Assembly (NCBI GenBank): GCA_030674455.1
Contig: JAUSGQ010000065.1
Coordinates: 1 to 63,510 of the forward strand
Direction: 5' to 3'
DNA length: 63,510 nt
DNA from: a bacterium
Lineage (GTDB): Bacteria; Patescibacteriota; Minisyncoccia; Phycocordibacterales; UBA2100
Of the stretch, positions 1 through 63,510 are shown piece by piece. The notes beneath the pieces were generated by a model, which had not been told where the DNA came from, made no database searches, and worked only from the letters and a program-made list of their open reading frames with translations. The translations under genes and the position numbers were made by a program. How positions within the stretch are numbered: position 1 is the first letter of the stretch; every line of letters starts with the position of its first letter.

Positions 1-2
1 CC

Positions 3-119
3 ACCAACACGCTCGACGGTTCCTTCAAGAAAGCAAAGACTGCGATTGCCGTTCACTCCGGCCTCACGCACGCTCGGCAGATTAAACTTGCGCGTTCAAT
101 TCTTTTTGCGCGCGGGTAG
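3..119 (+). CDS. 3' end of an unidentified gene that starts upstream of the window (partial)
   Basis: Frame 3 is open from the window edge to TAG at 117-119 (...LDGSFKKAKTAIAVHSGLTHARQIKLARSILFARG*). No family recognised. Confidence 0.2.
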   Translation, partial: TNTLDGSFKKAKTAIAVHSGLTHARQIKLARSILFARG

Positions 120-172
120 CATCACATTTGTCCATTAAGCCTAAATTCTACGCGCCAAATGGCCATAGAAAT

Positions 173-370
173 TTAACAATACTTCGCGCGAATTTCAGCA
201 AGAGTTTTTCCCTTTCGAGTATCTTTAATTGCCACTTTCAATTTCCTTTTCGCGGATGTGGTCAGTTCAAGCCCAAAGTCAGGGTCGCCGAGAATCTCCT
301 GGATTGAATCAGCAATAACAGCCCGCAAGGCGGGGTCAATATTCCTTTTTTGCAACTCTTTAACAGACAT
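173..370 (-). CDS. small hypothetical protein (65 aa)
   Basis: Track ORF 173..412. The internal ATG at 370 (MSVKELQKRNIDPALRAVIADSIQEILGDPDFGLEL...) avoids overlap with the rny stop at 396. Family not recognised. Confidence 0.4.
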   Translation of the reverse strand: MSVKELQKRNIDPALRAVIADSIQEILGDPDFGLELTTSAKRKLKVAIKDTRKGKTLAEIRAKYC

Positions 371-395
371 TGCGCCAGTATAACATAACCTGCTT

Positions 396-1925
396 TTATC
401 TCGCGTATTCAATAACTCTCGTCTCTCGTATTACTGATACTTTTATCTCACCCGGGTATTGCAAATCGGCTTCGATTTTGTCGGCTATGTCACGCGCGAG
501 CTTGCGGGCGTCGAGGTCGGTGATTTCTGCAGGTTTTACGATAACGCGGATTTCGCGGCCTGCGGCGATTGCGTAGGTCTTTTCAACTCCCGGCATTTTA
601 TTGGCAATTGCTTCAAGTTCTTCAAGCCGCTTGATGTAATTCTCGACGGAATCGCGGCGCGCACCGGGGCGGCCGCCGGAAATGGCGTCTGCCACCTGCA
701 CTATCATTGATTCAGGCGTTTCGTACGGATATTCCTCGTGATGCGCCTGCATTGCTTTAACGACATCTTCTCCCACGCCGAATTTCTGCAGAATTCTTCT
801 GCCGATTTCCACATGCGTGCCGGTCACTTCGTGGTCAACCGCTTTTCCGATGTCGTGCATCAAGGCTCCTGCGCGTGCGACGGCCGGATTTGCGCCGAGT
901 TCTTCGGCGAGCATTCCGGCCAAGTGCGCAACTTCTACGGAATGGTCAAGTACATTTTGGCCATAGCTTGTGCGGAAATAAAGGCGACCCAATATCATGA
1001 GCAACTTCGGGTCGAGATTCGGAACGCGCGCTTCGTAGGCGGCTTCCGTGCCTTTCTTCTTGATTATGGTATTTATTTCTGCTTCTGCCTTCACGACCGC
1101 TTCCTCGATTTTTGCGGGTTGTATCCTTCCGTCCAGTATCAAATTCTCAAGCGCTATTCGCGCTATCTGGCGGCGAATCGGGTCGTACGAAGAAAGCGTA
1201 ATAGTTCCGGGCGTATCGTCCACGATGACATCAACGCCTGTCGCGCGCTCGAACGCGCGGATGTTGCGGCCTTCCTTACCTATGATTTTTCCTTTTATTT
1301 CATCGTTAGGAAGCGCCATCGTCGTTGCGAGTACGTCGGATACGACCGAATTGCCGAGGCGGTGGACAGACGTCGTCAGGATTTCCTTTGCTCTTTGTTC
1401 GAGCTTTTCGTTGCCGGTCAGTTCCAGTTTGCGCATCCGGCTCTCAATATCCTTTTCATATCGTTTCTCTATGGACGATATGAGTTCGTTCCGCGCTTGT
1501 TCGGCGGTAAGTCCGGCGGTTTTTTCAAGCTGTTCCTGTTGGGCGCGCACCAGTTCCTCGGCTTTTTCCCTGGTTTTTTGTATCTCCTCGCCTTTTTTGG
1601 CGAGAGCTTCCTGTTCGGCGTCGTTGTTCGACTGGCGTTTATCAACAAGCTCCTCTTTGCGTACGAGGCGCTCTTCTGTCTGCTTCAATTCGCGCTCGCG
1701 CTCCTTGAATTCATTCGTCAGTTGTGCGGCTTTCTCTGCGCCTTTCTTTTCGGCCTCCTCGATGATGCGCTTCGCCTTGACTTCCGCGTCAAGCGTCATC
1801 TGCCGGACAATGATTTCCATTGAGCCGCGCTTTCCCAAACTGATAATGAATCGGAGGTAGTATCCGAGTCCAATGCCTATAACGCCCGCGAGGGCGACGA
1901 GAAGAAGGGCTATTTTTAATTCCAT
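396..1925 (-). CDS. rny: ribonuclease Y
   Basis: N-terminal TM helix (MELKIALLLVALAGVIGIGLGYYL), a long charged coiled coil, KH motif GKIIGKEGRNIRAFE, and HD domain HSVEVAHLAG...MHDIGKA. The track start at 1943 is TTG, so the ATG at 1925 is preferred. Confidence 0.9.
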   Translation of the reverse strand: MELKIALLLVALAGVIGIGLGYYLRFIISLGKRGSMEIIVRQMTLDAEVKAKRIIEEAEKKGAEKAAQLTNEFKERERELKQTEERLVRKEELVDKRQSNNDAEQEALAKKGEEIQKTREKAEELVRAQQEQLEKTAGLTAEQARNELISSIEKRYEKDIESRMRKLELTGNEKLEQRAKEILTTSVHRLGNSVVSDVLATTMALPNDEIKGKIIGKEGRNIRAFERATGVDVIVDDTPGTITLSSYDPIRRQIARIALENLILDGRIQPAKIEEAVVKAEAEINTIIKKKGTEAAYEARVPNLDPKLLMILGRLYFRTSYGQNVLDHSVEVAHLAGMLAEELGANPAVARAGALMHDIGKAVDHEVTGTHVEIGRRILQKFGVGEDVVKAMQAHHEEYPYETPESMIVQVADAISGGRPGARRDSVENYIKRLEELEAIANKMPGVEKTYAIAAGREIRVIVKPAEITDLDARKLARDIADKIEADLQYPGEIKVSVIRETRVIEYAR

Positions 1926-2245
1926 ACGCGTAGGTGACCCCAACGCGCATCTGTAATTTTTAGACTACGACAAAAGAGCTGTGTGAATAGTTCATTAACA
2001 CAGGCATAGTTTTATTAAATTTCAATGCGAATCCAGATGCGAGGCGAGGATGCAAATTCATAAATATTAATTGGTGTACATGAAGAGTATACCACGTAAA
2101 TCGCAAGCTCCAAGCCCTAAATCTCAAAAACCAAACAAAATCTCAATAATTAAACTCTTAAACTCCAAAACGCACACAGTTTATTTTTCTGGAATTTATA
2201 TACTGGAGCTTGTTTGGGGCTTGGAGCTTGAGTTTTGGAGCTTAT

Positions 2246-2845
2246 TTATGTCAGCACCTTATCCACAATGCCGTATTTCAAGGCTTCTTCGGCCGTCATG
2301 AAGAAGTCGCGGTCTACATCCGTCTCGATTTTCTTCAGTGTTTGCCCTGTATTTTTGGCCATCATTTTGTTCAAGCGGTCGCGGGTAGCGAGGATGTGCT
2401 GGGCGGTAATCGCGATGTCCGATGCCTGCCCTTCAGCGCCTCCCAAGGGCTGGTGGATCATGACCTCCGCGTTGGGCAGAATGAAGCGCTTTCCCTTTTC
2501 TCCGGAAGAGAGCAGCCACGCCGCGCCCGATGCCGCCATACCGACACAAACGGTAGAAACAGCCGGTTGGATGTGGTTCATCGTGTCTATCATTGCGAGC
2601 GTTGCCGAAACAGAACCGCCGGGAGAGTTGATGTAGAGGGAGACATCCCTTTTAGGGTCTTCTGAAGCGAGGAAGAGAAGCTGGGCGATTATCAAATTTG
2701 CGGTCTCGCTCTCGATTGGGCCACCCAAGAATATAATCCGCTCTTTGAGAAGGCGGGAAAAAATATCGTACGCGCGTTCGCCGAAAGAACTTTTCTCGAC
2801 GACCATGGGAACCAGCATTTGCGCACGGGGTGTTTCTTTTGTCAT
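2246..2845 (-). CDS. clpP: ATP-dependent Clp protease proteolytic subunit
   Basis: [47 protein letters not shown] and MIHQPLGG are typical ClpP motifs with the Ser-His-Asp context. Confidence 0.95.
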
Positions 2846-2879
2846 ATCGACATCATAGCAACTTCTTTTTAAGAATCAA

Positions 2880-4046
2880 TTATTTCTTTGCCTCAAGCGA
2901 CTCCAGGAATTTCAAAACTGCTTCGTTGCGCATCGCGTGGGCAATGTGGGCCCTCAAGGCTTCAGGGGCGGCGTCTTTGTAATGCTTTTTTGCGTGTTCC
3001 ACTTCTTGCGCGAGTTGCGCCTCATCAGGTTCGATTTTTTCGATGCGGGCGATTTCGCCGAGAATGAGGCGTGTTTTTGCGCGCGTGTCGGACGGCGCTT
3101 TCCATTCCGTGAGAATTTGCTCCCACGTCTTTTTTATTTGCGCTAGATATGCCTCAAGAGTCATTCCAGCTCCCGCGAGGTCATCTTTGAGCCGCGCCTC
3201 CATTTCATTTATTTCGTATTCCCGCAGTATCGCCGGATAGTTAATTTTAGAATTCTTAACGAGCTCTTCAATTATCGCCTGGCGCCGAGTGTCGGTTGCT
3301 TGCCGTTCTTTTTCGGCCTTCATGTTCTCGCGCACTTTTGTATGGAAGTGGGCGATGCTTTCATAGCCGATGCTGATGGCGAAAGCATCATCAAGTTGCG
3401 GCAAATCTTTCTCCTCCATGGCGCGCGATTCATCCGCGGCCTCCGCCGGCTTTTTGCCAGCCTCCACTTTTTCAATACGGGCGCGTTCTCTGCGCAGGTG
3501 AGTCATCGCTTTTGCATGTTCCTCATCCGAAACGGTGGCTTCTTTCTTATCTTTTAGGTGCTTCTTTGCGATTTCTTTGTAATCAGGGAGCTTGATTTCG
3601 GGGGCAAGTGCGGCGCGCGCCGTAAACGAAAGCGGCTTGCCTTCTTCCGGAGCATTGATAGTTACGTGGGGCGTTTGCACGATGGGTAATTTTTGCGAAG
3701 CCAAGATTTCCGGCAATTCATGCTGGACCGCATCTTCCGCCGCATGCCTAAGGATTGCCGGCTCACCGTAGACGCGGATTATTTCCGATTCGGGTGCGTG
3801 TCCCGGTCGGAACCCGTCAAGTTTTGCGGTTTTCTGAATTTCTTTTACTGCGTTATCGCGGTATGTAAGAAGAATCTCGGTCGGAATTTCCGCTTTCACT
3901 TCAACTTCCCAGCGTTCGGTGTCGCGCTCAATTTTTACGGTCGTTTCCGCAGGATTATTTTTTGTGGCGGTTTTTGTTTCGGCCGATGAGTCAGGCATCG
4001 GGGCCGAGCCACGAATCTGCTGATTCGCCTGTTGACGGTCAGACAT
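2880..4046 (-). CDS. tig: trigger factor, apparently lacking the central PPIase domain
   Basis: Ribosome-binding N-domain motif LDGFRPGHAP. The C-domain starts at LPQLDDAFA...VRENMKAEKE only about 23 aa after the end of the N-domain. Confidence 0.85.
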   Translation of the reverse strand: MSDRQQANQQIRGSAPMPDSSAETKTATKNNPAETTVKIERDTERWEVEVKAEIPTEILLTYRDNAVKEIQKTAKLDGFRPGHAPESEIIRVYGEPAILRHAAEDAVQHELPEILASQKLPIVQTPHVTINAPEEGKPLSFTARAALAPEIKLPDYKEIAKKHLKDKKEATVSDEEHAKAMTHLRRERARIEKVEAGKKPAEAADESRAMEEKDLPQLDDAFAISIGYESIAHFHTKVRENMKAEKERQATDTRRQAIIEELVKNSKINYPAILREYEINEMEARLKDDLAGAGMTLEAYLAQIKKTWEQILTEWKAPSDTRAKTRLILGEIARIEKIEPDEAQLAQEVEHAKKHYKDAAPEALRAHIAHAMRNEAVLKFLESLEAKK

Positions 4047-4110
4047 CGGTATTTCTTATCATACTTTTCATTTTAGAGCGAGGAGACAAATCAGTCTTTC
4101 TAATTATTCA

Positions 4111-4148
4111 AATCCCAATACTTAGTTAATTAACTAAGTATCGGGATT
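4111..4148. terminator. 38-nt near-perfect palindrome after the 117-aa gene
   Basis: AATCCCAATACTTAGTTAA/TTAACTAAGTATCGGGATT with one G-U type mismatch. It lies between the stop at 4176 and the tig start at 4046. Confidence 0.5.
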
Positions 4149-4175
4149 ATTCCGACTCAATTCCTCGGTAATTTC

Positions 4176-4529
4176 TTACAGCGCTCCCGCGCTTGCGACT
4201 TGCGCTTCGTTCAATCGGTCTATGTTCATTGCTTGAATGTCTGCATTGATTGCCGCGGTCTCGTCGGATGTTTGCTGGGCAGGAAGGCCTGCGGTGGCGT
4301 CGCTCTCTGATTCCGAAGTTTCATTTCCCAGGATAAGCGGCGGGGGATTATTATCTACATTATTCAATTGTGCTCCCCAGAAGTAAAACGCTCCTATGGC
4401 AAGCAAGATGATAATAATTATAGCACCGACAATCGAACCCGCGCCGGAACGGGAAACCGCCACCTGCGGTGCCACTGGCTGAGACGTTGCCGATGTATTT
4501 GCTTCGTTCACTTTATTGAATTCATCCAT
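4176..4529 (-). CDS. hypothetical single-pass membrane protein
   Basis: ATG start and one strong TM helix (IVGAIIIIILLAIGAFYFW). No recognisable domain. Confidence 0.5.
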   Translation of the reverse strand: MDEFNKVNEANTSATSQPVAPQVAVSRSGAGSIVGAIIIIILLAIGAFYFWGAQLNNVDNNPPPLILGNETSESESDATAGLPAQQTSDETAAINADIQAMNIDRLNEAQVASAGAL

Positions 4530-4553
4530 ATGATGTGTTTAGGATACCACTAA

Positions 4554-5318
4554 TTAATTACTTGTCTGAGCCGACTCGGTTTCAGCAGAGGGTTCAGTAG
4601 ACGTTGTGGCGGGAGATTTCTTTTGCTTCAATCTTTCGATCACGGTGAGCGCCTTTCCCGCTTTATCAAGGGCGTTGTGTGCCGCCTTCATGCTTGCGTT
4701 CACTTGCTTAACTGCGGCTTCAACCCGGGCGCGCAGCTCTTTTGCTTGGCCCGACTGGTCTTGCGCGCGCAGGTCAGCCAGTTTCTGCGCATCGGCCTTA
4801 ACTTGCTCAATGGCTGTTTGAGCCCGTGCCAATGCCGCCTCGGCTTTGGTCGTATCGGCTCCTGCGGACTTCATTTTAGCTATCCGGGATTGTATCCTCG
4901 TTACCAAGTTATCAAATTGCTTTATGGCAACTACATATCGTTGCTCAATTTTTCCCACGTTCTTGCGTGCAAGTTCCTTTTTTTGTTCAATGATTTTCGT
5001 CGAACTGGCCTTGCGCGCTTGAATGAGCGCCTTTGTATTCTGAACGGCATTTCTTTCTATTGCACGGCGTTCAGCCGATGAGGATGCTACCTGCATTTGT
5101 GCCTTAGTTCCTGTTCGCAGGTCTTTCACGCTGGTTTTGAAATTCGCTTGTACATCCTTTAACGCCCCCTTAAGGTCTGCACGCTTTTCTCTAATAACCG
5201 TCGCGCGTGCGGGAGCCGGCGCAGAGCCGGCGGCTTGCGATGTTTCTTCTGCAAAGGCAATACCTGAAAATGCGAGAAGCGCGGTCACAGTTACTACAGC
5301 AGGCGATGGATATCTCAT
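4554..5318 (-). CDS. secreted alpha-helical/coiled-coil protein (hypothetical)
   Basis: Signal peptide MRYPSPAVVTVTALLAFSGIAFA, then an A/K/Q/E-rich helical sequence. Confidence 0.55.
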   Translation of the reverse strand: MRYPSPAVVTVTALLAFSGIAFAEETSQAAGSAPAPARATVIREKRADLKGALKDVQANFKTSVKDLRTGTKAQMQVASSSAERRAIERNAVQNTKALIQARKASSTKIIEQKKELARKNVGKIEQRYVVAIKQFDNLVTRIQSRIAKMKSAGADTTKAEAALARAQTAIEQVKADAQKLADLRAQDQSGQAKELRARVEAAVKQVNASMKAAHNALDKAGKALTVIERLKQKKSPATTSTEPSAETESAQTSN

Positions 5319-5428
5319 GGCGTTATTAAATTAGGCTGAATAAATTAAAGGATTCTAACTACCGAAAGTGTACCACTGCGCGGCAGGCGCGCTTGCGGGG
5401 GTGTGCAAAACTGGCGAAGGTGGGCAAT

Positions 5429-5464
5429 GTCAACAATAACTCACGGCCGTGAGCTATTGTTGAC
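5429..5464. repeat. palindrome with CTCACGGCCGTGAG core
   Basis: GTCAACAATAACTCACGG/CCGTGAGCTATTGTTGAC with one mismatch. The same core occurs at 9261-9298 and in both cassette terminator modules. Confidence 0.8.
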
Positions 5465-5560
5465 ATGCGCAATGGCGCGGAACTGGTCGTATTGTCAAAC
5501 AGATTGAAATGCATTACACTCCGCGGCATCAATATTAATCATTTATTCATTATATACGAT

Positions 5561-7561
5561 ATGCAGTCAACGATTTTCTTGTGGACAGTTGTTTCAGGTC
5601 TGGTGACGCTCGCGTTCAGCGGGTATCTAGCGATGCAGGTTTTGAGCCTCGCGGATGGCAGCAAGAAAATGACGGATATTGCCGATGCGATTAAAGAAGG
5701 GGCAAACGCATACCTCGTCCGGCAATACAAGGTGGTGGCTTTGGTCGCGGTAATCTTCTTTCTTTTCCTCGGATATTTCATTACATGGCTCGCGGCCATC
5801 GGATTTCTTATCGGCGCTTTTGTGTCTGCGCTTTCAGGCTATATCGGCATGGCAGTTGCTGTGCGCGCGAATGTCCGCACGGCAGAGGCGGCGCGCAAGG
5901 GAATTCCCGCTGCACTTAGCGCTGCGTTCCGCGCCGGCTCGGTTACCGGTCTCACCGTTGCCGCTCTCGCGCTTCTCTCCATCACTATATTCTACTGGGT
6001 AACGGGTGATTTGGGGGCTATGGTTGGCCTTGCTTTCGGCGCGTCGCTCATCTCGGTCTTCGCGCGACTTGGCGGAGGAATTTTTACAAAAGGCGCCGAT
6101 GTGGGTGCTGATTTGGTAGGCAAAATTGAGGCCGGAATTCCCGAGGACGACCCGCGCAATCCGGCGGTTATCGCAGACAACGTGGGCGACAACGTAGGCG
6201 ACACAGCAGGCATGGCGGCGGACCTTTTTGAAACGTATGTCGTCTCGGCAGTCGCTGTTATGCTTCTCGGTTCGCTTCTTCTTCCGAACTTCCCAGGAGC
6301 CATTATGTTTCCGCTTGCACTCGGCGCCGTGGCGCTTATCGCGTGCGCACTTTCAACGTTCGTAGTCCGCGGGGGAACCGAGAATTCCATCATGTCGGTC
6401 CTCTATCGCGGGCTCATCGTCTCGGCCGTGCTTTCGGTGGCCGCGTTCTACCCGCTGACGAAAATAATCATGGAGGGGAACGGTTCGTTCAACGTCATGA
6501 ATCTTTTCTACTGCGCTCTCATCGGAATCGGCGTAACTATCGGCATGTTCATCATCACCGATTACTACACGAGCAAGAACTACAATCCGGTTAAATCAAT
6601 CGCGAAGGCATCTACCACAGGACATGGCACCAACATCATCACCGGGCTCGGCGTTTCAATGGAGGCAACCGCTCTTCCGGTCTTGCTTATAACAGGCAGC
6701 ATTCTTCTGGCATTTTACCTTGCCGGTCTTTATGGAATCGCGATTGCCGTCATGGCGATGCTTTCTCTGACGGCTACCGTTATCGCCATCGATGCGTTCG
6801 GTCCGATTACCGACAACGCCGGAGGCATCGCGGAAATGTCGGGACTCTCTTCCGATGTGCGCGCGGTAACCGATCAGCTCGACGCTGTCGGCAATACGAC
6901 CAAGGCAGTAACAAAGGGATACGCCATCGCATCGGCAGGGCTTGCTGCGACGGTTTTGTTCGCCTCATACACGCAAGAAATTTCGAACCTCGCTTCGGGC
7001 GCTCTCACTTTTGATTTGAGCAACCCAACCGTTCTCGCGGGGCTTCTCATAGGAGGATTGCTCCCGTACCTTTTCTCGGCGTTCGCGATGAGCGCTGTCG
7101 GCAAAGCCGGACACGCTGTCGTTGAAGAAGTGCGCCGACAGTTCAAGGAAATTCCCGGAATTATGGAGGGAACCGCGAAGCCCGATTACGGCAAGGCGGT
7201 GGAAATTGTAACGGCTGTCGCGCAGAAGCTAATGATTGTGCCGGCGCTTCTTCCGGTTCTTGTGCCGATTTTGGTGTTTTGGCTCCTTGGCTTGCAGGCG
7301 CTCGGCGGACTTTTGGTAGGGGTGATTGTTACCGGACTTTTCGTCGCGATTTCGATGACTTCCGGAGGCGCCGCGTGGGACAACGCGAAGAAATATATTG
7401 AAGATGGAAACTACGGCGGGAAAAAGGGACACGCTCATGCCGCGGCGGTTACCGGCGACACGGTGGGCGACCCCTACAAAGATACTGCGGGACCTGCGAT
7501 TAACCCGATGATTAAAGTGGTGAATATTGTGGCGCTTCTATTAGTTAGCTTTTTACGATAG
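5561..7561 (+). CDS. hppA: membrane-bound proton/sodium-translocating pyrophosphatase
   Basis: [38 protein letters not shown] and [14 protein letters not shown], with many TM helices. The ATG at 5561 is preferred over the track start at 5465, which abuts a palindrome. Confidence 0.95.
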
Positions 7562-7587
7562 GTTATAGCATCTTCAATTAGCCATTT

Positions 7588-7686
7588 CGTCATTGCGAGG
7601 AATGAGGAGGGTACGACGAATGCAATCCAGGTCTAAAGAACTCCTGGATTGCTTCCCGCCACGCTATGCTCACGGTCGCAATGACA
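7588..7686. repeat. nested hairpin repeat (GTCATTGCGAG...GCAATCCAGG...CCTGGATTGC...TCGCAATGAC)
   Basis: Outer arms at 7589-7599 and 7676-7685, inner arms at about 7622-7631 and 7643-7652. A related half-element lies at 58805-58865. Confidence 0.7.
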
Positions 7687-7724
7687 GGTGATGGTGTGTT
7701 TAATTTTTGTTAAATGCCACTTGA

Positions 7725-8972
7725 TTATTCGGTTTTTCCTTCAGCAGACTCTTCTTTCTTTTCTACCGGCTTTTCCTCCGCAGTTTCAGAAACGATTTTT
7801 GCTTCGCCCTCTACTTTTTCGGATTCAGCGACTTGTGTGCCTCCCGCGGAGCGGATGTCTATCTTCCAGCCGGTCAAGCGCGCGGCAAGCCGCACATTCT
7901 GGCCGCCGCGGCCAATCGCAAGCGATTGCTGGTCTTCCGCTACCTTCACGACCGCGCGGGCTTCGTCCTCAAAGAGTTGGATTTCCAGAACTTGCGCCGG
8001 TTTCAGAGATTCCTGCACGAATTCCGACGGTTTTTCAGACCACTCGACGACATCAATTTTTTCTCCGCCGAGTTCGGATGTAACGACGGCGACGCGCACC
8101 CCGCGCTGCCCTACGAGGGCTCCCACAGGGTCAACGTGGTCGTCTTTCGAGAACACCGCGATTTTTGCGCGGCTTCCCGGCTCGCGGACGATTGCCTTCA
8201 CTTCGACGACTCCTGATGCCATTTCCGGCACTTCCGCTTCAAATAGTTTTGTTAAGAATTTCGGGTGCGAACGCGACAAGCGGATGAAAGTTCCGCGCAC
8301 GCCTTCATCGACGTGCAAAAGCAGGGCGCGCACGCGCTCTCCTTGACGGTATCGTTCGCCCGGTATTTGTTCCTCGTAGGGGAGAATAGCTGTCGCGCGG
8401 CCGAGGTCAACATATAAATTGCCTCGCTCGAATCTTTGCACATGCCCCGTTACAACCTCGCCTTCCCGTTCTCCGAATTCAGAAATTATTGAAGCGCGTT
8501 CTGCCTCGCGGACTTTCTGCATAACAACTTGCTTGGCGGCTTGCGCCGCGATGCGGCCGAAATCCTCATGCGCTTCGAGAGGGAATGAGATTTCTTCGTC
8601 GAGTTGCGCGTCCTTTTTGATGCGGCGCGCGTCTTCGAGCATGATGTGCTGTTCGGGATTGAAGCGGGAGCGGTGGTCCGCCTCCGCTTCGCTACGGCGT
8701 GACACGTCCTCCTCACCTTTATCCTCGCCCTCCTCGTCCGGAGTTCTGACCAGAGTTTTATCAACGACGATTTTTGCCTGGCGGAATTCCATGTCGCCGG
8801 TTTCCGCATTGAACGTGGCGCGGATAATTTGCCCGCGCTTGCCGTATTCGCGGCGGTAGGCCGCGGCGAGCGCGGTTGAAAGCGCGTCAATCACAGACTC
8901 GCGCGAAATACCGCGCTCGTGCTGCAGTTCATCCAAAGCTGAATTAAGGGTTTTTAGGTCGAGTAGAGCCAT
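7725..8972 (-). CDS. nusA: transcription termination/antitermination factor NusA
   Basis: N-terminus LNSALDELQHERGISRESVIDAL, an S1 domain (GEVVTGHVQRFERGNLYVDLG), and two KH domains (PVGALVGQRGVRV; AIGRGGQNVRLAARLTGWKIDI). Confidence 0.95.
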   Translation of the reverse strand: MALLDLKTLNSALDELQHERGISRESVIDALSTALAAAYRREYGKRGQIIRATFNAETGDMEFRQAKIVVDKTLVRTPDEEGEDKGEEDVSRRSEAEADHRSRFNPEQHIMLEDARRIKKDAQLDEEISFPLEAHEDFGRIAAQAAKQVVMQKVREAERASIISEFGEREGEVVTGHVQRFERGNLYVDLGRATAILPYEEQIPGERYRQGERVRALLLHVDEGVRGTFIRLSRSHPKFLTKLFEAEVPEMASGVVEVKAIVREPGSRAKIAVFSKDDHVDPVGALVGQRGVRVAVVTSELGGEKIDVVEWSEKPSEFVQESLKPAQVLEIQLFEDEARAVVKVAEDQQSLAIGRGGQNVRLAARLTGWKIDIRSAGGTQVAESEKVEGEAKIVSETAEEKPVEKKEESAEGKTE

Positions 8973-9260
8973 GTTAGATATTGTTATGAGCGAAGCGAAT
9001 TAGAATATCTTACACCCAGCACCTTTGTTTCATTAGGAAACGAAGGTGCTGGGTTAAGAAAAATATATTTCACTGCGTTCCATTATTTTTTTAAAAAAAG
9101 CGTCCGGCTGGTGCCGGAACTTACTTAATTAACATAGTCGATAATGACGTCCATGTCAACCTTATATGGTGCAAGTCAATAAAGGATCAGAATTCGCGAA
9201 ATTAGAGCGAGGTTTGAGATGATGAGAATGAAATTTCGCATCCCGAACTCGCTTTTAGCA

Positions 9261-9298
9261 GTTCCACAATCTCTCACGGTCGTGAGAGATTGTGGAAC
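9261..9298. repeat. perfect 18+18 palindrome with CTCACGGTCGTGAG core
   Basis: GTTCCACAATCTCTCACG gt CGTGAGAGATTGTGGAAC, downstream of the minus-strand PLP gene. Confidence 0.85.
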
Positions 9299-9335
9299 AT
9301 AGAGATATGTTTGTATATTGAGACGCGCGGCAAAG

Positions 9336-10475
9336 TTATCCCTTGAGCGCATTTGCGAGGTCTTCAATCAAATCTTCCGCGTCTTCGATTCCGGCTGAAA
9401 TGCGCACGACTTCTTCCGTTATGCCGGAGTTTTTAAGGCCGTCTTTGCCCATCGAAGCATGGCTCATGAACCACGGAGCTTCTATCAGCGATTCCACTCC
9501 ACCAAGCGACACCGTCAGGGAAAAATATTTCAATTTCTTAAAGAATGTTTTTAGCGGCACCTTTGCTGTATCAAGCTCAAACGTGACAATGCCGCCGAAA
9601 CCGGTCATTTGCTTTTTTATCAGGTCTTGCTGCGGATGGCTCCCCAGCCCGGGATAATACACGCGCTTCACATTCTTGTTGCTTTCCAAAAATTCCGCAA
9701 TTGCTTGCGCATTTTTCTGATGCGCTTCCATGCGCAGTGCCAGGGTCTTCACTCCGCGCGAGACAAGCCACGAGTCAAATGGCGAACCGGCAACCCCCGT
9801 GGCATTCACCAAGAAATTTCCGCGCTCCTGCAGTTCCTTGGTGGAATATACGATAGCGCCCCCCACAACGTCGCTGTGGCCGTTCAAATATTTCGTTGTC
9901 GAGTGAATCACAATGTCAACGCCAAGTTCCAATGGTTTCTGGAAGTAAGGGGACAAGAAAGTATTGTCAGCTACCGTCAGGATTTTATTGTTCTTCGCGA
10001 TGGCCACGACGCCCGCGATATCGGTAATGTGGAGAAAGGGGTTCGACGGCGTTTCTATCCAAATCATTTTGGTTTCCGGCGTTACGCTCTCTTTCACCGC
10101 ATCCAAGTCAGTCATGTCTATGAAGGTAAATTTGTAGCCAAGCGGTTTTAGAACCTGGTCGAACAAGCGATATGTTCCGCCGTAGATATCGGTATTTGCG
10201 ACTATGTGGTCGCCTGGTTTCAATAGAAGCATGACAGTTGTGGTTGCCGCCATGCCGGTAGTGGTTATTGAGCAGCCGACTCCGCCTTCGAGCGCGGCGA
10301 TATTTTCTTCGAGCGCAGTGCGCGTTGGATTCCCGCTGCGCGTGTAGTCGTAGCCTTTGTTTTTCCCGAGTTCATCGAAAGAAAAAACCGAAGTAGCATA
10401 AATAGGCGTCGTAACCGCGTTGAAGGTCGTATCCTTTTTCGTGCCCGTGTGTACTGCTTTTGTACGAAACTTCAT
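9336..10475 (-). CDS. Cys/Met-metabolism PLP enzyme (cystathionine beta-lyase/gamma-synthase family)
   Basis: MKFRTKAVHTG..., TTPIYATSVFSF, and the PLP-lysine context HSTTKYLNGHSDVVGG. The 379-aa size fits the MetB/MetC class. Confidence 0.85.
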   Translation of the reverse strand: MKFRTKAVHTGTKKDTTFNAVTTPIYATSVFSFDELGKNKGYDYTRSGNPTRTALEENIAALEGGVGCSITTTGMAATTTVMLLLKPGDHIVANTDIYGGTYRLFDQVLKPLGYKFTFIDMTDLDAVKESVTPETKMIWIETPSNPFLHITDIAGVVAIAKNNKILTVADNTFLSPYFQKPLELGVDIVIHSTTKYLNGHSDVVGGAIVYSTKELQERGNFLVNATGVAGSPFDSWLVSRGVKTLALRMEAHQKNAQAIAEFLESNKNVKRVYYPGLGSHPQQDLIKKQMTGFGGIVTFELDTAKVPLKTFFKKLKYFSLTVSLGGVESLIEAPWFMSHASMGKDGLKNSGITEEVVRISAGIEDAEDLIEDLANALKG

Positions 10476-10528
10476 GCAGATACTGTATCAGATTTCGGAG
10501 TTTTGAGAAACCGCAGATTTACGCTGAT

Positions 10529-10591
10529 GCAAAATACCCAAGGTCTCACCTCAAATACAAAATTCCCGAGGAGAGACCTTGGGTATTTTGC
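10529..10591. promoter_or_regulatory. 19-bp-arm perfect inverted repeat in the divergent met promoter region
   Basis: GCAAAATACCCAAGGTCTC (10529-10547) pairs with GAGACCTTGGGTATTTTGC (10573-10591) across a 25-nt loop. TATAAT at 10602-10607 follows, and the metA ATG is at 10624. Confidence 0.6.
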
Positions 10592-10623
10592 AGAAGACCC
10601 TTATAATTCATACTCGCACTGAT

Positions 10624-11610
10624 ATGACGCTTATTATCGACAAGAAACTTCCTGCTTACACCTACCTCGAACGCGAGCAGGTTTTGGAGATGCCTACGGA
10701 CGAAGCCGAGAAGCAGGACATTCGCCCGATGGAAGTCGGAATATTGAATCTCATGCCGAGCGCGGTCGTGGAGAGGACTGAAGTTCAGCACTTGCGATTG
10801 CTGGCAAACACGCCGCTGCAAATACGCCCAACGTTCATTTATTTCGATACGCATAAATCGCGTTCCAAGCAGGACCACTTCAATGAGTTTTACAAAACCA
10901 TTTCGGAAGTAAAAAAAGCGGGATTGGATGGTCTCATACTGACGGGCGCGAATCTTGAAGACCGGGCATTTGAAGATGTTCTCTACTGGAAGGAACTCGT
11001 TGCTCTCATGGATTGGGCGCACGAAAGTGTCACCTCCACGATATATAGCTGCTGGTCTGCGCAGGCAAAGCTCTATCAAAAATATGGAATTCCTCCGCAC
11101 AAGTACCAAAAGAAAGTATTCGGTATTTTTGAGCATCAAGTACTCCATAAAAGAGGCTCTCCGTTTCTGGCGGGAATGGACGACGAGGTCTTAATTCCAC
11201 AATCGCGATGGCGCGGGGCCGAGAGTAAGGACTTTGCAGGACGCGACGAATTTGAAATTCTTATAGAGAGCAAAGACGCTGGGCCGATAGGTTCGATATC
11301 GGCAGGCCAAGCCACGAAATCTGCTGATTCGCCTGTAGTCGGGCCGCATATGGTCGCCGGGCGCGGAGGTCGGGAAATATATGTGCAAGGGCATCCGGAA
11401 TATTCACGTAACGATATTGCGGATGAATATTTCCGAGACAAATCCGCTGGAATAGAAATCAACACGCCGCGGAATTATTTCCCCGGAGGCGACGAGACCA
11501 AAACACCGATGAGAAATTGGAGCGCGAACGGGCAGGTATTCTATTCCAACTGGATAAACTGGGTGTATCGCACGACGAACGTGGACGTGAAAAAGCCCCT
11601 AATGGACTAA
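10624..11610 (+). CDS. metA: homoserine O-acyltransferase (MetA family)
   Basis: The N-terminus MTLIIDKKLPAYTYLEREQVLEM and ILNLMPSAVVERTEVQHLRLL match the MetA pattern. ATG at 10624. Confidence 0.9.
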   Translation: MTLIIDKKLPAYTYLEREQVLEMPTDEAEKQDIRPMEVGILNLMPSAVVERTEVQHLRLLANTPLQIRPTFIYFDTHKSRSKQDHFNEFYKTISEVKKAGLDGLILTGANLEDRAFEDVLYWKELVALMDWAHESVTSTIYSCWSAQAKLYQKYGIPPHKYQKKVFGIFEHQVLHKRGSPFLAGMDDEVLIPQSRWRGAESKDFAGRDEFEILIESKDAGPIGSISAGQATKSADSPVVGPHMVAGRGGREIYVQGHPEYSRNDIADEYFRDKSAGIEINTPRNYFPGGDETKTPMRNWSANGQVFYSNWINWVYRTTNVDVKKPLMD

Positions 11611-11612
11611 AT

Positions 11613-11658
11613 AAAATTGAGGTTTAACCTCAAGACCTTGAGGTTAAACCTCAATTTT
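11613..11658. terminator. 46-nt perfect palindrome between convergent genes
   Basis: AAAATTGAGGTTTAACCTCAAG ac CTTGAGGTTAAACCTCAATTTT. Each arm is itself internally palindromic. Confidence 0.7.
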
Positions 11659-11672
11659 CTCCGAAGGTCGGG

Positions 11673-13202
11673 CTAGAGCTGGTCTAGCGCGCGTTTCATT
11701 CTCTCTATAATTACAGCTTCGGGTTCTGTGCCGCAGGAAACGCGGATGAGATTGCGGTCCACTCCGCACTTTTCGGCGAACGGCAATTCGTCGTAATGAG
11801 CAATCATAGTGTAAGGACAAATGAGCGTGTAGTTCGTGCCGAGGCTCGGGCCTTTGCAAAATTCCAGCGAGTCATACAGTCTCGGTGTTTTGGAGCCGTC
11901 TTTGAGGACGAACGAGAGAAGCGAACAGTTGCCGCCGCCGGGCTTTCGGAAATAATCGTAGACGCCGCGCGAATCATTCGAGGAGTGATAGACGTGAGAA
12001 ACCTTAGGGTGGCCGGATAAGAATGTATTAAGGGAGTCGCCATTCTTGCTTTGGGTGCGCACGCGCTCCGCAAAATTCCGGGAATGCTCCTCCAAAATGA
12101 TGGCGTCGAGAAGGTACAGTTCGTTATCGTTATATTCGTCAAGAAATTTCTTGAAGGCCGGATAAAATTCGGAGTTTCTTTTTAGAATAACGCTTCCGGC
12201 CAAAACATCTCCCGTGCCGGAAAATGCTTTGGTCAAACTTGTTACCGCCACATCCGCAATGCGAAACACATCAATATTCACGGATGTCGCGGCAGTATCA
12301 TCAATAATTATCGGTATTTTTCTTTTCTCTTCCACGGCAATCGCTGCAATTCGCCGCAAATCTATGCTTTTGAGGAGAGGATTGCTGGGAATTTCCGAAA
12401 ATATGCCTGCGAGAGATTCCGCTTTAATGATTTTACGGAAATTATCGTAGTCGTCGTCAGTTACAAACGGCAGGAAATGCACGCCTGCACCGAAGTATTC
12501 CTGAATTTTTAGCGTGTCGACGTATGGGAAATCAAGCTGCGCAGTTTTCAGCCCCGGAAGAATCGCCGAGATCGTTCTGTGTACGGCATAAATCGCGGCC
12601 ACTCCCGAAGGAAACAAAAATACATCGTCTGCATCCTGCCCTGTGACTTCTGCGAGGCGTTCTTTAATTGTCTCTGCGGCTTTTTTGCCGTTCTCTATCA
12701 CATCACGCTCCAGAGATTTTCCATGAAGCGCACTTTCTGCCTGCCGAATGCTTAGAATCTCACCGCAAAAGCGCCAATAGAGGCGCGCGGTTGAATAATC
12801 ATCTTTGGAAAAGAAAGTTACGCCGAGTTTTTCCGGGCCGTATTCAATGACGCGCGTTTTGCTTTGGTCGATAGGGTCGGTATCGGCACCTGTAGACGGC
12901 CGATATTTCTTGATGAACTGCGCGCAGCGCTCCGCATGAATTCTGCGCGGAAAAACCAGCGCCCGCTCTTCCGTTCTCGCGAGCTCTTTTTCTATCTTTT
13001 CAATTAATTTTGAAACGATAGGGTTGATAAAAAAACGAGGGTAGCCGCTTTGGAGTTTGTTGATAACCGCCGGATCTTTTTCTTCGTATCCGATTATGGA
13101 TTTCCACGTCGGCAAGCAAACCGACACGCCATATGGAGTGGGCGGAATCGGAGTCCCCAAGTCTTCGGGACGCCACAGCGGGTCAGTTAATAGGTTTCGC
13201 AT
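11673..13202 (-). CDS. PLP-dependent transsulfuration-family enzyme with a long N-terminal extension (cystathionine gamma-synthase-like)
   Basis: SLTKAFSGTGDVLAGS lysine motif, aminotransferase-fold length, and an N-terminal region LQSGYPRFFINP. The exact activity cannot be assigned. Confidence 0.7.
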   Translation of the reverse strand: MRNLLTDPLWRPEDLGTPIPPTPYGVSVCLPTWKSIIGYEEKDPAVINKLQSGYPRFFINPIVSKLIEKIEKELARTEERALVFPRRIHAERCAQFIKKYRPSTGADTDPIDQSKTRVIEYGPEKLGVTFFSKDDYSTARLYWRFCGEILSIRQAESALHGKSLERDVIENGKKAAETIKERLAEVTGQDADDVFLFPSGVAAIYAVHRTISAILPGLKTAQLDFPYVDTLKIQEYFGAGVHFLPFVTDDDYDNFRKIIKAESLAGIFSEIPSNPLLKSIDLRRIAAIAVEEKRKIPIIIDDTAATSVNIDVFRIADVAVTSLTKAFSGTGDVLAGSVILKRNSEFYPAFKKFLDEYNDNELYLLDAIILEEHSRNFAERVRTQSKNGDSLNTFLSGHPKVSHVYHSSNDSRGVYDYFRKPGGGNCSLLSFVLKDGSKTPRLYDSLEFCKGPSLGTNYTLICPYTMIAHYDELPFAEKCGVDRNLIRVSCGTEPEAVIIERMKRALDQL

Positions 13203-13243
13203 ACCCGGTTAGTATAAACGAAATGAACGGAATTTCCGATGTT

Positions 13244-13367
13244 ACCCCGTTAGAAGTTTCGGAAGTCAGGAATAGCATCAACCGAAGATTTCTTTATCAG
13301 AATTATCAAATCTCTTTGGTCAAGCATTTTATGAAACGGAAGCATCGCTTCCTACTTCTAACGGGGT
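13244..13367. repeat. 124-nt element bounded by 14-bp inverted repeats
   Basis: ACCCCGTTAGAAGT (13244-13257) pairs with ACTTCTAACGGGGT (13354-13367). Confidence 0.7.
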
Positions 13368-13398
13368 GTTATAATTCAATGGCGCATGGCCTCTCTGC

Positions 13399-13436
13399 TT
13401 TTACATTTTTGACTTTTGATTTTTACATTTTGACTT
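13399..13436 (+). promoter_or_regulatory. two direct repeats TTTTACATTTT(T)GACTT just upstream of pilB
   Basis: 13399-13415 and 13421-13436, period 22 nt, ending 6 nt before the ATG at 13443. Confidence 0.5.
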
Positions 13437-13442
13437 AATTTT

Positions 13443-15182
13443 ATGTATATCTCCGACACCCATTTAAAAACATTTCTCGCGGATGCGGGACTTGTCTCGC
13501 AGAAGGATTTTGACGTGGCAGAACGGGAAGCAAAGGGAAAGGGAAAGCAAGTCGGCGAGGTTCTTGTCTCAAAAAGCGCAATAGGCGAGGACGAACTTCG
13601 CAGAACATACGCGTACATTCTCGGAATCCCGTTCGTTTCGCTTACCGGAACAAAAATAAAATTCGAAACGCTCTCTCTCATACCCGAACCGGTCGCGCGG
13701 CGCAACAATATCATCGCCTACAACCGCCGCGGCGACGAACTCGAGGTCGCGATGCTCGACACGGATGACCTGGCAGCGATTGATTTCATAAAAAAGACAA
13801 CGCACCTCAAGATTTTGTCGCGCCTTACTGACGTGGCATCGGTGAAATTCGCGCTCAAAGAATACCAGCAGTCGCTCAAAGATAATCTCGGCGATGTAAT
13901 CGAGCGGGAAACCGTTGCGCTTCTAAAATCCGCTCCGGAAAATAAAGAAGAGGACTTGCGCCAGGTTGCTGAAGGAGTGCCAGCCGTGCGAATCGTAGAT
14001 ACGCTCATCCGCCATGCCAATGCGCAGGGCGCCTCCGACATCCACATCGAGCCCTTGGAAGAATCACTCCTCATTCGCTATCGCATAGACGGAATTTTGC
14101 ATGACGCGATGGAACTTCCGAAACATGCCGCGAACGCGATAACGGCTCGCGTAAAAGTTTTGGCGAATATGAAACTCGATGAGCACCGCCTGCCGCAGGA
14201 CGGCCGCTTCGGCGCGGAGTCCGGAGGCGACAAAATATCATTTCGCGTTTCTGTTCTGCCCACATACTTTGGAGAGAAAATAGTGATGCGGCTCTTGCGC
14301 GACAATATTTCCGGATTCACGCTTGAATACATCGGTTTTCACGGGCTCGCTCTGGAGCGCATGCATGAAGCGATGCGAAGTACAACGGGCATGATCCTTG
14401 CCACAGGCCCAACAGGCGCGGGAAAGTCGACGACCCTATACACGCTCTTGGACCTCGTCAACACTCCTAACGTGAATATTTCGACGATTGAGGACCCCAT
14501 CGAATATCAGATGGCGCGTGTCAATCAAACGCAGGTCCGTCCCGAAATCGGTTTTACATTTGCGAACGGTTTGCGTAGCCTCGTACGCCAAGACCCCGAC
14601 ATCATCATGGTCGGCGAAATTCGCGACAAGGAAACCGCATCGCTCGCGATAAACGCCGCGCTCACCGGACACCTCGTTCTCTCTACGCTGCACACGAACT
14701 CTGCGGCAGGCGCTATCCCGCGGCTTTTGGACATGGGTGTTGAGCCGTTCCTTCTCGTTTCAACTCTGCGCGTGATTGTCGGACAGCGCCTGGTGCGGAA
14801 ACTCTCGCCCGACCGCGAGAAGTACGAGCTTTCGCGCAACGAGCAGATGCAGCTTGAGAAAGAAGTTGATGCCGGCGCAGTCTTGCGCTCGCTCAAAGAA
14901 GAAAAAGCGGTCCCCAAGGAAGCCACATGGAAAAATGTTCCGTTCTATCGCCCAAAGGAAACTGCAGAATCTCCATCCGGCTATTCGGGGCGGATCGGAA
15001 TTCACGAAGTTCTTCCCGTAACCTTGACCATTAAAGAATTGATAATGGCGAGCGGAACAGGCGATGCACTCGAAAAACAGGCGCGCTCGGAGGGGATGCT
15101 CTCGATGAGCGAGGACGGGATATTTAAAGCGGCGCAGGGAATTACTACAATTGAAGAAGTGCTTCGTGTTATTACGGAGTAA
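13443..15182 (+). CDS. pilB: type IV pilus / type II secretion assembly ATPase (PilB/GspE family)
   Basis: T2SSE_N-like N-terminus, Walker A GPTGAGKSTT, DPDIIMVGEIRD and LVLSTLHTNSAAGAI. Confidence 0.9.
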   Translation: MYISDTHLKTFLADAGLVSQKDFDVAEREAKGKGKQVGEVLVSKSAIGEDELRRTYAYILGIPFVSLTGTKIKFETLSLIPEPVARRNNIIAYNRRGDELEVAMLDTDDLAAIDFIKKTTHLKILSRLTDVASVKFALKEYQQSLKDNLGDVIERETVALLKSAPENKEEDLRQVAEGVPAVRIVDTLIRHANAQGASDIHIEPLEESLLIRYRIDGILHDAMELPKHAANAITARVKVLANMKLDEHRLPQDGRFGAESGGDKISFRVSVLPTYFGEKIVMRLLRDNISGFTLEYIGFHGLALERMHEAMRSTTGMILATGPTGAGKSTTLYTLLDLVNTPNVNISTIEDPIEYQMARVNQTQVRPEIGFTFANGLRSLVRQDPDIIMVGEIRDKETASLAINAALTGHLVLSTLHTNSAAGAIPRLLDMGVEPFLLVSTLRVIVGQRLVRKLSPDREKYELSRNEQMQLEKEVDAGAVLRSLKEEKAVPKEATWKNVPFYRPKETAESPSGYSGRIGIHEVLPVTLTIKELIMASGTGDALEKQARSEGMLSMSEDGIFKAAQGITTIEEVLRVITE

Positions 15183-15191
15183 TAACACGAA

Positions 15192-15226
15192 GTATTCTGT
15201 ATACGGTATTCCGTATTCTGTATGAT
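15192..15226 (+). repeat. five GTATNNN heptads (array contains the ATG of the next gene)
   Basis: GTATTCT GTATACG GTATTCC GTATTCT GTATGAT with an exact 7-nt period. Confidence 0.9.
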
Positions 15227-15581
15227 TCAAAGGTTTACTGACCTGCATGCATGGCAAGAAGCGCATAAATTGGTACTTTTGGTGTATAAAATCACGCGTT
15301 CATATCCGCGCGAAGAACAATTTGGATTGGTGAATCAGAGCAGACGCGCAGTAGTTTCAATAACATCAAACATCGCGGAAGGATTTGGGCGTAGCACAAG
15401 AAAAGACAAAGTTAATTTTTACATGATGGCGCGTACCTCGCTGACAGAATTGCGCAATCAAATAATCATTGCTCGCGACCTCATGTATATTGACACAAAG
15501 ACAGATGAACAATTTTGCGTTTCCGCTGAATCAGTAGCAAAACTTATATCTGGACTTGAGCGCTCTGCGTCAGATAAATAA
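15222..15581 (+). CDS. four-helix-bundle protein (23S rRNA intervening-sequence protein family)
   Basis: FTDLHAWQEAHKLVLLVYKIT...FGLVNQSRRAVVSITSNIAEGFGR...FYMMARTSLTELRNQ matches the family signature known from memory. Confidence 0.85.
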   Translation: MIQRFTDLHAWQEAHKLVLLVYKITRSYPREEQFGLVNQSRRAVVSITSNIAEGFGRSTRKDKVNFYMMARTSLTELRNQIIIARDLMYIDTKTDEQFCVSAESVAKLISGLERSASDK

Positions 15582-15593
15582 TGTTTTGTATTT

Positions 15594-15626
15594 ATACCGA
15601 ATACAATATACAGAATACGGTATACT
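15594..15626 (-). repeat. five inverted heptads (ATAC cores every 7 nt)
   Basis: ATAC cores at 15594, 15601, 15608, 15615 and 15622. This is the inverted partner of the 15192-15226 array. Confidence 0.9.
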
Positions 15627-15632
15627 TAAGGC

Positions 15633-16850
15633 ATGCGCTTTGCTTATACTGCCGAAAAAAATGACGGCGAAGTTTACAAGGGAATAGCCCAAGCGCAGGA
15701 CCGTTTTGAACTGTACGAAATAATTCGGCGCGAGGGAGCGCACATAATCTCCATTAATGAAGAAGTGAATCGCGGGGTTTTTAGTTTTTCATACTGGAAC
15801 GCCAAACTATCCAGCGTTTCGGAATACGAGAAAATTCTATTCGCGCGAAATTTGGGCGCCATGCTCGGCGCGGGATTATCGCTTGCACGCGCGCTGTCGG
15901 TCATGGAGAGACAGATAAAAAATCCGAAAATGTCGAACATCGTATCCGAACTATCGAGCGATGTGCGCAGAGGGGAGTCATTTCACGCATCGCTCGCAAA
16001 ACACCCTGCCGCGTTCAGCAAGCTCTTGGTTGCAATGGTACGCGCTGGCGAAGAAGGAGGAGATCTGCCCGCATCGCTCACGACCGTCGCCGACCAGATG
16101 GAGCGCATGTACAGTCTGAAAAAGAAAATCCACGGGGCTCTGATATATCCTTCGATCGTCGTATTGGCCATGGTGGGCATTACCATACTCATGATGATTA
16201 AAGTCGTGCCGACTCTGGCGCAAACGTTCTTAGAAATGAAGATCGCATTGCCAATGTCTACGCAAGTAATAATTTCCATAAGCAACTTCTTAGTGCAATA
16301 CACAGTGTTGGCGCTCGTATTAATTTTCGGAATATTTGCAGCTGTGTATTTTTCGCTCCGAACGTCGGTCGGCAAACGTCTTGGCGATTTCGTATCATTA
16401 CACCTGCCGATCATAGGAACGCTCACGCGGGAAGTTAATGCGGCGCGAACTTCGCGCACGCTGGCTTCTCTTCTTGCTTCCGGCGTTGATGTGCTGACAT
16501 CTCTCGATATAGCCGGCGAAGTCGTGCAAAACTCCTACTTTCAAAAAGTTATTCGCGACGCGCGGATAGCCGTGGGACAGGGCCAGCAATTGTCGGCAAT
16601 TTTTGCCAAACGCGACGATCTATATCCGACCTTCGTGGGAGAGATGATGTCGGTTGGTGAGGAGACTGGACAAACCGGTGAAATGTTAAAACGTCTCGCT
16701 CTCTTTTACGAGGATGAAGTGGACCGAAAGACAAAGGACATGTCGACGGTTATTGAACCGTTTCTTATGGTCTTTATTGCTGCGGGAGTCGGATTTTTTG
16801 CCGTCTCGATGATAAGCCCCATATATTCTTTGTCGGAACACATCGGGTAG
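15633..16850 (+). CDS. pilC: type IV pilus platform protein (PilC/GspF family)
   Basis: Two GspF-type repeats (LARNLGAMLGAGLSLARAL; TSRTLASLLASGVDVLTSL) and three TM segments. Confidence 0.9.
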   Translation: MRFAYTAEKNDGEVYKGIAQAQDRFELYEIIRREGAHIISINEEVNRGVFSFSYWNAKLSSVSEYEKILFARNLGAMLGAGLSLARALSVMERQIKNPKMSNIVSELSSDVRRGESFHASLAKHPAAFSKLLVAMVRAGEEGGDLPASLTTVADQMERMYSLKKKIHGALIYPSIVVLAMVGITILMMIKVVPTLAQTFLEMKIALPMSTQVIISISNFLVQYTVLALVLIFGIFAAVYFSLRTSVGKRLGDFVSLHLPIIGTLTREVNAARTSRTLASLLASGVDVLTSLDIAGEVVQNSYFQKVIRDARIAVGQGQQLSAIFAKRDDLYPTFVGEMMSVGEETGQTGEMLKRLALFYEDEVDRKTKDMSTVIEPFLMVFIAAGVGFFAVSMISPIYSLSEHIG

Positions 16851-16866
16851 GGCACAGGAGTATACC

Positions 16867-16985
16867 GTATATGGTATTCAGTATTCTGTATAAGAATCAC
16901 AGCAGAAGCGACTCGCGCGCATTTCATACGGAATACGGAATACGGAATACGGAATACTCTCCTCGGGCGCGCCGCGCCCGAGGAG
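16867..16985 (+). repeat. heptad array / spacer / inverted heptad array / GC hairpin module 1
   Basis: GTAT cores at 16867, 16874, 16881 and 16888. ATAC cores at 16926, 16933, 16940, 16947 and 16954. Perfect 13+13 hairpin at 16959-16985. Confidence 0.9.
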
Positions 16986-18733
16986 TGACTCTCATCGACA
17001 CGCTCGTTGCAAGCGCTCTCATGCTCGTCGTGTTTGTGGGAATAGCGGGAGTCTTTAAGTTGAGCGTCGACGTGATTACGAACAACAAGGCGCGCGCCGG
17101 AGCAATCGCACTGGCGAACGAGCGAATGGAGGACATTCGTTCTCTGTCGTATGCATTGGTGGGAACTGTCGGAGGAATTCCTTCGGGCTCCATAGCACAA
17201 TCGGACACAGTGGTTCAGAACGCAATTACATATACGCGCCGTACCACCGTTATGTATGGAGACGACCCCTACGACGGGCTTGGTGCTGCGGACACCAAAC
17301 CGGCGTCGGCTCCGACATCGCTCGATTACAAAATAGCGCGCGTGGACGTGGCGTGGGAATCGCGCACCGGCACTCGGCACCTGACATTTGTGACGAGAAT
17401 AGAGCCGACGAACGGCATTGAAACGCCATGTCCTGTGACCGCGCCCTGCGGAACGCTCGCAATTTCCGTTTATAACGCTTCAACAGAACCGATATCCAAT
17501 GCTAGCGTGCGCATAGTGAATTCCGGCACGAGTCCGATTGTCGACACTACTATCTACACAAACTCTCTGGGAGAAATGGCGCTCGGCGGCGTCCCGGCGG
17601 CGTCCGGATATGAAGTTACCGTTACAAAATCGGGGTACAGCACCGACCGCACATACAATCCGACATCGCAAAATACCAATCCGACGCCGGGTCCGTTTAC
17701 GGTTTCTTCCAATCAAACGACTTCAGGAACATTCCGAATCGACCTTCTCTCAAGCTTGACGGTCAACACGTATTCGTTGAGCACGAACAGTTGGACGGAT
17801 TTTTTTTCCGACGAGAGCAAAATAAATTGGCAGACCACGACGAACATTGCGGTCTCGGGGAATCAGGCGCGATTCGCGGGTAACCAGCCGTGGCTCCTGC
17901 CGGCAGATTTGTACTCGCAGACCATCACGCCGGTGGCGCTTACGCGGTGGGGAACATTCAGCTGGAATGATACCCGTCCATCGGAAACCACTATTACATA
18001 CCAGGTCTATTATACCGACGGCGCTGTTACAGCTCCGATCCCGGACAATATTCTCACCGGAAATATTGCGGGATTCTCGACGGAATCAACTACTTCTGTT
18101 GATTTGAGTGCAATTCCCGCGGACGAATACCCGAGCCTCATACTTGAAGCGTATCTTGTGGCGCAAAACCCGAACGCACCCTCTCCGTCGATACAAGATT
18201 GGAGTTTGACGTATGACAGCGGACAGGGAATTGCGATTCCATTTACTCTCCGCGGCGCAAAAACCATCGGAAGCGGACCAAGCGGCACTGTTTATAAATA
18301 TAGTCAGTTGCATACGACGAATTCTTCGGGAACGTTTTCTCTGCCCGCTATCGAATGGGATACATATACGATGTCGGTTGCCGCATCCACCGGCTACGAT
18401 ATTTCCACTTCTTGTCCGACGCAGCCGATAGCTCTAGAGCCGAATTCTTCAACAACGACACTGCTGTATCTTTCACCGCACACGACAAATTCCCTGCTGG
18501 TGGATGTGAAGAACGGCACGGGAGCGTATCTTTCCGGCGCAACGGTGGAAATCAAGAAGGGAAGCGCTACCCAGGATAAAACTGCGGATGCTTGCGGACA
18601 GGCATTTTTTGGAGGTCTCACGAACGGACAATATACGGTGACTGTCACAGAAGACGGATACGTGACATCAACAACACCGAGTGTAGATGTGACTAATTAC
18701 TCGACGGTTTCGGTAATTATGGAAAGTATTTAG
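16871..18733 (+). CDS. large pilin-like protein with prepilin-type N-terminus and CarboxypepD_reg-like beta domains
   Basis: G|VTLIDTLVASALMLVVFVGIAGVF class-III signal core. Repeats of the type ISVYNAS...VRIVNSG and LLVDVKNGTGAYLSGATVEIKKG. The start is at an ATG inside the heptad array. Confidence 0.75.
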   Translation: MVFSILYKNHSRSDSRAFHTEYGIRNTEYSPRARRARGVTLIDTLVASALMLVVFVGIAGVFKLSVDVITNNKARAGAIALANERMEDIRSLSYALVGTVGGIPSGSIAQSDTVVQNAITYTRRTTVMYGDDPYDGLGAADTKPASAPTSLDYKIARVDVAWESRTGTRHLTFVTRIEPTNGIETPCPVTAPCGTLAISVYNASTEPISNASVRIVNSGTSPIVDTTIYTNSLGEMALGGVPAASGYEVTVTKSGYSTDRTYNPTSQNTNPTPGPFTVSSNQTTSGTFRIDLLSSLTVNTYSLSTNSWTDFFSDESKINWQTTTNIAVSGNQARFAGNQPWLLPADLYSQTITPVALTRWGTFSWNDTRPSETTITYQVYYTDGAVTAPIPDNILTGNIAGFSTESTTSVDLSAIPADEYPSLILEAYLVAQNPNAPSPSIQDWSLTYDSGQGIAIPFTLRGAKTIGSGPSGTVYKYSQLHTTNSSGTFSLPAIEWDTYTMSVAASTGYDISTSCPTQPIALEPNSSTTTLLYLSPHTTNSLLVDVKNGTGAYLSGATVEIKKGSATQDKTADACGQAFFGGLTNGQYTVTVTEDGYVTSTTPSVDVTNYSTVSVIMESI

Positions 18734-18850
18734 TATATGGTATTCCGTATTCAGTATAAAAAAGGCCGCAAAAGCGAATCGCCCGCATTTCATACCGTAT
18801 ACCGTATACAGAATACAAAATACTGTGCGCGTGCGCTTCGCGCCTGCGGA
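18726..18850 (+). repeat. heptad/hairpin module 2
   Basis: Same architecture as module 1, with a weaker GC-rich segment at 18824-18850. Confidence 0.85.
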
Positions 18851-19420
18851 ATGACCCTGATAGAAACAGTAGTCGGAATTGCGGTTCTAATTATCGTGTT
18901 TCTTGCGCTCACATCCTCGCTCCTATATTTCTATCGCACGAACAGGTACGCAATCGAACAATCGAGCGCGGTCACTTCTGCACAGCGGGGAATTGATAAG
19001 GCAATTCGCACTATCCGCGAGGCGAGCTATTCGAGCGAGGGAGCGTTTCCTATTGTTTCAATCTCTGCCAATGACTTCGTGTTCTATGCCGACGTTGATT
19101 CGGACCCATTGATAGAGAAAATCCACTACTATATTTCAGGCACATCCCTAATGCAGGGGGCTGTAGACGCGACCGGCGACCCGCCTGCATACACCGGTGC
19201 CGAAGTAGCATCGATGATTTCGGATTACGTGCACAATATAGACCAGGGTATCCCCATGTTCCATTATTTTGATGCGAACGGTACTGCAATAACCGATTAC
19301 CAAAACCAATGGGCGAACGTGCGTTTTGTGAAAGCGAGCATCGTAGTAAATGTTGACCCCAACAAACTTCCGAATCAAATGACTCTTAGTTCATCCGCGG
19401 CGCTGAGGAACCTGAAATAA
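18737..19420 (+). CDS. pilin-like (pseudopilin) protein
   Basis: G|MTLIETVVGIAVLIIVFLALTS is a classic prepilin cleavage/methylation motif with Glu at +5. Confidence 0.75.
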   Translation: MVFRIQYKKGRKSESPAFHTVYRIQNTKYCARALRACGMTLIETVVGIAVLIIVFLALTSSLLYFYRTNRYAIEQSSAVTSAQRGIDKAIRTIREASYSSEGAFPIVSISANDFVFYADVDSDPLIEKIHYYISGTSLMQGAVDATGDPPAYTGAEVASMISDYVHNIDQGIPMFHYFDANGTAITDYQNQWANVRFVKASIVVNVDPNKLPNQMTLSSSAALRNLK

Positions 19421-19549
19421 TAGTATGCAGTATTCAGTATTCAGTATTCGGTATAAGAAGAGAGACAAGAAATGCGATGCATCCGTATTTCATACTGAAT
19501 ACTGTATACAGAATACGGAATACTCCCCGCGGGCGCTACGCGCCCGCGG
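19421..19549 (+). repeat. heptad/hairpin module 3
   Basis: A GTATTCA/GTATTCG array, an inverted ATAC array, and a 10+10 hairpin at 19527-19549 with a TAC loop. Confidence 0.85.
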
Positions 19550-21062
19550 TGTGACGGTGATACTCGTTCTCGCATTCATGGGAGTTTTTGCGCTGATTAC
19601 CGGAAGTATCGCGAGTTACGTTCTTGAGCAGGGAAAATACGGTCGCGCGCTTTTTGCGCGCGAACAGGCGCTCCACATTGCCGAAGCCGGTCTCGAATAT
19701 TACAAGTGGTGGCTTGGCCGCCAGCCCTCAAGCGTCCTTACAACCGGTGTCGGCCTGGTTTCACCATCCACATACACCGTGAACGACCCCGAAGGCGGAA
19801 CATTAGGAAGCGCGGTCATAACCGCGACGCCATCTTTGCAATGCGGAGCTGTGCAATGGATAGACCTCGCGTCCCGCGGAACCTCAAATTCATCCGTCGG
19901 TTTTCCCCGAACTCTCCTAGCCCGCTATATGAAGCCCTCCGTCGCGGAGTATTCGTACCTGTTCAATAATACGGTCTGGATAGGCAGCACGGATTCTGCA
20001 ATCGGCCCGCAACACGCAAACAATGGTTTCCGCATGGATGGATCGAGTAATTCCACCATTTCCTCTGCTGTCTCACAGGTATATTGCGACGGTACCGCGG
20101 CTTCTCTTGGTTGCAATGGCGTCTCGCCCAACCCCGGTCCAGGATTAAAAAATGGCGTCTTCGGATTGAGTTTAAATCAAGCTCTCTGGCAGTATGGAAT
20201 TCCACCTATTGACTTCCCCGGCATGGCTGTCAGTTTCCCAACGCTTAAAAACTATGCTTCACAAAACTCAAGCGGCGGAATCATGCTGGGCAAGAATTCC
20301 GTAATCCAGGGTTCCCGAACATGGACGTGGAACCCGCCAACCGAAGTTGGCGGTGCGGAGACGAACGGGTATCACCTCGTCTTCAAATCGGATGGCACAG
20401 TTGACATTTATCGAGTCACCGCGACGAACGGCAACAATACGATATACAGCGGAAATATTTCATATGGCTCTACTGGCGCTACGGTATGGAAATACACCTA
20501 TCCGGTCATTGCAACGCAATCACAAATATTTGTAGCTAACGTATTGGTTCCATCTGATTGTTCACTCATATTCTCACAGGCCAAAACGTGGATTGACGGT
20601 ACGGTAAAAGGAAAAGTCACCCTCATTGTGGCCGACCCCGACACCTCGTTTGTTCCGGATATTATTATCAATGACAATATTTCGTATACCACGAACGACG
20701 GCTCGAGCGGGCTCACGGCAGTTGCTGAGGGTTCTATCAGGATTGGCCTCGTAGTACCCGACACGCTTTCGGTGCGGGGAATTTTTGTTGCCCAGACCGG
20801 CAACTACAGTCGCGATTATTACTATCCCGCAACTGGATATCTCCCATCGGCCTATTATCCATACGCGACACGTACTCGTCTTAATTTGACCGGAACCGTA
20901 GTGTCAAACCAACGCGCAGCGCTTTGTTACGGGGGTACTCCGTGTGTGTCCGGATTCAACAATAGAACCAACGCGTACGACAGAGTACTCGCATCCTCTC
21001 CGCCTCCATTCACGCCTGCTACAAGCGCCGATTACAAACTGTCGTTGTGGCGCGAACAGTAA
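19425..21062 (+). CDS. PilX-N-like pilus-associated protein
   Basis: Hydrophobic N-terminus G|VTVILVLAFMGVFALITGSIASYV followed by ALHIAEAGLEYYKWWL (PilX_N-like). No Glu at +5. Confidence 0.65.
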   Translation: MQYSVFSIRYKKRDKKCDASVFHTEYCIQNTEYSPRALRARGVTVILVLAFMGVFALITGSIASYVLEQGKYGRALFAREQALHIAEAGLEYYKWWLGRQPSSVLTTGVGLVSPSTYTVNDPEGGTLGSAVITATPSLQCGAVQWIDLASRGTSNSSVGFPRTLLARYMKPSVAEYSYLFNNTVWIGSTDSAIGPQHANNGFRMDGSSNSTISSAVSQVYCDGTAASLGCNGVSPNPGPGLKNGVFGLSLNQALWQYGIPPIDFPGMAVSFPTLKNYASQNSSGGIMLGKNSVIQGSRTWTWNPPTEVGGAETNGYHLVFKSDGTVDIYRVTATNGNNTIYSGNISYGSTGATVWKYTYPVIATQSQIFVANVLVPSDCSLIFSQAKTWIDGTVKGKVTLIVADPDTSFVPDIIINDNISYTTNDGSSGLTAVAEGSIRIGLVVPDTLSVRGIFVAQTGNYSRDYYYPATGYLPSAYYPYATRTRLNLTGTVVSNQRAALCYGGTPCVSGFNNRTNAYDRVLASSPPPFTPATSADYKLSLWREQ

Positions 21063-21089
21063 GCCATCTCAAAAAACTGACCCGATAGA

Positions 21090-21287
21090 CTAAAAAGCTC
21101 CATCGGGTGGCGGTGGCTCACATCCTCCTCCGTCGGGCGGAGGGTCAACGTGTGTGGGGTCATTCCCGCCGTTGTTGTTATCAGAGTTGTCTGACGGTGG
21201 GGGGTCGGGAATCCACAAGTAGGTGACCACAAACTCGTAGCCATCTTCCCTGGTTCCTGTTTTTATTTTGTTCACTGAAATCCACAT
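21090..21287 (-). CDS. possible small Pro/Asp/Gly-rich protein (65 aa)
   Basis: The ATG is the first triplet of the 21285-21322 palindrome. Composition is odd, so it may be non-coding. Confidence 0.25.
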   Translation of the reverse strand: MWISVNKIKTGTREDGYEFVVTYLWIPDPPPSDNSDNNNGGNDPTHVDPPPDGGGCEPPPPDGAF

Positions 21288-21322
21288 CAGCTACTTCATG
21301 CCATGGCATGGAGTAGCTGATG
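21285..21322. promoter_or_regulatory. palindrome with ATGCCATGGCAT core (copy 1)
   Basis: CATCAGCTACTtcATGCCATGGCATggAGTAGCTGATG. Confidence 0.75.
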
Positions 21323-21410
21323 TTAAAGAAATCATGGAATTACGAAATAATACATCGCTGGCATAATACGAATTTAAAATAATCCGCTTTTTTGAGATTC
21401 TTAACGAATT

Positions 21411-21977
21411 CTAGCGGAGATTAAAGTGCTTCTTAATCCAGCCGTCGTTTTCTATTGTTTCGACTACAGCATACAAAACATCTTTGCCGATTCGCATATC
21501 CGCTTTAAGAAGAGTAATGAGTTCCTCGCAGTCATAGGGGAATACCCACACGCTGTTCTGAAGCCGCAAAAAACCGCACTCTCGGATAAACGCTCGCACT
21601 CGCTCTCTGTCTGCCTTGCGCCTTTGCGATATGTCGAACATGACGATTCGGTACCTTTTATCCCATCGTTTTTTGCGCGCCGACATTAGCCGGGTTCTCT
21701 CTTGTTCAATCGCGAGCGCGCGAGCGCCCTCATCGGTAATTTCAAGGAATTTCTTTCCTTTTCTTTCCACAAAGCGGACAAATCCCCGCACAACAAGCCG
21801 CGAGACTGCAGTGCGCGCCTGAAAAGCGAGTTGATAGCGCTTCTTTCCCATCAATCGCGGGAAAGCTTGGAAAATGTTCGGAGCAATCATTGTTATGGCG
21901 ATAATTCCTGCGATTTCCACGGTTGCAAGTACGGCACTCTGGACATATCCGAGCCGCCGCAATTTTCGTGCCTTCAT
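21411..21977 (-). CDS. wHTH regulator with PaaX-C/Cas2-fold-like C-terminal domain
   Basis: C-terminal motif RYRIVMFDISQRRKADRERVRAFIRECGFLRLQNSVWVFPYD. Start chosen at MKARKL (21977), with the ATG at 21992 as an alternative. The track start at 22142 reads through the upstream palindrome. Confidence 0.7.
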   Translation of the reverse strand: MKARKLRRLGYVQSAVLATVEIAGIIAITMIAPNIFQAFPRLMGKKRYQLAFQARTAVSRLVVRGFVRFVERKGKKFLEITDEGARALAIEQERTRLMSARKKRWDKRYRIVMFDISQRRKADRERVRAFIRECGFLRLQNSVWVFPYDCEELITLLKADMRIGKDVLYAVVETIENDGWIKKHFNLR

Positions 21978-22002
21978 CTCCACATTTCCCATATTGGCTA
22001 TT

Positions 22003-22038
22003 CTATGCCATGGCAGAGAGTAGCCAATGTTTAACTTC
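22003..22038. promoter_or_regulatory. palindrome with ATGCCATGGCA core (copy 2)
   Basis: ATTGGCTAttctATGCCATGGCAgagagTAGCCAAT, 11-26 nt upstream of the regulator start. Confidence 0.75.
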
Positions 22039-22179
22039 ATGCGCATGTGGATAATTACATGTTGATAATCAAATGCATAAGACCAATGCCTGCAAGGTGG
22101 GCCAGTGTACACAAACTGTATAAATAACAGATATTTTTTCAAAAACAGTGTGTTACAATCACTTTCATAACAAATCTAT

Positions 22180-22941
22180 ATGGCTGGAAAAACTATCGTC
22201 GTCGCAAATTGGAAGATGAAGCCGGCGACGTTCCGCGATGCAAAGAAACTCTTTGACGCGACAAAGAAAGTTGCGGAGAAATGCCCGAAAGTTTCTTTGA
22301 TAGTTGCGCCGCCGTCGCTCTACTTGCACGAGATTGCCTCCAAATATCGAGGGAAGCGGATTTCTTTTGGCGTGCAGAACGCCCATGCAGAATTAAGCGG
22401 CGCGTTTACGGGAGAGATTTCGTTGGCGCAGGCAAAAGATGCAGGTGCGCAGTACGCGCTTGTGGGTCACTCGGAGCGTAGAGCGGCGGGAGAAACGAAC
22501 GAAGAGACCGGAAAGAAAGTAGCCGCTGCATTGGCGCAGAAAATAACGCCGATTTTGTGCATTGGCGAGAGGGAGCGTGTTTCGGGAGGCGAGCATTTCA
22601 GTATTATCGCGGAGCAGTTGCGTGCTGGTCTTGCCGATGTTTTGCCGGCAAAGATTTCCAAGGTCATCGTCGGCTATGAGCCGGTATGGGCTATCGGGGG
22701 CGAGACTACGATGAGCCCCCGCGAGATGCATTCGATGTCAATTTTCATCAGAAAAACGATAGTCGGCATTTACGGGGACATAGGACATTCCACAAAAATC
22801 CTCTACGGAGCGTCCGTGGGAGAAAAAAACGTGCTTGCGATGTTGCGCGAGGGAAACGTGCGCGGATTTATCGTCGGACACGTGAGTACCGACCCCGAAA
22901 GGTTTGCAACTCTGTTAAAAGTAATTCAGAATGAGGATTAA
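22180..22941 (+). CDS. tpiA: triosephosphate isomerase
   Basis: VVANWKMK, VGHSERR and YEPVWAIGG. Confidence 0.95.
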   Translation: MAGKTIVVANWKMKPATFRDAKKLFDATKKVAEKCPKVSLIVAPPSLYLHEIASKYRGKRISFGVQNAHAELSGAFTGEISLAQAKDAGAQYALVGHSERRAAGETNEETGKKVAAALAQKITPILCIGERERVSGGEHFSIIAEQLRAGLADVLPAKISKVIVGYEPVWAIGGETTMSPREMHSMSIFIRKTIVGIYGDIGHSTKILYGASVGEKNVLAMLREGNVRGFIVGHVSTDPERFATLLKVIQNED

Positions 22942-22943
22942 GT

Positions 22944-24083
22944 ATGCGTTGCATAGATGAATTGCCGGCAGAAGAGCTTAAAGGAAAGCGCGTACTCGTT
23001 CGTTCCGATTTTAATGTGCCTTTGAGCGCGGATGGAGAAGTCGGCGATGTTTTTCGGTTGCGGCGCGGCTGGGAAACAATTGAGTATCTTTCTAAGCGCG
23101 GTGCGAGAGTCATCATTATTTCTCACATCGGGCGCGACCCGGAGCAGTCAATCGAGCCGGTCGCCAGGGCGCTCAAAAGATTCGGCGAGGTAGTTTATGT
23201 TCCCGACATTACCGGTGCCTCCGCGAAGGGCGCCGCGAGCGCGATGCGCGATGGTGAAATTTTGCTGCTGGGAAATCTTCGCAGCGACCCTAGAGAAAAG
23301 AAGAATGATGAAGCGTTTGCGCGCGAGCTCGCAAGCCTCGCGGATATTTTCGTGAGCGACGCGTTCGCGGTTTCTCATCGCGAAGACGCTTCTCTCGTAG
23401 GAATTCCGAAATTTTTGCCGAGCTATGCAGGTCTGCTTTTGCGCGACGAGATTACGCATCTCACAGAGGCACTCGAGCCGCCGCAGCCCTCAATCGCGAT
23501 AATAGGCGGGGCGAAATTCGAAACGAAGGACCCCATTGTTCGGCTGTTTCTTGAGAAATACTCGCATGTCTGCGTCGTGGGGGCCATCGCCAGCGATTGT
23601 CTTAAGGGAAACGGATTTCCGGTGGGTCGCTCACGCGTTTCCGAGCATATGCCGGCTCCGGAAGTTTGCAGCAATCAGCTTTTGCTCACACCGGTGGACG
23701 TGACGGTTGAAGATTCCGAAAAGCACGTATCGGTAAAGAAACCGAAAGACGTTCTACCGGACGACAAAATCGTTGACATCGGGCCGGAAACAGTTGCCGC
23801 TCTCGCCCCGCATATTGCGGAAGCGAAATTCATAACGTGGAACGGGCCGACAGGAATCTTCGAAGAGGGATTCATTTCCAACACGAGCGCAATCGCAGTT
23901 CTCATTGCCAAGCGTATAGAAAAAGGAGGCGCGCACTGCGTCATAGGCGGAGGCGACACGATTGCCGCGCTCAAAGAATCCGGCGTGCCGGAAGAAAAAT
24001 TGGGATTTTTCTCCACGGGCGGAGGAGCAATGTTAGAATTTCTACTCAAAGGAACGCTTCCTGCAATAGAAGCATTAGGGTAG
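22944..24083 (+). CDS. pgk: phosphoglycerate kinase
   Basis: RVLVRSDFNVPL, ISHIGRD, GGAKFETK and STGGGAMLEFL. Confidence 0.95.
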   Translation: MRCIDELPAEELKGKRVLVRSDFNVPLSADGEVGDVFRLRRGWETIEYLSKRGARVIIISHIGRDPEQSIEPVARALKRFGEVVYVPDITGASAKGAASAMRDGEILLLGNLRSDPREKKNDEAFARELASLADIFVSDAFAVSHREDASLVGIPKFLPSYAGLLLRDEITHLTEALEPPQPSIAIIGGAKFETKDPIVRLFLEKYSHVCVVGAIASDCLKGNGFPVGRSRVSEHMPAPEVCSNQLLLTPVDVTVEDSEKHVSVKKPKDVLPDDKIVDIGPETVAALAPHIAEAKFITWNGPTGIFEEGFISNTSAIAVLIAKRIEKGGAHCVIGGGDTIAALKESGVPEEKLGFFSTGGGAMLEFLLKGTLPAIEALG

Positions 24084-24087
24084 GTTA

Positions 24088-24122
24088 GTGAATACATTGA
24101 GATGTCATCTCAATGTATTCAC
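24088..24122. terminator. 35-nt palindrome between convergent pgk and HIT genes
   Basis: GTGAATACATTGAGATG t CATCTCAATGTATTCAC. It overlaps the HIT stop codon. The same core occurs at 29233-29253. Confidence 0.7.
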
Positions 24123-24535
24123 TGTGGCAGGTGCGCTTTGATTTCTTTCTGAACTGAAACGGCCTCTCCTTCTTTATATGGCGACTGGCTCCAGAGCTTG
24201 AAGCCGTCTCCTTTGAATCGCGGAATTATGTGGACATGCAGATGGTCAACGACTTGCCCCGCGTGTTCGCGATTATTCATATTGATGTTGATGCCGTCGG
24301 CCTTGACGGCTTTTTCAATGACTGGAGCAAGTTTGCGAACCGTTTTTGTTACCGCCAACCAGTCCTCAACTGCCGAATCAAATATGTTTCTCGAATGATT
24401 TTTCGGCACAACGAGCGTGTGCCCGCGGTTTACGGGACGAATGTCCAAAAATGCGAACGTCGCGTCGTCCTCATATATTTTGAATGAGGGAATTTCGCCT
24501 TTTACAATTTTGCAGAAAATGCATTCGGCGCTCAT
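24119..24535 (-). CDS. HIT-family (histidine triad) protein
   Basis: CIFCKIVKGEIP and HLHVHIIPR. The ATG at 24535 is preferred, because the track TTG start at 24583 reads into the heptad array. Confidence 0.9.
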   Translation of the reverse strand: MSAECIFCKIVKGEIPSFKIYEDDATFAFLDIRPVNRGHTLVVPKNHSRNIFDSAVEDWLAVTKTVRKLAPVIEKAVKADGININMNNREHAGQVVDHLHVHIIPRFKGDGFKLWSQSPYKEGEAVSVQKEIKAHLPQ

Positions 24536-24542
24536 ATATGAA

Positions 24543-24604
24543 GTATACCGTATACTGTATGCCGTATACATACTGAATACCAAATACTAAATACCAAATA
24601 TAAA
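24543..24604. repeat. GTATNNN x4 directly abutting ATACNNN x5 heptad arrays
   Basis: GTAT cores at 24543, 24550, 24557 and 24564. ATAC cores at 24570, 24577, 24584, 24591 and 24598. The array sits in the divergent HIT/recJ spacer. Confidence 0.9.
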
Positions 24605-24605
24605 T

Positions 24606-26279
24606 ATGGAATTATCTGAACTGGTGCGAACCCTGCTGAATAAACGGGGAATCGAATCCGACGAGGCGATGGCGGCATTTCTCGCTCCCAACTATGACTC
24701 CCATACTCATTCGCCGTTTCTTTTGGAAGGAATGGATAGGGCGGTCGTTCGAATACTTTCGGCGATAACGCGCGGAGAGCGCATCGCTATTTACGCCGAT
24801 TTTGATTGCGACGGCATTCCCGGCGCCGCGGTGCTCTCGGATTTTTTCGCGAAGATACAATACGGAAATGTTGAAACATATCTGCCGCATCGCGACCGCG
24901 AGGGTTACGGGTTTCACATTGAGGCGATAGAAGCGCTCGCGGCGCGGGAAGTGAAATTAATAATCACAGTGGATGTGGGAACAAACGCGACTGAAGCAGT
25001 GGCTCGCGCAAAGGAACTAGGCATTGATGTTATCGTAACTGACCACCACGAAGTTATCGGGACTCTGCCTCAAGCGGTTGCTATTCTCAATCCGAAAATC
25101 TCTCCATATCCCTTTCAGCATTTGTGCGGAGCTGCTGTCGCTTTCAAACTTGTGCAGGCGCTGTTAATTGAAGGGCGCAAGCACAGTACTCCGCATTTCC
25201 ACGATATTCCCGTGGGGTGGGAAAAGTGGCTCTTGGATTTAGTCGGCATCGCGACGATTGCCGACATGGTTCCGCTTACAGGCGAGAACAGAGCGCTCGC
25301 ACACTTCGGGCTCGCGGTTCTCCGCAAGTCGCCCCGCCCCGGCATCATCGCGTTATGCAATTGTTTGCGGTTGCGCAAAAACGAAATTACTGAAGACGAC
25401 ATCGGTTTTTCATTTGCTCCGCGCATCAATGCAGCATCGCGCATGGACGAGCCGGATTTGGCGCTGCGGCTTTTGACGACGCGCGATTCGCAAGAAGCGG
25501 ACAAACTTGCTATGCATCTTGAGAGACTGAACACGAGCCGAAAGGGAATCGTGGGAGGCGTCGTGCGTGAAGCAAAACGGCGCGTTCGCGAGCGCTTCGG
25601 GGCGGATGAACGCGTTGTCGTGTTGGGCGACACGGATTGGAAACCGGCGCTTTTGGGGCTCGCGGCGAATTCCGTGATGGAAGGGCGAAGCGGCATTGTT
25701 TGCCTGTGGGGGCGCGACGCGCAAGGTCGGCTCAAGGGCTCCTGCCGCTCCGACGGAAGCATTTCCGTTGTCGAACTTTTTGCGAATTCAGGCGATGCGC
25801 TTCTGGAATACGGAGGGCACAATGCAGCGGGCGGATTCTCTGTCTCTCACGAGCGCGTACACACTCTTCACGAGGAACTGGTTCTCGCGTCAAAGGATTT
25901 GTGGAACAAGACAAAGGAAAATATCGAGTCAAAGTCAGACGCGCGCGCCGCGCTTTCCGAAGTAACCCCTGCCTTATTCAAGGAGCTTTCTTGTATGGCA
26001 CCGTTTGGAATGGGAAATCCAAAACCGGTGTTTCTCGTCACAGGCGCCACGGTTTCAGCCGTTAACACATTCGGACGGACAAAAAATCATATTGAAGTCT
26101 TGCTTTCGTGCGCGCGTACAGGAGTTACCGCGCGCGCGTTCGATTTTTTCAAGACGGCCGACTCATTCACTCACGCGCCGCAAAAAGGCAATAACGTGAA
26201 CATTCTCGCGACAATCGAGCGCGACTCTTTTCGCGGAGGGCTCGCGCTTCGCATTGTTGATATTGTTCCGGCTACCTAA
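24606..26279 (+). CDS. recJ: single-stranded-DNA-specific exonuclease RecJ
   Basis: DHH-family motifs IYADFDCDGIPG and VTDHH, plus a DHHA1 region (GGHNAAGGFS). Confidence 0.9.
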   Translation: MELSELVRTLLNKRGIESDEAMAAFLAPNYDSHTHSPFLLEGMDRAVVRILSAITRGERIAIYADFDCDGIPGAAVLSDFFAKIQYGNVETYLPHRDREGYGFHIEAIEALAAREVKLIITVDVGTNATEAVARAKELGIDVIVTDHHEVIGTLPQAVAILNPKISPYPFQHLCGAAVAFKLVQALLIEGRKHSTPHFHDIPVGWEKWLLDLVGIATIADMVPLTGENRALAHFGLAVLRKSPRPGIIALCNCLRLRKNEITEDDIGFSFAPRINAASRMDEPDLALRLLTTRDSQEADKLAMHLERLNTSRKGIVGGVVREAKRRVRERFGADERVVVLGDTDWKPALLGLAANSVMEGRSGIVCLWGRDAQGRLKGSCRSDGSISVVELFANSGDALLEYGGHNAAGGFSVSHERVHTLHEELVLASKDLWNKTKENIESKSDARAALSEVTPALFKELSCMAPFGMGNPKPVFLVTGATVSAVNTFGRTKNHIEVLLSCARTGVTARAFDFFKTADSFTHAPQKGNNVNILATIERDSFRGGLALRIVDIVPAT

Positions 26280-26302
26280 AGAATGGTGATAAAATCACTT
26301 TT

Positions 26303-26353
26303 GTGGAAAAAATAATTATATATACCGATGGGGGAGCGAGAAATAATCGCTAG
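26303..26353 (+). pseudogene. relic 5' fragment of a divergent rnhA allele
   Basis: VEKIIIYTDGGARNNR* compared with intact MTRLVIYTDGGARNNPGP. Seven of the 10 shared codons differ, and all differences are synonymous. Confidence 0.55.
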
Positions 26354-26465
26354 GCCACCTGGGAAACCCACGGTTTTCCCATTCCTTCCTCCACGGGAAA
26401 ACAATTGTTTTCCTGACCCCTTTCAAGGCCCCGGATTATTTTGTGATGTATAGTTAAGCGATAAT

Positions 26466-26882
26466 ATGACAAGGCTTGTAATCTATACAGATGGTGGTGC
26501 ACGAAACAATCCGGGGCCCGCTGGCGCGGGAGCTGTCATCATTGATGGCGCCAAAAAAATCGAAATAAAGAAATTTCTCGGCAATCAGACTAATAATTGG
26601 GCAGAATACGAAGCGGTTGCGCTCGCACTTGCGGAGGCAAAAAAGCGCGGGTTTGCAAAACGCGCAATTGAAGTGCGGCTCGACAGCCAGCTTGTCGCCG
26701 AACAGCTCTCGAATCACTACCAGATAAAGGAGGAAACGCTCTGGCCGCAGTATATGAAAGTACACAATCTACTGGTCGCGAATTTTCCGGACGCGGTTTT
26801 TAATTATGTTCCCAGAGAGCAAAATAAAGAAGCAGACCGGCTTGTGAACGAAGCAATCGATGAAGCGAATTCCCCGAGGTAA
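26466..26882 (+). CDS. rnhA: ribonuclease HI
   Basis: IYTDGGARNNPGPAGAGAVI, TNNWAEYEAVALAL and NKEADRLVN. Confidence 0.9.
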   Translation: MTRLVIYTDGGARNNPGPAGAGAVIIDGAKKIEIKKFLGNQTNNWAEYEAVALALAEAKKRGFAKRAIEVRLDSQLVAEQLSNHYQIKEETLWPQYMKVHNLLVANFPDAVFNYVPREQNKEADRLVNEAIDEANSPR

Positions 26883-26920
26883 CTCCTCACCGAAGGGGAG
26901 GTGTTTCCTCGGGGAATTTC
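26867..26920. terminator. hairpin AATTCCCCGAGG...CCTCGGGGAATT overlapping the rnhA stop
   Basis: 12-bp arms at 26868-26879 and 26907-26918 with an inner CTCC...GGAG stem. Confidence 0.6.
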
Positions 26921-26924
26921 TTAA

Positions 26925-28433
26925 ATGAGCACAAACATCCTCTTCGCAATCATCCTCGGATTTCTTGCAGGAGTTTTCGCGCGCTCTTTTCTTTTGCTTG
27001 GATATTCTGTCGCCGGATTTGCGGCGCTCCTTGCCGCAGCTGCGTTCGTTTTCGCATATATCGATGAGGGGAAAAGAAAATCACTCATAATTATCGCAGT
27101 CGCGCTTATCTCGTTCGCGGGAGGAATCTCTAGGATGAATAGCGCGGTGCTTGTGGGCGACCCGATACTCACTTCACGCATTGATGAAAAAGTTACGATT
27201 GAAGGAGTAGTTGCCGAAGAGCCGGATGTGCGCGAAAGCAACATCCGCATTTCGCTCCATGCGGACAATCTTGTATTTGCCGGAACAACGACTCCAGTCA
27301 ACGCCGGAATTCTCGCTATCGCCCCTCTCAATACGGTCGTGAAGTACGGCGACCGCATCCGCGCAAAAGGAACGCTACGGCTTCCGCAAGCGTTTGAAAT
27401 CGGTGAAGGACGGCAATTTAATTATCCGGAATACCTCGCTAAAGATGGAATCGGATACGAACTTGCATTCGCCGAGGTCGAAAAGATTTCCGGCGGACAC
27501 GGAAACATAATTAAAGAATCGGCGATTTGGATTAAGCAGAAATTCTTGGAAGGCCTGGGACTAGCGCTTGTAGAGCCGCAGGCGGGTCTCGGAGGCGGCC
27601 TCACAGTGGGTGACAAGCGCGGACTGGGAAAAGATTTATCGGATACTTTTATTACCGTCGGGCTTATCCATGTTGTCGTCCTGTCCGGCTACAACATCAT
27701 GCTAGTCATGAACGGCGCTGCGAAAGTTTTCTCGCGTGCGCCGCGATTATTCAGACTGTTCCTCTCTGGATTCATCGCGATACTTTTTGCGCTCATGACG
27801 GGCGGCGCTTCCTCGTCGGTCCGCGCCGCCGCGATGGCGATGATAGGAGTTATCGGCCGAGCGACAGGTCGGTTATATCTCGCGACGCGCGTTCTTGGGA
27901 TCGTTGCCCTCGCCATGGTCATGTGGAATCCGTTTATCCTCGCGTTTGATTTGGGATTTCAGCTGTCGGTTCTCGCGACACTTGGTCTCATTTGGTTCAC
28001 GCCGATTTTCTCCGTTCGCTTACAATGGATTACCGAAAAGTTTGCTTTGCGCGAAATTGCCTCCTCAACGCTCGGCACACAGCTCGCTGTTCTTCCTCTG
28101 CTTCTGTATCAAAACGGCCAGCTTCCTCTTTTTTCGCTTCCGGCGAATTTGCTCGCGCTCATCGCCGTTCCTTCGGCAATGGCCGCTTCAACAATTGCAT
28201 CCATAGGCGGTCTTGTTGCGGACGCCCTACCTGCACTGAGCGGAGTCGAAGTGTTGATTGCATTCCCAGCATACCTTCTTCTCACCTACATTATTGAAGT
28301 CGCAAAATTCTTCGCGTCGCTCCCGTTCGCTTCTGTTGGAATAGGAGCATTCAGCGCGTGGTGGATGTTTCTTGCATACGCGGTGATGATTGGAGGACTT
28401 GCATTTATAAAAAAACGAACGGCAGGAGGATAA
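26925..28433 (+). CDS. comEC: ComEC/Rec2 DNA-uptake channel, N-terminal part (DUF4131 plus competence domain)
   Basis: Multi-TM protein with TVGLIHVVVLSGYNIMLV and GASSSVRAAAMA competence-domain motifs. It lacks the MBL domain. Confidence 0.85.
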   Translation: MSTNILFAIILGFLAGVFARSFLLLGYSVAGFAALLAAAAFVFAYIDEGKRKSLIIIAVALISFAGGISRMNSAVLVGDPILTSRIDEKVTIEGVVAEEPDVRESNIRISLHADNLVFAGTTTPVNAGILAIAPLNTVVKYGDRIRAKGTLRLPQAFEIGEGRQFNYPEYLAKDGIGYELAFAEVEKISGGHGNIIKESAIWIKQKFLEGLGLALVEPQAGLGGGLTVGDKRGLGKDLSDTFITVGLIHVVVLSGYNIMLVMNGAAKVFSRAPRLFRLFLSGFIAILFALMTGGASSSVRAAAMAMIGVIGRATGRLYLATRVLGIVALAMVMWNPFILAFDLGFQLSVLATLGLIWFTPIFSVRLQWITEKFALREIASSTLGTQLAVLPLLLYQNGQLPLFSLPANLLALIAVPSAMAASTIASIGGLVADALPALSGVEVLIAFPAYLLLTYIIEVAKFFASLPFASVGIGAFSAWWMFLAYAVMIGGLAFIKKRTAGG

Positions 28434-28476
28434 TTCCTACTCCCCCGTTTGCAACAGTAATTTCTTGTTTCAAAAA

Positions 28477-29070
28477 TTATTTCACGTCCGCAAATCGCTT
28501 CTCCATTACATCCCAATTCAAATTCTTGAAAAATGCGTCGATATATTTTCCTTTGCCTGCCGCTCCGTAATCAAGAATGAATGCGTGTTCCCACACATCA
28601 AGCGCCAAGATTATCGGAAGCGTGACGAAATGCCCCTGATGCTGTTCGCCGGTGAAGCCGGTGAGCAATTCTTTTGCCTCGGGGTCGTAATAGAGAATCG
28701 CCCAGCCGGGGCCGCGCATGCTGCCTATCATTTTCATGACCTTCTCGACGTCGAGCGGCTTATAGGTTTCCTCAAGCGCTTTTGCAAGAGGACCATTTAC
28801 ACTGAGCGGATTCGAAGTGCCTTCGAATTGTGTGAAGTAATGCTCGTGGAGCCGCATGCCGCCGAATTCAAATGAGCGGCGCCGCACGAGTTCCGAAATA
28901 GCATGCGCGTACTTCTCCGAGTCACTCATCGCAAGTTCTGCAATTTGTTTGGAAATTGCGTTAAAATTTTTCACATACCCTTCGTACAGACCGATGTGCT
29001 GTTTGACCGATTCGTCGGAAATCCCATCGAGCGATGGCAAGCTAAATTTCTTGGGTTCGTATATGTGCAT
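28477..29070 (-). CDS. Fe/Mn superoxide dismutase
   Basis: The LPSLDG...HIGLYEGYV N-domain, EHYFTQF, and LALDVWEHAFILDY metal-ligand motif. The ATG at 29070 is preferred over 29121. Confidence 0.9.
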   Translation of the reverse strand: MHIYEPKKFSLPSLDGISDESVKQHIGLYEGYVKNFNAISKQIAELAMSDSEKYAHAISELVRRRSFEFGGMRLHEHYFTQFEGTSNPLSVNGPLAKALEETYKPLDVEKVMKMIGSMRGPGWAILYYDPEAKELLTGFTGEQHQGHFVTLPIILALDVWEHAFILDYGAAGKGKYIDAFFKNLNWDVMEKRFADVK

Positions 29071-29078
29071 ATTAAGGC

Positions 29079-29106
29079 AGGTTATAGGGAATAGGTTATA
29101 GGTGTT
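29079..29106. repeat. AGGTTNN heptad array (near-identical copy at 47963-47990)
   Basis: AGGTTAT AGGGAAT AGGTTAT AGGTGTT, immediately upstream of sod. Confidence 0.85.
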
Positions 29107-29185
29107 AGTAAATTCTCGCATTTCAATTGTAACATCGCTTCATGAAGTTCCTATGACGTCGCCCGAATAGCCAAATATTAGGTGT

Positions 29186-29219
29186 CATCGTAGGAAATGC
29201 GGCCGCATTTCCTACGATG
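29186..29219. repeat. 34-nt perfect palindrome with AAATGCGGCCGCATTT core
   Basis: CATCGTAGGAAATGCGG/CCGCATTTCCTACGATG. The same core occurs in the 48773-48814 palindrome. Confidence 0.85.
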
Positions 29220-29232
29220 ATATGCGTAATTT

Positions 29233-29253
29233 CATTGAGATGACATCTCAATG
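29233..29253. repeat. palindrome CATTGAGATG a CATCTCAATG
   Basis: Same core as at 24088-24122. Confidence 0.8.
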
Positions 29254-29289
29254 TATTGCGTTTTGGTCTTTACGTCTTACATTTGCAGC

Positions 29290-30144
29290 ATGCGCCAGAG
29301 CGTGAAAATCACGGGGTACGCGATTCTAACTCTCTTGTTCCTCACCGCTTGCATTTGGTATGCCGTAATCCGAGAATCTCGCGGTGGCCTCCTCGAAGTT
29401 TCTTTCTTAGATGTAGGCCAGGGAGATTCAATATTTATCGATGCGCCAAGCGGAAGACAAGTACTTATTGACGGCGGAGCGAGCGGAGCAGTATTGCGTG
29501 AGCTTTCAAAAGTAATTCCATGGTACGACCGGACAATCGACGTTGTAATCCCGACACATCCTGATTCCGACCACATTGGCGGACTCGTTGATGTCCTTCA
29601 GCGATACAAAATAGGAACTATTGTTCACTCGGATGTGGAAGGGGATACCGCGACCGCGAAAGCGCTTGAAGATGAAATAGCACGAGAGGGAGCGAAGCAG
29701 ATAATCGCGCGGCGCGGACAAATAATAGATTTTGGAAGAGGCGCATACATTGAGATACTTTTTCCCGACAGAAGCGTTACTAATGTAGACACGAATACCG
29801 GATGCGTTGTTGCACGCCTCGTCTACGGAAAAACATCATTCATGTTCTCGTGCGATGCGCCGAAAGGAATAGAAAATTATCTGGTGAGTTTAGACGGCGC
29901 TAATTTGCAATCGAATGTATTGAAAGCAGGACATCATGGTTCCAAAAATTCTTCGTCCGAACTCTTTGTCGGATTTGTAAATCCAACCTACGGAATTTTC
30001 TCGCGCGGATGCAAGAACAAATACGGCCATCCCGCGCCGGAAGTCGTTGCGCTCTTTGAGCGCTTCGGAATTCCGACGCTGGACACATGCAAAGACGGCA
30101 CAATTACCTTCATGTCGGATGGATTAACCGTCAAGGAGATTTAA
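29290..30144 (+). CDS. stand-alone ComEC-type metallo-beta-lactamase domain protein with N-terminal TM helix
   Basis: LDVGQGDSIFIDAP, HPDSDHIGG and AGHHGSKNSS. Confidence 0.85.
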   Translation: MRQSVKITGYAILTLLFLTACIWYAVIRESRGGLLEVSFLDVGQGDSIFIDAPSGRQVLIDGGASGAVLRELSKVIPWYDRTIDVVIPTHPDSDHIGGLVDVLQRYKIGTIVHSDVEGDTATAKALEDEIAREGAKQIIARRGQIIDFGRGAYIEILFPDRSVTNVDTNTGCVVARLVYGKTSFMFSCDAPKGIENYLVSLDGANLQSNVLKAGHHGSKNSSSELFVGFVNPTYGIFSRGCKNKYGHPAPEVVALFERFGIPTLDTCKDGTITFMSDGLTVKEI

Positions 30145-30147
30145 ATA

Positions 30148-30193
30148 AAAAAGTTACCATTAATGCACATATGTGCATTAATGGTAACTTTTT
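30148..30193. terminator. 46-nt perfect palindrome with A5/T5 ends (bidirectional terminator)
   Basis: AAAAAGTTACCATTAATGCACAT/ATGTGCATTAATGGTAACTTTTT, between convergent genes. Confidence 0.75.
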
Positions 30194-30214
30194 CTAACGA
30201 CCAATTTAAGTAGT

Positions 30215-30457
30215 CTAAATTAGCTCGGCCTTTTTCAAGGTCAGATGCGCACCTCGTTTTTTCATTGTTTTTAGGCCCTTTGCGGAAACCATAATCGTCA
30301 TTTTCTTGCCTAGTTCGGGAATGAAAAAAGTCTTCTTCTGAAGGTTGACGTGGCGGCGGCGTTTTCCTGTAGGGTTGAACTTGGTCGCGCGGACGCGATT
30401 AGAATACCCTCCGCCTACGATACCGGTTTTACCAGTGATGTCACATTTTCTTCCCAT
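30215..30457 (-). CDS. rpmB: 50S ribosomal protein L28
   Basis: MGRKCDITGKTGIVGGGYSNRVRATK...VSAKGLKTMKKRG. ATG at 30457. Confidence 0.85.
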   Translation of the reverse strand: MGRKCDITGKTGIVGGGYSNRVRATKFNPTGKRRRHVNLQKKTFFIPELGKKMTIMVSAKGLKTMKKRGAHLTLKKAELI

Positions 30458-30589
30458 ATGAGCGCGCATACTATCGTGTACAAGGTGAAAAGTCAAAAAA
30501 ACGCTGCTTTCTGATATACCCAATGAGATAACCACATTAAATATTCCCAACACGTTTAACTTTGCTATCTCACGGGGTATACTCCTTCC

Positions 30590-31216
30590 ATGGAAATTTT
30601 AGACGCAGTTTTTCTTGTCGCCATAATAATGTTCTCGGCCGTTATACATGAGTTGATGCACGGGGTAGCGGCGAATAAGCTAGGCGACCCGACGGCGCGG
30701 CTCATGGGACGATTGACTCTAAATCCAATTGTGCATCTGGACATGTTCGGCTCCATTCTCCTGCCTATCGTACTTACACTCACAAATTCGCCGATACTCT
30801 TCGGTTGGGCGAAACCAATTCCATACAATCCATACAATTTGCGCCCCGGCCGTTTCAGCGAGGCAATCGTTGCAGCTGCCGGTCCGGTTTCAAATCTTGT
30901 AATTGCACTTGTAGGCGGAGTAATCATTCGCACGGGAACTCTTGCAGCAGGACAGAACGACGTCGTGTTCCTTATCGTTGTCGTCAATGTCATGCTGTTT
31001 CTTTTCAATCTCATGCCAATTCCGCCACTGGATGGTTCAAAAGTTCTTTCGGCTCTTTTGCCCCGCTCGCTGGCTATCGGGTACGACCAGTGGAGGAACC
31101 GAATGGAAAGCAACCCTTTTATGGGAATGGGAATCGTTCTGGTCATCATTCTGCTGTTGGGCGGCGCGTTCGGCAATCTCGTCTATTCGCTGGCGCATCT
31201 GGTTGCGGGGATATAA
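30590..31216 (+). CDS. site-2 protease family (peptidase M50) membrane metalloprotease
   Basis: HELMHG zinc motif, multiple TM helices, and NLMPIPPLDGSK. Confidence 0.85.
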   Translation: MEILDAVFLVAIIMFSAVIHELMHGVAANKLGDPTARLMGRLTLNPIVHLDMFGSILLPIVLTLTNSPILFGWAKPIPYNPYNLRPGRFSEAIVAAAGPVSNLVIALVGGVIIRTGTLAAGQNDVVFLIVVVNVMLFLFNLMPIPPLDGSKVLSALLPRSLAIGYDQWRNRMESNPFMGMGIVLVIILLLGGAFGNLVYSLAHLVAGI

Positions 31217-31245
31217 TTTTTGTTCAATTGATACCAACTACGAGT

Positions 31246-31791
31246 ATGGCAAGTAATGAAGGAATGAGCCCGGGTCGTAGGAAATTTCTTATTGGTACTG
31301 CCGCGGCTTTGGGAACAGCCGCAGTGGGCGGGGCATTTTTTGTAAAAGGCAAAAAGGAGCCAACGGAGGAGGAGAAATTCTTTGATGCAGTTCCTGATTC
31401 AAAGGATATCAGGAAAACTCCGGAACAAATACAAGACTTTCTGACAATGGCCCGATCAAAACAGAATTCCAAAGCCGGTTTGCAGGTTAAGCCGCACATA
31501 TGGATGGATTTCAATTCTCAGATATTTATCAATCAGTACCGTGAGCAAATACGATTTGACCCTGATAAAGGCAAATTAAACATAAGCTTAAATAACGGTG
31601 TCGGAATTGAACCGCTAGAATTGCAGCAAGATAAAGTAGAAGCGGTTTCGTGTTTTATGTCAGATGGTAATACGGTCCGTTTTTATATCGTGGACAAGGA
31701 TGGAAAGGGCGGAGAGCGCATAACGGTAAGAGTCACACGAGATGGCACCGGACTTGCAAGAGATCTATTTCGTGAGGATGTTGCCGAATAG
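31246..31791 (+). CDS. hypothetical exported protein with twin-arginine-like signal
   Basis: MASNEGMSPGRRKFLIGTAAALGTAAVGGAFF. The upstream part of track ORF 30805.. overlaps the M50 gene and was discarded. Confidence 0.55.
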   Translation: MASNEGMSPGRRKFLIGTAAALGTAAVGGAFFVKGKKEPTEEEKFFDAVPDSKDIRKTPEQIQDFLTMARSKQNSKAGLQVKPHIWMDFNSQIFINQYREQIRFDPDKGKLNISLNNGVGIEPLELQQDKVEAVSCFMSDGNTVRFYIVDKDGKGGERITVRVTRDGTGLARDLFREDVAE

Positions 31792-31854
31792 ATTGCATCT
31801 TGGGGCGATTCATAGTACATTTCCCCTGCGCGCAGGGCGCGCATTTCATTTCTA

Positions 31855-32271
31855 ATGTCTACAATCAATCAACTAACGCGCAAGGGGCGCAAACAGAAGA
31901 CGTGGCGAACGAAGACCATCGCTCTTTCGCGCGGTTTTAATACCATCGAAAATCGCCCCAGCTACTTTAATGCACCATTCAAGCGCGGCGTTTGCACGCG
32001 CGTGACGACGAAGACGCCTCGTAAGCCGAACTCTGCAATCCGAAAGATTGCCCGTGTTCGCCTCACCAACGGCATGGAAATCACCGCATATATTCCGGGC
32101 GAAGGCCACGCTTTGCAGGAACACTCTGTCGTCCTAGTGCGCGGCGGGCGTGTGAAAGACATCGGTTTGCGCTACACGATTGTGCGCGGAAAGCTTGATG
32201 CGACAGGCGTTGATGCGCGCCGCCGAGGCCGTTCCCGATATGGAGCGAAACTGCCCAAAGTTAAGAAATAA
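31855..32271 (+). CDS. rpsL: 30S ribosomal protein S12
   Basis: PTINQL-type N-terminus, [19 protein letters not shown] and [13 protein letters not shown]. Confidence 0.97.
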
Positions 32272-32287
32272 AAACCAAATTCTAATT

Positions 32288-32360
32288 TGCAATTCGCAAA
32301 TGAAATACCAATTATCAAAATCACATATTTTTTGCAAATTGAAACTTGCAAACTGCAAAT
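32288..32360. repeat. TGCAA-core heptad words in the rpsL-rpsG spacer (inverted arrangement)
   Basis: (T/C)GCAA cores at 32288 and 32295, then at 32333, 32347 and 32354. Spacings within each group are multiples of 7. Confidence 0.75.
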
Positions 32361-32369
32361 TCTGAATCT

Positions 32370-32831
32370 ATGAGAAGGCCTACAAAAAGAAAGAATATTG
32401 TTGCGCCCGATTCCGTTTACGGCTCCTTCAAGGTTGCCAAGCTCATTAACTACGTAATGGAATGCGGTAAGAAAGACACGGCTCGCAAAATCGTTTACAA
32501 GGTCATGGAGGAACTCAAGAAAGACGGCGACCCCGTTACAATTCTGGAAGAGGCACTCGAAAAGGCAAGCCCGTCAGTTGAGGTGCGCTCGCGCCGCGTG
32601 GGAGGCGCAAACTATCAGGTGCCGCGCGAAGTACGCCCCGAACGCCGACTCGCTCTCGGCATGCGCTGGATGGTGGAGGCAGCCGAAGGAACGAAAGGAA
32701 AGCCGATGGCCGTGAGCTTGCTGAACGAAATCCGCTCCGCGCACAAAGGAGAGGGTGCAGCCGTCACAAAAAAGGAAACAACGCACAGAATGGCCGAAGC
32801 CAACAAGGCCTTCGCGCACTTCACCTGGTAA
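32370..32831 (+). CDS. rpsG: 30S ribosomal protein S7
   Basis: VEVRSRRVGGANYQVPREVRPERR and KKETTHRMAEANKAFAHF. Confidence 0.95.
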   Translation: MRRPTKRKNIVAPDSVYGSFKVAKLINYVMECGKKDTARKIVYKVMEELKKDGDPVTILEEALEKASPSVEVRSRRVGGANYQVPREVRPERRLALGMRWMVEAAEGTKGKPMAVSLLNEIRSAHKGEGAAVTKKETTHRMAEANKAFAHFTW

Positions 32832-32853
32832 CAGGATTTGCAGGAATTTTCTC

Positions 32854-32895
32854 GAATCATCTTCAAATGTCCGGCCGGACATTTGAAGATGATTC
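32854..32895. promoter_or_regulatory. 42-nt perfect palindrome with ATGTCCGGCCGGACAT core
   Basis: GAATCATCTTCAAATGTCCGG/CCGGACATTTGAAGATGATTC, between the rpsG stop and the stop of the minus-strand regulator. Confidence 0.85.
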
Positions 32896-32915
32896 GACTG
32901 ATGCCGTCCTCACTT

Positions 32916-33470
32916 CTAAAGTCGAAACAATTTGCGCAATCGTTCCTCTCCCTCAATGTGGTCCAGAACTCCGTACAAGACGTAACGAGACAGTTGCGAT
33001 TCCGCCTTTATTAACTGGATGAGCTCATTGCATTCGTGTGGAAATATCCAAACGCTTTGCTGAAGCTTTACAAAACCCGCCCGCTTCAGGATGTCACGTA
33101 TCTTACGTCGTAACGGGGCATATATCTCAGGAATGTCGAAAATCGCTACACGCCATTTATGGTCCCATTTCTGGGTTTTAAGAAGACCAAATGTCTTTGA
33201 GACTGTCTCCCCGAGTGCGGTCCGACCGTTGTCTGTAATTGAGAGACGTGCTCCCGCAGAGTTAATGTAATTGAGTTCAATCAAACGATCGAGCGCGCGT
33301 TTTCGTCTATGCCGATATGCCGCACGTTCATGCGCGAGTTTATAGAAACGCCTTGTTGACCGAGCAGAAAGCAAGAAGCCGTAGAGAATATCTCCAAGAG
33401 ATAGTTCGGAAAGTATTTCGCGCTCTATTGCACCGAGCCCGTGCGTTTTGTGTTTTCCTGAGCGACGCAT
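32916..33470 (-). CDS. wHTH regulator with PaaX-C/Cas2-fold-like domain (paralogue of 21411..21977)
   Basis: KWRVAIFDIPEIYAPLRRKIRDILKRAGFVKLQQSVWIFPHE. The ATG at 33470 is preferred, because the track start lies inside the upstream palindrome. Confidence 0.7.
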   Translation of the reverse strand: MRRSGKHKTHGLGAIEREILSELSLGDILYGFLLSARSTRRFYKLAHERAAYRHRRKRALDRLIELNYINSAGARLSITDNGRTALGETVSKTFGLLKTQKWDHKWRVAIFDIPEIYAPLRRKIRDILKRAGFVKLQQSVWIFPHECNELIQLIKAESQLSRYVLYGVLDHIEGEERLRKLFRL

Positions 33471-33517
33471 GATGTCATCATGACATGTCCGGCCGGACAA
33501 TCAATGATGACATGTGG
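33470..33517. promoter_or_regulatory. imperfect palindrome with the same ATGTCCGGCCGGACA core
   Basis: GATGTCATCATGACATGTCCGG/CCGGACAATCAATGATGACATG. Confidence 0.7.
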
Positions 33518-33565
33518 ATGGGGGATATGTCTCGCGCGTCGCGTGATATTATTGCAAAATAGCTT

Positions 33566-34336
33566 ATGGCTTACGCGGTTCTGGAGAAGACGCTCGATTA
33601 TTTTTTGCACCCGAAGAACTCGTGGCTGTACGGACATGATGTGCAACGGGCGATGACTGCTTTTTCCGGCTCGCCCGACCCTTTACCAGTGCATGGATTG
33701 GATTTCTTTATCGATTGGTTCGCCTTTGATTTTCAATTTCGGCCGGATAAGAATCTTTTGAGGTACGCAGGCGAATCAAACCCCATGCAATTCGGCGATG
33801 ATGAGCTCGCGGCTCTTCGAGAAATTGCCGAGAACAATCGCTACGATTTCTTTGAAGCCATTTCCTTCGGCAAAAAAATTCCTACCGAACTCAAATCAGT
33901 TCGCGACGGAAATTCGTATGTACTTTCCACGGAGAATAGGATACGGAAGGTTCGGGTCGGAGAAGTAGTCGTGTGCCGCATCGGGCGGGTAGGCGACGCG
34001 TGGCATCTCATGATGGATCAGGGAGTCGGTATGTATCGGCCGGGTGCGCGCGATAGGCGGCACATGCGCAAGGATTTTCCCGTATTCAATTCGCAGGTCG
34101 TATGGCGGGAAATCGTTTCTGCCAACGCTGTTCTTCTCGATGCTGAAGCAATGCCCGACGGAGAGATGCTTGTTTCGGGCTTTGCTCCTGGAAATTCTCA
34201 TCAAGAAGACGACGATTGCCCGATTTGCCGGGCGATGAGAAAAGCGAAAGCAGAAAAGCGCAAACTCACGCACCAGGAACTGACGGATGCTTTCGCCGAG
34301 GCGAATAAAGAAAAAGACAAGAAAAGCAAAAACTAA
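33566..34336 (+). CDS. hypothetical protein with C-terminal CPICR / Lys-rich tail
   Basis: ATG start and a 256-aa ORF with coding-like composition. No family recognised. Confidence 0.5.
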   Translation: MAYAVLEKTLDYFLHPKNSWLYGHDVQRAMTAFSGSPDPLPVHGLDFFIDWFAFDFQFRPDKNLLRYAGESNPMQFGDDELAALREIAENNRYDFFEAISFGKKIPTELKSVRDGNSYVLSTENRIRKVRVGEVVVCRIGRVGDAWHLMMDQGVGMYRPGARDRRHMRKDFPVFNSQVVWREIVSANAVLLDAEAMPDGEMLVSGFAPGNSHQEDDDCPICRAMRKAKAEKRKLTHQELTDAFAEANKEKDKKSKN

Positions 34337-34370
34337 ATCCGCCACACCTCTAAGATTATGCTCGAGGAAT

Positions 34371-34416
34371 GCATATGACTCTAGCTTACCCGGCCGGGTA
34401 AGCTAGAGTCATATGC
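34371..34416. terminator. 46-nt perfect palindrome with CCCGGCCGGG centre
   Basis: GCATATGACTCTAGCTTACCCGG/CCGGGTAAGCTAGAGTCATATGC. Confidence 0.7.
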
Positions 34417-34531
34417 CGATGGACAAGCCGTGGCCCATGGGCTCGGTTTCAATCGATGTCCTCGTCTCTTCACTTTTTATAAATTTGCGGTATTATCCCT
34501 GCACGCCTCGGGCGTTTTTTATTTAACTACT

Positions 34532-34639
34532 ATGGCAAGAGACTACCCATTGGAGAAAGTCCGTAACTTCGGAACCCCGATACCGCAGCGCTACGCGCTG
34601 GCTACGGGGCAGGTCATCGCCCACAATTACACAATATGA
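34532..34639 (+). pseudogene. relic fusA 5' end, readable as a 35-codon uORF whose TGA overlaps the fusA ATG
   Basis: MARDYPLEKVRNFG + 13 inserted codons + VIAH..., compared with intact MSRDYPLEKVRNFGIIAH. ATGA overlap at 34636-34639. Confidence 0.55.
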
Positions 34640-36777
34640 GCAGGGATTATCCATTAGAGAAAGTAAGAAATTTTGGGATTATAGCGCATATCGACGCGGG
34701 GAAGACGACTACTTCCGAGCGCATTCTTTTTTATACCGGAATGTCGCACAAAATCGGCGAGGTGCATGAAGGCAACACGGTAACCGACTGGATGGAGCAG
34801 GAGCGCGAGCGCGGCATCACCATCACCGCCGCCGCCATTACCTGTTTCTGGGTCCCAACCTATCGGGGCGCAGATATTTCCGCGAAAGTGCGGTTCAATA
34901 TTATTGATACCCCCGGCCACATCGACTTCACTTCGGAAGTAAAGCGTTCAATGCGCGTCCTCGATGGCGCAGTCGTCGTGTTCGACGGCGTTGCCGGCGT
35001 GGAGCCGCAATCAGAAACCAACTGGCGCTACGCCGAGGAAGCCGAAGTGCCGCGCATTTGCTACATCAACAAGCTCGACCGCACCGGCGCGTCGTTCGAG
35101 AAATCGTACGCGAGCATTTTGGAGCGGCTCTCAACCAAAGCAGTGCGCATGCAAATTCCTATCGGGCTCGAAGACAAATTCGAGGGCGTTGTGGATTTGC
35201 TCACGATGAAGGCGTTTCACTTTGAAGGAGAAATGGGTGCCCAAGTTGTCGCAGGCGAAATTCCGGCGAACCTGAAAGACGAGGCCGAAATACTCCGACA
35301 CGAACTCGTTGAAAGAATCGTCGAAAACGACGACGCACTCATGCAGGAATATCTTGAAGGAAAGGAAATAGCGGTAGATGTTCTGAAGAAAGCGCTTCGT
35401 AAGGCCGTCGTTGAGAACAAAATCTTTCCGGTCTACACCGGTTCGTCTCTCAAAAATAAAGGGGTGCAGCTGGTCTTGGACGGCGTCGTGGATTATCTTC
35501 CGAGCCCGCTCGATTTGCCTGCGGCAAAGGGCCACAATCCCGACACAATGGAGCCGGAGACCAGAGTTTCCGACGATGCGGCGCCTTTTGCCGCGCTCGT
35601 CTTCAAACTGCAGGTTGACCCGTTCGTCGGCGCGCTCTCATTCTTCCGCGTTTACTCGGGCTCCATCAAAGCCGGTGATTTTATATACAACGCGACCACG
35701 CGAAAGAAGGAGCGATTGGGACGCATCGTTCGTTTGCAGGCAGACAAGCGCGAGGATTTGAAGGAGGTGTTCGCGGGAGAAATTGCCGCCGGTGTCGGAC
35801 TCAAAGAAGTGAAAATAGGCCAGACGCTCTGCGATGAGAACCACCCGATTATTTTGGAAGCAATCATATTCCCCGAGCCGGTCATATCAATGCGCATCGA
35901 GCCGAAGACGAAAGTCGACCAGGAGAAAATGGGCATGGCGCTCTCGCGTCTTTCCGACGAAGACCCGACGTTCCGCGTCGCTTCCGACCCCGAAACTCTT
36001 GAAACTATTGTTTCCGGCATGGGCGAGCTTCACCTCGAAATTATCGTTGACCGCATGCGCCGAGAATTTGGCGTCGAAGCTACCACCGGCAAACCGCAAG
36101 TCGCATATCGCGAAACGGTGCAAGGTTCTGCCGACGTGGAGTACAAGCACATCAAACAGACAGGCGGCCGCGGCCAGTACGGCCACGTGAAAATCCGCGT
36201 GAAGCCGATGGAACCGCTCGTTGAAGGTAAGAAATTGAAGAACAACGTTGACCGGGAAGACCACTTCGAATTCATCAACGCCATCAAAGGAGGCGTTATT
36301 CCGCAGGAATACATTCAGCCGGTGAAGAAGGGAATAATAGAAGCAATGGAACGCGGCATTCAGGCGGGATTCCCTGTAGTAGATGTTTCAGTGGAACTCT
36401 ACGACGGCTCCTACCACGATGTCGACTCTTCAGAAATCGCTTTCAAACTCGCCGCAATCAACGCGATGCAGGAGGCGATGCGCCAGGCGAAGCCGGTACT
36501 CCTCGAGCCGATTATGAAACTGGAGGTTGTTACGCCTGAGAAGTTCATGGGCGATGTCACAGGAAGCATCAACTCAAAGCGCGGCCAGATAGAAGCGATG
36601 GGCGAGCGCGGGCAAGTGAAAGTCATCACCGCGAAAGTCCCGCTCTCCGAGCTTTTCGGCTTCACGACGCAGCTGCGCTCTCTCACGGAAGGCCGCGCTG
36701 TTCCGAACTTGGAATTTTCTCACTATGCGATAGTGCCAAAGAATGTGGCGGATGAAATTGTTGCTTCACGGAAGTAA
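34636..36777 (+). CDS. fusA: elongation factor G
   Basis: NFGIIAHIDAGKTT, DTPGHIDF and NKLDR, with EF-G domains IV/V. Confidence 0.97.
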   Translation: MSRDYPLEKVRNFGIIAHIDAGKTTTSERILFYTGMSHKIGEVHEGNTVTDWMEQERERGITITAAAITCFWVPTYRGADISAKVRFNIIDTPGHIDFTSEVKRSMRVLDGAVVVFDGVAGVEPQSETNWRYAEEAEVPRICYINKLDRTGASFEKSYASILERLSTKAVRMQIPIGLEDKFEGVVDLLTMKAFHFEGEMGAQVVAGEIPANLKDEAEILRHELVERIVENDDALMQEYLEGKEIAVDVLKKALRKAVVENKIFPVYTGSSLKNKGVQLVLDGVVDYLPSPLDLPAAKGHNPDTMEPETRVSDDAAPFAALVFKLQVDPFVGALSFFRVYSGSIKAGDFIYNATTRKKERLGRIVRLQADKREDLKEVFAGEIAAGVGLKEVKIGQTLCDENHPIILEAIIFPEPVISMRIEPKTKVDQEKMGMALSRLSDEDPTFRVASDPETLETIVSGMGELHLEIIVDRMRREFGVEATTGKPQVAYRETVQGSADVEYKHIKQTGGRGQYGHVKIRVKPMEPLVEGKKLKNNVDREDHFEFINAIKGGVIPQEYIQPVKKGIIEAMERGIQAGFPVVDVSVELYDGSYHDVDSSEIAFKLAAINAMQEAMRQAKPVLLEPIMKLEVVTPEKFMGDVTGSINSKRGQIEAMGERGQVKVITAKVPLSELFGFTTQLRSLTEGRAVPNLEFSHYAIVPKNVADEIVASRK

Positions 36778-36787
36778 TTTAGCCGCC

Positions 36788-37270
36788 TTATTTAGTCGCC
36801 TTATCGTTCTTCGCTTCCATAGTAGGAAGGTGCGTTTCAAGCGCCTTTAGTACCCCATTATTTAATTGCTTTTCATTGAATTGAATTGCCCCGAGAACAT
36901 ATTCAAGGAGTTCTCGGACAGGTTCTGCAAGCCGCGGCGCTTCTTCCCCCGCAATATTTAATTGTTTTTGTCTTTGAACCAAGATTCCTTGGGCTATTCC
37001 GTATATATGTGGCACAGCGGAACCGTCTGGCAATTTTAAAAATATTCTTTTCAATTTCTCAAAACCAGGATCATACGCCGTTGATTTTCCCTCTGACAAC
37101 AATTGGTGACCACCTGCCCCACCAAATGCGGCGGCGACAATAGGCAATCCGTGCTCCAAAAAAGCACGTCGCTTTTCACTTTTCACCCTTGCCGCCTTTT
37201 CTTGGTTTGCTTTTGTTGCCGCTGGCGTAACCTCCATTCCTTTGTTTTCCATATACCTAAAGTATATCAT
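36788..37270 (-). CDS. hypothetical protein
   Basis: 160-aa ORF with several possible ATG starts (37270, 37252, 37237). No family recognised. Confidence 0.45.
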   Translation of the reverse strand: MIYFRYMENKGMEVTPAATKANQEKAARVKSEKRRAFLEHGLPIVAAAFGGAGGHQLLSEGKSTAYDPGFEKLKRIFLKLPDGSAVPHIYGIAQGILVQRQKQLNIAGEEAPRLAEPVRELLEYVLGAIQFNEKQLNNGVLKALETHLPTMEAKNDKATK

Positions 37271-37358
37271 CAGCGCTGGGAATTCTGGCAGCCGCCCAGC
37301 ACTGGAAGAGAAGCCCGCGCCATTTCCGACGGTTAGAGTGAATCGGCCCGTCTACAGG

Positions 37359-37410
37359 CGAATTAGCAAATTCGTGGCTCGGCCCGAATTAGCAAATTCG
37401 TGGCTCGGCC
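37359..37410 (+). promoter_or_regulatory. perfect 2 x 26-nt tandem repeat, each unit containing the palindrome CGAATTagcaAATTCG
   Basis: CGAATTAGCAAATTCGTGGCTCGGCC at 37359-37384 and 37385-37410, 90 nt upstream of the A2M start. Confidence 0.8.
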
Positions 37411-37499
37411 ATAAACTTTGCTGGCCGATAGGCCGTCAGAAATGGCGCGGGGATAAAGCAGTTTTGAATTGAGAAAAAACTGCTACTGTATGTGGGTCT

Positions 37500-40400
37500 A
37501 TGGACCCTGTGCCAAACCGCATTTCAACCGAGCCTGTTTTGCATCCAGACGTTGCCCCCATCGGCACGCCGCAACATCATTATCGGTGGAAGAAGGTCGT
37601 GATTTTCGGCATCGTTCTAATTCTATTTCTTGCCGGCATTCTCGCTAAGAGTATTTTGGGAGGGACATCGTTCTCTACTCCAAAAACAAATTACGTTCCT
37701 GTCTATACGCTCGTGAATGAAAAGATTTCCGAACACGGTGCAATAATAATTAATTTACCCAAGGGAGTCTCTCAAAAGGGAGCGGAAACAAAAGTATCTT
37801 TTGACCCCGGTATTGCAGGAGAGTGGATTGAATCAGATTTGCCGAACGCGGTAGTGTATAAACCCGCCGCCGCGCTCGCACTCGGCAAGCATTACAACGT
37901 TGCCCTCGCGACGGACGCGGGCGCAATCAAGAAAGATTTCTTGGTTGATGAAGACCCGCGCGTTGTGAGCGTTTTCCCCGATTCAAATGCGGAGGCGGAG
38001 CTCGCTTCGGCAATTACGGTTGTCTTTAACAGGCCGATGGTTCCACTTACGACACTCTCTGAATTGGATAAAAAAGATGTCCCGGTTTCCGTTTCTCCGG
38101 CGACACCCGGAAAATTCAAATGGATAAGCACGCGGACTCTGCAATTTATTCCCTCAGCGACGCTATATGGCTCCTCTCATTACACGGTAACCGTCAATCC
38201 AGGATTCATTTCAATGGACGGGATTTCGGTCGCGCCTAAAACGTTTTCATTTAGGACAAAACAACTTCGTCTTAACAGCTCGACATCCGGCACTATCGTC
38301 TATAACGAGCCCATCAATTTCTATTTCAACCAGCCGGTAGATATACAGAAAACTTCCGGAGAAATAAAGGTCATAAATAACGCAACAAATGCCCAGATAG
38401 AATTTGTCGCAAGCTACGGCACTTCTTATATTTGGGACGCGAATAATAATTCCGAAAGAGAAGTTCAGGACAAATCTATCGTCAGTATTCTCCCCAAGAA
38501 TTCCAAGAACGGCCATTCAAACGTGTGGGACTTTTCGACTCCCTATACCGCTACGATAAAAACTGCGTACCCGATTGGCGGGGACATAGCGCTTACCGGT
38601 AATGTTCCGCCTCTAACGGTCGGCGCGCCCCCCGGATCCATTGGTTTTGCACCGCTTGTGCCGGGTGGAAGGTATCCATACCCTGTGCCGCAATCGTTTA
38701 ATAATCCTGGTATGGTTCCGCCACAATTGCCGAGTGTCTTTCCGGGAAACTCTGGAGGTTCGGCCGCGATTGCAACGGTGACCACAAGTCCAGTATTGAA
38801 AAGCGTTACCGTCCTTTCCGAAAATACCACCCTGGCCTCGCCCCAGCTTTTTGACCCTACCGGGACCACGACCTTTTCTTTTTATGAAGACATAGACAAA
38901 GAGAAGAGTGGCATAAACGCCAAGGGATTAAAGAATATCGAGTACGGCGAGAAATGCGAGGAAGAAAACAGCGAGGGATATTATTCGAAATCCTGTAAGA
39001 AAGTTAAAGACAAATCACAGCTCATCTTTACTTTTGATGCCTCTGTATACGCGAGTGGAGAAAAAGTGCCGGTTACATTTGAACGCCTGATAAACGCAGG
39101 CGGATACCAGGTGAATACTGAGCCAATCGTTACGGAGCTCACGGTGTACCCGCAGTTGCGCATAACCTCGACTACGCCTGCAAACAATACCGATGGAGCG
39201 AGCGTAAAAGATTTAATCCTCTGCACCAACACTCCCCTGAAAGAATTGGACGGAAAGAAATTTCACGCTGCATTCAAAGCCAACAAGTACATGGTTTTTG
39301 GACGAAAGGATAACCCCTATTTACAAACAAATAATTATTGGGAAAAACCGCGGCCATGCGCTATCGGCGATTACGTAAACAGAATTCATTACGGCCTTCA
39401 TCCGGAGCAGGCGTATGCCATAAATGCCTCTATCGAAGATGTGTTCGGGCAGAAAGCGAATACGCAACTTTCTTTCACGACTGGAAAAGCGCCCAAATTC
39501 TATCTGCGATTCCAGAGTTTGCAGAAAATCTACAATGTCACAACGCCCGAACGCACGAAACTCACGTATGCTACGGAGAATTTCGATTACGTTGACCTTT
39601 CTATATGCAAAGTGAGCGCCGATTCAATGGTTCGCATTCTTGCGGCGCAACCGAGCGACACGAGCACTGCGTCAAATGGCTCCCTTCCGTGCCTCATTTC
39701 GCAATACAAGCAGATTCCGCTGAAACCCGACCAGTGGGTGAACCAATATTTCCAAATAGACCTAAAGGATTATTTTCCGGACCCGCGCGGGCAGTTCATT
39801 CTTTCCTACAGCCATCCGCAGTATGTGAACCGGGAAGGCCTGCCGCTCTACGCGAGAACGTATTTGAGCGTTACTAACTTGGCCGTTGTGGAAAAGCGCG
39901 TTAAATGGTCTTCCTATGACAATCTGCCTGATGTGCCAAGCACAGTCGACCCCGCAACGCGCGGTTCCGTTTACTGGGTGAGCCGGATGCATTCAATGGA
40001 GCCAGAAAATGCGGCATCGGTGAACGTATACAAATCGGGCGGAGCGGATAGATGGGGCAACAACAATACGACAGTGCCGCCCATACTTGCGCTATCGGGT
40101 GCCACGAATGCAAGTGGTTTCGGAGAGTTTCCACTCATTGCGGATGTCGTTGGTGCTGCTGTCATGAGCGGTCCGTCTACAGGTGCCGACGCTAACTCCG
40201 TCGGCCAGGAATCGGCGGTGGTATCCACGTGGGTGGACACAATAAGCAATAACAGTTGGCGGAATGCATATCAGAACGAGAAGATGTATGTGTATACCGA
40301 CAGACCTATTTATCGGCCCGGCCAGGAAGTCTTTATTAAAGGCTTGTACCGATTGGACTTTGACGGGGTTTTTGAAGTATTCCGCGATGCCGATGTAAAA

Positions 40401-43400
40401 CTGCAAGTCACCAACAGCAAGGGAGAAATAATACTGACGCAAAAGTTGCCAGTGAGCTCGTACGGCACGATTTCCACGAGTGTTAATCTTCCAGCGGACG
40501 CGCCGCTGGGTTCGTACAGTATTAACGCGGGAGGAAGCGGGTACGCATTCTTTGATGTTGCCGAATATGTGGGTGCTGCGTTTGAAGCAAAGGCAGAAAC
40601 AGATAAAGAAGAATACATAGCCGGAGATACGGTCAACTTCAAGATATCGGGCAAATATTATTTTGGAGTTCCGCTTGACGGCGGGTTGCTCGATTACAGC
40701 TTGACCTCGCAAAACTTTTACTTCGACCGCTACACGGACGAATACTTCAACTTCGGGGGAAATTGGTACTCGTGCTACGACTGCGGATACGGCGACACGT
40801 ATCTGAAGAGCGGCAAAGTCCAACTCGACGCAGAGGGGAGAGCGAGTATCGCGCAACAGCTTGATTTCGATGACCTCTTTACGGATGACGCGCGCGAGCA
40901 GAGCAAGATATTCGTTCTGCACGGAACGATAAAAGACAAGCAGGGCAAATCTGTCAGTTTCCAAAAATCATTCATAGTACACCGCGGAGATTTCTATATG
41001 GGAGTCAAAGCCGACCCCTCGTTTACGGGAACGAATCAGCCGGTCGTGATTCGCGCGAAAACCGTGGACGTGGAGGGAAAGCCTAAATCAAAATCCGGAA
41101 TTACCGTGGTGGTGAATAAGGTCACATGGGATTCAAACAAGCGTCAGGAAGTCGACGGGGGATATTACAATCGCGCGGAACAGGTTTTGACACCGGTTAT
41201 CACCAAGAGTTTCTCGACAAACGGTTCTGGTGATGATTCCGCAGAGATAAAGTTGAAAGACCCGGGGCAGTACGCGATAGTAGCCACCGCCAAAGATGGA
41301 AAAGACAACGAAATAAAAGGTACGAGCGAAATATATGTGTATGGGGAAGGAACGGTAGATGTGCGCCCGACCAACAACGCGACACTCGAATTAAAAGCAG
41401 AAAAGAAAGATTTGAAAGTCGGGGAACGCGCCAAACTCATCATCCAATCGCCGTATCCGCGCGCGAAAGCTCTTATCTCAATAGAGCGCGGCCGAATATT
41501 CACCTACGAAGTAGTGAATATCGAGAGAAACATGTACGAATACGAATTCCCAATCACCGAAGATTACGCACCGAACGTTTTCGCATCAGTCGTTTTATTA
41601 TCGTCCGGCCCGGAGGTCAAATACGGACAGATTGAATTCACCGTGGACCGCAAGGCGAAAGAACTGACGATAGATATTAAGCCCGGCAAGCTCTCGTATT
41701 TGCCTGGGGAGAAAGTAACGCTTAACGTGACGACGAAAGACGCGAAAGGGAATCCGGTGCCTGCGAATGTCTCTCTTGCGGTAGCGGATTTGAGCGTACT
41801 CGCGCTCAAGGGCAATCCGAAAAAGGACCCGCTTCTGTTCTTCTATGACGGTTTACCGCTTACAGTAACGACGGAAACGAATGTGAAGAACCTGCTTCAG
41901 GAGGCGGAAATTCCGACAGGCACAAAAGGCGGCGACGGAGGGAACCCTGCAGACCTCGCGACGCGCAAGCGCGGTGAATTTAGAGATACCGCGTTTTGGC
42001 AGGCGGATGTCGTTACAAACGCGCAAGGGATGGCGACAGTCACGTTTACCCTGCCGGACAATCTGACAAGGTGGCAAGTGGAATCGGTCGGCATTACGAA
42101 AGACACGAAGCTTGGCGTGCGCTACCAGGAAATCACTGCTCAAAAGGGGGTGATGACCATACCTCAGAAGCCGCGATTCATTGTGCCGGGCGATGAATTC
42201 ATGATAGGGGCAAAAATATTTAACCAGACTCTAAATTCTCAGACGCTTGAAATTTCTCTAGAAAGCAAGACGCTTGAATTACTTGATGCGCGAAAAACGA
42301 AAAAGACCATACAGGCAGGTGCTACAGAAGCGATATATTTCAAAGTGAAAGCGCCGGAGAATTTCACCGACGGCATACACGCGTTCATACTCTCCGCGAA
42401 AAATAACGATTACAACGATACGGTCGAACAGAATATTTCAATAACGCGGAACACCACGTATGAATCTACCGCGACAGCGAATTCCACAAGCGCCCTGAAT
42501 GAATCAGGGTATCTATTTCTGCCGGATGGCGTTCTCAAAGACAGGGGAGGGCTCACGATAAAAACGAGCGCCACACTCGCGGTGTATCTCTCCGACGCGC
42601 TACAGTATCTTTTCTCGTATCCGTACGGATGTTCTGAACAGCTCGCGAGCCGGCTTTCCTCGATGGCGATTACAAAGAAGGCGCTCGCGATTCCGAATGT
42701 TAGTACGCAGTTTAAATTCCCAACGGTAACGTTCAACGGAACAGAATACACGGTGGACCAGGCGGTGAACAAGGGACTGGCGCAGCTCTACGACAGCCAA
42801 ACAGTCGACGGCGGATTTTCGTATTACAAAGGCCTTCAGGCCGACCCGTATCTTTCCATGCACGTTCTCAATACTTTGATAGATATAGAGAAGGCGGGCT
42901 ACAACGTGCGGCAAGACGTAATTAGCAGAGCGGTCACGTATTTGTACGGGCAGGTACTGTACGTGAATAATCCGCAGAACACCATCGCGAATGATACCGA
43001 CACACTTATTTTTGCCGCCTACGCGTTATCGCGCGCCGATGGCGTTTCCGCGTCTTTCTCGGCACTAATGAATAAAATCGTCGGACGCGCAACTGTGCAA
43101 TACCTTTCAGATTCTGCGGGAAGCCAGGCGCTAGGGTACTTGGCGCTTGTGGCGGCTAGGGGCGGTACGAGCGAGTCTTTTAAAAATACCGTGTTCTCAA
43201 CTCTTATCAATAAAGTTGATATTGATTCCCGCGGGGCCTACGTAAAACAGAATGTGAAGAATATCAGCTGGCGATATTACGAAACCGCGGAAAAAGACAC
43301 CGCCCTTTTCCTCAAAGCACTCGTCGCGGATAAGCGCGAGTATTCGCAGACGGCCAATATTTTGCGCTGGCTCCTCGCGAGCAGAGCGAAAGACGGCTCA

Positions 43401-44288
43401 TGGGGTTCCACGAATACATCTGTCGCTGTCATTGACGCGATGTCGGATTACCTCTCGTGGAAGCGCGAGACGGAATCAGAATTTACTCTCGCGACCACCC
43501 TCGATGGGGGCGCGGTAAACTCCACAAAGTTCGATAAGAAAAATATTCTATCAACGATAGAAACTTTCCTGCCGATATCAAAAATCAGTGCAGGCATTAA
43601 TCACGTGCTTGCGTTTACAATAACTAACAATAATTCGCTTCCGAATACTTTCTACTACGACTTGAGCCTCAAATATTATTTGCCCGTACAGCAAATTGCA
43701 CCGAGAGACGAAGGCGTTGCCATCACGCGCGAGTTCTACAGTTTGACGGATAAGCTGAATGCCCGCCCGCTTCAAAGATCTAAAGTGGGGGACGTGGTTC
43801 GCGGAGTTCTCACCATCATATCTGCGAAACCGCGCAATATGTTCGCGATTGAAGATTATATTCCTGCGGGTTTTGAACTTGTGGATTTCAACCTAGCGAC
43901 GGAAGACCAAAGTTCAATTGACGCCGGATCAGGCGCGCCGCCGAGCGAGCGAAGGTCGCCATACGGCGCAGGACTGCAAACCAAGTCACTCGCATCCTCG
44001 TTCTGGAGCTGGAAAGGAATACGCGGATTGTTCAGCAAATCTCCGGTAGTTGAAGTCTCAGGCTCTCCGACCGTGTATCAAAAGTTCAACCCGGAATTCA
44101 AAGAAATGCACGATGACCGGCTATTCCTCTTCTCGCAAAACGTCCCCGCAGGAGCGTACACATACGAGTACTACATCCGCGCGACGACACCGGGTACTTT
44201 CAGCCATCTTCCGGCGATAGCGAGCGACCTGTACTTCCCCGAGAACTTCGGCCGAACCGCCGGGTCCGTGTTTACTGTCCTGCAGTAA
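37500..44288 (+). CDS. alpha-2-macroglobulin family protein (2262 aa), membrane anchored
   Basis: N-terminal TM helix, MG-type Ig repeats, FWQADVVTNAQGMATVTFTLPDNLTRWQV, thioester-type motif YPYGCSEQLAS (CSEQ at 42630-42641), DGSWGSTNTSVAVIDAM and FAIEDYIPAGFELVD. Confidence 0.9.
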   Translation: MDPVPNRISTEPVLHPDVAPIGTPQHHYRWKKVVIFGIVLILFLAGILAKSILGGTSFSTPKTNYVPVYTLVNEKISEHGAIIINLPKGVSQKGAETKVSFDPGIAGEWIESDLPNAVVYKPAAALALGKHYNVALATDAGAIKKDFLVDEDPRVVSVFPDSNAEAELASAITVVFNRPMVPLTTLSELDKKDVPVSVSPATPGKFKWISTRTLQFIPSATLYGSSHYTVTVNPGFISMDGISVAPKTFSFRTKQLRLNSSTSGTIVYNEPINFYFNQPVDIQKTSGEIKVINNATNAQIEFVASYGTSYIWDANNNSEREVQDKSIVSILPKNSKNGHSNVWDFSTPYTATIKTAYPIGGDIALTGNVPPLTVGAPPGSIGFAPLVPGGRYPYPVPQSFNNPGMVPPQLPSVFPGNSGGSAAIATVTTSPVLKSVTVLSENTTLASPQLFDPTGTTTFSFYEDIDKEKSGINAKGLKNIEYGEKCEEENSEGYYSKSCKKVKDKSQLIFTFDASVYASGEKVPVTFERLINAGGYQVNTEPIVTELTVYPQLRITSTTPANNTDGASVKDLILCTNTPLKELDGKKFHAAFKANKYMVFGRKDNPYLQTNNYWEKPRPCAIGDYVNRIHYGLHPEQAYAINASIEDVFGQKANTQLSFTTGKAPKFYLRFQSLQKIYNVTTPERTKLTYATENFDYVDLSICKVSADSMVRILAAQPSDTSTASNGSLPCLISQYKQIPLKPDQWVNQYFQIDLKDYFPDPRGQFILSYSHPQYVNREGLPLYARTYLSVTNLAVVEKRVKWSSYDNLPDVPSTVDPATRGSVYWVSRMHSMEPENAASVNVYKSGGADRWGNNNTTVPPILALSGATNASGFGEFPLIADVVGAAVMSGPSTGADANSVGQESAVVSTWVDTISNNSWRNAYQNEKMYVYTDRPIYRPGQEVFIKGLYRLDFDGVFEVFRDADVKLQVTNSKGEIILTQKLPVSSYGTISTSVNLPADAPLGSYSINAGGSGYAFFDVAEYVGAAFEAKAETDKEEYIAGDTVNFKISGKYYFGVPLDGGLLDYSLTSQNFYFDRYTDEYFNFGGNWYSCYDCGYGDTYLKSGKVQLDAEGRASIAQQLDFDDLFTDDAREQSKIFVLHGTIKDKQGKSVSFQKSFIVHRGDFYMGVKADPSFTGTNQPVVIRAKTVDVEGKPKSKSGITVVVNKVTWDSNKRQEVDGGYYNRAEQVLTPVITKSFSTNGSGDDSAEIKLKDPGQYAIVATAKDGKDNEIKGTSEIYVYGEGTVDVRPTNNATLELKAEKKDLKVGERAKLIIQSPYPRAKALISIERGRIFTYEVVNIERNMYEYEFPITEDYAPNVFASVVLLSSGPEVKYGQIEFTVDRKAKELTIDIKPGKLSYLPGEKVTLNVTTKDAKGNPVPANVSLAVADLSVLALKGNPKKDPLLFFYDGLPLTVTTETNVKNLLQEAEIPTGTKGGDGGNPADLATRKRGEFRDTAFWQADVVTNAQGMATVTFTLPDNLTRWQVESVGITKDTKLGVRYQEITAQKGVMTIPQKPRFIVPGDEFMIGAKIFNQTLNSQTLEISLESKTLELLDARKTKKTIQAGATEAIYFKVKAPENFTDGIHAFILSAKNNDYNDTVEQNISITRNTTYESTATANSTSALNESGYLFLPDGVLKDRGGLTIKTSATLAVYLSDALQYLFSYPYGCSEQLASRLSSMAITKKALAIPNVSTQFKFPTVTFNGTEYTVDQAVNKGLAQLYDSQTVDGGFSYYKGLQADPYLSMHVLNTLIDIEKAGYNVRQDVISRAVTYLYGQVLYVNNPQNTIANDTDTLIFAAYALSRADGVSASFSALMNKIVGRATVQYLSDSAGSQALGYLALVAARGGTSESFKNTVFSTLINKVDIDSRGAYVKQNVKNISWRYYETAEKDTALFLKALVADKREYSQTANILRWLLASRAKDGSWGSTNTSVAVIDAMSDYLSWKRETESEFTLATTLDGGAVNSTKFDKKNILSTIETFLPISKISAGINHVLAFTITNNNSLPNTFYYDLSLKYYLPVQQIAPRDEGVAITREFYSLTDKLNARPLQRSKVGDVVRGVLTIISAKPRNMFAIEDYIPAGFELVDFNLATEDQSSIDAGSGAPPSERRSPYGAGLQTKSLASSFWSWKGIRGLFSKSPVVEVSGSPTVYQKFNPEFKEMHDDRLFLFSQNVPAGAYTYEYYIRATTPGTFSHLPAIASDLYFPENFGRTAGSVFTVLQ

Positions 44289-46515
44289 CGTGAACAAGAA
44301 TGTGGGCAATCGTTCCATCACGGCTCACCGCTTTTATTGTGTAGTCAATCGCCTCTCTCGGAGAGAACATAATTCTATTTCCGTCTCCTAAGAATTCACC
44401 GTTTGCATACCACTCAACATTTTCGGGCGAGACGAGGGGAATCTGCGTTCGCGACTCCAGAAGATACGTGTCGCCATCTTGCGGAGACATAATGAGCGAT
44501 TCGTCGGGCAGGAGGTTGCGATGTTCCGCTATCACATCTCCGCGGAGCCCGAAATCAATACTGTCATTTACCGAAACGTCTTGCACGAGAGAAAAATCGA
44601 GCGGTGTTTTCTTGTTGTAGTCCGAATTCATGAGCAACTGCATCGCGTCGTGCCAGATTGCGCCTGCTCCCGATTGGCCTGTGACGTGGCGCAGGGGAGT
44701 GTTGTCTGGATTTCCATACCACACGACGACGAGAAAATCAGGCGTGTAGCCGACTGTCCAGCTATCGTGGTAATCCTGCGACGTGCCCGTCTTCACGGCG
44801 TAATTGGATTGCGACAAATTCAGACTGCTCGCAAGCCCGAACTGCTGAACCCCGGTGATGCGGTCATTCAATACTTTTGTCACGAGTTCCGCGAGCGCGG
44901 GCTCGGCCACTTTCTTATCGCCCGTGAACGGCGACATCGGCGCAGCAATCATCGGCGTGGTGGTGCCGCTTAAGTACAGGCGCAGAGGTTTGAGCACGCC
45001 TTCGCCGGGAAAGAGGCTCAAATAGTGCGCGAGCGTGAGCGGGTCCATCTCGAGCGCTCCCAATGCGATGCCGTATTGATACGTGTCGAGGTCTTGCAGG
45101 GGCTTGAAGCCCAGCGTGTGTTCGAGAAAATCATAAAAATTAGTGAGCCCGATAAATTGCAATACTTTGACAGTCGGTACATTGAGGCTATTCGAAAGCG
45201 CGCTGTGCAGAGTAATCCATCCGCGGTATTGGCCGTCATAATTTTTCGGATACAGCGGGAACCCGCTGCCGATACCAAATTTGTATTCGCGGTCGTTTAC
45301 GAGGGTGTAGGGGCGCAGGCCTTTTTCAAATCCCTCCAGATAGATAAATGGTTTCGCCGTCGAGCCTATGGCTCGCGGCTGAAGCGCCATATTTATTTGA
45401 TGGCCGGACTCATAACCTTTTGTATCCGGCGTGCCGACGATAGAAAGAACCTCATTTTCAGGAAGCTTCAAAACCACAATCGCGCCGCTTCGCGCACCCG
45501 CGTCCCAGCCACGCTCCACATGTCTCTTTAGTATGTTCCTCAGCTTATCCGTCAAGTCTGCGTCAAGCGTTGTCCTGCATGTCACTGCGCACTTCACTCC
45601 CATCGAAGAAAGCTCGAAATCTTTAACGGGCGCGTAGTCATGCTCTTTTGTTATGTGCGCCAAGCTCGGATCGAATTCCACACCAACGCGAAGCGCGAGA
45701 TTACGCGACGCGCGTGCATTTTCTTCACGCCACGGGTTTTGGATGCTGGGGCTTGAGAGCGTCGCGAGTAGCATGGAAAGCTTTGTGTCATCAAGCTCCG
45801 CGAGCGGCTTTCCGAAATATAATTCGCTCGCCTCGCCGAGTCCCTGCACCTGATTGCCCATGTAAACGGTATTTCCGTACATCGTCACTATCTGCGTTTT
45901 TGTATTAAATAATTCGAGAGCGAGCGCGTAGAACATTTCCAAAATCTTGTTGCTAATCGACCGCTCCTGCTCATGCCAGAGCAGGTTTTTCACCAATTGC
46001 TGGGTGATGGTACTCGCGCCTCCAATTGCATCGCCAGTGACGTATCGAAACGTCGACCGCGCGGTACTCAAAGGATTAATCCCCGGATGATAGTAAAAGA
46101 ATTGGTCCTCCTTTTTGATGAGCAGTTCCAACACGCGCGGGGGGAAAACTTCTGCGTATCGCCCGTAAGCGTCTTTTGCATTCGGAAAGAGAGTTAGTAA
46201 TTGCCCGTTTCTGTCTTGGATTGCCACGGATTCAAGGTTCCTATAATTAGAAATGAGGCGTTGATTAGCGGCACTAAATAGTAGGAAAATGGCGATAATT
46301 GCAACCGCCACAAGTGAAAGAAATCGTTTGCGCCTCCGGTTGTCGCGCATCAATGCGGAGAACCTGTTTTTAATATCATTCAAGGAATGAAGATATCGTT
46401 TCGCTACTGTTTTCACCCATGAAGTATAGCGCCCATTTTCTTCCGCTGTTCTGGCATTGCGCGGGCTTTTTTGCTTGACGTGGAAATGCGGTCTGATACT
46501 ATTGTTCGACTGCAT
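44272..46515 (-). CDS. pbpC: penicillin-binding protein 1C-type bifunctional transglycosylase/transpeptidase
   Basis: GT51 motifs EDQFFYYHPGINP and GASTITQQLVKNL. Transpeptidase motifs STAKPF, SNS and KTGTS. A C-terminal beta domain is present. Confidence 0.9.
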   Translation of the reverse strand: MQSNNSIRPHFHVKQKSPRNARTAEENGRYTSWVKTVAKRYLHSLNDIKNRFSALMRDNRRRKRFLSLVAVAIIAIFLLFSAANQRLISNYRNLESVAIQDRNGQLLTLFPNAKDAYGRYAEVFPPRVLELLIKKEDQFFYYHPGINPLSTARSTFRYVTGDAIGGASTITQQLVKNLLWHEQERSISNKILEMFYALALELFNTKTQIVTMYGNTVYMGNQVQGLGEASELYFGKPLAELDDTKLSMLLATLSSPSIQNPWREENARASRNLALRVGVEFDPSLAHITKEHDYAPVKDFELSSMGVKCAVTCRTTLDADLTDKLRNILKRHVERGWDAGARSGAIVVLKLPENEVLSIVGTPDTKGYESGHQINMALQPRAIGSTAKPFIYLEGFEKGLRPYTLVNDREYKFGIGSGFPLYPKNYDGQYRGWITLHSALSNSLNVPTVKVLQFIGLTNFYDFLEHTLGFKPLQDLDTYQYGIALGALEMDPLTLAHYLSLFPGEGVLKPLRLYLSGTTTPMIAAPMSPFTGDKKVAEPALAELVTKVLNDRITGVQQFGLASSLNLSQSNYAVKTGTSQDYHDSWTVGYTPDFLVVVWYGNPDNTPLRHVTGQSGAGAIWHDAMQLLMNSDYNKKTPLDFSLVQDVSVNDSIDFGLRGDVIAEHRNLLPDESLIMSPQDGDTYLLESRTQIPLVSPENVEWYANGEFLGDGNRIMFSPREAIDYTIKAVSRDGTIAHILVHVTAGQ

Positions 46516-46671
46516 TCATGCGCCTTCCTGCCTGTGCGTGTGCGCCTGACTGCGAGCGTGTCCGCTCAGGCAGGCACGCAGACAGGTTGTATTGTCGGCG
46601 TTTTGACGTGTTAGTTAGTTTGCAAGTTAAAAATTATTAGTATTAATTATTAGTCAGTAAATAAAAATAAT

Positions 46672-47868
46672 ATGGCAGAATTTAATCGAACAAAGCCGCA
46701 CGTAAACGTCGGCACAATCGGTCACGTCGACCACGGAAAGACCACTTTGACTGCGGCGATTTTGCACGTCCTCTCGAAGGCGGGCAATGGATACTCGGCG
46801 ACCGTCAAAGGTGTTGACGACATCGACAAGGCGCCTGAAGAGAAAGCGCGAGGCATTACTATCTCGCTCTCTCACTCCGAATACGAGACACCAACTCGCC
46901 ACTACGCGCACGTGGACGCTCCCGGCCACGCCGACTATATAAAGAACATGATTACCGGCGCCGCACAGATGGACGGCGCGATTTTGGTTGTTGCCGCGTC
47001 CGACGGCGTGATGCCGCAGACTCGCGAGCACATCTTGCTCGCCCGTCAAGTCGGCGTGCCGAAGGTCATCGTGTTCCTCAACAAAGTCGACCAAGTTGAC
47101 GACAAAGACCTCGTTGACCTCGTCGAGGAAGAGGTGCGAGAGCTTCTCACTAAATACGAATTTGACGGCAAGAACACCCCTGTTATCCGCGGTTCAGGCC
47201 TTAAGGCGCTTGAAACTCCGGAGCCGGGCAACGAGTGGTCGGGCAAGGTGATGGAACTCATCAAGGCGCTCGACGAGTTTATTCCGATACCGAAGCGCGA
47301 AATCGACAAGCCGTTTTTGATGCCAATCGAAGACGTGTTCTCAATTGAAGGACGCGGCACTGTAGTCACCGGCCGTATTGAACGCGGAGCCATAAAGGTT
47401 GGCGCGGAAGTTGAGATCGTCGGCATCGTCGACACCACGAAGACGATTGTCACCGGAATTGAAATGTTCAACAAATCGCTCCAGGAAGGGCAGGCAGGCG
47501 ACAACGCCGGAGTACTTTTGCGCGGAACGAAGAAAGACGACGTGCACCGCGGCCAAGTTCTTGGCGCGCCGGGTACAGTGAAGCCGCACACAGAATTTGA
47601 GTCGGAAGTTTACATCTTGACCAAAGAGGAAGGAGGCCGTCACACGCCGTTCTTCACCGGATACAAGCCGCAGTTCTACATGAGAACGACAGACGTTACC
47701 GGCGAAGTGACGCTTAAGGAAGGCGTTGAAATGGTTATGCCTGGCGACACCGTTACATTCAAAGTGAAACTCGTGGGCCCGATCGCAATCGAGGAACAAC
47801 AGCGCTTCGCGATTCGTGAGGGAGGTAAAACAGTTGGCGCTGGTGTAGTGACTAAGGTTGTAGCTTAA
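46672..47868 (+). CDS. tuf: elongation factor Tu
   Basis: [18 protein letters not shown] and NKVD, with a full-length match to the EF-Tu pattern. Confidence 0.98.
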
Positions 47869-47904
47869 CCTTCCGCGCCGCGCCCTCCGAAGCTTTAGCG
47901 AAGG

Positions 47905-47958
47905 AGGGAAGGAGGCAAGACGGTTGGAGCGGGGGTAGTTACCAAAGTAGTGGCATAG
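47905..47958 (+). pseudogene. relic tuf 3' end (17 codons plus stop)
   Basis: [17 protein letters not shown] repeats the tuf C-terminus. 15 of 18 codons differ and none changes the amino acid. Confidence 0.6.
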
Positions 47959-47962
47959 GAGC

Positions 47963-47990
47963 AGGTTATAGGGAATAGATTATAGGTGAT
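47963..47990. repeat. AGGTTNN heptad array, near-copy of 29079-29106
   Basis: AGGTTAT AGGGAAT AGATTAT AGGTGAT (25/28 identical). Confidence 0.85.
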
Positions 47991-47997
47991 AGAAAGA

Positions 47998-48025
47998 GAA
48001 AAACCCGCCTTAAGGCGGGTTTTTC
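47998..48025. terminator. 28-nt perfect palindrome with A/T runs
   Basis: GAAAAACCCGCCTT/AAGGCGGGTTTTTC. Confidence 0.75.
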
Positions 48026-48057
48026 TAGAGGTCTCTCCTCGAGAATTTTGCATTTGA

Positions 48058-48131
48058 GGTTCCCGAGGTGACTCCTTGGCATTTGCCTGCCTGCGCCGAG
48101 GCTTCTGCGGGCAGGCAAGGTGTCTCCTCGG
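48058..48131. repeat. structured element with arms GTTCCCGAGGTGACTCC / GGTGTCTCCTCGGGAAC
   Basis: It has an inner hairpin TTGCCTGCC...GGCAGGCAA. The same arm sequences occur at 60405-60494. Confidence 0.7.
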
Positions 48132-48200
48132 GAACGGGCCATTTCGTTGTTGCTTTTTTTGTTCCGATAGTGCATACTCTGCGGGTTCATTTCAATTCAT

Positions 48201-48647
48201 ATGCCGGACGCAACAGCAAAAAAACCTGCGCGCCGCGCGCCGCGCGCAAAGGCCGCAAGTAAAAAAGCGGCACCTGCCCCATCAGCGCAAGCCGCTTCCC
48301 CCTCTTCTCGCAAGACAGCACACTCTGGAAAAGCAGAGGCGCCCAGCCGCCTACGCATTCGCGTCCGCGCCTACGAGCACGGCATTTTGGATTCTTCGGT
48401 CAAACAAATTATAGACACAGCCGCTAGGTACAATGCCGAAATCGTCGGCCCCGTTCCGCTTCCGATAGACATAAAGAAATACACCGTGAACCGCGCCGCG
48501 TTTATCGATAAAGACTCGCGCGAGCAATTTGAGATGCGCATTCACAAAAGAATGATAGATATTTTGAATCCTGCACCGAAAGTAATCGAAGCCCTTTCAA
48601 ACATAGACCTTCCATCCGGCGTGAATATTGATGTCAAGATGATGTAA
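48201..48647 (+). CDS. rpsJ: 30S ribosomal protein S10 with a ~46-aa basic Ala/Lys/Pro-rich N-terminal extension
   Basis: The core LRIRVRAYEHGILDSSVKQIIDTA...GPVPLP...FEMRIHKRMIDI is preceded by MPDATAKKPARRAPRAKAASKKAAPAPS.... There is no alternative in-frame start. Confidence 0.9.
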   Translation: MPDATAKKPARRAPRAKAASKKAAPAPSAQAASPSSRKTAHSGKAEAPSRLRIRVRAYEHGILDSSVKQIIDTAARYNAEIVGPVPLPIDIKKYTVNRAAFIDKDSREQFEMRIHKRMIDILNPAPKVIEALSNIDLPSGVNIDVKMM

Positions 48648-48659
48648 GGGGTACTCAAA

Positions 48660-48746
48660 GACCCGCTTGTTTTTGACGGAGCCCAAACCCGTACCGTCTA
48701 CAGGTACACATCCCTACCCGATGTGCCCGTCAAAAACAAGCGGGTC
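48660..48746. repeat. 20-bp perfect inverted repeat enclosing a 47-nt loop with an inner hairpin
   Basis: GACCCGCTTGTTTTTGACGG (48660-48679) pairs with CCGTCAAAAACAAGCGGGTC (48727-48746). Inner stem GTACC...GGTAC. Confidence 0.8.
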
Positions 48747-48772
48747 ATTTCGCTTAGGTTGAGAAGAGAAAC

Positions 48773-48814
48773 GTATTGCTTTAGCAAATGCGGCCGCATT
48801 TGCTAAAGCAATAC
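48773..48814. repeat. 42-nt perfect palindrome with AAATGCGGCCGCATTT core
   Basis: GTATTGCTTTAGCAAATGCGG/CCGCATTTGCTAAAGCAATAC. Confidence 0.85.
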
Positions 48815-48898
48815 TCTAATACCTGCACGATGACATATCTCATGAGCGGGTGATGTAGGGGAAAGATACGGGCGCCCATTCTTTTTACGATTCTTCAG

Positions 48899-49528
48899 CT
48901 ACGAAATGCTGTACTCCTCAAGCGCGCGTTTTATTTTCTCGTCAGGCACTTCGAACCCCGGTTTGAACACGACTGGTTCGGCATAATTGATGTCGTCAAA
49001 ATATGAGAGCTGCTCGCGCAACAATCGCGAATTGAATTCGTTCCCGAACAACTTTTCCGTATGCCAGACGATTTCCGCAAGCGTGTGATATTCGCGCAGA
49101 ATGAAATACATGTCTACATAATCCTTCCATTTTGCTCGCTGGCCGAGCGCGAATGCTTTCATCGCGGCGAGCGTCAGAAGCGACGGCATTGCGATGTACG
49201 AGCCGAAGCGCTCCGTGTACGGTATCCGATACTCGAAGTGATAGAACGTAACCTGTACGCCGCGCGCCTTGAACGTGAACTCGCTACCTTTTTCACGTAT
49301 GACCGTATCTATAAACGCGTGCCGTTTGAATCGCCGTTTAAGTGTTGGAATATCGAAATCGTAATCGGGTTTCTTCGTGAACAGGTCAAAATCGATTGAT
49401 TCCCGATGCCCGATATGCAGGGCCACCGCAGTTCCGCCGACCAAGCCAAAATCTTTCGAGAACGGCTTTACCGCCGACAGAAGCTCTGTCTGTCCCTGCA
49501 CGAGAATTTCTTTATGCCATTTTGACAT
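48899..49528 (-). CDS. nucleotidyltransferase AbiEii/AbiGii-type toxin family protein
   Basis: FGLVGGTAVALHIGHRESIDFDLF and a DUF1814-like layout. ATG at 49528. Confidence 0.8.
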   Translation of the reverse strand: MSKWHKEILVQGQTELLSAVKPFSKDFGLVGGTAVALHIGHRESIDFDLFTKKPDYDFDIPTLKRRFKRHAFIDTVIREKGSEFTFKARGVQVTFYHFEYRIPYTERFGSYIAMPSLLTLAAMKAFALGQRAKWKDYVDMYFILREYHTLAEIVWHTEKLFGNEFNSRLLREQLSYFDDINYAEPVVFKPGFEVPDEKIKRALEEYSIS

Positions 49529-49790
49529 GTTTGTTGAAGTAGAGAGCAAAGTAATGGGCGGTTTCCGGATAATAATTGCCCCGCTGTCTTCCCGTAATCA
49601 TTTGCTTGCGGAATATCCGCGCGACTTTCTCCATGCCGAGGATTTTGATAAGCTCCTGCACGTCGTTCCAATTTCCGTAGTTGAGCGTGTGTTCCACAAT
49701 CGATTCCTCATTGAGCGCGCGGTAGTCCTTGACGTACCAGATAAGGTGCTTGCGTTTTGTTATGAAAGCGTAAAGTTCGTCGCTTAACAC
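49512..49790 (-). CDS. small protein upstream of and overlapping the AbiEii-like gene (candidate antitoxin)
   Basis: GTG start, 92 aa, and a 17-nt overlap with the toxin start. It does not look like a full-length AbiEi. Confidence 0.5.
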   Translation of the reverse strand: MLSDELYAFITKRKHLIWYVKDYRALNEESIVEHTLNYGNWNDVQELIKILGMEKVARIFRKQMITGRQRGNYYPETAHYFALYFNKHVKMA

Positions 49791-49891
49791 ATTTATATTA
49801 TACCACGTTTTCGGCTCTTGCGGCTAACCCCCGAGAAGTTTTTGGACTATATCGGAGGCCACATTGGTGTTTTTTATTATCACTATCAGAC

Positions 49892-49931
49892 TGTGGACAA
49901 CGCCGACCATGGCGATTGCGGGTGTATAATT
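49892..49931 (+). promoter_or_regulatory. cassette promoter module copy 1
   Basis: TGTGGACAACGCCGACCatGGCGATTGCgGGTGTATAATT. TATAAT at 49925-49930 lies 7 nt before the ATG at 49938. Confidence 0.6.
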
Positions 49932-49937
49932 GATGCG

Positions 49938-50447
49938 ATGGATTTAAAGAAAAGTTTTATAGTGTTATCGGCAATCCTCGTTCTGCTGGCCATTCTTGTC
50001 GCCGGAGCATTTCTAATGCAACGAACACAGCAGCAGCCACAGAACATCAATTTCGTGGGTACAGTTACGGACAAGAAAGAAAACGCAATAACCGTGGACC
50101 GTTTAGAGATTGCGGATAACGATTTGAAAAAAACTACAATTGTTCCGCAGACCGTTGAAATCACAGAAACAACAAAGTTTGTTCAGCGTGTCTTAAAAGA
50201 CAAAGAGCAGGTGAGACGTGAATTTGCGTCTAGTACGCCAAGCTCTCGCGCAAGCAATCCCATTTCTTTTTTTACGGAGAAGCCTTCCACTTTTGACAGT
50301 GTCGCGATTGGTGCAAAAGTTGCGGTAACAGCCAGTGAAAATGCTTTTGGGAGCACTCCTTCCGCTCTTGAAGTAAAAGTTCTGCCGGAGGAATTTAGTG
50401 TTACTGACCCGCTCGGGATTCCGCGCGCAGCACAATCAGAGAGATAA
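49938..50447 (+). CDS. hypothetical membrane-anchored protein
   Basis: MDLKKSFIVLSAILVLLAILVAGAFLM signal/anchor. Start chosen directly after the promoter module. Confidence 0.5.
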   Translation: MDLKKSFIVLSAILVLLAILVAGAFLMQRTQQQPQNINFVGTVTDKKENAITVDRLEIADNDLKKTTIVPQTVEITETTKFVQRVLKDKEQVRREFASSTPSSRASNPISFFTEKPSTFDSVAIGAKVAVTASENAFGSTPSALEVKVLPEEFSVTDPLGIPRAAQSER

Positions 50448-50448
50448 C

Positions 50449-51198
50449 ATGAAAAAATACTATTTCCTATTGCTGATTGCTTTTGCCTTTCTTCCGCTTT
50501 TCAGCGAAGCGGAAAATTACCCCTACACAGCGCCGGGTACATACACTTTCACTGTTCCCGCAGGCGTTTCAACTGTTACAGCTACGATTGCCGGTGCCGG
50601 CGGCGGCGGAGGAGGGGCAACTATGTCGGGTGACTATTGGACCGGCGGCGGCGGAGGCTCCGGCGGATACGTTACACAGGACATCTCTGTTACTGCGGGA
50701 CAACAACTTACTATCGTTGTAGGGGCTGGCGGCTGTGCAGGCCGTTACTATTATTTTGGTACAGACCGATGGGCCGAAACCGGAGTTGATTGGACATCTG
50801 CCACATATCATGGATGCCCTGCCGGACAGTATTCAGGCGGAAACGGCGGTGCTAGCTCGGTAGGTTCTGTTAGTGCAGCCGGCGGACACGGCGGAGATGT
50901 TGGCCTTGAGGAATGGGGACTTGATCATAATGACGGTGCCGGAGGTTCGCCAAGCGGAGTTGCCGGTACTCCAGGAGTGGTGTATCAGCCCGCGCCGTAC
51001 TCAAGTGAGTTGTGGTATCGCTATTGTGACGAAGTCCCCGATGGAAAAGGTCCTGGCGGCTACAACGGGTTGGGAGGTACTGGCGGCGACGGCATGGGAT
51101 GCAGCAATGGCACTGCGCAATATGGACAGAATGGCTCTGTCAATCTGACTTGGACAGCAGATATTCCAACGCCTACGGTGACGCTGCAGTTCCAATAG
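50449..51198 (+). CDS. secreted glycine-rich protein
   Basis: Signal peptide MKKYYFLLLIAFAFLPLFSEA, then YTFTVPAGVSTVTATIAGAGGGGGGA...GGGGGSGGYV...LTIVVGAGG. Confidence 0.65.
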   Translation: MKKYYFLLLIAFAFLPLFSEAENYPYTAPGTYTFTVPAGVSTVTATIAGAGGGGGGATMSGDYWTGGGGGSGGYVTQDISVTAGQQLTIVVGAGGCAGRYYYFGTDRWAETGVDWTSATYHGCPAGQYSGGNGGASSVGSVSAAGGHGGDVGLEEWGLDHNDGAGGSPSGVAGTPGVVYQPAPYSSELWYRYCDEVPDGKGPGGYNGLGGTGGDGMGCSNGTAQYGQNGSVNLTWTADIPTPTVTLQFQ

Positions 51199-51354
51199 AG
51201 ATGTTCAGATGCGAGACAAAATCCGCTGGGTAAACCTGCGGATTTTGTGATGTATGCACGGGTGTATTTAGTGTTCCTTATTACTCACGGTCGTGAGGAA
51301 TAAGGAACAGCAGAGAGACATACACTAACTGTGCGCGGGCGCGCACAGTTAGTG
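51178..51354 (+). repeat. cassette terminator module copy 1 (three hairpins)
   Basis: Includes the last codons of the gene. The 93-nt block 51262-51354 is identical to 52835-52927. Confidence 0.9.
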
Positions 51355-51428
51355 GGTGGTAGTTGGTGAAAAAATGAGCGAATGTTGCGTCATTTGTCAG
51401 CCGAAGGAAGCCGAATTCGCGACCCGTA

Positions 51429-51468
51429 TGTGGACAACGCCGACCTCGGCGATTGCTGGTGTATAATT
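51429..51468 (+). promoter_or_regulatory. cassette promoter module copy 2
   Basis: 37/40 identical to 49892-49931. TATAAT at 51462-51467 lies 7 nt before the ATG at 51475. Confidence 0.6.
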
Positions 51469-51474
51469 AGGGGG

Positions 51475-52098
51475 ATGAATTTAGATTCCAGGAAAATTGC
51501 CGCAGCATTGTCATTCGCTCTTGCAATGCCGTTGATTGCTTTTGCGCAAGGAAGTGCGTCGGCTCCAACCGCCGATAGTCAGGCACCTCAAACAAGCGAT
51601 ATCTTTTCCTTCGTTCTCGACAAAGGTATCTACACATGGGGGGACCCGATAACAATCATTCTTTCTCTTTCACCCGAAGGTGAACAGGCGGAAAAAAAGA
51701 GCGCTCTTCTTTTTGACGCTGACATCAAAAACACAGCCGGAGTAGCGTGCGCTGTAATTACGAAAGACCATCCGGTCCGTAGCGAAGCCCCTGTTCTCCA
51801 GCCATTTCCCACGGAGAAGGATTCATATAAATTTGTGTTACCGAATAGAAAAGGATGCGCGGGGCCATCGACGGTTAACATTGCGCTAAAAACGCAAGAC
51901 AATTCGCAAGTCGCTATTACGAGCGTTCCCGTATCAATGCTAGAGTCGGCGACAGCGCCGACGGTATGGACGGATAAACCGTTGATACAGCAAAAAGATA
52001 CAACAAGCTCTATCCCGATAATTCCGACTGCCATACTCCTGTTCGCTGCACTTTGCGTAGCCGGGTATGTTGCGTGGCGGAAAAAGAGATATCAGTAA
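51475..52098 (+). CDS. hypothetical secreted protein with C-terminal TM anchor
   Basis: Signal peptide MNLDSRKIAAALSFALAMPLIAFA and C-terminal IIPTAILLFAALCVAGYVAWRKKRYQ. Confidence 0.55.
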   Translation: MNLDSRKIAAALSFALAMPLIAFAQGSASAPTADSQAPQTSDIFSFVLDKGIYTWGDPITIILSLSPEGEQAEKKSALLFDADIKNTAGVACAVITKDHPVRSEAPVLQPFPTEKDSYKFVLPNRKGCAGPSTVNIALKTQDNSQVAITSVPVSMLESATAPTVWTDKPLIQQKDTTSSIPIIPTAILLFAALCVAGYVAWRKKRYQ

Positions 52099-52134
52099 AC
52101 TAGAAGTCAGGAATTCACAAAATAAACTCTCATT

Positions 52135-52776
52135 ATGTTCACAGAAAATCGTTCATCGCTTAACGACCGGAAGCTATCCATAGCGTTGATTCTCTTTTCA
52201 TCAGCAATCCTTTTAGCGTGGGGATTCGCAAGCGCGGCATCTCGAACTTGGACATATGGCGACTGGACACGAGATTGTCAGGTAGTAACAAAAGGTGTTG
52301 ACGGGCTATATTACGATTCTGAAGGCGCGGTGGTAACTATAGGCAATGGGTGGACGGTATCAGAACCATTCACGGATGAAAACGGTACGACTTACACCAT
52401 CTGCGGACCTGAATATTACATAACTAGTGCAACATTCAATGCCTCCACCGACAAGGATACGTACACTCCAGGCGAGACAGTTACAGTTTCCGTCAGTGCA
52501 GATAATGGATGGTATGGTAGCGGGGGCACAGCTGTAGGGGTAGCAGCTGCCTTCGGAGGAACACAAGTTGCCCAGTGTTCTTTGACTAATGTCTGTAGCG
52601 CCTCGGGGTCTTTTACCGCCCCAGCAGCGAATGGTACTTACACCATTCAACTGAGTGGATGCACTGTCACCTCTGAATATTGTGCCAATTCCACTATGGC
52701 TATAACAGTCGAGTCGCCTCCGCCATCTCCGCCAGAATCGGGGGGGACGCCTTCGGTGACGCTTCGATTCGAATAG
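52135..52776 (+). CDS. hypothetical secreted protein
   Basis: N-terminal anchor/signal LSIALILFSSAILLAWGFASA. The C-terminus SVTLRFE parallels TVTLQFQ of the 50449 gene. Confidence 0.55.
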   Translation: MFTENRSSLNDRKLSIALILFSSAILLAWGFASAASRTWTYGDWTRDCQVVTKGVDGLYYDSEGAVVTIGNGWTVSEPFTDENGTTYTICGPEYYITSATFNASTDKDTYTPGETVTVSVSADNGWYGSGGTAVGVAAAFGGTQVAQCSLTNVCSASGSFTAPAANGTYTIQLSGCTVTSEYCANSTMAITVESPPPSPPESGGTPSVTLRFE

Positions 52777-52927
52777 AGATGTTCGAATGCGAGGCAACAT
52801 CCGCAGTTCATGCGGATTTTGAGATATATGCTCGCGTGTATTTAGTGTTCCTTATTACTCACGGTCGTGAGGAATAAGGAACAGCAGAGAGACATACACT
52901 AACTGTGCGCGGGCGCGCACAGTTAGT
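52755..52927 (+). repeat. cassette terminator module copy 2
   Basis: See 51178-51354. Confidence 0.9.
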
Positions 52928-52951
52928 GTATGAGAGGAAAACAGGGGTAAG

Positions 52952-53086
52952 CTATTCAAACAAATCGACGTGCGAGCCGGTGCGAGCGAGAAGAACTTCT
53001 GTATCCGTAACATCATAAATCAACAGCCAATTCGGACCGATGTGGCATTCCCAGAATCCCAGCCACTCTCCGGTTAAAGACTTCCG
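52952..53086 (-). pseudogene. 5'-truncated YafQ/RelE-type toxin remnant
   Basis: The C-terminal part LTGEWLGFWECHIGPNWLLIYDVTDTEVLLARTGSHVDLFE matches the YafQ pattern. The N-terminal half is absent at the IS boundary. Confidence 0.6.
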
Positions 53087-53089
53087 GCC

Positions 53090-53665
53090 AGAACTCCCTG
53101 CGCTTGTGCGCAGGGATGAATGGCCGCAGATGCAATACAATAGGTATGCATGTCTCGCACACCGGATATCAAATCAAAAGAAGGACTATGGCTTTGGTAT
53201 CACAATGTCTCGGAGTGCTACTATCATATACAAATTACGGTAAAGTATCGGAAGTCGTTGTTTGACGAACCGGTACAGAAGCTCATGCTCCAAATCGTGA
53301 GCGGGTTCAAGGAGCGTTACGCCATCGATATTCACGAAATCGGATTCGACCAGAACCATGTCCACCTGCTGTGCCGTTTCCTCCCCAAATACAGCGGAGG
53401 CCAAGTCATCAAGCTCATCAAATCAATTACAGCAAGCCAGCTATTCAAATTCATACCCAAACTCAGGAAAGAGCTGTGGGGAGGGGAATTCTGGACGGAC
53501 GGCTACTACATCGCCACAATCTCCGGCAAGGGAGACAAGCGCGTGATTGAAAGGTACATCCGAAACCAGGGACGCGAGAAAGATATTCCCCAGCTTCGAC
53601 TCTTCACGCTCGACTAACCATTGGCATCCAGACGTCAACGCCCTGCGCTTGTGCGCAGGGTGGGT
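53090..53665 (+). mobile_element. IS200/IS605-family-like (Y1 transposase) element bounded by identical hairpins
   Basis: CCCTGCGCTTGTGCGCAGGG occurs at 53096-53115 and again at 53641-53660, flanking the tnpA gene. Confidence 0.7.
53150..53617 (+). CDS. tnpA: IS200-like Y1 (HUH) transposase / REP-associated tyrosine transposase-like
   Basis: YHIQITVKYRKSLF, QNHVHLLCRF (HUH) and WTDGYYIATISG (catalytic Tyr region). Confidence 0.85.
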   Translation: MSRTPDIKSKEGLWLWYHNVSECYYHIQITVKYRKSLFDEPVQKLMLQIVSGFKERYAIDIHEIGFDQNHVHLLCRFLPKYSGGQVIKLIKSITASQLFKFIPKLRKELWGGEFWTDGYYIATISGKGDKRVIERYIRNQGREKDIPQLRLFTLD

Positions 53666-54120
53666 TTACGGACATTCCCGTGCAGATATGCCAGTTCCAC
53701 CAGATCAAGCAGGTAACGAAGTACCTGACTCGACGCCCCGATACGGAGGCGGGAAAAGAATTGCGAACGCTGATACTAACGCTCACCGATGTTGACGAAA
53801 AAACATTCACCGACGCGCTTAATGCATGGCACGCGAAGTGGGGCGGCTACATAGAGGAAAAGACTGTCAACTCATTCGTTACGGGAAAACAGAAGTGGTA
53901 CTACACACATGGCAGAGTGCGCTCTGCATACCGCTCAATTAAAAGCAATCTCCCCTACCTGTTCACCTATTTGAAATACCCTGAACGGAACATTCCGAAC
54001 ACCACCAATGACCTTGATGGTTCTTTTTCCGCGCTCAAGAAGAAGTTGGCCGCGCATCATGGACTACGGCGCGACCGACGCTACAAAGTTATCTCCCAAT
54101 TGTTAAAAAACGCGCGCTAG
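53661..54120 (+). pseudogene. C-terminal fragment of a DDE transposase (IS256/Mutator- or ISL3-like)
   Basis: DIPVQICQFHQIKQV and IPNTTNDLDGSFSALKKKL resemble the C-terminal half of such transposases. The N-terminal catalytic part is missing. Confidence 0.55.
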
Positions 54121-54182
54121 ATTCAGCAACCCGTTTCTTTCTTTAAACCGAAATACGCAAGGACCACCCTTATATTCCCTGA

Positions 54183-54212
54183 AACCTAAGACCTAGAACC
54201 TACAACCTTCCT
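54183..54212. repeat. AACCT-core heptad array
   Basis: AACCT, GACCT, AACCT and AACCT at 54183, 54190, 54197 and 54204. Confidence 0.85.
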
Positions 54213-55170
54213 AAATGCTCACGCTAGCCGAATTATTTCCCTCGTTCGATTCCTTTACTTCGTTTACCGGATCAAGTGATACAGAAAAGAGTCCGCCGGG
54301 GACTGCATTCTTGAAACGCAGCATGTTCTCGATGCTTGCTCCGGGAGCGAGAGATGTTTGCGCGGGCGAAGTGTATGGATACATCGGAGATGTCGGCAGT
54401 TGTGCCGTAAAGTACCACGGGCCGGTGGATGAGCCGCTCGCATTTGTGATCAAAAAACGCACCGCGACTAGGTCATTCGGCGATACGGGTTCGCGAGGAA
54501 TTATGTTGCCGCTTATCGGGTCGATAACGCCCGTGGACAAAATTCGCACAGAAAGGTCGGCAACTCCTGTAGTCGAGGGAGCTGTAATTGTTTGCGGTTG
54601 AGTCTCAACTGCAGGAGCCGATTCTGTTACGGGGCTCGTCTCTACCGGAGCAGTGCCCGCTCCTACAACCGTTACAGTGGCATTGCCTTGCGGCTGCGCC
54701 ACGGTTTTGCCCGGGGTGACGGGCGCGCTCGATATGAAAATAACAGAAAGCGGAACCTTGACGGTGGATGTTCCGGTGAGGTACGGAGTGACTGCGAACT
54801 TGTTATCGGTCGAGAGCATTGTGTAGCCGACTCCGCATGGAATGACAATTTGCTTGTTGTCGGGCGAGGTCGTTTTGAATTGAAAACCCTCGCGGCACTG
54901 GTAGAGGAATGCGTATGTCCCCGTACCTGCAGGGTTGTATTTCCAGGAAACGGTGAACTGTTCGCCGGAGGGAATGTTCTTGGTGGGCACCGTTAATTTT
55001 ATAGATTTTGAAGAAGAAAGGATTGACGAAAAGGATGAGAACCATGAGCCGGAAAATAATGCCAGATTACTGGCTCCCCAAACGATTATTCCAATGAGTA
55101 TTACGAGACCCGCTACCGCGAGTATATTTGAAAACATTCCTGACTTCTCCGGCACGGGTGTTTCAGCCAT
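54211..55170 (-). CDS. membrane-anchored protein with C-terminal CARDB-like domain
   Basis: N-terminal TM helix. C-terminus ADLSVRIL...VAVRFLITNASGSSTGPWYF...SLDPVNEVKESNEGNN. Confidence 0.65.
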   Translation of the reverse strand: MAETPVPEKSGMFSNILAVAGLVILIGIIVWGASNLALFSGSWFSSFSSILSSSKSIKLTVPTKNIPSGEQFTVSWKYNPAGTGTYAFLYQCREGFQFKTTSPDNKQIVIPCGVGYTMLSTDNKFAVTPYLTGTSTVKVPLSVIFISSAPVTPGKTVAQPQGNATVTVVGAGTAPVETSPVTESAPAVETQPQTITAPSTTGVADLSVRILSTGVIDPISGNIIPREPVSPNDLVAVRFLITNASGSSTGPWYFTAQLPTSPMYPYTSPAQTSLAPGASIENMLRFKNAVPGGLFSVSLDPVNEVKESNEGNNSASVSI

Positions 55171-55265
55171 GGCGGTTATTATTATACATATGCGTACCTT
55201 GTCAATTAGTCATTTTTCTTGTACTCTCATACTCTCATGCTAATTACAAGATAGCCGATGTCATC

Positions 55266-55295
55266 ACCCAGTAGGTCATTCTGCTGAATGAGGTG
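55266..55295 (+). promoter_or_regulatory. 30-nt motif shared with 58969-58998
   Basis: ACCCAGTAGGTcATTCTgCTGAATgAGGTG, 99 nt upstream of khpA. Confidence 0.5.
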
Positions 55296-55393
55296 CCGAC
55301 CATCAATCGGTCGGCAAAACGACGTTGACCGCGTATCAATAGTCTTGTATCCTCACAGTAATTATAAGTTCAACCTAAGATAGCAAGCCAGAT

Positions 55394-55753
55394 ATGGAAC
55401 AAGACCAGCAGTTTTTGGAGTATGTCGTTAAGGCATTGGCCGACCATCCGGAGGATGTAAAAATTACTCGTACCGTTGATGAAATGGGTGTATTGCTTGT
55501 GCTTTCCGTCCACAAGGACGACATGGGAAAGATTATCGGACGCTCGGGACAGACGGCGAAAGCGATTCGCACAGTTCTACGAGTAGTCGGTATGAAGAAC
55601 GACGCGCGCGTAAACCTGAAAATCGAAGAGCCGGAAGGAAGCGAGCGGACGCCTCGCAGAAGCGAAAATGCAGGCGCGAGCGCTGCACCCGCAGAGCCAT
55701 ACGTGCGCGACACTACAGTTGAGGATGTGATACGAGACCTGAAGGCAGAATGA
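55394..55753 (+). CDS. khpA: KH-domain RNA-binding protein (KhpA/YlqC-like) with C-terminal tail
   Basis: FLEYVVKALADHPEDVKI...GKIIGRSGQTAKAIRTVL. Confidence 0.8.
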   Translation: MEQDQQFLEYVVKALADHPEDVKITRTVDEMGVLLVLSVHKDDMGKIIGRSGQTAKAIRTVLRVVGMKNDARVNLKIEEPEGSERTPRRSENAGASAAPAEPYVRDTTVEDVIRDLKAE

Positions 55754-55840
55754 GCGTATAGCGAATAGCGTTTAGCGTATAGAGGCAAACAACTGCGAAT
55801 TTTGTATTTCCTAAACGCTCTACGCTAGTCGCTAATCGCT
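55753..55840. repeat. AGCGNNN x5 / spacer / inverted CGCT x4 heptad arrays
   Basis: AGCG at 55753, 55760, 55767 and 55774 (AGAG at 55781). CGCT at 55816, 55823, 55830 and 55837. Confidence 0.9.
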
Positions 55841-55846
55841 ACCTTT

Positions 55847-56500
55847 ATGCTCCATTTCCACATCATCACCCTGTTTCCCGAATCAATCGAGCCGTATCTC
55901 AAGAGCTCGATTATTGGGCGCGCGATAGAAAAAAAACTCATAAAAGTTTCTTATTACAACCCAATAGAATTCACTCGCACTAAATACGGCCGCATAGACC
56001 AGCGACCCTACGGCGGCGGCCCCGGAATGGTACTTGAGCCGGAGGCAGTCTTAAGAGCGGCGCAGAAAGCCATGTCAAGGCGAGGCCTTGACAAAAAAAG
56101 CATCGAGAAGATTTTCTTCTCGACTGACGGAGCGTTGTTTGATGAGGCGATGGCGAAAAAGCTTTCAAAAAAGAAAAATATTCTGCTTATTTGCGGACGG
56201 TACGAAGGCGTGGACGCGCGCGTGCCAAAAATCCTGCGCGCGAAACCGATTACAGTCGGACCATATGTATTAACAGGCGGGGAATTACCGGCGGCAACTG
56301 TGATTGACGCAGTCGCAAGATTCGTTCCGGGAGTTCTTGGCAAAGCGGAATCATTGGAGCGTTCCAGAGTTTCCAGCCCCGAGGTCTACACCCGCCCCGA
56401 AATCCTAGTTTGGAAAGGTAAGAAATACCGAGTCCCGAAAGTATTATTGTCCGGTAACCATGCCGACATAAACGCCTGGAAAACGCGGCGAAAGAAGTGA
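55847..56500 (+). CDS. trmD: tRNA (guanine37-N1)-methyltransferase
   Basis: HIITLFPE, DQRPYGGGPGMVL, CGRYEGVDARV and LTGGELPA. Confidence 0.95.
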   Translation: MLHFHIITLFPESIEPYLKSSIIGRAIEKKLIKVSYYNPIEFTRTKYGRIDQRPYGGGPGMVLEPEAVLRAAQKAMSRRGLDKKSIEKIFFSTDGALFDEAMAKKLSKKKNILLICGRYEGVDARVPKILRAKPITVGPYVLTGGELPAATVIDAVARFVPGVLGKAESLERSRVSSPEVYTRPEILVWKGKKYRVPKVLLSGNHADINAWKTRRKK

Positions 56501-56513
56501 GAATTGACTCTAT

Positions 56514-56541
56514 AACCTAAAACCTACTGCCTAGAACCTGC
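56514..56541. repeat. AACCT heptad array
   Basis: Cores at 56514, 56521, (56528) and 56535. Confidence 0.85.
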
Positions 56542-56641
56542 CCACCGTTATCCCCAGCCCAAAAATAAGCCATTGGGTCTCGTGTATTATGTATTAAGAT
56601 TAGAACCAGAACCTTTCTTTATTAACTGTAATTAAAGCTTG

Positions 56642-56684
56642 TTCCTAAAACCTAGAACCTGGCATCTATAACCTATTCCTGCCT
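56642..56684. repeat. AACCT heptad array
   Basis: Cores at 56642, 56649, 56656, (56663) and 56670. The array ends at the ATG at 56685. Confidence 0.85.
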
Positions 56685-58607
56685 ATGTCAACGAATTCAT
56701 TCCGTTTTGCAATCGCATCCCCAATAATCCTTTTTGTGATGATAGTACTTTTGATAATTCCCACTCCTTCCCGCGCAATAGTTTCTCCCTCGGGTGCAAA
56801 TGGTCGGCAGCTTCCATCGTGGCAAGTCCCAACAAATTTGACCGCATGCGATGGTTTTTTTAGTAATTTCTTTGGTAATCTGACGGGTTATTGTTCTGCA
56901 CAGCAAGATGCGATAAATCAAACGATATTACGAACTGGCTCAGCCCCTGCCAATTCAAATTCAGGAGGAGGTTTTATTAGTGGCGCAAACGCAGCGCCAT
57001 CACCTACCACACCACGAATAGCATTTCCAGTAACGAGAACACTAAATGTGGTCAAAAGTCCAAGTACAGCATCGGCAACCAATCTCAATGAAGAGTATAT
57101 TACTCTAGCTAATGATAATCCGGTTAAATTCCAGAGTATGGTGGTAGATTCGTGCAATGCGAATTACGATAAAGCGTGCAATTCTACTGAACTGAGGGCG
57201 TATTATGCTGAGAACAGAGATGCAATTATAGCTCCAGCCCCAGCAACCAGTCCAGCTTTCACCATCAGCATGTCCGAATTACAAAACGATGCAAAGTCCG
57301 TTTGTGCCGACCCCGCTTATCGCTATCCAGACGAGTCCCAAGCCGTATGTCAGCAGGTTTACATAACAGACTATCTGGACGCTAACAAAGGAGTTCTTTC
57401 AACAGCCCCAGCCGCACCTCCAGCTGATTCTGTCTCAGTCCAAGTTCCAAGCTACTATTGGGATTCATCCTCTGGAAAAATTTGGAAAGATAATACTGTA
57501 ATAGGTAATACAGATACCGTGCCTGTTTACGATCAAGCCGAAGCGCAAAAGATTATCAATGTGCTCTCACGAGGATCCGGCTACACATACACGTTACCAG
57601 CAACAGCTCCTCGGACAATCGTCCCCGGGCCGGCCATAGATGGAGATACGGCGTATTACTCAATCGGAGACATGCGGCTGATGTATAACGCGTGCGATGG
57701 CGACAGAAATCCAGATACGTGCAAAGCAAACTTGAGGAACCAATTCAGTTTTGATCCAACTTCTTGTCAACCTGGAGATTTTAAGTGTATCGCCGAGCAA
57801 ACAACTATGCAGGAAAATGCAGATGCGGAGGCATATCCATCCGAAGCTTCAACACGCGCTGCAGAAACACAGGCACTCCTTGAGCGAGCTTGGAACATGC
57901 CACCAGAATCATCACGGCCATGCGAGACATGGATGGGTGGAGATGGATGCGCCACAGAAGCTGATGCTGTGCAAGCATTTAGGGAATCCTGCGATTCGCA
58001 AAACCAAACGTCTTTCCTGTTTTTCTTCTCGCGAGTTGATACAGCAGCATCGGCAAGTTGTGTTCAAGATTTACAAAGACAGGCAGGATTCTCACAGCCT
58101 CCTGCACCTGTGTCAGAGCAAGGCATACAGGCAGTGCAGCCAACTCTCCTAGGTTCCAGTTATCCAAATCCTTTGGACGGAGACAATCTAAACACTCAAC
58201 AAACTTCATCGGGTTCAGGCACTGGTGTTACAGACATCCTTTCGAATTTTTGGGGTGCAATAAAAAGCATTGGGCAGTCCCCAGAGCAATCAACATCAGC
58301 ACAACCAGTAACCATTGATCCTAATCGAGAATATCCGGACGGTACTTTAAACGGCATTCCGCTTGATTTCGGTGTCGGTGATGATCAATCTTCTGAGAGT
58401 ATCGAAGCTGATGTTCAAGCTCATTTGCAATCGGTTTCTGAACAGCAGGCTGCCGAAGTACCCGCTGGTGAGACTGACCAGACTGACGAGTCAGGTGGCC
58501 CATTTCCCGGCGCAGCGGATCCTTTGGAGTCTAACTGGTGGTGGTCTCCAAACGTTATCAATGCGTATCCTTCCGGATATGTGCCAGGCTATTCCGAGCA
58601 AGAATAG
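56685..58607 (+). CDS. large Cys-containing secreted/anchored orphan protein (640 aa)
   Basis: N-terminal TM/signal IASPIILFVMIVLLIIPTPSRA. No recognisable domain. Visibly more AT-rich than the neighbouring genes. Confidence 0.6.
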   Translation: MSTNSFRFAIASPIILFVMIVLLIIPTPSRAIVSPSGANGRQLPSWQVPTNLTACDGFFSNFFGNLTGYCSAQQDAINQTILRTGSAPANSNSGGGFISGANAAPSPTTPRIAFPVTRTLNVVKSPSTASATNLNEEYITLANDNPVKFQSMVVDSCNANYDKACNSTELRAYYAENRDAIIAPAPATSPAFTISMSELQNDAKSVCADPAYRYPDESQAVCQQVYITDYLDANKGVLSTAPAAPPADSVSVQVPSYYWDSSSGKIWKDNTVIGNTDTVPVYDQAEAQKIINVLSRGSGYTYTLPATAPRTIVPGPAIDGDTAYYSIGDMRLMYNACDGDRNPDTCKANLRNQFSFDPTSCQPGDFKCIAEQTTMQENADAEAYPSEASTRAAETQALLERAWNMPPESSRPCETWMGGDGCATEADAVQAFRESCDSQNQTSFLFFFSRVDTAASASCVQDLQRQAGFSQPPAPVSEQGIQAVQPTLLGSSYPNPLDGDNLNTQQTSSGSGTGVTDILSNFWGAIKSIGQSPEQSTSAQPVTIDPNREYPDGTLNGIPLDFGVGDDQSSESIEADVQAHLQSVSEQQAAEVPAGETDQTDESGGPFPGAADPLESNWWWSPNVINAYPSGYVPGYSEQE

Positions 58608-58631
58608 GGAGAATATCTGTCAATTATTCTC

Positions 58632-58787
58632 ATGAAACCCACAGGCTCGTTCATCCGCTTCGCGCTCGGGTTTCTCGCTTTCATCGGCGTGAGTTTTGCC
58701 GTAACTATTACGCTGGATAAATACGCCTCATCACAGGATTCTGCGCAAACGGCGGCGGTACAATCGGCTTTGTCTGGAAGCCAGTGA
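58632..58787 (+). CDS. possible small membrane protein (51 aa)
   Basis: MKPTGSFIRFALGFLAFIGVSFAVTITL.... It falls below the ORF-track size cut-off and was read directly from the sequence. Confidence 0.3.
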   Translation: MKPTGSFIRFALGFLAFIGVSFAVTITLDKYASSQDSAQTAAVQSALSGSQ

Positions 58788-58804
58788 TAATCAAAGGGAT
58801 GATT

Positions 58805-58865
58805 CCTGGCTGGATTGCTTCGCGTTGCTCGCAATGACGATGTCTTTCTGGATTGCTTCGTTGTA
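58805..58865. repeat. CTGGATTGCTTCG...GCTCGCAATGAC repeat (related to 7588-7686)
   Basis: CTGGATTGCTTCG occurs at 58810 and 58848, and TCGCAATGAC at about 58829. Confidence 0.6.
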
Positions 58866-58968
58866 TATCCAGATAGCTTCGACGCTCGACTATGACGTGT
58901 TGACTCGATCTATTTATTCAGTAGAATGCATCGCGTAAGGCTAGAGACAGCGAGCATGGGCAGGTGCT

Positions 58969-58998
58969 ACCCAGTAGGTGATTCTACTGAATCAGGTG
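58969..58998 (+). promoter_or_regulatory. 30-nt motif shared with 55266-55295
   Basis: ACCCAGTAGGTgATTCTaCTGAATcAGGTG, 123 nt upstream of rplJ. The CAGTAG/CTACTG stem is preserved via a G-U pair in the other copy. Confidence 0.5.
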
Positions 58999-59056
58999 TC
59001 AGGTGCTAGGTGTCAGGAAATTCCTGGAACCTAAAACCTGGAACCTGGAACCTGTT
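58994..59056. repeat. AGGTGNN x3 facing NNAACCT x4 heptad arrays
   Basis: AGGTG at 58994, 59001 and 59008. AACCT at 59028, 59035, 59042 and 59049. Confidence 0.9.
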
Positions 59057-59120
59057 CCTGTCAGGCTTGCCAAGGTCGTTCTTAGTTGCCTTGCATTATC
59101 AGAATAGTTTTTGTATTGCA

Positions 59121-59624
59121 ATGGCAAAAACAAAAGAGGAGAAGGGAAAGATAATAGACAAACTGGAAAATGCGTTCAAAAACGCTTCTTCTTCAGTTCT
59201 GGTCCACTTCACAAAAGTCACCGTGGCGGAAGAATCCGCGATGCGCAGAAATCTGCGCGCGGATGGCATTTCATATACCGTGGCAAAGAAGACGCTTATT
59301 CGGCGCGCGCTAGACAAGCTTGGCTTGAAGCACGATGACGTGGAACTCCAGGGAGAAGTGGCGATGGTGTACGACTCATCAAAGGAGGGCGACCCGACAG
59401 CCGTCGCTCGCAAGGTCTTGGAATTCGTCAAGAAACTGGGGGCCGAAAAGCTCTCGATTCTTTGCGGGACATTTGAGGACAGATTTGTCGGACAGACTGA
59501 AATGCGCGAAATCGCGACCATCCCGTCGCTTCATACGTTGCGCGGTATGTTCGTGAATGTCATCAGCTCGCCTATGCGCGGACTCGTCGTGGCGTTAAGT
59601 GCAATTGCGGAGAAGAAAGCATAG
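59121..59624 (+). CDS. rplJ: 50S ribosomal protein L10
   Basis: MAKTKEEKGKIIDKLENAFKNASSSVLVHFTKVTVAEESAMRRNLR. The ATG at 59121 is preferred over the track start inside the heptad arrays. Confidence 0.9.
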   Translation: MAKTKEEKGKIIDKLENAFKNASSSVLVHFTKVTVAEESAMRRNLRADGISYTVAKKTLIRRALDKLGLKHDDVELQGEVAMVYDSSKEGDPTAVARKVLEFVKKLGAEKLSILCGTFEDRFVGQTEMREIATIPSLHTLRGMFVNVISSPMRGLVVALSAIAEKKA

Positions 59625-59639
59625 GTATTAACAGGAATT

Positions 59640-59770
59640 TGCAAAACCCAATTTGCAATTTGGCAAACAAAATCCCAAAACCTCAATACCCAAAAGACGA
59701 AGTTTGAGAATTGTAATTTGTAATTTCTTTGCAAATTGATTTTTGGAGCTTGCAAATTAGCAATTAACAA
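59640..59770. repeat. NGCAA/CCCAA heptads followed by inverted TTG heptads in the rplJ-rplL spacer
   Basis: Cores at 59640, 59647, 59654, 59661, about 59668, about 59675, 59682 and 59689. TTG cores at 59711 and 59718, and at 59729, 59736, 59743, 59750, 59757 and 59764. Confidence 0.8.
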
Positions 59771-59782
59771 TAATTGAAATAT

Positions 59783-60214
59783 ATGTCCGAAGATACAAAG
59801 ATAACAGCAGGAGCAGAGCCAGTGGTAGAGCAAGTGGCTGAAGTTCCTGCGAAGTTCAAGAAGCTCGTAGAGGAAGTAGAAAAGATGACGGTCTTGGAAT
59901 TAAACGAACTGGTTAAAGTTCTCGAAAAGAAATTCGGCGTGTCGGCGCAAGCTGCAGCCGCCGGCCCCGCCTCCGCCCAGGCTTCGGCGGGCGAGGAAGA
60001 GAAAAGCGAGTTCAATGTTGAACTCACAGCAGTCGGCGAGCAGAAAATCGCAGTCATCAAGGTGGTGAAGGAAGTTCTCGCACTTGGCCTCAAGGAAGCG
60101 AAAGACCTAGTAGAAAGCGCCCCCGCGATGCTGAAGGAGGGTGTAAAGAAAGAAACAGCAGACGAGTGGAAAAAGAAGATTGAGACAGCGGGTGGAAAAG
60201 TTACGTTGAAGTAA
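59783..60214 (+). CDS. rplL: 50S ribosomal protein L7/L12 with ~20-aa N-terminal extension
   Basis: [42 protein letters not shown] and GGKVTLK*. Confidence 0.9.
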
Positions 60215-60278
60215 CTTTTCGGCCGGAGCAGCGACGGCTGCGAGGCGGGGACGCGCACATTTTCAGCAGAAAATGATG

Positions 60279-60302
60279 CGTGGAAAAGTCACTTTGAAAT
60301 AA
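60279..60302 (+). pseudogene. relic copy 2 of the rplL 3' end
   Basis: (R)GKVTLK* with synonymous changes and its own compensated hairpin AAAGTCACTT tgaaat AAGTGACTTT. Confidence 0.5.
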
Positions 60303-60373
60303 GTGACTTTGGCGCACGCGGGCTCATTTGTGCGACGGCGCGAATGACGTCGAAATCAGTAGATTTCGACGAT

Positions 60374-60397
60374 GGCGGTAAAGTTACGCTGAAATAA
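60374..60397 (+). pseudogene. relic copy 3 of the rplL 3' end
   Basis: GGC GGT AAA GTT ACG CTG AAA TAA encodes GGKVTLK*. Confidence 0.5.
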
Positions 60398-60404
60398 TCA
60401 AAAT

Positions 60405-60494
60405 TCCCGAGGAGACACCTCCCCGTAGGTGAGAAGTCACCTCGAACAAAATCCACGAGACACCTCCCCCAGGGGTGAGGAGTCACCTCGGGAA
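60405..60494. repeat. structured element with the same arms as 48058-48131
   Basis: TTCCCGAGGAGACACC (60405-60420) pairs with GGAGTCACCTCGGGAA (60479-60494). It contains two ~35-nt direct sub-repeats. Confidence 0.7.
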
Positions 60495-60560
60495 CCGGAC
60501 TCACCTCGGAAATGGAAAAATAACGCCGAAATACGTCTTTTTTCGGAATCCAAAGAGATT

Positions 60561-60598
60561 TTCTGCGTAAATCTGCGTTTGTTCTGCGTAAATCTGCG
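60561..60598 (+). promoter_or_regulatory. direct repeat TTCTGCGTAAATCTGCG x2 (period 21) upstream of the wHTH gene
   Basis: Copies at 60561-60577 and 60582-60598. TAGTAT lies 6 nt before the ATG at 60633. Confidence 0.55.
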
Positions 60599-60632
60599 AG
60601 CCACGATGTGGCTATTGTGGTAGTATCGGCGC

Positions 60633-61268
60633 ATGGGGAAGGACTTTCTTGAGAAATTCATCGGAAATCACACGCGTGCGCAAGTTGTCCGAGTTTTTAT
60701 ATTTGCTCCAAATGAGCGCATGACAGTCGCGCAAGTTGCGAAACGTTCGAGTGTCGGCGCGCCTGCTGTCGGCAAAGAGATAAAAGTTTTGGAGGAAATG
60801 GAGGTCATAGTAAAAGAAAAAAGCCCTAGAGTTCAGAACAAAAAATCTACCAAACGCGGGAAAGGACGTCGTTCCCCTAAACAGGAAATAGCATGGATCC
60901 TCAATCTGCAATTCAAATATTTGCGCGCCCTTTCCTCATTTGTACATGAAGTTTCTCCGATCCGGTACGACAATATTTTGAATGCGCTAAAAACTACCGG
61001 CCGCCTCTCCGTTGTCATAGCGTCCGGTTGCTTGACGGGCGATATCACGCGCCCGGTAGACCTGATAGTTGTGGCAGATAACTTGAACGAGAGCCGACTT
61101 GAGCATGCCATACGGTCGCTTGAACCGCTTTTCGGACGAGAACTACGATATTCGACCTTCGGAACGATGGAATTTACATACCGCCTTACTATTCACGACC
61201 ATCTGCTCCGCGATATTTTGGATTATCCGCATAAGGTTCTGCTTGACCGCGCAGGCGCTCTTAAGTAG
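60633..61268 (+). CDS. hypothetical protein with N-terminal wHTH-like region
   Basis: RAQVVRVFIFAPNERMTVAQVAKRSSVGAPAVGKEIKVLEEMEVI resembles an ArsR/MarR-type wHTH. The C-terminal domain is unassigned. Confidence 0.5.
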   Translation: MGKDFLEKFIGNHTRAQVVRVFIFAPNERMTVAQVAKRSSVGAPAVGKEIKVLEEMEVIVKEKSPRVQNKKSTKRGKGRRSPKQEIAWILNLQFKYLRALSSFVHEVSPIRYDNILNALKTTGRLSVVIASGCLTGDITRPVDLIVVADNLNESRLEHAIRSLEPLFGRELRYSTFGTMEFTYRLTIHDHLLRDILDYPHKVLLDRAGALK

Positions 61269-61417
61269 CAGGAGCAGTACGCAAAAAGTGCCTTTTTTTG
61301 GCTATCCACACACTGGCCGCGAGCCCCCGTTCGCGCCCATTTACGGTGCTATCATTGATGCCATACGAGGTCGAAATCGTTATACGAGTTATTATTAACA
61401 TTTATAAGGCGTAAAAT

Positions 61418-62107
61418 ATGATAGTTACACAATCAGCAAGCGTGGTTCAGACATCGCTGCAGAATCTGTGGTGGGTCGTCGTGCAATTCTTGCCGGCAAT
61501 TCTGGTGGCAGTAGTTGTTTTTGTCATCGGCTGGGTAGTCGGCATTATTCTGTATCGCGTAGTCGAACAGATAGTAAAGGTATTGCGCATTGACGACGCT
61601 CTGAAAGCGACCGGCGTCAATGAAGCCGCGAAAAGCGCGGGCTTCAATTTGGATATCGGCCGTTTTCTGGCCACGTTGGTCAAGTGGTTCATAGTAATCG
61701 TATTCCTGATGGCGTCCCTCGATATTCTGGGCCTCAGTCGGGTTACCATATTCCTGCAGCAGGTGGTTTTGCTATATCTCCCGCAGGTAATCGTTGCGGT
61801 AATTATCCTCATCATCACGGCAATTGTCGCAGAGGTGGTAAGAAATTTGGTTTCTACTTCCGCTCGCGCTACGGGCGCGCACGCGGCGAATCTCGCTGGC
61901 GCGGTGGCCAAGTACGCGATTTGGATTTTCGGCATTCTCGCAGCCTTGAACCAGCTCAATGTCGCGTCTGAATTCGTGACAACCTTGTTCCAAGGATTTG
62001 TGGTTGCATTCGCACTTGCTTTCGGCTTGGCATACGGGCTCGGAGGCAAAGAAGCGGCGGCTCGCACGATAGAGCGCATCCGTTCGGAAATTGCGCACCG
62101 CTCGTAA
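61418..62107 (+). CDS. conserved-TM-helix repeat membrane protein (mechanosensitive-channel-related)
   Basis: Repeated TM helices each followed by an amphipathic segment (LPAILVAVVVFVIGWVVGIILYRVV; LPQVIVAVIILIITAIVAEVV). Confidence 0.6.
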   Translation: MIVTQSASVVQTSLQNLWWVVVQFLPAILVAVVVFVIGWVVGIILYRVVEQIVKVLRIDDALKATGVNEAAKSAGFNLDIGRFLATLVKWFIVIVFLMASLDILGLSRVTIFLQQVVLLYLPQVIVAVIILIITAIVAEVVRNLVSTSARATGAHAANLAGAVAKYAIWIFGILAALNQLNVASEFVTTLFQGFVVAFALAFGLAYGLGGKEAAARTIERIRSEIAHRS

Positions 62108-62200
62108 TTGTTTCTTCAGAAATAATTTCGAAGAAACGCGCCCCTACGGGGCGCGTTTCTTTTGCTACACCTCAATGTGCTAACGGGGTACAATGTTCCA

Positions 62201-62893
62201 ATGCAATGCGTAATTCTTGCGGCGGGGAAAGGAACCCGAATGGGGGACTTGTCGAAAACGCTACCCAAGCCGCTTTTGGAAGTGTCCGGAAAAACTCTGC
62301 TTGAACATAAATTTGACGTGTTGCCGGAGGAGGTGGATGAAATTGTTTTAGTCGTTGGCTATTTGGGAAACCTGATACGCGAACGATACGGCGAAAATTA
62401 CAAAGGAAAGAAAATATCATACGCCGAGCAGGGCTCTATCAATGGCACGGCTGGAGCATTGTGGAGCGCTCGCGAAATTCTACGGGACAAGTTTATCGTC
62501 ATGATGGGTGATGATTTATACGGGAAGCGCGACGTAGGGCGCGCGTGCAAAAGCAGTACATGGCTCATCTTTGCAATGGAGCTTTCAGAACCGCGCGGCG
62601 GGAAAATACTCGCGAGCGGCGGCAAAGTCGAAGACATCATTGAAAGCGACGAACACAACTCGCCAGGACTTGTTTCGACAAATTTGTTCTCCTTGGATGT
62701 TCGGCTTTTCGAACATGAAATGGTTCCAAAAAGCGAGGGCTCCGCAGAATTCGGTCTTCCGCAAACGGTTCTCGCGGCCTCCCGTAAATCCGGAATATCT
62801 CTTGAACTCGTCCAAACCAATAGCTGGATACAAATTTCGTCTCCGGAAGACCTCGAATATGCAGAGAAAGTCATCGGGAATTTCGATGTTTAA
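62201..62893 (+). CDS. sugar-phosphate nucleotidyltransferase
   Basis: MQCVILAAGKGTRMGDLSKTLPKPLLEV is the G-x-G-T-R-x signature. The ATG at 62201 is preferred over the track TTG at 62162. Confidence 0.8.
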   Translation: MQCVILAAGKGTRMGDLSKTLPKPLLEVSGKTLLEHKFDVLPEEVDEIVLVVGYLGNLIRERYGENYKGKKISYAEQGSINGTAGALWSAREILRDKFIVMMGDDLYGKRDVGRACKSSTWLIFAMELSEPRGGKILASGGKVEDIIESDEHNSPGLVSTNLFSLDVRLFEHEMVPKSEGSAEFGLPQTVLAASRKSGISLELVQTNSWIQISSPEDLEYAEKVIGNFDV

Positions 62894-62978
62894 TCTGCAT
62901 ATTGGTCATGAAATTGGCATGAAATCGGTTAGACCGATTTCCAATCGGGTTATCCACGAAAGATGGCGTTAACACTGG

Positions 62979-63007
62979 TTGACACACAATAGCGCGTCCG
63001 CTATACT
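62979..63007 (+). promoter_or_regulatory. sigma70-type promoter (TTGACA, 17 nt, TATACT)
   Basis: TTGACA at 62979-62984, an exact 17-nt spacer, and TATACT at 63002-63007. It lies about 370 nt upstream of the 23S 5' end. Confidence 0.6.
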
Positions 63008-63081
63008 CTTCATCACATATGGTAATCACTTCAAGTCTCCCAAAAGTGGCGTAGGTAGCCAGCCAAAAGCTGCGCAACCCA

Positions 63082-63103
63082 TGCCGCTCTTAAGCGGCTT
63101 TTT
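63082..63103 (+). terminator. GCCGCT cttA AGCGGC hairpin plus T6 (terminator-like, contains a boxA-like GCTCTTAA)
   Basis: Stem at 63082-63097 and T run at 63098-63103. Confidence 0.45.
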
Positions 63104-63375
63104 TGATGTCTATATGCATTGTCCTTCGAAGCCCTCGCGAAGAAGGAGTGCTCGTTGAAAACTGAAGAGCGACAAAAAAGAACCCGCCGTCGCGTAAAGC
63201 TATGGCGGGCGAAGAAGAATTCAAACAAAAGTGTTGATGCGGTTTCGACTGCATCAGCGCAGGAACTCATACCGTATCGTCTACGGTATGGGCAACAAAA
63301 ATCCCACACACGTTTGTAGCGTGTGCGGGTAATCCGAACCCGAAGGCAGCGGTGCCTACGGAACGGATTCAACGC

Positions 63376-63510
63376 GGTTCTCAGAATTCCTTACGGGAGT
63401 TCTGAGTAAGGGCGTGCGGTGGATGCCTTGACTCTAAAGGGCGATGAAGGACGCGGCTTAGCTGCGATACGCTTCGGGGAGGTGCTATGCAACCTGCGAT
63501 CCGAAGATTT
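63376..63510 (+). rRNA. rrl: 23S rRNA, 5' end (partial, continues beyond the window)
   Basis: GGTGGATGCCTTGACTCTAAAGGGCGATGAAGGACGCGGCTTAGCTGCGATA matches the conserved 23S 5' domain (E. coli GGTGGATGCCCTGGCAGTCAGAGGCGATGAAGGACGTGCTAATCTGCGATA). The exact 5' end is uncertain (63376-63396). Confidence 0.85.

Follow-up and report, generated by a model that had tools for sequence, protein, structure and literature searches.

In an uncultivated Kaiserbacteria-type bacterium, three genes for pilus proteins begin inside palindromic elements built of 7-base repeats, as found in a 63,510-nt stretch of DNA (here called the window), and a similar element also brackets a widespread gene (PF05635) in several bacterial phyla. 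The three pilin modules are probably gene-less miniature copies of such an array-bounded cassette, tolerated in frame inside a cleavable prepilin leader, and to judge from sequence comparison they belong to this wider class of elements. The element consists of a pair of inverted arrays, each with some five 7-nt units, and has a long form carrying a PF05635 four-helix-bundle gene, of which one copy lies 1.3 kb upstream of the pilins, between pilB and pilC. In a tightly packed minor-pilin operon, the cleavable class-III leader would be the main dispensable sequence between genes, so that elements may have settled there in the reading frame and without stops. Translation of each pilin would start at the ATG of the left array, 3-20 nt past the upstream stop, and would proceed through the spacer, the right array and a GC palindrome, probably acquired independently, that encodes the final ...R-A-R-G of a 38-42 aa leader.

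Module architecture and translation of the leaders

Upstream of the pilin genes lie genes for a PilB-like ATPase (13443-15182, assigned by tblastn synteny and by MshEN/T2SSE calls on the orthologue of locus L109) and for PilC (T2SSF, PF00482; 15633-16850), the latter directly preceding them. The three modules that follow, all on the + strand, share the same order: five GTATNNN units, a spacer of 34-37 nt, five NNNATAC units, a GC palindrome and then the Gly(-1) codon. Each left array is made of four GTATNNN units plus GTAT, that is, five GTAT cores in 32 nt. The window contains 28 occurrences of the GTATNNNGTATNNNGTAT pattern, where 100 dinucleotide shuffles predict 0.00. In module 1, the left array (16860-16891) holds the sole in-frame start codon, ATG 16871, and is followed by a 34-nt spacer (16892-16925) homologous to those of modules 2 and 3, a perfect right array of ATACGGA x4 plus ATAC (16926-16957), both predicted to be translated, and a perfect 13+13 palindrome (16959-16985) encoding PRARRARG, whose 3' arm provides the Arg(-2) and Gly(-1) codons ahead of mature pilin-like protein 1 (VTLIDTL..., 16985-18733, 582 aa, with a C-terminal CarboxypepD_reg domain). 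The left array of module 2 (18726-18757) overlaps the stop of that gene (TAG 18731-18733) and holds ATG 18737; it is followed by a presumably translated right array with five ATAC cores (18792-18823), an imperfect palindrome at about 18826-18850 encoding ARALRACG, and mature protein 2 (MTLIETV..., 18851-19420, 189 aa). Module 3 has its left array at 19423-19454, with ATG 19425, a right array of five ATAC cores at 19492-19523, again predicted to be translated, and a 10+3+10 palindrome with a TAC loop at 19527-19549 encoding PRALRARG, ahead of mature protein 3 (VTVILVLAF..., 19551-21062), which has neither Glu nor Asp at +5. Distances from the preceding stop to the ATG are 20 nt (from the pilC stop), 3 nt and 4 nt (from the pilin-2 stop), and the predicted leaders measure 38, 38 and 42 aa. 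The array-embedded ATGs, the leader sequences and the palindromes of modules 1 and 3 had been put forward in the original prediction, and every coordinate and sequence was verified, including the absence of any in-frame ATG, GTG or TTG from each array ATG to Gly(-1).

Read-through of the module as a long leader was also part of that prediction, and it is supported by a comparison set of 96 related loci, gathered around one operon and with redundant assemblies included, in which frames were counted for 63 array-bearing pilin-like genes in 97 sequences (54 once duplicates are removed). An in-frame ATG can be reached without a stop in 62 of the 63 genes, compared with 5 and 7 for the other two frames, and the nearest one lies upstream of the right array in 59; in genes whose left unit includes a stop triplet, the ATG falls preferentially after the left array. 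Position -1 is Gly in 63/63, with all four GGN codons in use, and position -2 is Arg in 53. L001 and L063, two nearly identical strains, differ in the leader by an insertion of 30 nt that preserves the frame. These counts bear on the opposite reading, namely that the module is purely intergenic and the proteins start at +1 without a cleavable leader, or that the modules are assembly artefacts. All three +1 codons of the window (GTG, ATG and GTG) are potential starts, gene callers begin many homologues at 'MTLIE' and non-pilin genes have an ATG 6-8 nt past an array; given those window codons, a start at +1 is excluded only through the orthologues. Among these, the +1 codon is unable to start translation (GTC, GTT, GCN, CTN, TTT and others) in 37 of the 63 genes, those of the closest relative, L001, included (GTC, CTT), and Gly(-1) and Arg(-2) are kept despite synonymous variation. 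Together with the frame bias, this makes the intergenic reading hardly credible and already contradicted by the related sequences; an assembly artefact is ruled out by the recurrence of the architecture in dozens of independent assemblies from several projects. The related loci place the module inside the reading frame and indicate that it is translated, and we infer its start codon; the leader is then presumably removed by prepilin peptidase at Gly|.

In all three proteins, Gly(-1) directly precedes an N-terminal helix that is hydrophobic and about 20 aa long (G|VTLIDTLVASALMLVVFVGIA, G|MTLIETVVGIAVLIIVFLALT, G|VTVILVLAFMGVFALITGSIA), and this arrangement, with GGN at -1 in the 63 relatives, a start codon and open frame upstream and a leader ending in R-x-R-G, agrees in these respects with the class-III signal of type IV prepilins. 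Residue +5 is Asp in protein 1, Glu in protein 2 and Leu in protein 3 (VTVILV). None of the three reached E<=0.01 with Pfam N_methyl; their homologues P0017 and P0079 carry PF07963. Leaders are 5-10 aa long in type IVa pilins and about 15-30 aa in type IVb pilins. The proteins described here resemble the type IVb group in the class-III signal, Gly(-1), the positively charged leader end and a leader exceeding type IVa length, but their leaders are encoded by repeat DNA, range from 15 to 53 aa among array-bearing genes, have no conserved peptide sequence and are missing from orthologues. Array-less orthologues have ordinary leaders of 5-12 aa (e.g., MKKQQG|ITMIE), far below the 38-42 aa of the window. 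Such orthologues had been named beforehand as a case against read-through; they turned out to be many, so the module is dispensable for the pilin, while its translation where present is not refuted by them.

Heptad arrays as a generic gene-junction element

A single heptad/hairpin module particular to pilins is not what the wider comparison reveals, since arrays of the same layout occur at other gene junctions and around PF05635 genes in several phyla. The two untranslated copies already listed for the window are real. One of them (15594-15625, +, five NNNATAC cores) is placed between the stop of the intervening-sequence (IVS) protein gene and pilC, ending 7 nt before the pilC ATG (15633), and its last unit yields TATACT. 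The other (24543-24604, unstranded) consists of GTAT/ATAC arrays, inverted and contiguous, in the spacer of the divergent genes HIT and recJ, where each arm is an ATAC-type array upstream of the ATG of its own gene (about 7 nt for HIT, abutting for recJ). A sixth GTAT array with five cores, missed earlier, lies at 15192-15223 (+) and is the partner of 15594-15625 around a whole gene for a four-helix-bundle '23S rRNA intervening-sequence protein' (PF05635/TIGR02436; 15222-15581, +), which sits in the 'loop' between both arrays with its ATG at the 3' edge of the left one. Other heptad families of the window, some as inverted pairs, had likewise been overlooked: a single TTTTGAC-type array of 4.3 units (13407-13436, +) ending 6 nt before the pilB ATG (13443), an AGCGNNN/NNNCGCT pair (55748-55841, +) ending 5 nt before the trmD ATG, an AGGTGNN/ACCTNNN pair (58992-59054, +) upstream of rplJ, further AGGT/ACCT arrays at 56644-56675, 29079-29103 and 54178-54208, and another array at 32333-32359. 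The window thus holds at least the GTAT, AGGT, AGCG, TTTTGAC and TGCAAAC families, and more than 20 core types exist across loci.

Taken over all loci, 152 unique arrays were collected, most of them outside coding sequence, with a median length of 31 nt (interquartile range 28-32), a modal number of five cores, 4-5 copies in 142 of the 152, and 83 inverted pairs of many unit families. They are found at pilB, pilC, HIT/recJ, trmD, rplJ, rpsG and other genes. In the window, all six junctions of the pilus operon carry arrays, versus about 7 of 55 elsewhere, an enrichment that hints at function rather than passive tolerance. The GC palindrome is a distinct element that inserts on its own: about a third of array-bearing leaders have a strong GC hairpin (folding energy at or below -8 kcal/mol), and such hairpins occur in array-less leaders too.

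The fixed size of the arrays weighs on the idea of phase variation, in which slippage of a 7-nt unit in the leader would switch each pilin on or off. In Neisseria opa genes, CTCTT repeats in the leader-coding region cause phase variation, and the pilin modules share with them a repeat unit that is not a multiple of three, placed in the 5' coding region of genes for surface structures, here filaments. Several arrays are perfect (e.g., ATACGGA x4.6), and they are free of stops, so that a frame change would be felt only downstream. Unlike in opa, copy number stays at 4-5 and the arrays are paired, inverted, mostly non-coding and in many cases imperfect; furthermore, no repeat-number polymorphism was seen, at contig level, between the near-identical contig pairs from different samples L001/L063, L023/L069, L030/L031 and L068/L072. 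Phase variation is therefore not supported, and we regard it as very improbable.

PF05635 cassettes and their probable miniature forms

Inverted heptad arrays lie on either side of each of the 11 independent PF05635 genes examined, which belong to Kaiser-, Woese-, Moran-, Levy- and Doudnabacteria, other Patescibacteria and a Flavobacterium, and on either side of one PDDEXK_3 gene. The PF05635 proteins are 50-60% identical to each other irrespective of the family of the flanking units. In locus L016, a short module between pilB and pilC aligns with both ends of the gene-carrying module of L002, and is therefore an internal-deletion derivative. Modules 1-3 share unit family and spacer within a genome. 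The copies of the window are 74-80% identical to each other, and orthology is violated, module 1 being 81% identical to the non-orthologous module 2 of L001 and 69% to its orthologue there, so that on sequence evidence the modules evolve in concert within a genome. Since neither a target-site duplication nor a clean empty site was found in the compared loci, the description of the modules as miniature copies of a mobile cassette draws on concerted evolution and on that single deletion derivative; the only pair differing in presence, L023/L024, reflects a deletion of 125 nt which took pilin codons with it. To our knowledge, PF05635 proteins do not act as transposases.

Intervening sequences of 23S rRNA with an S23p/PF05635 reading frame exist in Leptospira and Coxiella. 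They form a long stem from flanking inverted repeats, with a loop that optionally codes for PF05635, and 15192-15625 has exactly such a layout; in modules 1-3 the IVS-type stem is present with a loop of only 34-37 nt. In contrast to these intervening sequences, the copies described here lie between protein-coding genes or in leader-coding regions rather than in rRNA helices (the 23S rRNA of the window begins only at 63396), their stems are built of 7-nt repeats, and excision by RNase III in the pilin copies would separate the start codon from its gene. MITEs and REPINs (PMC3116915) may be comparable, as short palindromes with several similar copies per genome, concerted evolution within a genome, nested insertion of small palindromes and, here, one internal-deletion derivative of a longer gene-carrying form. 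They differ in that the arms described here are tandem heptads of variable family instead of a fixed terminal inverted repeat, and in that neither a transposase or RAYT-type gene nor a target-site duplication was seen.

Pairing, protein binding and related heptamer repeats

Start-codon occlusion, processing and protein binding are candidate functions of the arrays, whose primary role (protein binding, processing or mobility) may be common to pilin and non-pilin copies. In the mRNA, the arms of a module can in principle pair and bury the AUG, and each pilin would then be translated mainly by ribosomes from the upstream cistron. A further step is to regard the array hairpin and the GC hairpin as a dedicated structured RNA element selected to govern how each pilin is translated: the AUG might be sequestered, for instance, with strict coupling to the upstream cistron or with opening only under a given condition or by a helicase. 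The predicted folds of modules 1 and 3 (-63.7 and -60.4 kcal/mol, z about -8), whose stems take in the AUG, the short gaps between stop and ATG, the near-absence of Shine-Dalgarno motifs upstream of the window's genes, which would make access to an unstructured start matter, the enrichment in the pilus operon and the joint change of both arms between genomes all favour this reading. On the other hand, the predicted fold of module 2 is weak (-35.6 kcal/mol, z -2.3), and such arrays are also found next to unrelated genes, on their own as single arms and on both sides of PF05635 genes; many orthologues live without the module, and about two thirds of array-bearing leaders lack a strong GC hairpin. 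Compensatory changes were sought in the arms, and no position-specific signature was found: the arms are 81.5% complementary in register and 81-83% after a shift of 7 or 14 nt, and sense-strand G.U pairs (41) show no excess over A.C (68), so the covariation that would mark a selected RNA helix is absent. The seemingly compensatory A-U/U-A swaps of L057, whose six arrays all carry AGTTTTC/AAAACT in place of the window's AGTATTC/GAATAC, hit every unit at once, as a concerted unit change. A search of Rfam returned no family match and only a sub-threshold match to a miRNA hairpin. Altogether, the structured control element of the original prediction is unsupported and seems rather unlikely, there is no sign of a dedicated riboswitch-like element, and the AUG-occlusion step itself is weakened by the lack of an RNA-specific pairing signature. 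The same prediction had taken the nucleic acid as the conserved object, which holds in that unit number, 7-nt period and inverted layout stay constant while unit family varies and the peptide is not kept.

Such constancy also suits binding sites of an oligomeric protein, with one 7-nt unit per subunit and translation through the arrays as an incidental matter. The conserved core of 4-5 nt, repeated about five times with an exact 7-nt period in inverted blocks, points in this direction, as do the variable positions, whose pairing is not conserved, and the placement of all examined PF05635 genes between such arrays. The binder might be the putatively pentameric four-helix-bundle PF05635 protein that the long form encodes, acting on single-stranded nucleic acid as a TRAP/HutP-like ring; alternatively, it might be a ribbon-helix-helix repressor of the omega type that binds double-stranded DNA. 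The related bAvd is a pentamer, and 2GSC, the only solved relative, has five chains in its entry. Operators of the omega repressor of pSM19035 are 7-bp heptads in direct and inverted blocks, like the arrays in their exact period, in contiguous units of both orientations and in their position at gene starts, but unlike them in that the arrays have many unit sequences in one genome and arms usually about 30 nt or a whole gene apart. Against a cognate binder, at least three unit families share 63 kb with a single PF05635 gene, the similarity of PF05635 proteins does not follow the flanking family, no gene for a ribbon-helix-helix protein was found in the vicinity, and conservation at the locus does not extend to the neighbouring PaaX-like gene. 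This explanation is thus an unlikely one. A broader proposal, improbable at present, would see inverted five-unit arrays, with or without a PF05635 (or PDDEXK_3) gene, as an unrecognised class of cassettes, in which a pentamer ring binds one array, one unit per subunit, and controls initiation or processing at the adjoining starts and/or the spread of the cassette. If true, this class would span lineages that appear poor in Shine-Dalgarno motifs, Patescibacteria and Bacteroidota and possibly the heptamer repeats of cyanobacteria and Beggiatoa, and pilin leaders would be places where the protein/array system acts directly on translated sequence.

Cyanobacterial STRR sequences are related start-proximal heptamer repeats. 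Also comparable to the arrays are the TAACTGA heptanucleotide direct repeats by start codons of Beggiatoaceae, Cyanobacteria and Bacteroidetes (PMC4679880) and the contiguous heptamers of Nostoc PCC 7120 (bioRxiv 10.1101/2022.06.06.494920); the Nostoc study postulates a heptamer-binding partner, a further point in favour of protein binding. Term searches of the Beggiatoa paper gave no mention of genes of the four-helix-bundle, intervening-sequence or PDDEXK kind, and a single repeat set is the only inverted arrangement found there (PMC4679880). Both kinds of repeats are tandem 7-nt units in 2-8 copies, mostly intergenic, in Shine-Dalgarno-poor lineages or contexts, which stop a few nt short of start codons (in our set, array-to-ATG distances are most frequent at 6-8 nt) and are occasionally read through at protein termini. 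The arrays described here differ from them in forming inverted pairs of constant size, with about five units per array, in having several unit families per genome versus one dominant heptamer there, in flanking PF05635 genes and in being systematically embedded in frame in prepilin leaders.

Module architecture in the pilus operon

The window carries a type IV pilus operon of Kaiserbacteria-like Patescibacteria, a name that its homologues bear in public records. In the order of the operon, a PilB-like ATPase (13443-15182) comes first, followed by a 119-aa four-helix-bundle '23S rRNA intervening-sequence protein' (PF05635/TIGR02436; 15222-15581) between pilB and pilC, by PilC (15633-16850), and by three pilin-like ORFs starting at 16871, 18737 and 19425. 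The original prediction had described a repeat module at the start of each of these ORFs, and every detail of it (coordinates, arrays, spacers and palindromes) was reproduced. The ATG of each ORF lies inside a left array of five GTAT cores, 7 nt apart, which spans 32 nt; a spacer of 34-37 nt then leads to a right array of five ATAC cores (32 nt) and to a GC palindrome, which is a perfect 13+13 in module 1 (16959-16985), imperfect in module 2 and a 10+3+10 in module 3 (19527-19549). R/C-G codons come after the palindrome, and then the hydrophobic N-termini VTLIDTL, MTLIETV and VTVILVL. Across the window the three-unit GTAT pattern occurs 28 times against 0 expected. Neither Pfam nor NCBIfam assigned pilin-like proteins 2 and 3 to a family. 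A gene at 21411-22142 (-), a short way downstream of the pilin genes, encodes a PaaX-like protein whose central domain is Cas2-like (PF20803, PF09827); as a possible regulator it was rejected, being conserved at this position in 0 of 96 related loci.

Probable translation of the modules as prepilin leaders

Either the whole module is translated or these pilins have no cleavable leader, and this is undecidable from the window alone because its +1 codons, the first of the mature pilins, are GTG, ATG and GTG and could be starts themselves. A comparison set was gathered around one operon with the mature part of protein 2 as query, comprising 19 loci of species-representative genomes plus 77 metagenomic ones, redundant assemblies included. 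The 97 sequences yielded 188 pilin-like genes, 63 of which have a heptad array ending ≤75 nt from the +1 codon (54 once duplicated sequences were removed). Three groups of homologues were found: ordinary prepilins with leaders of 5-12 aa (for example MKKQQG/ITMIE and MNARG/MTLVE), proteins whose long leaders are plainly translated heptad arrays, belonging to several unit families, and gene calls beginning at Met(+1). An in-frame, stop-free ATG is present in 62 of the 63 array-bearing genes, compared with 5 and 7 for the other two frames, and the nearest one lies upstream of the right array in 59 of 63 and between the array and Gly(-1), the residue before the predicted cleavage, in one only. 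Moreover, 37 of the 63 genes have a +1 codon devoid of start capacity (GTC, GTT, GCN, CTN, TTT and others), those of the closest relative, L001, with GTC and CTT, among them. The residue at -1 is Gly in 63/63, with all four codons used, and that at -2 is Arg in 53/63; L001 and the near-identical strain L063 differ by a 30-nt insertion in the pilin-1 leader that keeps the frame. Combined, the data on ATG frame, +1 codon, Gly(-1)/Arg(-2) and frame-keeping insertion show that the right array at least, plus everything 3' of it, should be read as coding. In the window, the sole available start for these leaders is the ATG in the left array.

Translation of the module is thus the alternative indicated by the comparison, with leaderless proteins starting at +1 contradicted by the in-frame ATGs and non-start +1 codons, and an assembly artefact by the agreement across related loci. 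Orthologues with short leaders and no arrays do exist, which shows the module to be dispensable for the pilin, while its translation where present is still indicated. The proposed alignment of orthologues bore out a conserved nucleic-acid layout but no conserved leader peptide: the leaders, of 15-53 aa, are compatible with a conserved cleavage site, and a cleavable prepilin leader can take up >100 nt of repeat DNA. As gene callers treat these pilins inconsistently, starting them at 'MTLIE' or with long repeat-encoded N-termini, the most probable start indicated by the comparison is of use for annotation.

The distance from the upstream stop to the ATG is bimodal. In one class, to which the window's genes belong (20, 3 and 4 nt), the ATG sits where the left array begins; in the other it closely follows that array, as tends to occur when the left unit contains a stop triplet. 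Because neighbouring genes of the operon touch or overlap (the median distance between upstream stop and ATG is 4 nt in array-less orthologues), the leader would be the main tolerant sequence, where the surviving insertions would be only those that keep the frame and are free of stops, and the long leader would then be cut off at Gly(-1) by prepilin peptidase. Each pilin would probably depend for its translation mostly on ribosomes coming from the upstream cistron, since its AUG lies 3-20 nt past the upstream stop and could be buried by pairing of the arms.

The GC palindrome is an element separate from the heptad arrays, so the single heptad/hairpin module of the original prediction comes apart. 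A strong GC hairpin (folding energy ≤ -8 kcal/mol) was found in only 19 of 54 array-bearing leaders and also in 21 of 102 leaders without arrays, and was rejected as an obligatory part of the module. Recurrent palindrome families encode PRExxSRG, PRARxARG and GLPAQAG. In L063 (corresponding to L001:4127), the pilin-1 leader holds a 30-nt GC palindrome inside the loop of a similar one of the CCTGCCTGCG...CGCAGGCAGG family, again with the frame kept, an indication that there is a family of tiny palindromic elements able to nest in one another. The window has a related palindrome at 46527-46574, upstream of a gene ending at 46515 (-).

Heptad arrays at gene junctions and around PF05635 genes

Period-7 arrays are common and very uniform in these genomes, with 142 of 152 non-redundant arrays scoring 4-5 copies, a median length of 31 nt (interquartile range 28-32) and a modal number of five cores, whereas their units vary (GTAT, GTAG, AGCTTTC, AGTTTTC, TAGCC, AGGT, AGCG and more). 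Phase variation of the pilins through heptad copy number is unlikely, because this number is fixed, and identical in near-identical strains. Inverted copies of one unit form 83 neighbouring array pairs, spaced by 16-76 nt or by ~370-400 nt, and array ends tend to fall 6-8 nt ahead of a long ORF's ATG. In the window, arrays precede pilB, pilC, HIT, recJ, trmD, rpsG, rplJ and other genes, and are found at 6/6 pilus-operon junctions versus ~7/55 elsewhere (p about 3e-5), an enrichment suggesting that they do something in this operon. Such occurrences at unrelated genes, and around PF05635 genes, speak against a pilin-specific module; sequence comparison rather shows modules 1-3 to be copies of a generic junction element, placed inside a reading frame whose translation it indicates. 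Unpaired arrays of the AGGT/ACCT family were also observed at 54178-54208, 29079-29103 and 56644-56675, two of them directly upstream of starts at 29070 (-) and 56685 (+); the window has no PF05635 gene with this unit family.

Within one genome, modules 1-3 have a common unit family and spacer sequence, and the unit family at the same sites changes between genomes. In the related locus L057, 6/6 arrays have AGTTTTC/AAAACT where the window and L001 have AGTATTC/GAATAC, a single A/T swap repeated in every unit of both arms. Module 1 of the window is 81% identical to the non-orthologous module 2 of L001 and 69% to its L001 orthologue. The pattern is one of concerted evolution of the modules, by gene conversion or re-insertion. 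Between L030 (5040-5300) and L057 (5009-5269), identity is 97-99% from the +1 codon of the third pilin-like gene on and 67-78% upstream, with unrelated modules (GTAG/CTAC arrays and a GLPA-type palindrome in one, AGTTTTC/AAAACT arrays and a PRARSARG palindrome in the other) and a recombination breakpoint at the boundary of module and mature pilin. L023 (2551-2674) differs from the otherwise 99.9% identical L024 by a 125-nt deletion, not a multiple of 3, that takes out all of module 1 together with the initial codons of mature pilin 1; this is either a genuine deletion allele associated with the hairpin or a fault of the assembly.

In the collected loci, long-spacer array pairs always enclose a PF05635 gene between pilB and pilC. 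PF05635 homologues were then taken from unrelated contexts and lineages: Woesebacteria, Doudnabacteria, a Flavobacterium, another pilin operon (Levybacteria), a thymidylate-synthesis operon of another Patescibacteria lineage, a pyruvate:ferredoxin oxidoreductase operon (Moranbacteria) that holds two copies and also a PDDEXK_3 gene, and a second such operon on a contig of unassigned lineage. Inverted heptad arrays, whose unit families vary, lie on both sides of 11/11 independent PF05635 genes examined. The PF05635 genes and one PDDEXK_3 gene interspersed among subunit genes of these last operons (L101:2190-5030, L107:3300-6400 and L110:5950-6420) each have their own inverted arrays; if PorA truly starts at an ATGA stop/start overlap, the right array in L101 would be read as its first 12 codons. 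In locus L016 the module between pilB and pilC is short and matches the two ends of L002's gene-carrying module, and it is therefore an internal-deletion derivative, so that, together with the array-bracketed PF05635 genes, the best description of the pilin modules is that of an array-bounded cassette in its gene-less form. By eye, the similarity between the spacers of modules 1-3 and PF05635 gene ends was too weak to claim.

In the boldest reading, the PF05635 protein would have the arrays as its ligand, an idea based on the five chains in the entry of a solved relative (2GSC) alongside the modal five cores per array. No correlation was found between PF05635 sequence and flanking unit family, which counts against a simple one-to-one specificity. 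The inverted arrays around all these genes would provide the protein with a concrete candidate ligand and suggest where the arrays may come from, linking two poorly understood features, namely start-abutting heptamer repeats in Shine-Dalgarno-poor bacteria and the very widespread PF05635 family. In 23S rRNA intervening sequences (IVS), a PF05635 ORF sits in the loop of a long stem, and the copy at 15192-15625, with its stem and PF05635 ORF in the loop, is a structural analogue.

TAACTGA heptanucleotide direct repeats abut start codons in Beggiatoaceae, Cyanobacteria and Bacteroidetes, in Shine-Dalgarno-poor contexts and occasionally inside ORF termini, with a function not established (PMC4679880), and several heptamer families with a postulated binding partner have been described in Nostoc (bioRxiv 10.1101/2022.06.06.494920). 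Literature searches on heptanucleotide repeats in Patescibacteria, on the IVS protein with inverted repeats and on PF05635/PDDEXK_3/GxxExxY combinations returned no relevant paper, and no description was found of inverted five-unit arrays as a fixed architecture, of their association with PF05635 genes or of arrays taken in frame into prepilin leaders.

RNA folding, promoters and translation starts

Including the GC stem, modules 1 and 3 have predicted folding energies of -63.7 and -60.4 kcal/mol (z about -8), with the AUG in a stem, and the predicted fold of module 2 is weaker. The arms are 81.5% complementary in register versus 81-83% after a shift of one arm by 7 or 14 nt, pairing at variable positions is 45% in register versus 48% out of register, and sense-strand G.U mismatches (41 versus 68 A.C) are not favoured. 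Both tests of RNA-specific selection being negative, the data show an inverted unit repeated about five times with a period of 7, and not a specific RNA helix. Such a pattern is compatible with a hairpin forming in any register, with a protein reading the unit on either strand, and with a mechanism of origin. At the gathering threshold Rfam found the 23S rRNA start alone and no family matching the modules, and the sole hit of an E-value search over 15100-19700 was a miRNA-precursor match, below threshold, to the module 3 hairpin. Of the checks proposed in the original prediction, folding gave strong predicted structures for modules 1 and 3, and the test for compensatory changes gave no register-specific signal; the structured translational control element it proposed met negative results in register-specific pairing, G.U excess and Rfam matches.

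A scan for sigma-70 promoters and terminators over 13300-21300 gave counts equal to those in shuffles and was uninformative. Even loci that lack arrays conserve a TATACT box 6-8 nt ahead of the pilC ATG, but other unit families are unlike -10 boxes. Among ~35 gene starts surveyed in the window, including 2845 (-), 10475 (-), 13202 (-), 15633 (+), 24535 (-), 55170 (-) and 60633 (+), there is almost no Shine-Dalgarno motif, and many genes have a -10-like box (TATACT, TATGAT, TATAAT or TAGTAT) whose end is 6-11 nt from the ATG, a pattern suggesting that mRNAs of this organism are leaderless or have very short leaders. Elsewhere in the window, a 26-nt unit (CGAATTAGCAAATTCGTGGCTCGGCC) forms a perfect tandem duplication (two copies) at 37359-37410, ~90 nt upstream of a 2262-aa ORF starting at 37500.

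Follow-up and report, generated by a model that had tools for sequence, protein, structure and literature searches.

The fusA gene analysed here carries two versions of its own 5' end, and we consider it likely that the upstream version is the former live end of the gene, cut off by a short palindromic element and replaced downstream by a recoded tip. In the window, as we call the whole 63,510-nucleotide stretch of DNA that was analysed, the upstream copy reads ATG GCA AGA GAC TAC CCA TTG GAG AAA GTC CGT AAC TTC GGA and the tip of the live gene reads ATG AGC AGG GAT TAT CCA TTA GAG AAA GTA AGA AAT TTT GGG, with 104 nt from start to start and 62 nt, with no ORF in that gap, between the two tips (Table 1). 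They differ at 13 nucleotides (identity of about 71%), which amounts to nine synonymously different codons and one amino-acid change (A/S) among the 14, as a first-pass annotation of this DNA had counted; its observation that third positions are GC-rich in the upstream copy and AT-rich in the live tip is borne out by GC3 values of 0.57 and 0.36, respectively, against 0.66 for the remainder of fusA. Also present as that annotation had described them are the 35-codon uORF that opens with the second, divergent fusA start and ends on the live start codon as ATGA, and a 39-nt in-frame hairpin insertion within it, the core of which folds at -18.3 kcal/mol. The body of the gene is colinear, without gaps, with those of two related loci, L001 and L024. 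Deletion of 34574-34677 would restore a continuous fusA, and this, together with the element-free junctions of L001 and L024, suggests that these 104 nt form a single inserted unit. For annotation, the start of fusA should be placed at 34636 and the 35-codon ORF should not be named a gene.

Table 1. Features at the 5' end of fusA, in window coordinates.
Feature	Position	Strand	Basis or remark
Promoter-like site (TTCACT-16-TATTAT)	34469..34496	+	Consensus match only, function putative; sole promoter-like match in 34300-34760
Conserved leader hairpin (ACGCC-TCG-GGCGT), then T-run	34503..34523	+	Terminator-like match and fold
Displaced original fusA 5' tip, codons 1-14 (MARDYPLEKVRNFG)	34532..34573	+	Comparison with relatives
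35-codon uORF (old tip, element, remnant and NYTI)	34532..34639	+	TGA overlaps fusA ATG as ATGA
39-nt palindromic mobile element, hairpin core 34575-34609	34574..34612	+	In-frame translation TPIPQRYALATGQ
Putative 104-nt inserted unit (element, remnant, spacer and replacement tip)	34574..34677	+	Suggested by the layout
Remnant of old fusA codons 15-18 (GTC ATC GCC CAC = VIAH)	34613..34624	+	Comparison with relatives
11-nt junction/spacer AATTACACAAT preceding live start	34625..34635	+	
Replacement (live) fusA 5' tip, codons 1-14 (MSRDYPLEKVRNFG), AT-rich synonymous spelling	34636..34677	+	
fusA (EF-G, 713 aa), intact	34636..36777	+	All EF-G Pfam domains found

Comparison with relatives, which the first-pass annotation had proposed as the way to tell the native version, identifies the live tip as the outlier in the window. 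Against the live tip of the closest relative, L024, the upstream copy is identical at 36 of 39 positions and the window's live tip at only 25. The 14 differences of the live tip exceed the rate in codons 15-60 (15/138; Fisher p = 0.0009), with the boundary of excess divergence falling at codon 14/15, whereas the three differences of the upstream copy are like those of the adjacent gene body (p = 0.77). Relatives P0001 and P0003 begin with the same peptide as the upstream copy, and the best matches to the window's live tip among 80 species reach identities of only 31-33/39. The surroundings agree, as the leader hairpin motif sits 5' of the sole fusA start in L001 and 5' of the upstream copy in L024, with an equivalent promoter-like box 5' of that hairpin in both. 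Because the window, too, has this conserved leader in front of the upstream copy, that copy occupies the native position, and the notion that it is foreign junk can be set aside, since the leader stays with it and its divergence matches that of the gene body. Such a copy is present at only 3/81 related loci, with two different elements; it is missing from L001, and the one in L024 comes with a different element.

Between the element and the live start lies a further trace that may derive from the old gene. The first-pass annotation had matched the peptide VIAH to IIAH of EF-G, and the 12 nucleotides concerned are indeed identical to fusA codons 15-18 at eight positions in L024 and nine in L001. 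Taken alone this match is only suggestive, because 219 of 5000 shuffles of the spacer do as well (p about 0.04). Equivalent remnants 3' of the element at L083 (VDH), L096, L181 (KRV) and L082 (GGAGF) lend support to VIAH being what is left of the old codons.

The hairpin at fusA belongs to a dispersed family of mobile elements. A covariance model matches 34574-34614 with 57.7 bits (E = 2e-11) and finds only this one copy in the whole 63.5-kb window, while the element pattern matches more than 120 metagenome loci, part of them by chance. Members are about 40 nt long, with constant ends and a variable, covarying inner stem; the inner helix is 97% paired with 99 double changes, a degree of pairing reached in 0/500 shuffles. 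In four metagenomes, read depth spikes within 34573-34613 only, with unrelated flanks on both strands. The copies are dispersed and at times tandem, the antisense strand bears a GTAG-containing motif (CCCCGTAGC), and all three sense frames are open, with copies lying in frame inside intact ORFs at L103 (aspS), L111 (topA-like), L125 and L136. As regards the hallmarks of a MITE, the element consists of one hairpin, whose arms could count as inverted repeats, and has no other terminal inverted repeats; no short direct repeat or target duplication flanks it at the loci inspected. Two groups of matches were excluded from the evidence, namely chance pattern matches such as those to a tRNA gene (L134) and a dehydrogenase motif (L160), and a 29-nt class that forms non-coding arrays, seemingly of other organisms.

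Several candidate identities and vehicles for the element were rejected. Rfam 15 gave nothing at the gathering threshold over the window save the 23S end, and only noise at E <= 10 within 34300-34760; no known RNA family or riboswitch was found. No element-moving enzyme was found near the fusA insertion, and in the window and the short loci the neighbouring ORFs comprise one PaaX/Cas2-like protein and two unknowns, with no transposase domain among them. The window has no tRNA genes that would provide a tRNA/tmRNA attachment site, and viral contigs yielded nothing beyond chance matches and the 29-nt class, which speaks against a viral vehicle. Inteins or introns in fusA were likewise dismissed, as the longer tblastn spans in relatives prove to be the downstream tuf gene. 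Among the best 120 hits to EF-G there was none with the element translated in frame, though many were frameshifted or truncated fragments, and no record of an identical EF-G protein was found in other assemblies.

The arrangement at fusA recurs at other genes. In about 20 cases, tuf-type genes among them, such an element separates a displaced tip from a synonymously recoded live tip, in the order displaced tip, element, short remnant and spacer, recoded live tip and gene body. Fifteen curated cases lie at 5' ends, of fusA, tsaD (two), bipA-like, dnaE-like (two), smpB-like, murC-like, epimerase-like (three) and transketolase-like genes and others; 3' cases occur at L033 (two), L021, L117 and L102. 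The polarity is fixed, with the element in sense orientation at 5' ends and antisense at 3' ends, so that its 3' side faces the gene body, and this rule holds in 13/13 cases obtained by orientation-blind methods. A flank test of sense against antisense was confounded, since nucleotide repeats score on both strands, and the matter was settled by reading frames case by case. Across 11 tip pairs the differences are nearly all synonymous (pS 0.93, pN 0.058); the L033 pair differs at ten positions, all synonymous, and its stop codons also differ, and at L114 a serine codon switches from AGT to TCC between the tips. The window itself contains three further displaced tips (RNase H 5', tuf 3' and rplL 3') adjoining other hairpin-rich spacers. 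The displaced tuf tip is identical at 17/17 amino acids with 15/18 codons different, and the rplL tip exists in three copies, two of them displaced and arrayed, as at L033. A second element family is involved as well, in that the fusA duplication of L024 has a different element, common to the window's RNase H case; this one comprises two hairpins and lies at 26354-26465 in the window. The host group is made up of tiny groundwater Patescibacteria. Literature searches on the phenomenon, the element and its sequence turned up no relevant work, and element-linked displaced, recoded gene tips appear to be undescribed.

The reading that we favour is thus the first of two offered by the first-pass annotation, a relic of terminal replacement after disruption by a palindrome, and it gains from the dispersed nature of the element, the native character of the upstream copy and the recurrence at other genes and at 3' ends. 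A mobile palindrome of about 39 nt would have come to sit between old codons 14 and 15, followed on its 3' side by four more old codons, the 11-nt junction and a new start with 14 recoded codons joined in frame to an otherwise unchanged fusA. The 104 nt of 34574-34677 would then behave as one insertion, element first and replacement tip after, in a miniature analogue of integrative elements that bear a replacement gene end. Both tips would have evolved as coding sequence before being joined, and the live tip would most likely stem from the allele of a related lineage, recombined in together with the element. We infer this foreign source, as we do the movement of the unit as a cassette and the way in which such a cassette first arises. 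Against import stands the fact that no donor lineage of the window's live tip was found among the tips of 80 species. Displaced and live tips have lineage-specific residues in common (TKVVA in the window's tuf, the fusA tail at L033), so donors would have to be fairly close relatives with saturated synonymous sites. We propose that near-identical tip pairs are lost by recombination, so that only well-diverged pairs persist. The AT-richness of the live tip could stem in part from selection for an unstructured initiation site beside a strong hairpin.

How the gene would be expressed in its present form can be proposed from the position of its signals. The live start has neither a Shine-Dalgarno sequence nor a good -10 box in its spacer (34625-34635), and SD-like motifs precede only 5/38 genes of the window. 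The distance from uORF stop to live ATG lies between -20 and +11 nt in all 14 cases, none of which has the uORF fused in frame. The exact ATGA overlap occurs in 5/14, an excess over a hand-estimated chance ceiling of about 0.19 per case that is not significant by itself. Stop-start translational coupling of the uORF and fusA is likely, judging from this layout. Transcription would begin at the old promoter and leader (34469-34523), and ribosomes would initiate at the old ATG, read through the hairpin, open as it is in all sense frames, terminate at the TGA within ATGA and begin again at the live ATG. Such a route would make the uORF a by-product, not a regulator, and it is as a by-product that it probably feeds ribosomes to fusA.

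Of the competing explanations, the one that would make the arrangement illusory is an assembly or binning artefact in which the fusA 5' ends of two strains were stitched together. The window does derive from a metagenome and its two copies differ as alleles of different strains would, but a single, independent 285-nt unitig in run X1 covers 34471-34755 with 0 differences and at an even depth (32.7, with 35-38 in adjacent unitigs), so that the duplication, which the first-pass annotation had feared might collapse once reads were mapped across it, is not an assembly chimera. In addition, there is no 31-mer common to both copies that might mis-join them, a contig from run X2, which is unrelated, is arranged likewise and differs at 7 of 85 nt, and the arrangement recurs in L043 and L147, from another lineage, and in L024. 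We give the artefact next to no credence. A more serious contender, though still unlikely, is an origin in situ, by which a short region around the fusA start (about -11 to codon 18) was duplicated in tandem, the element entered the first copy, and the two copies then diverged in place, with no foreign DNA. The codon 15-18 remnant and short spacer resemble the end of a simple tandem duplication, the AT shift of the live tip could reflect selection for an open initiation region, and the residues common to displaced and live tips fit as well. The analogous unit at L033, moreover, is present twice with lengths of exactly 114 nt, a coincidence more suggestive of tandem duplication than of two separate imports. 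In a dead copy, however, changes should be spread over every kind of site, with an expected non-synonymous to synonymous ratio of about 1.8, and the ratio observed is 0.22 (14.8 versus 67.2 differences; pN/pS 0.06). At fusA the supposedly dead copy has changed less relative to L024 than the constrained live one (3/39 against 14/39), a near-identical pair is seen in none of the roughly 20 cases, and the AGT to TCC switch at L114 is unreachable by single synonymous steps.

Two further explanations assign the arrangement a role in translation. The uORF might be a selected regulatory peptide whose EF-G-like N-terminus or hairpin senses a signal and tunes fusA, a proposal close to the second reading of the first-pass annotation, that of a translationally coupled leader mimicking EF-G. 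It is true that the uORF retains an intact start and 13/14 EF-G N-terminal residues, stops on ATGA and has a similar counterpart in the distant lineage L043. Mimicry as a purpose nevertheless sits poorly with the absence of the upstream copy from 78/81 fusA loci, L001 included, with the two different elements at the three that have it, and with the same architecture at unrelated genes and, in mirror image, at 3' ends, where a leader is impossible. The hairpin, for its part, occurs as a dispersed repeat, within ORFs and elsewhere, and Rfam holds no matching cis-regulatory family. We regard a functional leader as improbable, and of that second reading retain only the coupling, as a likely consequence of where the uORF stops fall. 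Less probable again, and to our minds very much so, is a programmed translational bypass with take-off at Gly-14 (GGA) before the hairpin and landing at the downstream Gly-14 (GGG), after the manner of T4 gene 60 or the mitochondrial byp elements. In Magnusiomyces mitochondria, ribosomes hop over small GC-rich palindromes (byp elements), and at fusA a Gly codon stands directly 5' of a stable hairpin with a matching Gly codon 104 nt downstream. Yet the take-off GGA is followed by ACC and not by a stop, the element is open in frame, and an ATG of its own with a complete recoded tip makes hopping needless. Insertion sites at other genes, moreover, lack consistent matching flanking codons, and in the 3' cases the element, antisense and past the stop, cannot involve hopping.

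With terminal replacement as the preferred reading of fusA, a broader proposal can be advanced, tentatively and in the awareness that it may well prove wrong. Patescibacteria would host families of gene-less 'insert-and-rescue' cassettes of about 100 nt, each a conserved hairpin with a synonymously recoded target terminus. These would enter essential genes (such as fusA, tuf, rplL, tsaD, dnaE and gyrB) at the 5' or 3' end without killing them, leave arrays of displaced native tips, and spread between related lineages by recombination with the displaced tip and gene body as homology arms, possibly via small circular intermediates. If this cassette reading is true, it would define a new class of selfish element, a natural analogue of self-rescuing integrative elements on about 1/100 of the scale. 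The principle of an element-carried gene end, known to us only from large integrase-bearing islands (e14/icd, SXT/prfC), would thereby extend to about 100 nt without a gene of its own. Should the pattern hold genome-wide, essential translation genes of ultra-small bacteria would be repeatedly struck by tiny hairpins and saved by replacement termini, and many odd short ORFs and "partial" genes in CPR annotations would be accounted for. Displaced tips would then mark sites of inter-lineage recombination, and fusA would be a natural instance in which an organism that lacks Shine-Dalgarno sequences expresses an essential gene by stop and restart.

Among known systems, the Rickettsia palindromic elements (RPE) insert within protein-coding genes, stay open in frame and are translatable, and the review of them does not bring up coupling, start codons, or gene tips that were displaced or recoded (PMC10969869). 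The element described here likewise lies in ORFs in a translation-compatible manner (aspS at L103, topA-like at L111, L125 and L136). It differs from the RPE, which are simple in-frame insertions of about 100-150 bp in alphaproteobacteria, in its length of about 40 nt, its patescibacterial host and its lack of an Rfam match. REP/REPIN sequences are short (~35-40 nt) imperfect palindromes mobilised by RAYT (HUH Y1), and IS200/IS605-derived palindromic elements also exist. The likeness to REPs extends to the short imperfect palindrome, a conserved sequence beside a conserved stem, dispersed copies and the GTAG-containing antisense motif; REPs, however, are extragenic by definition, whereas the copies described here sit in coding or former coding sequence (the fusA tip, aspS at L103, topA-like at L111). 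We know of no association of REPs with duplicated, recoded gene ends.

The overlap of stop and start has a parallel in the MIRUs of Supply et al. (1997), which are reportedly small operon repeats whose short ORFs overlap flanking stop and start codons and so allow translational coupling, much as uORF stop and live ATG share an ATGA in five of the 14 cases above. Unlike the fusA unit, MIRUs are tandem minisatellites between different genes, with neither a downstream N-terminus copy nor this hairpin. In Rhs/CdiA polymorphic toxins, a new C-terminal tip displaces the old one, which is left in an orphan array beside the live gene, and the arrays of two displaced tips at L033 and at the window's rplL resemble these orphan modules; the toxin tips, however, are kilobases long and encode different toxins, whereas here the peptide is the same and only its spelling varies between tips.

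Like the fusA unit, prophage e14 (E. coli icd, 3' end, with icdC as the fragment left behind), SXT (prfC, 5' end) and the dusA-targeting islands land in the end of a housekeeping gene. In the e14/icd and SXT/prfC type, a new terminus (a new start for 5' insertions) keeps the gene working and the displaced native end is left as a fragment, as is also found at fusA. The element-borne and displaced icd ends of e14 differ mostly by synonymous changes (PMC13626634), as do the tip pairs reported here. Islands of this type, however, are 10-100 kb long, encode an integrase or recombinase and cargo, and separate the two gene ends by their full length, with attL/attR flanks. The units described here, in contrast, are about 100 nt long and gene-less and are marked by a 40-nt hairpin, their tips lie 60-150 nt apart, and many different genes, at both their ends, are struck.

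A repeat finder returns, at the start of fusA, a 42-nt direct repeat (71% identical, 104 nt apart) whose members both encode M-x-RDYPLEKVRNFG; the two copies of the 5' end reported in the first-pass annotation are thus present and specify the same peptide save residue x. The hairpin between them, the VIAH codons behind it and the upstream frame (uORF) that stops on the fusA start, also reported there, are all read in the window sequence. The downstream ORF encodes a full-length EF-G in which all domains are present. In this groundwater member of the Patescibacteria (Paceibacteria/Kaiserbacteria-like), fusA follows rpsL, rpsG, a PaaX/Cas2-like ORF on the opposite strand and a 256-aa ORF without assigned function, the latter two interrupting the usual rpsG-fusA neighbourhood. 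On both sides of the PaaX/Cas2-like ORF, and also 3' of the 256-aa ORF, there are long palindromes; two of these are perfect 46-mers centred on CCGGCCGG.

Positions of the fusA start features, of further displaced tips and of other landmarks in the window
Feature	Position	Sequence or remark
Upstream fusA copy	34532-34573	ATGGCAAGAGACTACCCATTGGAGAAAGTCCGTAACTTCGGA
Hairpin between the fusA tips	34575-34609	CCCCGATACCGCAGCGC-TAC-GCGCTGGCTACGGGG
VIAH remnant, then stretch up to live start		GTCATCGCCCAC, then AATTACACAAT
Live fusA tip	34636-34677	ATGAGCAGGGATTATCCATTAGAGAAAGTAAGAAATTTTGGG
uORF	34532-34639	ends on TGA of ATGA (34636-34639)
PaaX/Cas2-like ORF	32916-33500	minus strand
Palindromes	32852-32897, 33472-33513, 34371-34416	
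RNase H-like gene	26466-26882	live tip MTRLVIYTDGGARNNPG
RNase H-like displaced 5' tip	26303-26353	VEKIIIYTDGGARNNR, then stop
RNase H-like spacer	26354-26465	~110 nt; two hairpins, GGGAAACCCACGGTTTTCCC and ACGGGAAAACAATTGTTTTCCTGACCCCTTTC
tuf	46672-47868	live 3' tip 47815-47868
tuf displaced 3' tip	47905-47958	90 nt downstream
rplL (L7/L12)	ends 60214	live tip 60194-60214
rplL displaced 3' tips	60282-60302, 60377-60397	
Exact 26-nt tandem repeat	37359-37410	just 5' of a 2262-aa ORF starting at 37500
23S rRNA gene, 5' end	63396-63510	right edge of the window

Which copy is native was assessed against the live fusA of the closest relative (L024, EF-G 85% identical). Over codons 2-14 the upstream copy differs from this reference at 3 of 39 positions and the live tip at 14 of 39, with 15 differences in 138 positions of the gene body (codons 15-60). 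The live tip therefore exceeds the adjacent body in divergence (Fisher p = 0.0009) whereas the upstream copy does not (p = 0.77), and the excess stops at codon 14/15, the exact position of the element in the upstream copy. A conserved leader, consisting of a -10-like box, a small hairpin and a T-run, lies 5' of the upstream copy in the window and in L024 and 5' of the sole copy in a third fusA locus (L001), and the EF-G proteins of close relatives start MARDYPLEKVRNFG, as the upstream copy does. Together, the divergence, the leader and the relatives' N-termini identify the upstream copy as the gene body's former tip and live codons 1-14 as the newcomer, in support of the earlier suggestion of a terminal-replacement relic. 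Deleting 34574-34677 (104 nt) would restore a continuous fusA. Displaced and live tips, as seen at the window's tuf and at the fusA tail of L033, share lineage-specific residues although they are spelled as differently as tips of distant lineages; no donor lineage for the live fusA tip emerged among the tips of 80 species.

The hairpin is a dispersed element. When contigs of four metagenomes were mapped to the region, depth spikes were limited to 34573-34613 and stemmed from dozens of contigs, on both strands, with mutually disagreeing flanks. A scan of the metagenome collection by the two conserved ends alone (CCCCGRTACC and GCTACGGGG) matched at least 120 loci, against about 300 chance matches expected by our own estimate for a collection of such size, and some matches are due to chance, for instance those in a tRNA gene and in a dehydrogenase motif. 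The matches sort into length classes, with the window copy in a 31-41-nt class from Patescibacteria-like contexts; a 29-nt class, forming non-coding tandem arrays and probably belonging to other phyla, was left out of the evidence together with the chance matches. Copies of that class (CCCCGGTACCATCTKCCGGAGCTACGGGG-CAGGC; seven in L132, others in L115, L143, L190 and elsewhere) recur with a 33-nt array period, intermixed with degenerate variants in non-coding DNA, and a few lie on viral contigs. Within the family the ends are constant and the inner helix varies through compensatory changes: pairing is kept in 97% of cells versus 80% in shuffles, and 99 cells are changed on both sides, values that none of 500 shuffles reached. 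A covariance model trained on 42 copies recovers the window copy (34574-34614, 57.7 bits) and no second copy in the 63.5 kb. Rfam holds no family resembling it, and literature searches, including with the element's own sequence, found nothing.

A second fusA 5' end occurs in only 3 of 81 related fusA loci, namely the window, L024 and L043, the last from a distant Lloydbacteria-like lineage in which this element sits at the identical codon boundary. The duplication is tied to the element rather than to fusA, and the same anatomy is found among metagenome loci at unrelated genes: tsaD (two instances, identical site), a BipA/TypA-like GTPase (element immediately ahead of the P-loop), two dnaE-like genes, an smpB-like and a murC-like gene, three Rossmann-type epimerase-like genes (between V and TGGAGFIG), a transketolase-like gene and further genes. 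The order in these 5' cases is constant: a start codon and N codons, the element without a stop in any sense frame, another 3-12 of the gene's codons, a short spacer, and then a new ATG with the complete gene, whose first codons respell the upstream peptide. The element also occurs as a plain in-frame insertion in intact ORFs (aspS in L103, a topA-like ORF in L111, and L125 and L136). Many related genomes carry, on long contigs, EF-G N-terminal ORFs of only 85-146 aa (P0045, P0050, P0062, P0067, P0086, P0090 and P0100) that continue out of frame past about residue 70-120; frameshifts, sequencing errors or additional disrupted copies are possible explanations.

A mirror image exists at 3' ends, where the covariance model places copies just 3' of fusA on the opposite strand in two loci, L033 and L021. 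Behind the live C-terminus of L033, ...VPENVAKEIIETRK(TAA), two displaced tips stand in a row: a spacer and an antisense element lead to (V)PENVAKEIIETRK(TAG), and a second spacer and element lead to (V)PENVAKEIIDIRK(TGA). The repeat period is exactly 114 nt, twice. Single 3' cases are L021, L117 (gyrB/parE-like) and L102. With the element read in its own direction, the displaced tip always lies on the 5' side and the live tip with the gene body on the 3' (CAGG) side, a rule kept in 13/13 cases from orientation-blind methods. Separately, locus L006 holds at 9225-9371, 3 kb downstream of its live fusA, a second copy of the last ~48 fusA codons, nearly identical in protein and with no element of the modelled family adjoining.

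When the window was scanned blind for short peptide duplications in recoded form, inspection and gene naming of the results gave three further cases, at the RNase H-like gene, tuf and rplL, bringing gene ends with displaced tips to four in 63.5 kb. The two-hairpin element at the RNase H-like gene shares homology with the spacer in the fusA 5' duplication of L024. The tuf tips agree at 17/17 residues and differ at 15/18 codons, with stops TAA and TAG; both end TKVVA, absent in 28/28 other lineages, and their 36-nt spacer contains an imperfect hairpin of a third kind. Of the rplL C-terminal GKVTLK plus stop there are three copies, one live and two displaced, separated by hairpin-rich spacers. 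Since the fusA, RNase H-like and tuf spacers carry different hairpins, displaced tips are associated with no fewer than three element families.

An assembly artefact, raised earlier as a possible chimera of two strains, is a poorly supported explanation of the fusA duplication, as a single 285-nt unitig spans 34471-34755 with no differences (from a run holding 74% of the region's words) at a depth of 32.7, that of the neighbouring unitigs, and a second, unrelated run shows the arrangement again on a contig that differs at 7 positions in 85 nt. The proposal that the uORF is a regulatory leader of fusA mimicking the EF-G N-terminus fares no better, given the rarity of second 5' ends among fusA loci and the same anatomy at unrelated genes; ribosome hopping across the element is also poorly supported. 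In 14/14 cases the uORF stop falls between -20 and +11 nt relative to the live ATG, with exact ATGA overlaps in five (an excess not significant by itself) and in-frame fusions in none, positions that fit termination-reinitiation at the live ATG. Shine-Dalgarno (SD) sequences are all but absent from the organism, and SD-like motifs precede only 5 of 38 window genes. Because the live fusA start, which also lacks an SD, has no good -10 box, the gene is probably transcribed from the old promoter through the hairpin, after which there is no T-run. At many window gene starts (e.g. 15633, 16871, 55170, 60633) a -10-like box stands 6-11 nt ahead of the ATG, suggestive of widespread leaderless or very short-leader mRNAs.

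Across 11 old/new tip pairs we counted 67 synonymous and 15 non-synonymous differences (pS 0.93, pN 0.058), a non-synonymous to synonymous ratio of 0.22 versus the ~1.8:1 that we calculate from site counts for dead-DNA drift from an identical duplicate. No near-identical pair was seen among the cases compared, and one pair shows a Ser AGT/TCC switch; the tips were therefore already different when brought together, each apparently shaped as coding sequence. Selection on both tips at the protein level after duplication is hard to imagine for 3' tips, as the displaced ones sit behind stop codons.

Starting from the observed anatomy, the recurrent element family, its polarity, the way the tips diverge and the identity of the outlying tip, we propose that element, remnant, spacer and replacement tip act as one cassette. 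The cassette would be a circularly permuted piece (-11 ... tip ... element ... codon 18) of an allele bearing the element, entering by recombination within the tip, either Campbell-like or as a double crossover with the displaced tip and gene body as arms. Such recombination would account for the observed order, for the fixed polarity, for both remnant and short spacer, and for arrays of equal-length units. The replacement tip may come from a related lineage, with the same protein tip and saturated synonymous sites, and similarly spelled pairs would be lost through recombination between repeats, which would explain the absence of near-identical pairs. For a gene's first cassette, possible routes are element insertion, short tandem duplication and precise loss of one element, or homology-facilitated illegitimate recombination. 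An in-situ origin of the duplicated tips keeps some probability; the identical length of both L033 units would suit a tandem duplication better than two separate imports. No mobilising enzyme was found among the ORFs neighbouring the fusA site.

No account of gene termini duplicated in recoded form next to a hairpin turned up in the literature searches; that these duplications are a new class of self-rescuing mini-cassettes is a tentative idea and, on balance, rather doubtful. In form the element resembles MITEs; REPs, which are extragenic; and RPEs, which differ in size, sequence and host. In outcome it resembles integrative elements with replacement gene ends, such as e14, whose insertion in icd left behind the icdC fragment, differing mainly at synonymous sites (PMC13626634). 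The large integrase-bearing elements follow the same replacement-end principle, but they carry integrase and cargo, whereas the unit here is ~100 nt without any gene.

Follow-up and report, generated by a model that had tools for sequence, protein, structure and literature searches.

In an uncultivated, Kaiserbacteria-like bacterium from groundwater, which belongs to the Candidate Phyla Radiation (CPR), the tuf gene occupies positions 46672..47868 on the forward strand of the 63,510-nt stretch of DNA analysed here (hereafter, the window). The gene is intact and encodes an EF-Tu of 398 aa that matched EF-Tu models over its full length (TIGR00485, 689 bits) and shared 96-98% identity with EF-Tu from Kaiserbacteria-like metagenome bins; a look-up of the exact protein returned no identical record, and a search of a plasmid collection gave no match. 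The last 17 residues and TAA stop of this working gene (end1, 47815..47868, + strand; CGT GAG GGA GGT AAA ACA GTT GGC GCT GGT GTA GTG ACT AAG GTT GTA GCT TAA) are followed, after a 36-nt spacer (47869..47904, + strand), by a second copy of the same gene end (end2, the relic; 47905..47958, + strand; AGG GAA GGA GGC AAG ACG GTT GGA GCG GGG GTA GTT ACC AAA GTA GTG GCA TAG). A preliminary description of this DNA had reported such a copy, and the sequence agreed with it: both ends translate to an identical 17 residues and then a stop, with 15 of 18 codons changed and no non-synonymous difference. At the nucleotide level 38 of 54 positions are identical, the longest identical run is 5 nt, and of the 16 differences, 15 fall at third codon positions and one at a first position (CGT/AGG, both Arg). 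Relics in the window were detected by peptide-word and ungapped BLOSUM scans; a tblastn self-search was noisy and missed the tuf relic. Since the relic scored 88 in a scan of the gene's peptides against its own flanks, where the 99.9th percentile of the null was 41, the match is far beyond chance.

The spacer was missing 3' of the tuf stop in L081-L091, L167 and other relatives without the insertion, while 47 of 50 nt were the same in the spacer of locus L132, despite heavily diverged third codon positions alongside. Overlapping its right edge is a 33-nt dispersed hairpin repeat (47876..47908, + strand), with the stem CCCTCC (47884-47889)/GGAGGG (47903-47908) and the conserved interior GAAGCTTTAGCGAA; the stem, which had been proposed by eye, was recovered in the predicted minimum-energy fold. 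Copies of the hairpin at 91-97% identity, with unrelated flanks, occur in other contigs of metagenome runs X5 and X1 (one of them, in a 32.7-kb contig, with 1 mismatch), and the same interior lies within different, co-varying stems in L132, L084, L106, and L061. The window itself holds one strong copy and one weak copy at 63116. The DNA between the scar boundaries is foreign to the locus, in that the spacer is missing in insertion-free relatives and the hairpin recurs in unrelated contexts. Beyond the relic lie a tuf 3'UTR of the AGGTTATAGGGAATAG type (47959..47996, + strand), homologous to the DNA directly 3' of the tuf stop in L086 and L085, and an intrinsic terminator (47997..48026) built on the perfect 13-bp palindrome GAAAAACCCGCC..GGCGGGTTTTTC, a type common 3' of the tuf stop in most relatives. 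Rfam searches returned nothing beyond terminator-like noise at the spacer and relic, and the sole above-threshold match in the whole window was the start of a 23S rRNA at 63396.

Integrity of the junction and origin of the two ends

The source metagenome, from groundwater, is complex and contains numerous tuf variants, and at low stringency the relic attracts alignments from many foreign tuf contigs, as might be expected if the tuf genes of two strains or species had been stitched together during assembly. However, a 478-nt Logan contig from run X1 covered 47580-48057 with no mismatches and no gaps, so that a single exact k-mer contig runs from the gene end through spacer and relic to the terminator, at a depth (32.3) level with that of the adjoining X1 contigs (30.6-34.5). 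There is no repeat of at least 31 nt able to mislead the assembly graph, and among Logan contigs no alternative joint at the tuf junction was found at 93% identity or above. Moreover, the same layout was assembled independently in a 386-nt X5 contig (19 mismatches and no gaps relative to the window) and at L132, which comes from a different metagenome in the JGI collection. This support is at the level of assembled contigs rather than raw reads; as far as contigs allow, the agreement of X1, X5, and L132 rules out the strain-mixture artefact that the preliminary description had named as a danger, and we give a chimera almost no credence. A synthetic or recoded construct, considered in view of HindIII, XbaI, BsaI, and XhoI sites near the relic, was likewise set aside, as the sequence occurs in a 2022 groundwater metagenome run and has relatives in several independent metagenomes.

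To the right of the junction, 47908-48023 aligned as a single block to the real tuf end, 3'UTR, and terminator of L086 (78.6%, 117 nt) and of L085, and 47908-47971 aligned likewise to the real tuf end and 3'UTR of L081. A 737-nt X5 contig from a related organism in the same aquifer study carries a tuf of normal length with no insertion: 41 nt corresponding to 47728-47768 (93%) are followed by 49 unalignable nt and then by 51 nt corresponding to 47908-47958 (94%). Together these 141 nt make up a tuf segment of normal length, with 49 nt standing where the window has 139. These alignments suggest that the relic is most likely the native tuf end and the working end the incomer, in which case the foreign patch would run from 47769 to 47907 (47769..47907, + strand; left boundary approximate, ~ +/-10 nt) and would take in the spacer together with the final 100 nt of the working gene. 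No donor of the 99-nt patch was found, the best of 161 loci reaching 82% identity; the donor need not be distant, since tuf third positions are heavily diverged even between relatives whose EF-Tu proteins are 96-98% identical.

The third codon positions of the gene point the same way, with some qualification. Third-position identity to six close relatives was 0.27-0.48 in the last 33 tuf codons, compared to 0.55-0.8 in the body of the gene, but the same codons are also less alike among the relatives themselves (0.36-0.64) and the mosaic signal in the window is therefore only moderately above background. Over codons 381-394, the working end matched the 98%-identical relative L162 at 2 of 14 codons and the relic at 8 of 14. 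The last four codons of the working end (GTT GTA GCT TAA), by contrast, are closer to the ends of close relatives than are the last four of the relic, so the two ends are mosaics rather than cleanly "foreign" and "native." At L132, identity was 93% between the relic and the real allele of L094 and 91% between the working end and another real allele, that of L091. Placed among the tuf genes of relatives in this way, both copies resemble parts of real genes, as the preliminary description had anticipated.

The right junction joins GGAGG to GAAGG at 47907/47908, with an overlap of 1-3 nt; a 10-nt identity, GCGAAGGAGG, links the hairpin arm to codons 381-384 of the relatives' tuf, 8 nt out of register. 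This junction and its spacer are common to the window and L132, whose tuf genes nonetheless have just 80% DNA identity and whose working ends differ at 12 of 18 codons. A tandem duplication of gene end plus spacer was rejected, there being no second copy of the spacer 3' of the relic.

Relics at other genes and in related genomes

The preliminary description had also listed relics at fusA, rplL, and rnhA. All proved real, but not all are of the same kind: those of fusA and rnhA copy 5' ends and lie upstream of their genes, while rplL is followed by two 3' relics. The fusA relic corresponds to the first 14 codons (MARDYPLEKVRNFG; 34532-34573, + strand) and lies within a 35-codon upstream ORF (34532..34639) whose TGA overlaps the fusA ATG at 34636; its spacing from the conserved leader "cgggcgtttt" is the native one, equal to that of the start codon in L161. 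The rnhA relic ((V)EKIIIYTDGGARNNR and a stop; 26303..26353, + strand) begins 23 nt after the recJ stop and lies 113 nt 5' of the rnhA start at 26466. The rplL relics (60273..60397, + strand) encode GKVTLK (60282-60302) and GGKVTLK (60374-60397), each followed by a stop. A diversity-generating retroelement was considered as a source of the tuf differences and rejected, as these span all four bases, are all synonymous, and are not limited to adenines. The window showed no reverse transcriptase; an RVT_3 match at 26466-26882 corresponds to the RNase H fold of rnhA.

Relic density was much higher in the window than in ~0.9 Mb of more distant genomes, which speaks against the possibility that such fragments are no commoner here than elsewhere. 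Among relatives, tuf relics measured 4 codons in L162, 8 in L092, 10 in L115, 15 in L119, and 30 in L103, compared to 17 in the window and L132. A 2-codon fusA relic was found in L161, rpsJ relics in L093 and L044, and an rplL relic in L144. Insertion points at tuf varied between genomes, the same junction being found only in the window, L132, and one X5 contig, and the DNA between tuf and relic ranged from 26-nt hairpins to whole genes: by-eye reading found one ORF of 199 aa and one of 283 aa in L103 and L119, and the 199-aa product reads like an NYN-domain protein. These independent events, with different breakpoints and inserts, uphold the earlier suggestion of a recurrent process at gene ends. 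In six relic-bearing tuf loci compared codon by codon, gene end and relic differed at ~52 codons, all synonymously, in line with the earlier claim that both versions had evolved within working EF-Tu genes before they were joined. Some relics have decayed: the one in L093 is split by a 16-nt insertion, and those in L044 and L144 each carry 2 amino-acid changes. The overall interpretation offered in the preliminary description is thus supported by the comparisons of sequence made here.

Probable recombination and displacement of the gene end

Taken together, the alignments argue that the second copy is most likely a recombination scar, a non-functional fragment rather than a working gene. We consider it probable that the relic is the original 3' end of tuf, displaced by a short recombined patch from a related Kaiserbacteria-like bacterium. 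The patch would have contained the last ~100 nt of the donor tuf and ~39 nt of its downstream flank, including the 33-nt dispersed hairpin. On its left side, an in-register crossover would have occurred inside tuf, near 47768, and on its right side an out-of-register join would have been made to native codon 382, such that 139 incoming nt took the place of 49 native nt. The native last 17 codons would thereby have been left behind the new stop, ahead of the native 3'UTR and terminator, where they would at most be transcribed within the tuf 3'UTR, with no translation. Since both ends would have been parts of working EF-Tu genes until the moment of joining, the differences between them would all be synonymous, as observed. 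As to the route, we infer uptake of DNA by a competence-equipped host, followed by homology-facilitated, one-sided illegitimate recombination; among the genes present in the window are comEC (26925-28433), pilB (13443-15182), and pilC (15633-16850). Scars would sit in conserved genes because these alone provide diverged genomes with stretches of homology.

Homology-facilitated illegitimate recombination (HFIR) during natural transformation is familiar from selections in the laboratory, in which recipient DNA is usually lost. The tuf locus would resemble its products in having a probable in-register left edge and a putative illegitimate, out-of-register right junction, in a genome with comEC and pilus genes. 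It differs in that a partial duplication would have been left in a wild genome and in that the junction repeats in L132, which plain HFIR does not predict. Because a random illegitimate junction would not repeat, its presence in both the window and L132 implies either spread of the insertion allele by recombination or a site-directed process. In the former case, the allele may have moved from one lineage to another when the flanking tuf-like DNA underwent ordinary homologous recombination.

A site-directed process would be at work if the hairpin, perhaps together with the gene-end copy, were a mobile element of the MITE or REP type, moved by a transposase or recombinase, inserted site-specifically at the REGG codons of tuf, and supplying a replacement end that lets the essential gene survive. 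The copies with unrelated flanks, the co-varying stems of L084, L106, and L061, and the recurrence of one junction in the window, L132, and the 386-nt X5 contig are in keeping with such an element, as is the fact that the 3' arm GCGAAGGAGG equals the codons cGC GAA GGA GGc of tuf in close relatives. The L084 copy adjoins a two-ORF module that by eye looks like a toxin-antitoxin pair, and the window carries a gene for an IS200-like Y1 transposase (53150-53617). The tuf hairpin also shares with REP and MITE repeats its form, a short (33 nt), conserved, dispersed, imperfect palindrome in a 3'UTR. However, the Y1 transposase is flanked by hairpins of its own, CCCTGCGCTTGTGCGCAGGG, which differ from that at tuf, and a tie between this gene and the tuf hairpin was therefore not supported. 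Furthermore, only one strong copy of the hairpin is present in this 63.5-kb window, no element end is visible at the left edge of the foreign DNA, which falls within tuf, and the divergence of the working ends of the window and L132 leaves no recently shared unit of gene end plus hairpin to be seen. The remaining relic events differ in breakpoint and have spacers unrelated to this one, a pattern that one element could not account for by itself. To our knowledge, REPs do not bring copies of gene ends along with them. We regard the mobile hairpin as a rather unlikely explanation.

The layout of working end, insert, and displaced end also has precedents among larger elements. In E. coli K-12, prophage e14 (and likewise phage 21) supplies icd with a new 3' end and leaves the old end downstream as the pseudogene fragment icdC, with mostly synonymous differences (PMC13626634), and ICEs of Streptococcus sit in the 3' end of rplL, rpsI, guaA, or tRNA genes, flanked by repeats of the exact gene end of 12-54 bp (PMC4701971). 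As at icd, tuf would have been kept working through a replacement 3' end, with the original end left downstream; as with the ICEs, the targets are the ends of conserved housekeeping genes, including rplL. The direct repeats of the tuf end, each 17 aa plus stop, flank the 36-nt insert as integration at a gene end would have them do, and L103 and L119 hold whole genes between tuf and relic. The tuf relic might thus be the remnant of a site-specific integrative element (a prophage, an ICE, or a cis-mobilisable element) that entered the 3' end of the gene and was later mostly deleted. On the other hand, e14 is a 15-kb prophage that excises by means of its own site-specific recombinase and att core, whereas the tuf insert extends 36 nt past the gene end, no recombinase was found at the locus, and end1 and end2 lack an identical core; with a longest identical run of 5 nt, they are not att sites in their present state. 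The repeats of the ICEs are near-identical att sites of large elements with a tyrosine integrase, unlike the tuf repeats, at ~70% DNA identity, and the inserts in this clade, which are tiny or single small accessory genes. Pfam and NCBIfam scans found no integrase among the ORFs of the window, nor did the families identified in the relic-bearing loci examined include one. The breakpoints, at 4-30 codons from the gene end and varying among related genomes, are unlike the work of a site-specific recombinase, and five relics at four genes in 63.5 kb would require several elements, all of them deleted. An integrative element is accordingly a doubtful origin for the scar.

A more speculative proposal is that the ends of conserved translation genes in this CPR clade (tuf, fusA, rplL, and rpsJ) serve as landing sites for undescribed, integrase-less cassettes. 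These would be bounded by hairpins, would range from the bare 33-nt hairpin to accessory or apparent toxin-antitoxin modules, and would home to gene termini with a synonymous replacement end, so that the REGG junction would be directed rather than a product of chance. We consider this unlikely.

The relic might, alternatively, have a function, either being translated (from a non-AUG start behind AAGGAGG, or by ribosome hopping) or being kept by selection so as to track tuf. No amino acid has changed over 17 codons in either the window or L132; relic and gene have like tails in each (VVA in the window, IVA in L132); a strong Shine-Dalgarno-like AAGGAGG lies at 47901-47907; and the spacer evolves more slowly than the adjoining third positions. 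Yet the relic has no start codon (no in-frame ATG, GTG, or TTG), an in-frame TAG is conserved three codons 5' of it in both loci (47896-47898 in the window), and the offset between gene and relic, 90 nt in the window and 103 nt in L132, preserves the tuf reading frame only in the former. Its product would repeat a peptide already made, and other relics are broken or altered (L093, L044, and L144, at rpsJ and rplL). Since VVA and IVA are both common in the clade, the match of the tails can be due to chance. Finally, each of the two relics, that of the window and that of L132, is 93-94% identical to a different real allele and sits in the 3'UTR of its own lineage, which indicates that both were derived recently from working genes and are not anciently conserved; a single ancient relic kept by selection, considered in view of the shared spacer, was set aside on the same grounds. 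Programmed bypassing or readthrough was rejected as well, as EF-Tu is complete at the first stop, a second in-frame stop follows at 47896, and the offset differs between the two loci. A functional second copy is, in our estimation, very improbable.

The tuf relic itself would be ordinary junk DNA, and the interest of the locus lies in the frequency of such events and in the repeated hairpin junction. If displacement by a recombined patch is the correct explanation, the relics amount to natural footprints, open to dating, that were left when diverged genomes recombined in this competence-equipped, uncultivated CPR lineage, and the entry points for foreign DNA are the few genes conserved enough to offer homology. 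The end of an essential gene could then be swapped without loss of function. Accessory genes in the str/S10 region include AbiEii, PaaX-like genes, and an alpha-2-macroglobulin/PBP1C pair, with toxin-antitoxin modules in relatives. Under the same explanation, the relics would show how the str/S10 ribosomal operon region of small genomes gained its accessory genes. In practice, relics could serve as a simple marker of recent transfer when metagenome bins are scanned, and annotators should be aware of them, since the fusA relic forms an upstream ORF.

Structure and authenticity of the tuf junction

The tuf gene (46672-47868) matched EF-Tu models over its whole length and ends in 17 codons and a TAA at 47815-47868. 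Beyond a 36-nt spacer (47869-47904), within which a CCCTCC/GGAGGG stem is located, the same peptide is encoded again at 47905-47958, here closed by TAG. As the preliminary description had claimed, this copy differs from the working end at 15 of 18 codons with no amino-acid change; the two are identical at 38 of 54 nt, and 16/16 nucleotide differences are synonymous. When the flanks of 50 genes were searched for copies of each gene's own ends, the tuf copy scored 88 versus 41 for the 99.9th percentile of the null. It is a pseudogene fragment without function, hereafter the relic. The layout of gene end, spacer, and relic is real DNA. The window derives from a groundwater metagenome, and 89% of the words sampled from the window were present in the source run, X1. 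Read support for the junction, which the preliminary description had proposed to check, was examined on contigs: a 478-nt X1 contig spans 47580-48057 with 0 mismatches and 0 gaps at a depth of 32.3, commensurate with that of the contigs adjoining it (30.6-34.5). No alternative joint at the relic was seen among X1 contigs at ≥93% identity, and no repeat common to gene end, spacer, and relic is of a length that could misdirect a 31-mer graph. The same architecture was found in a 386-nt contig of X5, a second run from the same aquifer study (19 mismatches, no gaps over 47746-47949), and in L132, a related locus from a different metagenome of the JGI collection.

The window has a gene complement of the kind usual in the Candidate Phyla Radiation (CPR), and its EF-Tu is 96-98% identical to that of metagenome bins and ~91% to that of Candidatus Kaiserbacteria. 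Accessory genes interrupt its str/S10 region, which reads rpsL, rpsG, a PaaX_M-like gene, an unknown gene, fusA, an unknown gene, a 2262-aa alpha-2-macroglobulin, PBP1C, tuf, rpsJ, AbiEii, and further genes. The backbone is retained in close relatives, but the same gaps are occupied by other genes, including a Phd/ParE pair, AbiEii, and PaaX_M; on visual inspection, further gap ORFs look like a DinJ/YafQ-type pair and an NYN-domain protein. In the fusA-tuf interval (37500-46515), the alpha-2-macroglobulin gene and the PBP1C-like gene are convergent, a pairing known from other bacteria, and L161 has two unrelated small genes in their place. A PaaX_M (Cas2-like) domain occurs in two window genes, 21411-22142 and 32916-33500, one of them inserted between rpsG and fusA; in L167 and L169, a similar gene comes after rpsJ.

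Probable native and incoming sequence at tuf

Positions 47908-48023, i.e., the relic and downstream DNA, align as a single stretch to L086 and L085, from the real tuf end through 3'UTR and terminator, and the real tuf end region of L081 aligns likewise with 47908-47971. Since both models of which end is native predict the same sequence, this alignment alone does not identify the native end. A 737-nt X5 contig carries a tuf of normal length: a 41-nt stretch is 93% identical to 47728-47768, the final 51 nt are 94% identical to the relic, and the 49 intervening nt gave no alignment to 47769-47817, even at an 80% threshold. Compared with six close relatives, the window's tuf has a third-position identity of 0.55-0.8 in the body and of 0.27-0.48 over its final 33 codons. 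The drop starts near 47769, although relatives are also more divergent among themselves in these codons (0.36-0.64). At codons 381-394, the relic matched L162, a 98%-identical relative, at 8/14 and the working end at 2/14. Therefore, a stretch of about 139 nt (47769-47907) most likely came in from elsewhere in place of 49 native nt, and the relic is the native tuf end, with the caveat that relatives' own ends are variable and that both ends are mosaics, since the working end's last four codons appear closer to the native type than the relic's.

A donor from the same family would be sufficient, because relatives with 96-99% identical EF-Tu have only 40-45 of the last 54 tuf nt in common with the window; the TKVVA tail is common in the clade. 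In six relic-bearing tuf loci, gene end and relic differ at ~52 codons in total, always synonymously. The L132 relic has 93% identity to the real tuf end of L094, and the working end of the same locus has 91% identity to that of L091. Judging from these synonymous-only differences and allele matches, until recently both ends belonged to working genes. The earlier interpretation of two working EF-Tu versions brought together by integration or recombination with relatives at gene ends is supported.

Relics at other genes and dispersed repeats

The relics previously described at fusA, rplL, and rnhA were all recovered by the same flank scan: the first 14 codons of fusA 104 nt upstream of its start, 10 identical residues of rnhA in a 16-codon mini-ORF 163 nt upstream, and, downstream of rplL, its final 6-7 codons with the stop, present twice. 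The fusA relic begins a 35-codon upstream ORF, MARDYPLEKVRNFGTPIPQRYALATGQVIAHNYTI* (34532-34639), and fusA translation could be coupled to it, since its TGA overlaps the fusA ATG as ATGA. At the same gene, L161 carries a relic of 2 codons (ATG GCC TAG) and then a 62-nt hairpin spacer, and in L167 there are hairpins with no relic; in the window, L161, and L167 alike, these features directly follow the same conserved leader. Tuf relics occur in five of 79 closer relatives, with a 4-codon relic as a sixth type (L162-L166); they are 4-30 codons long and separated from the gene by 26 nt up to ~0.9 kb containing a whole gene. No tuf relic turned up in 67 more distant genomes. For terminal relics of any gene, there was one clear case in ~0.9 Mb of the more distant set versus five in the 63.5-kb window. 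L096 (1690-2130) carries a 3'-end relic of a gene without assigned identity.

The hairpin core of the tuf spacer (47876-47908) has a conserved interior, GAAGCTTTAGCGAA, which recurs within different, co-varying stems in L132, L084, L106, and L061, and near-identical copies lie in other X1 and X5 contigs. Since the flanks of these copies are unrelated, the spacer hairpin is a dispersed repeat; an Rfam search found no family for it. Its 3' arm, GCGAAGGAGG, equals codons cGC GAA GGA GGc of relatives' tuf, an identity that may be the reason for the junction's position. A weak variant (TCCTTCGAAGCCCTCGCGAAGAAGGA; 26.9 bits, E = 0.003) lies at 63116-63152, ~250 nt upstream of the 23S rRNA gene that begins at the window's end (63396-63510). 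In L061, from a bin labelled Gammaproteobacteria, the 16-nt core CGAAGCTTTAGCGAAG of the spacer hairpin occurs twice (1317-1353, 3166-3202) inside a longer repeat bracketing genes inserted after fusA. The window's IS200-like Y1 transposase gene (53150-53617; region 53090-53665) is flanked on both sides by a different hairpin, CCCTGCGCTTGTGCGCAGGG (53096-53115, 53641-53660). Related long hairpins of a second intergenic family, GTTCCCGAGGTGACTCC...GGTGTCTCCTCGGGAAC, lie upstream of rpsJ (48059-48135) and downstream of the rplL relics (60405-60500). Two ORFs of unknown function (51382-52098, 52135-52776) lie between the copies of a ~100-nt direct repeat (51253-51355, 52827-52929) that are identical or nearly so. 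Heptamer ACGGAAT arrays in both orientations (12 matches vs. 0.7 expected) lie among the pilus-operon genes at 15201-15221, 15610-15623, 16876-16955, 18742-18805, and 19432-19521, and lend the listed N-termini of three successive ORFs a similar appearance.

Proposed origin of the tuf scar

The window and L132 are only 80% identical in tuf DNA, yet 47 of 50 spacer nt are identical and the junction is the same. A single ancient relic held intact by selection was considered, and four points argue against it. The two relics match different real alleles, and each precedes its own lineage's 3'UTR type (AGGTTATAGGGAATAG, as in L086, for the window; TTTCTTCT, as in L088, L099, and L117, for L132). The relic has no start codon, has a conserved in-frame TAG upstream, and, in L132, does not share the reading frame of tuf. 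Finally, relics elsewhere have decayed: the rpsJ 3'-end relic of L093 (7940-8100) is split by a 16-nt hairpin insertion, and 3'-end relics of rpsJ in L044 (5141-5365) and of rplL in L144 (819-1070, a copy including 10 nt of 3'UTR) have two amino-acid changes apiece. The most parsimonious interpretation is that a single insertion allele was passed between lineages via homologous recombination in flanking tuf-like DNA, whereby the recipient's own tuf end would turn into the relic as the allele arrived. Alternatively, directed insertion at the tuf end could account for the common spacer and junction.

The data indicate a foreign patch, a displaced native tuf end, and recurrence. Since comEC, pilB, and pilC are present in the window, the route was probably DNA uptake, and integration would have combined a homologous crossover inside tuf with an illegitimate join at the other end, i.e., homology-facilitated illegitimate recombination as defined in PMC3240628. 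Between diverged genomes, only conserved genes would serve as anchors, in keeping with the set of genes affected. Among known systems, icd/e14/icdC (PMC13626634) and ICEs in the 3' end of rplL (PMC4701971) come nearest in layout. Of the features that define site-specific integration, neither an identical core, nor an integrase, nor a constant insertion point was found for the tuf relic. Because the hairpin junction repeats, there is room for an undescribed cassette system targeting gene ends, although we consider this improbable. The finding is of moderate interest for the frequency of such scars at translation genes in this clade and for the repeated hairpin junction.
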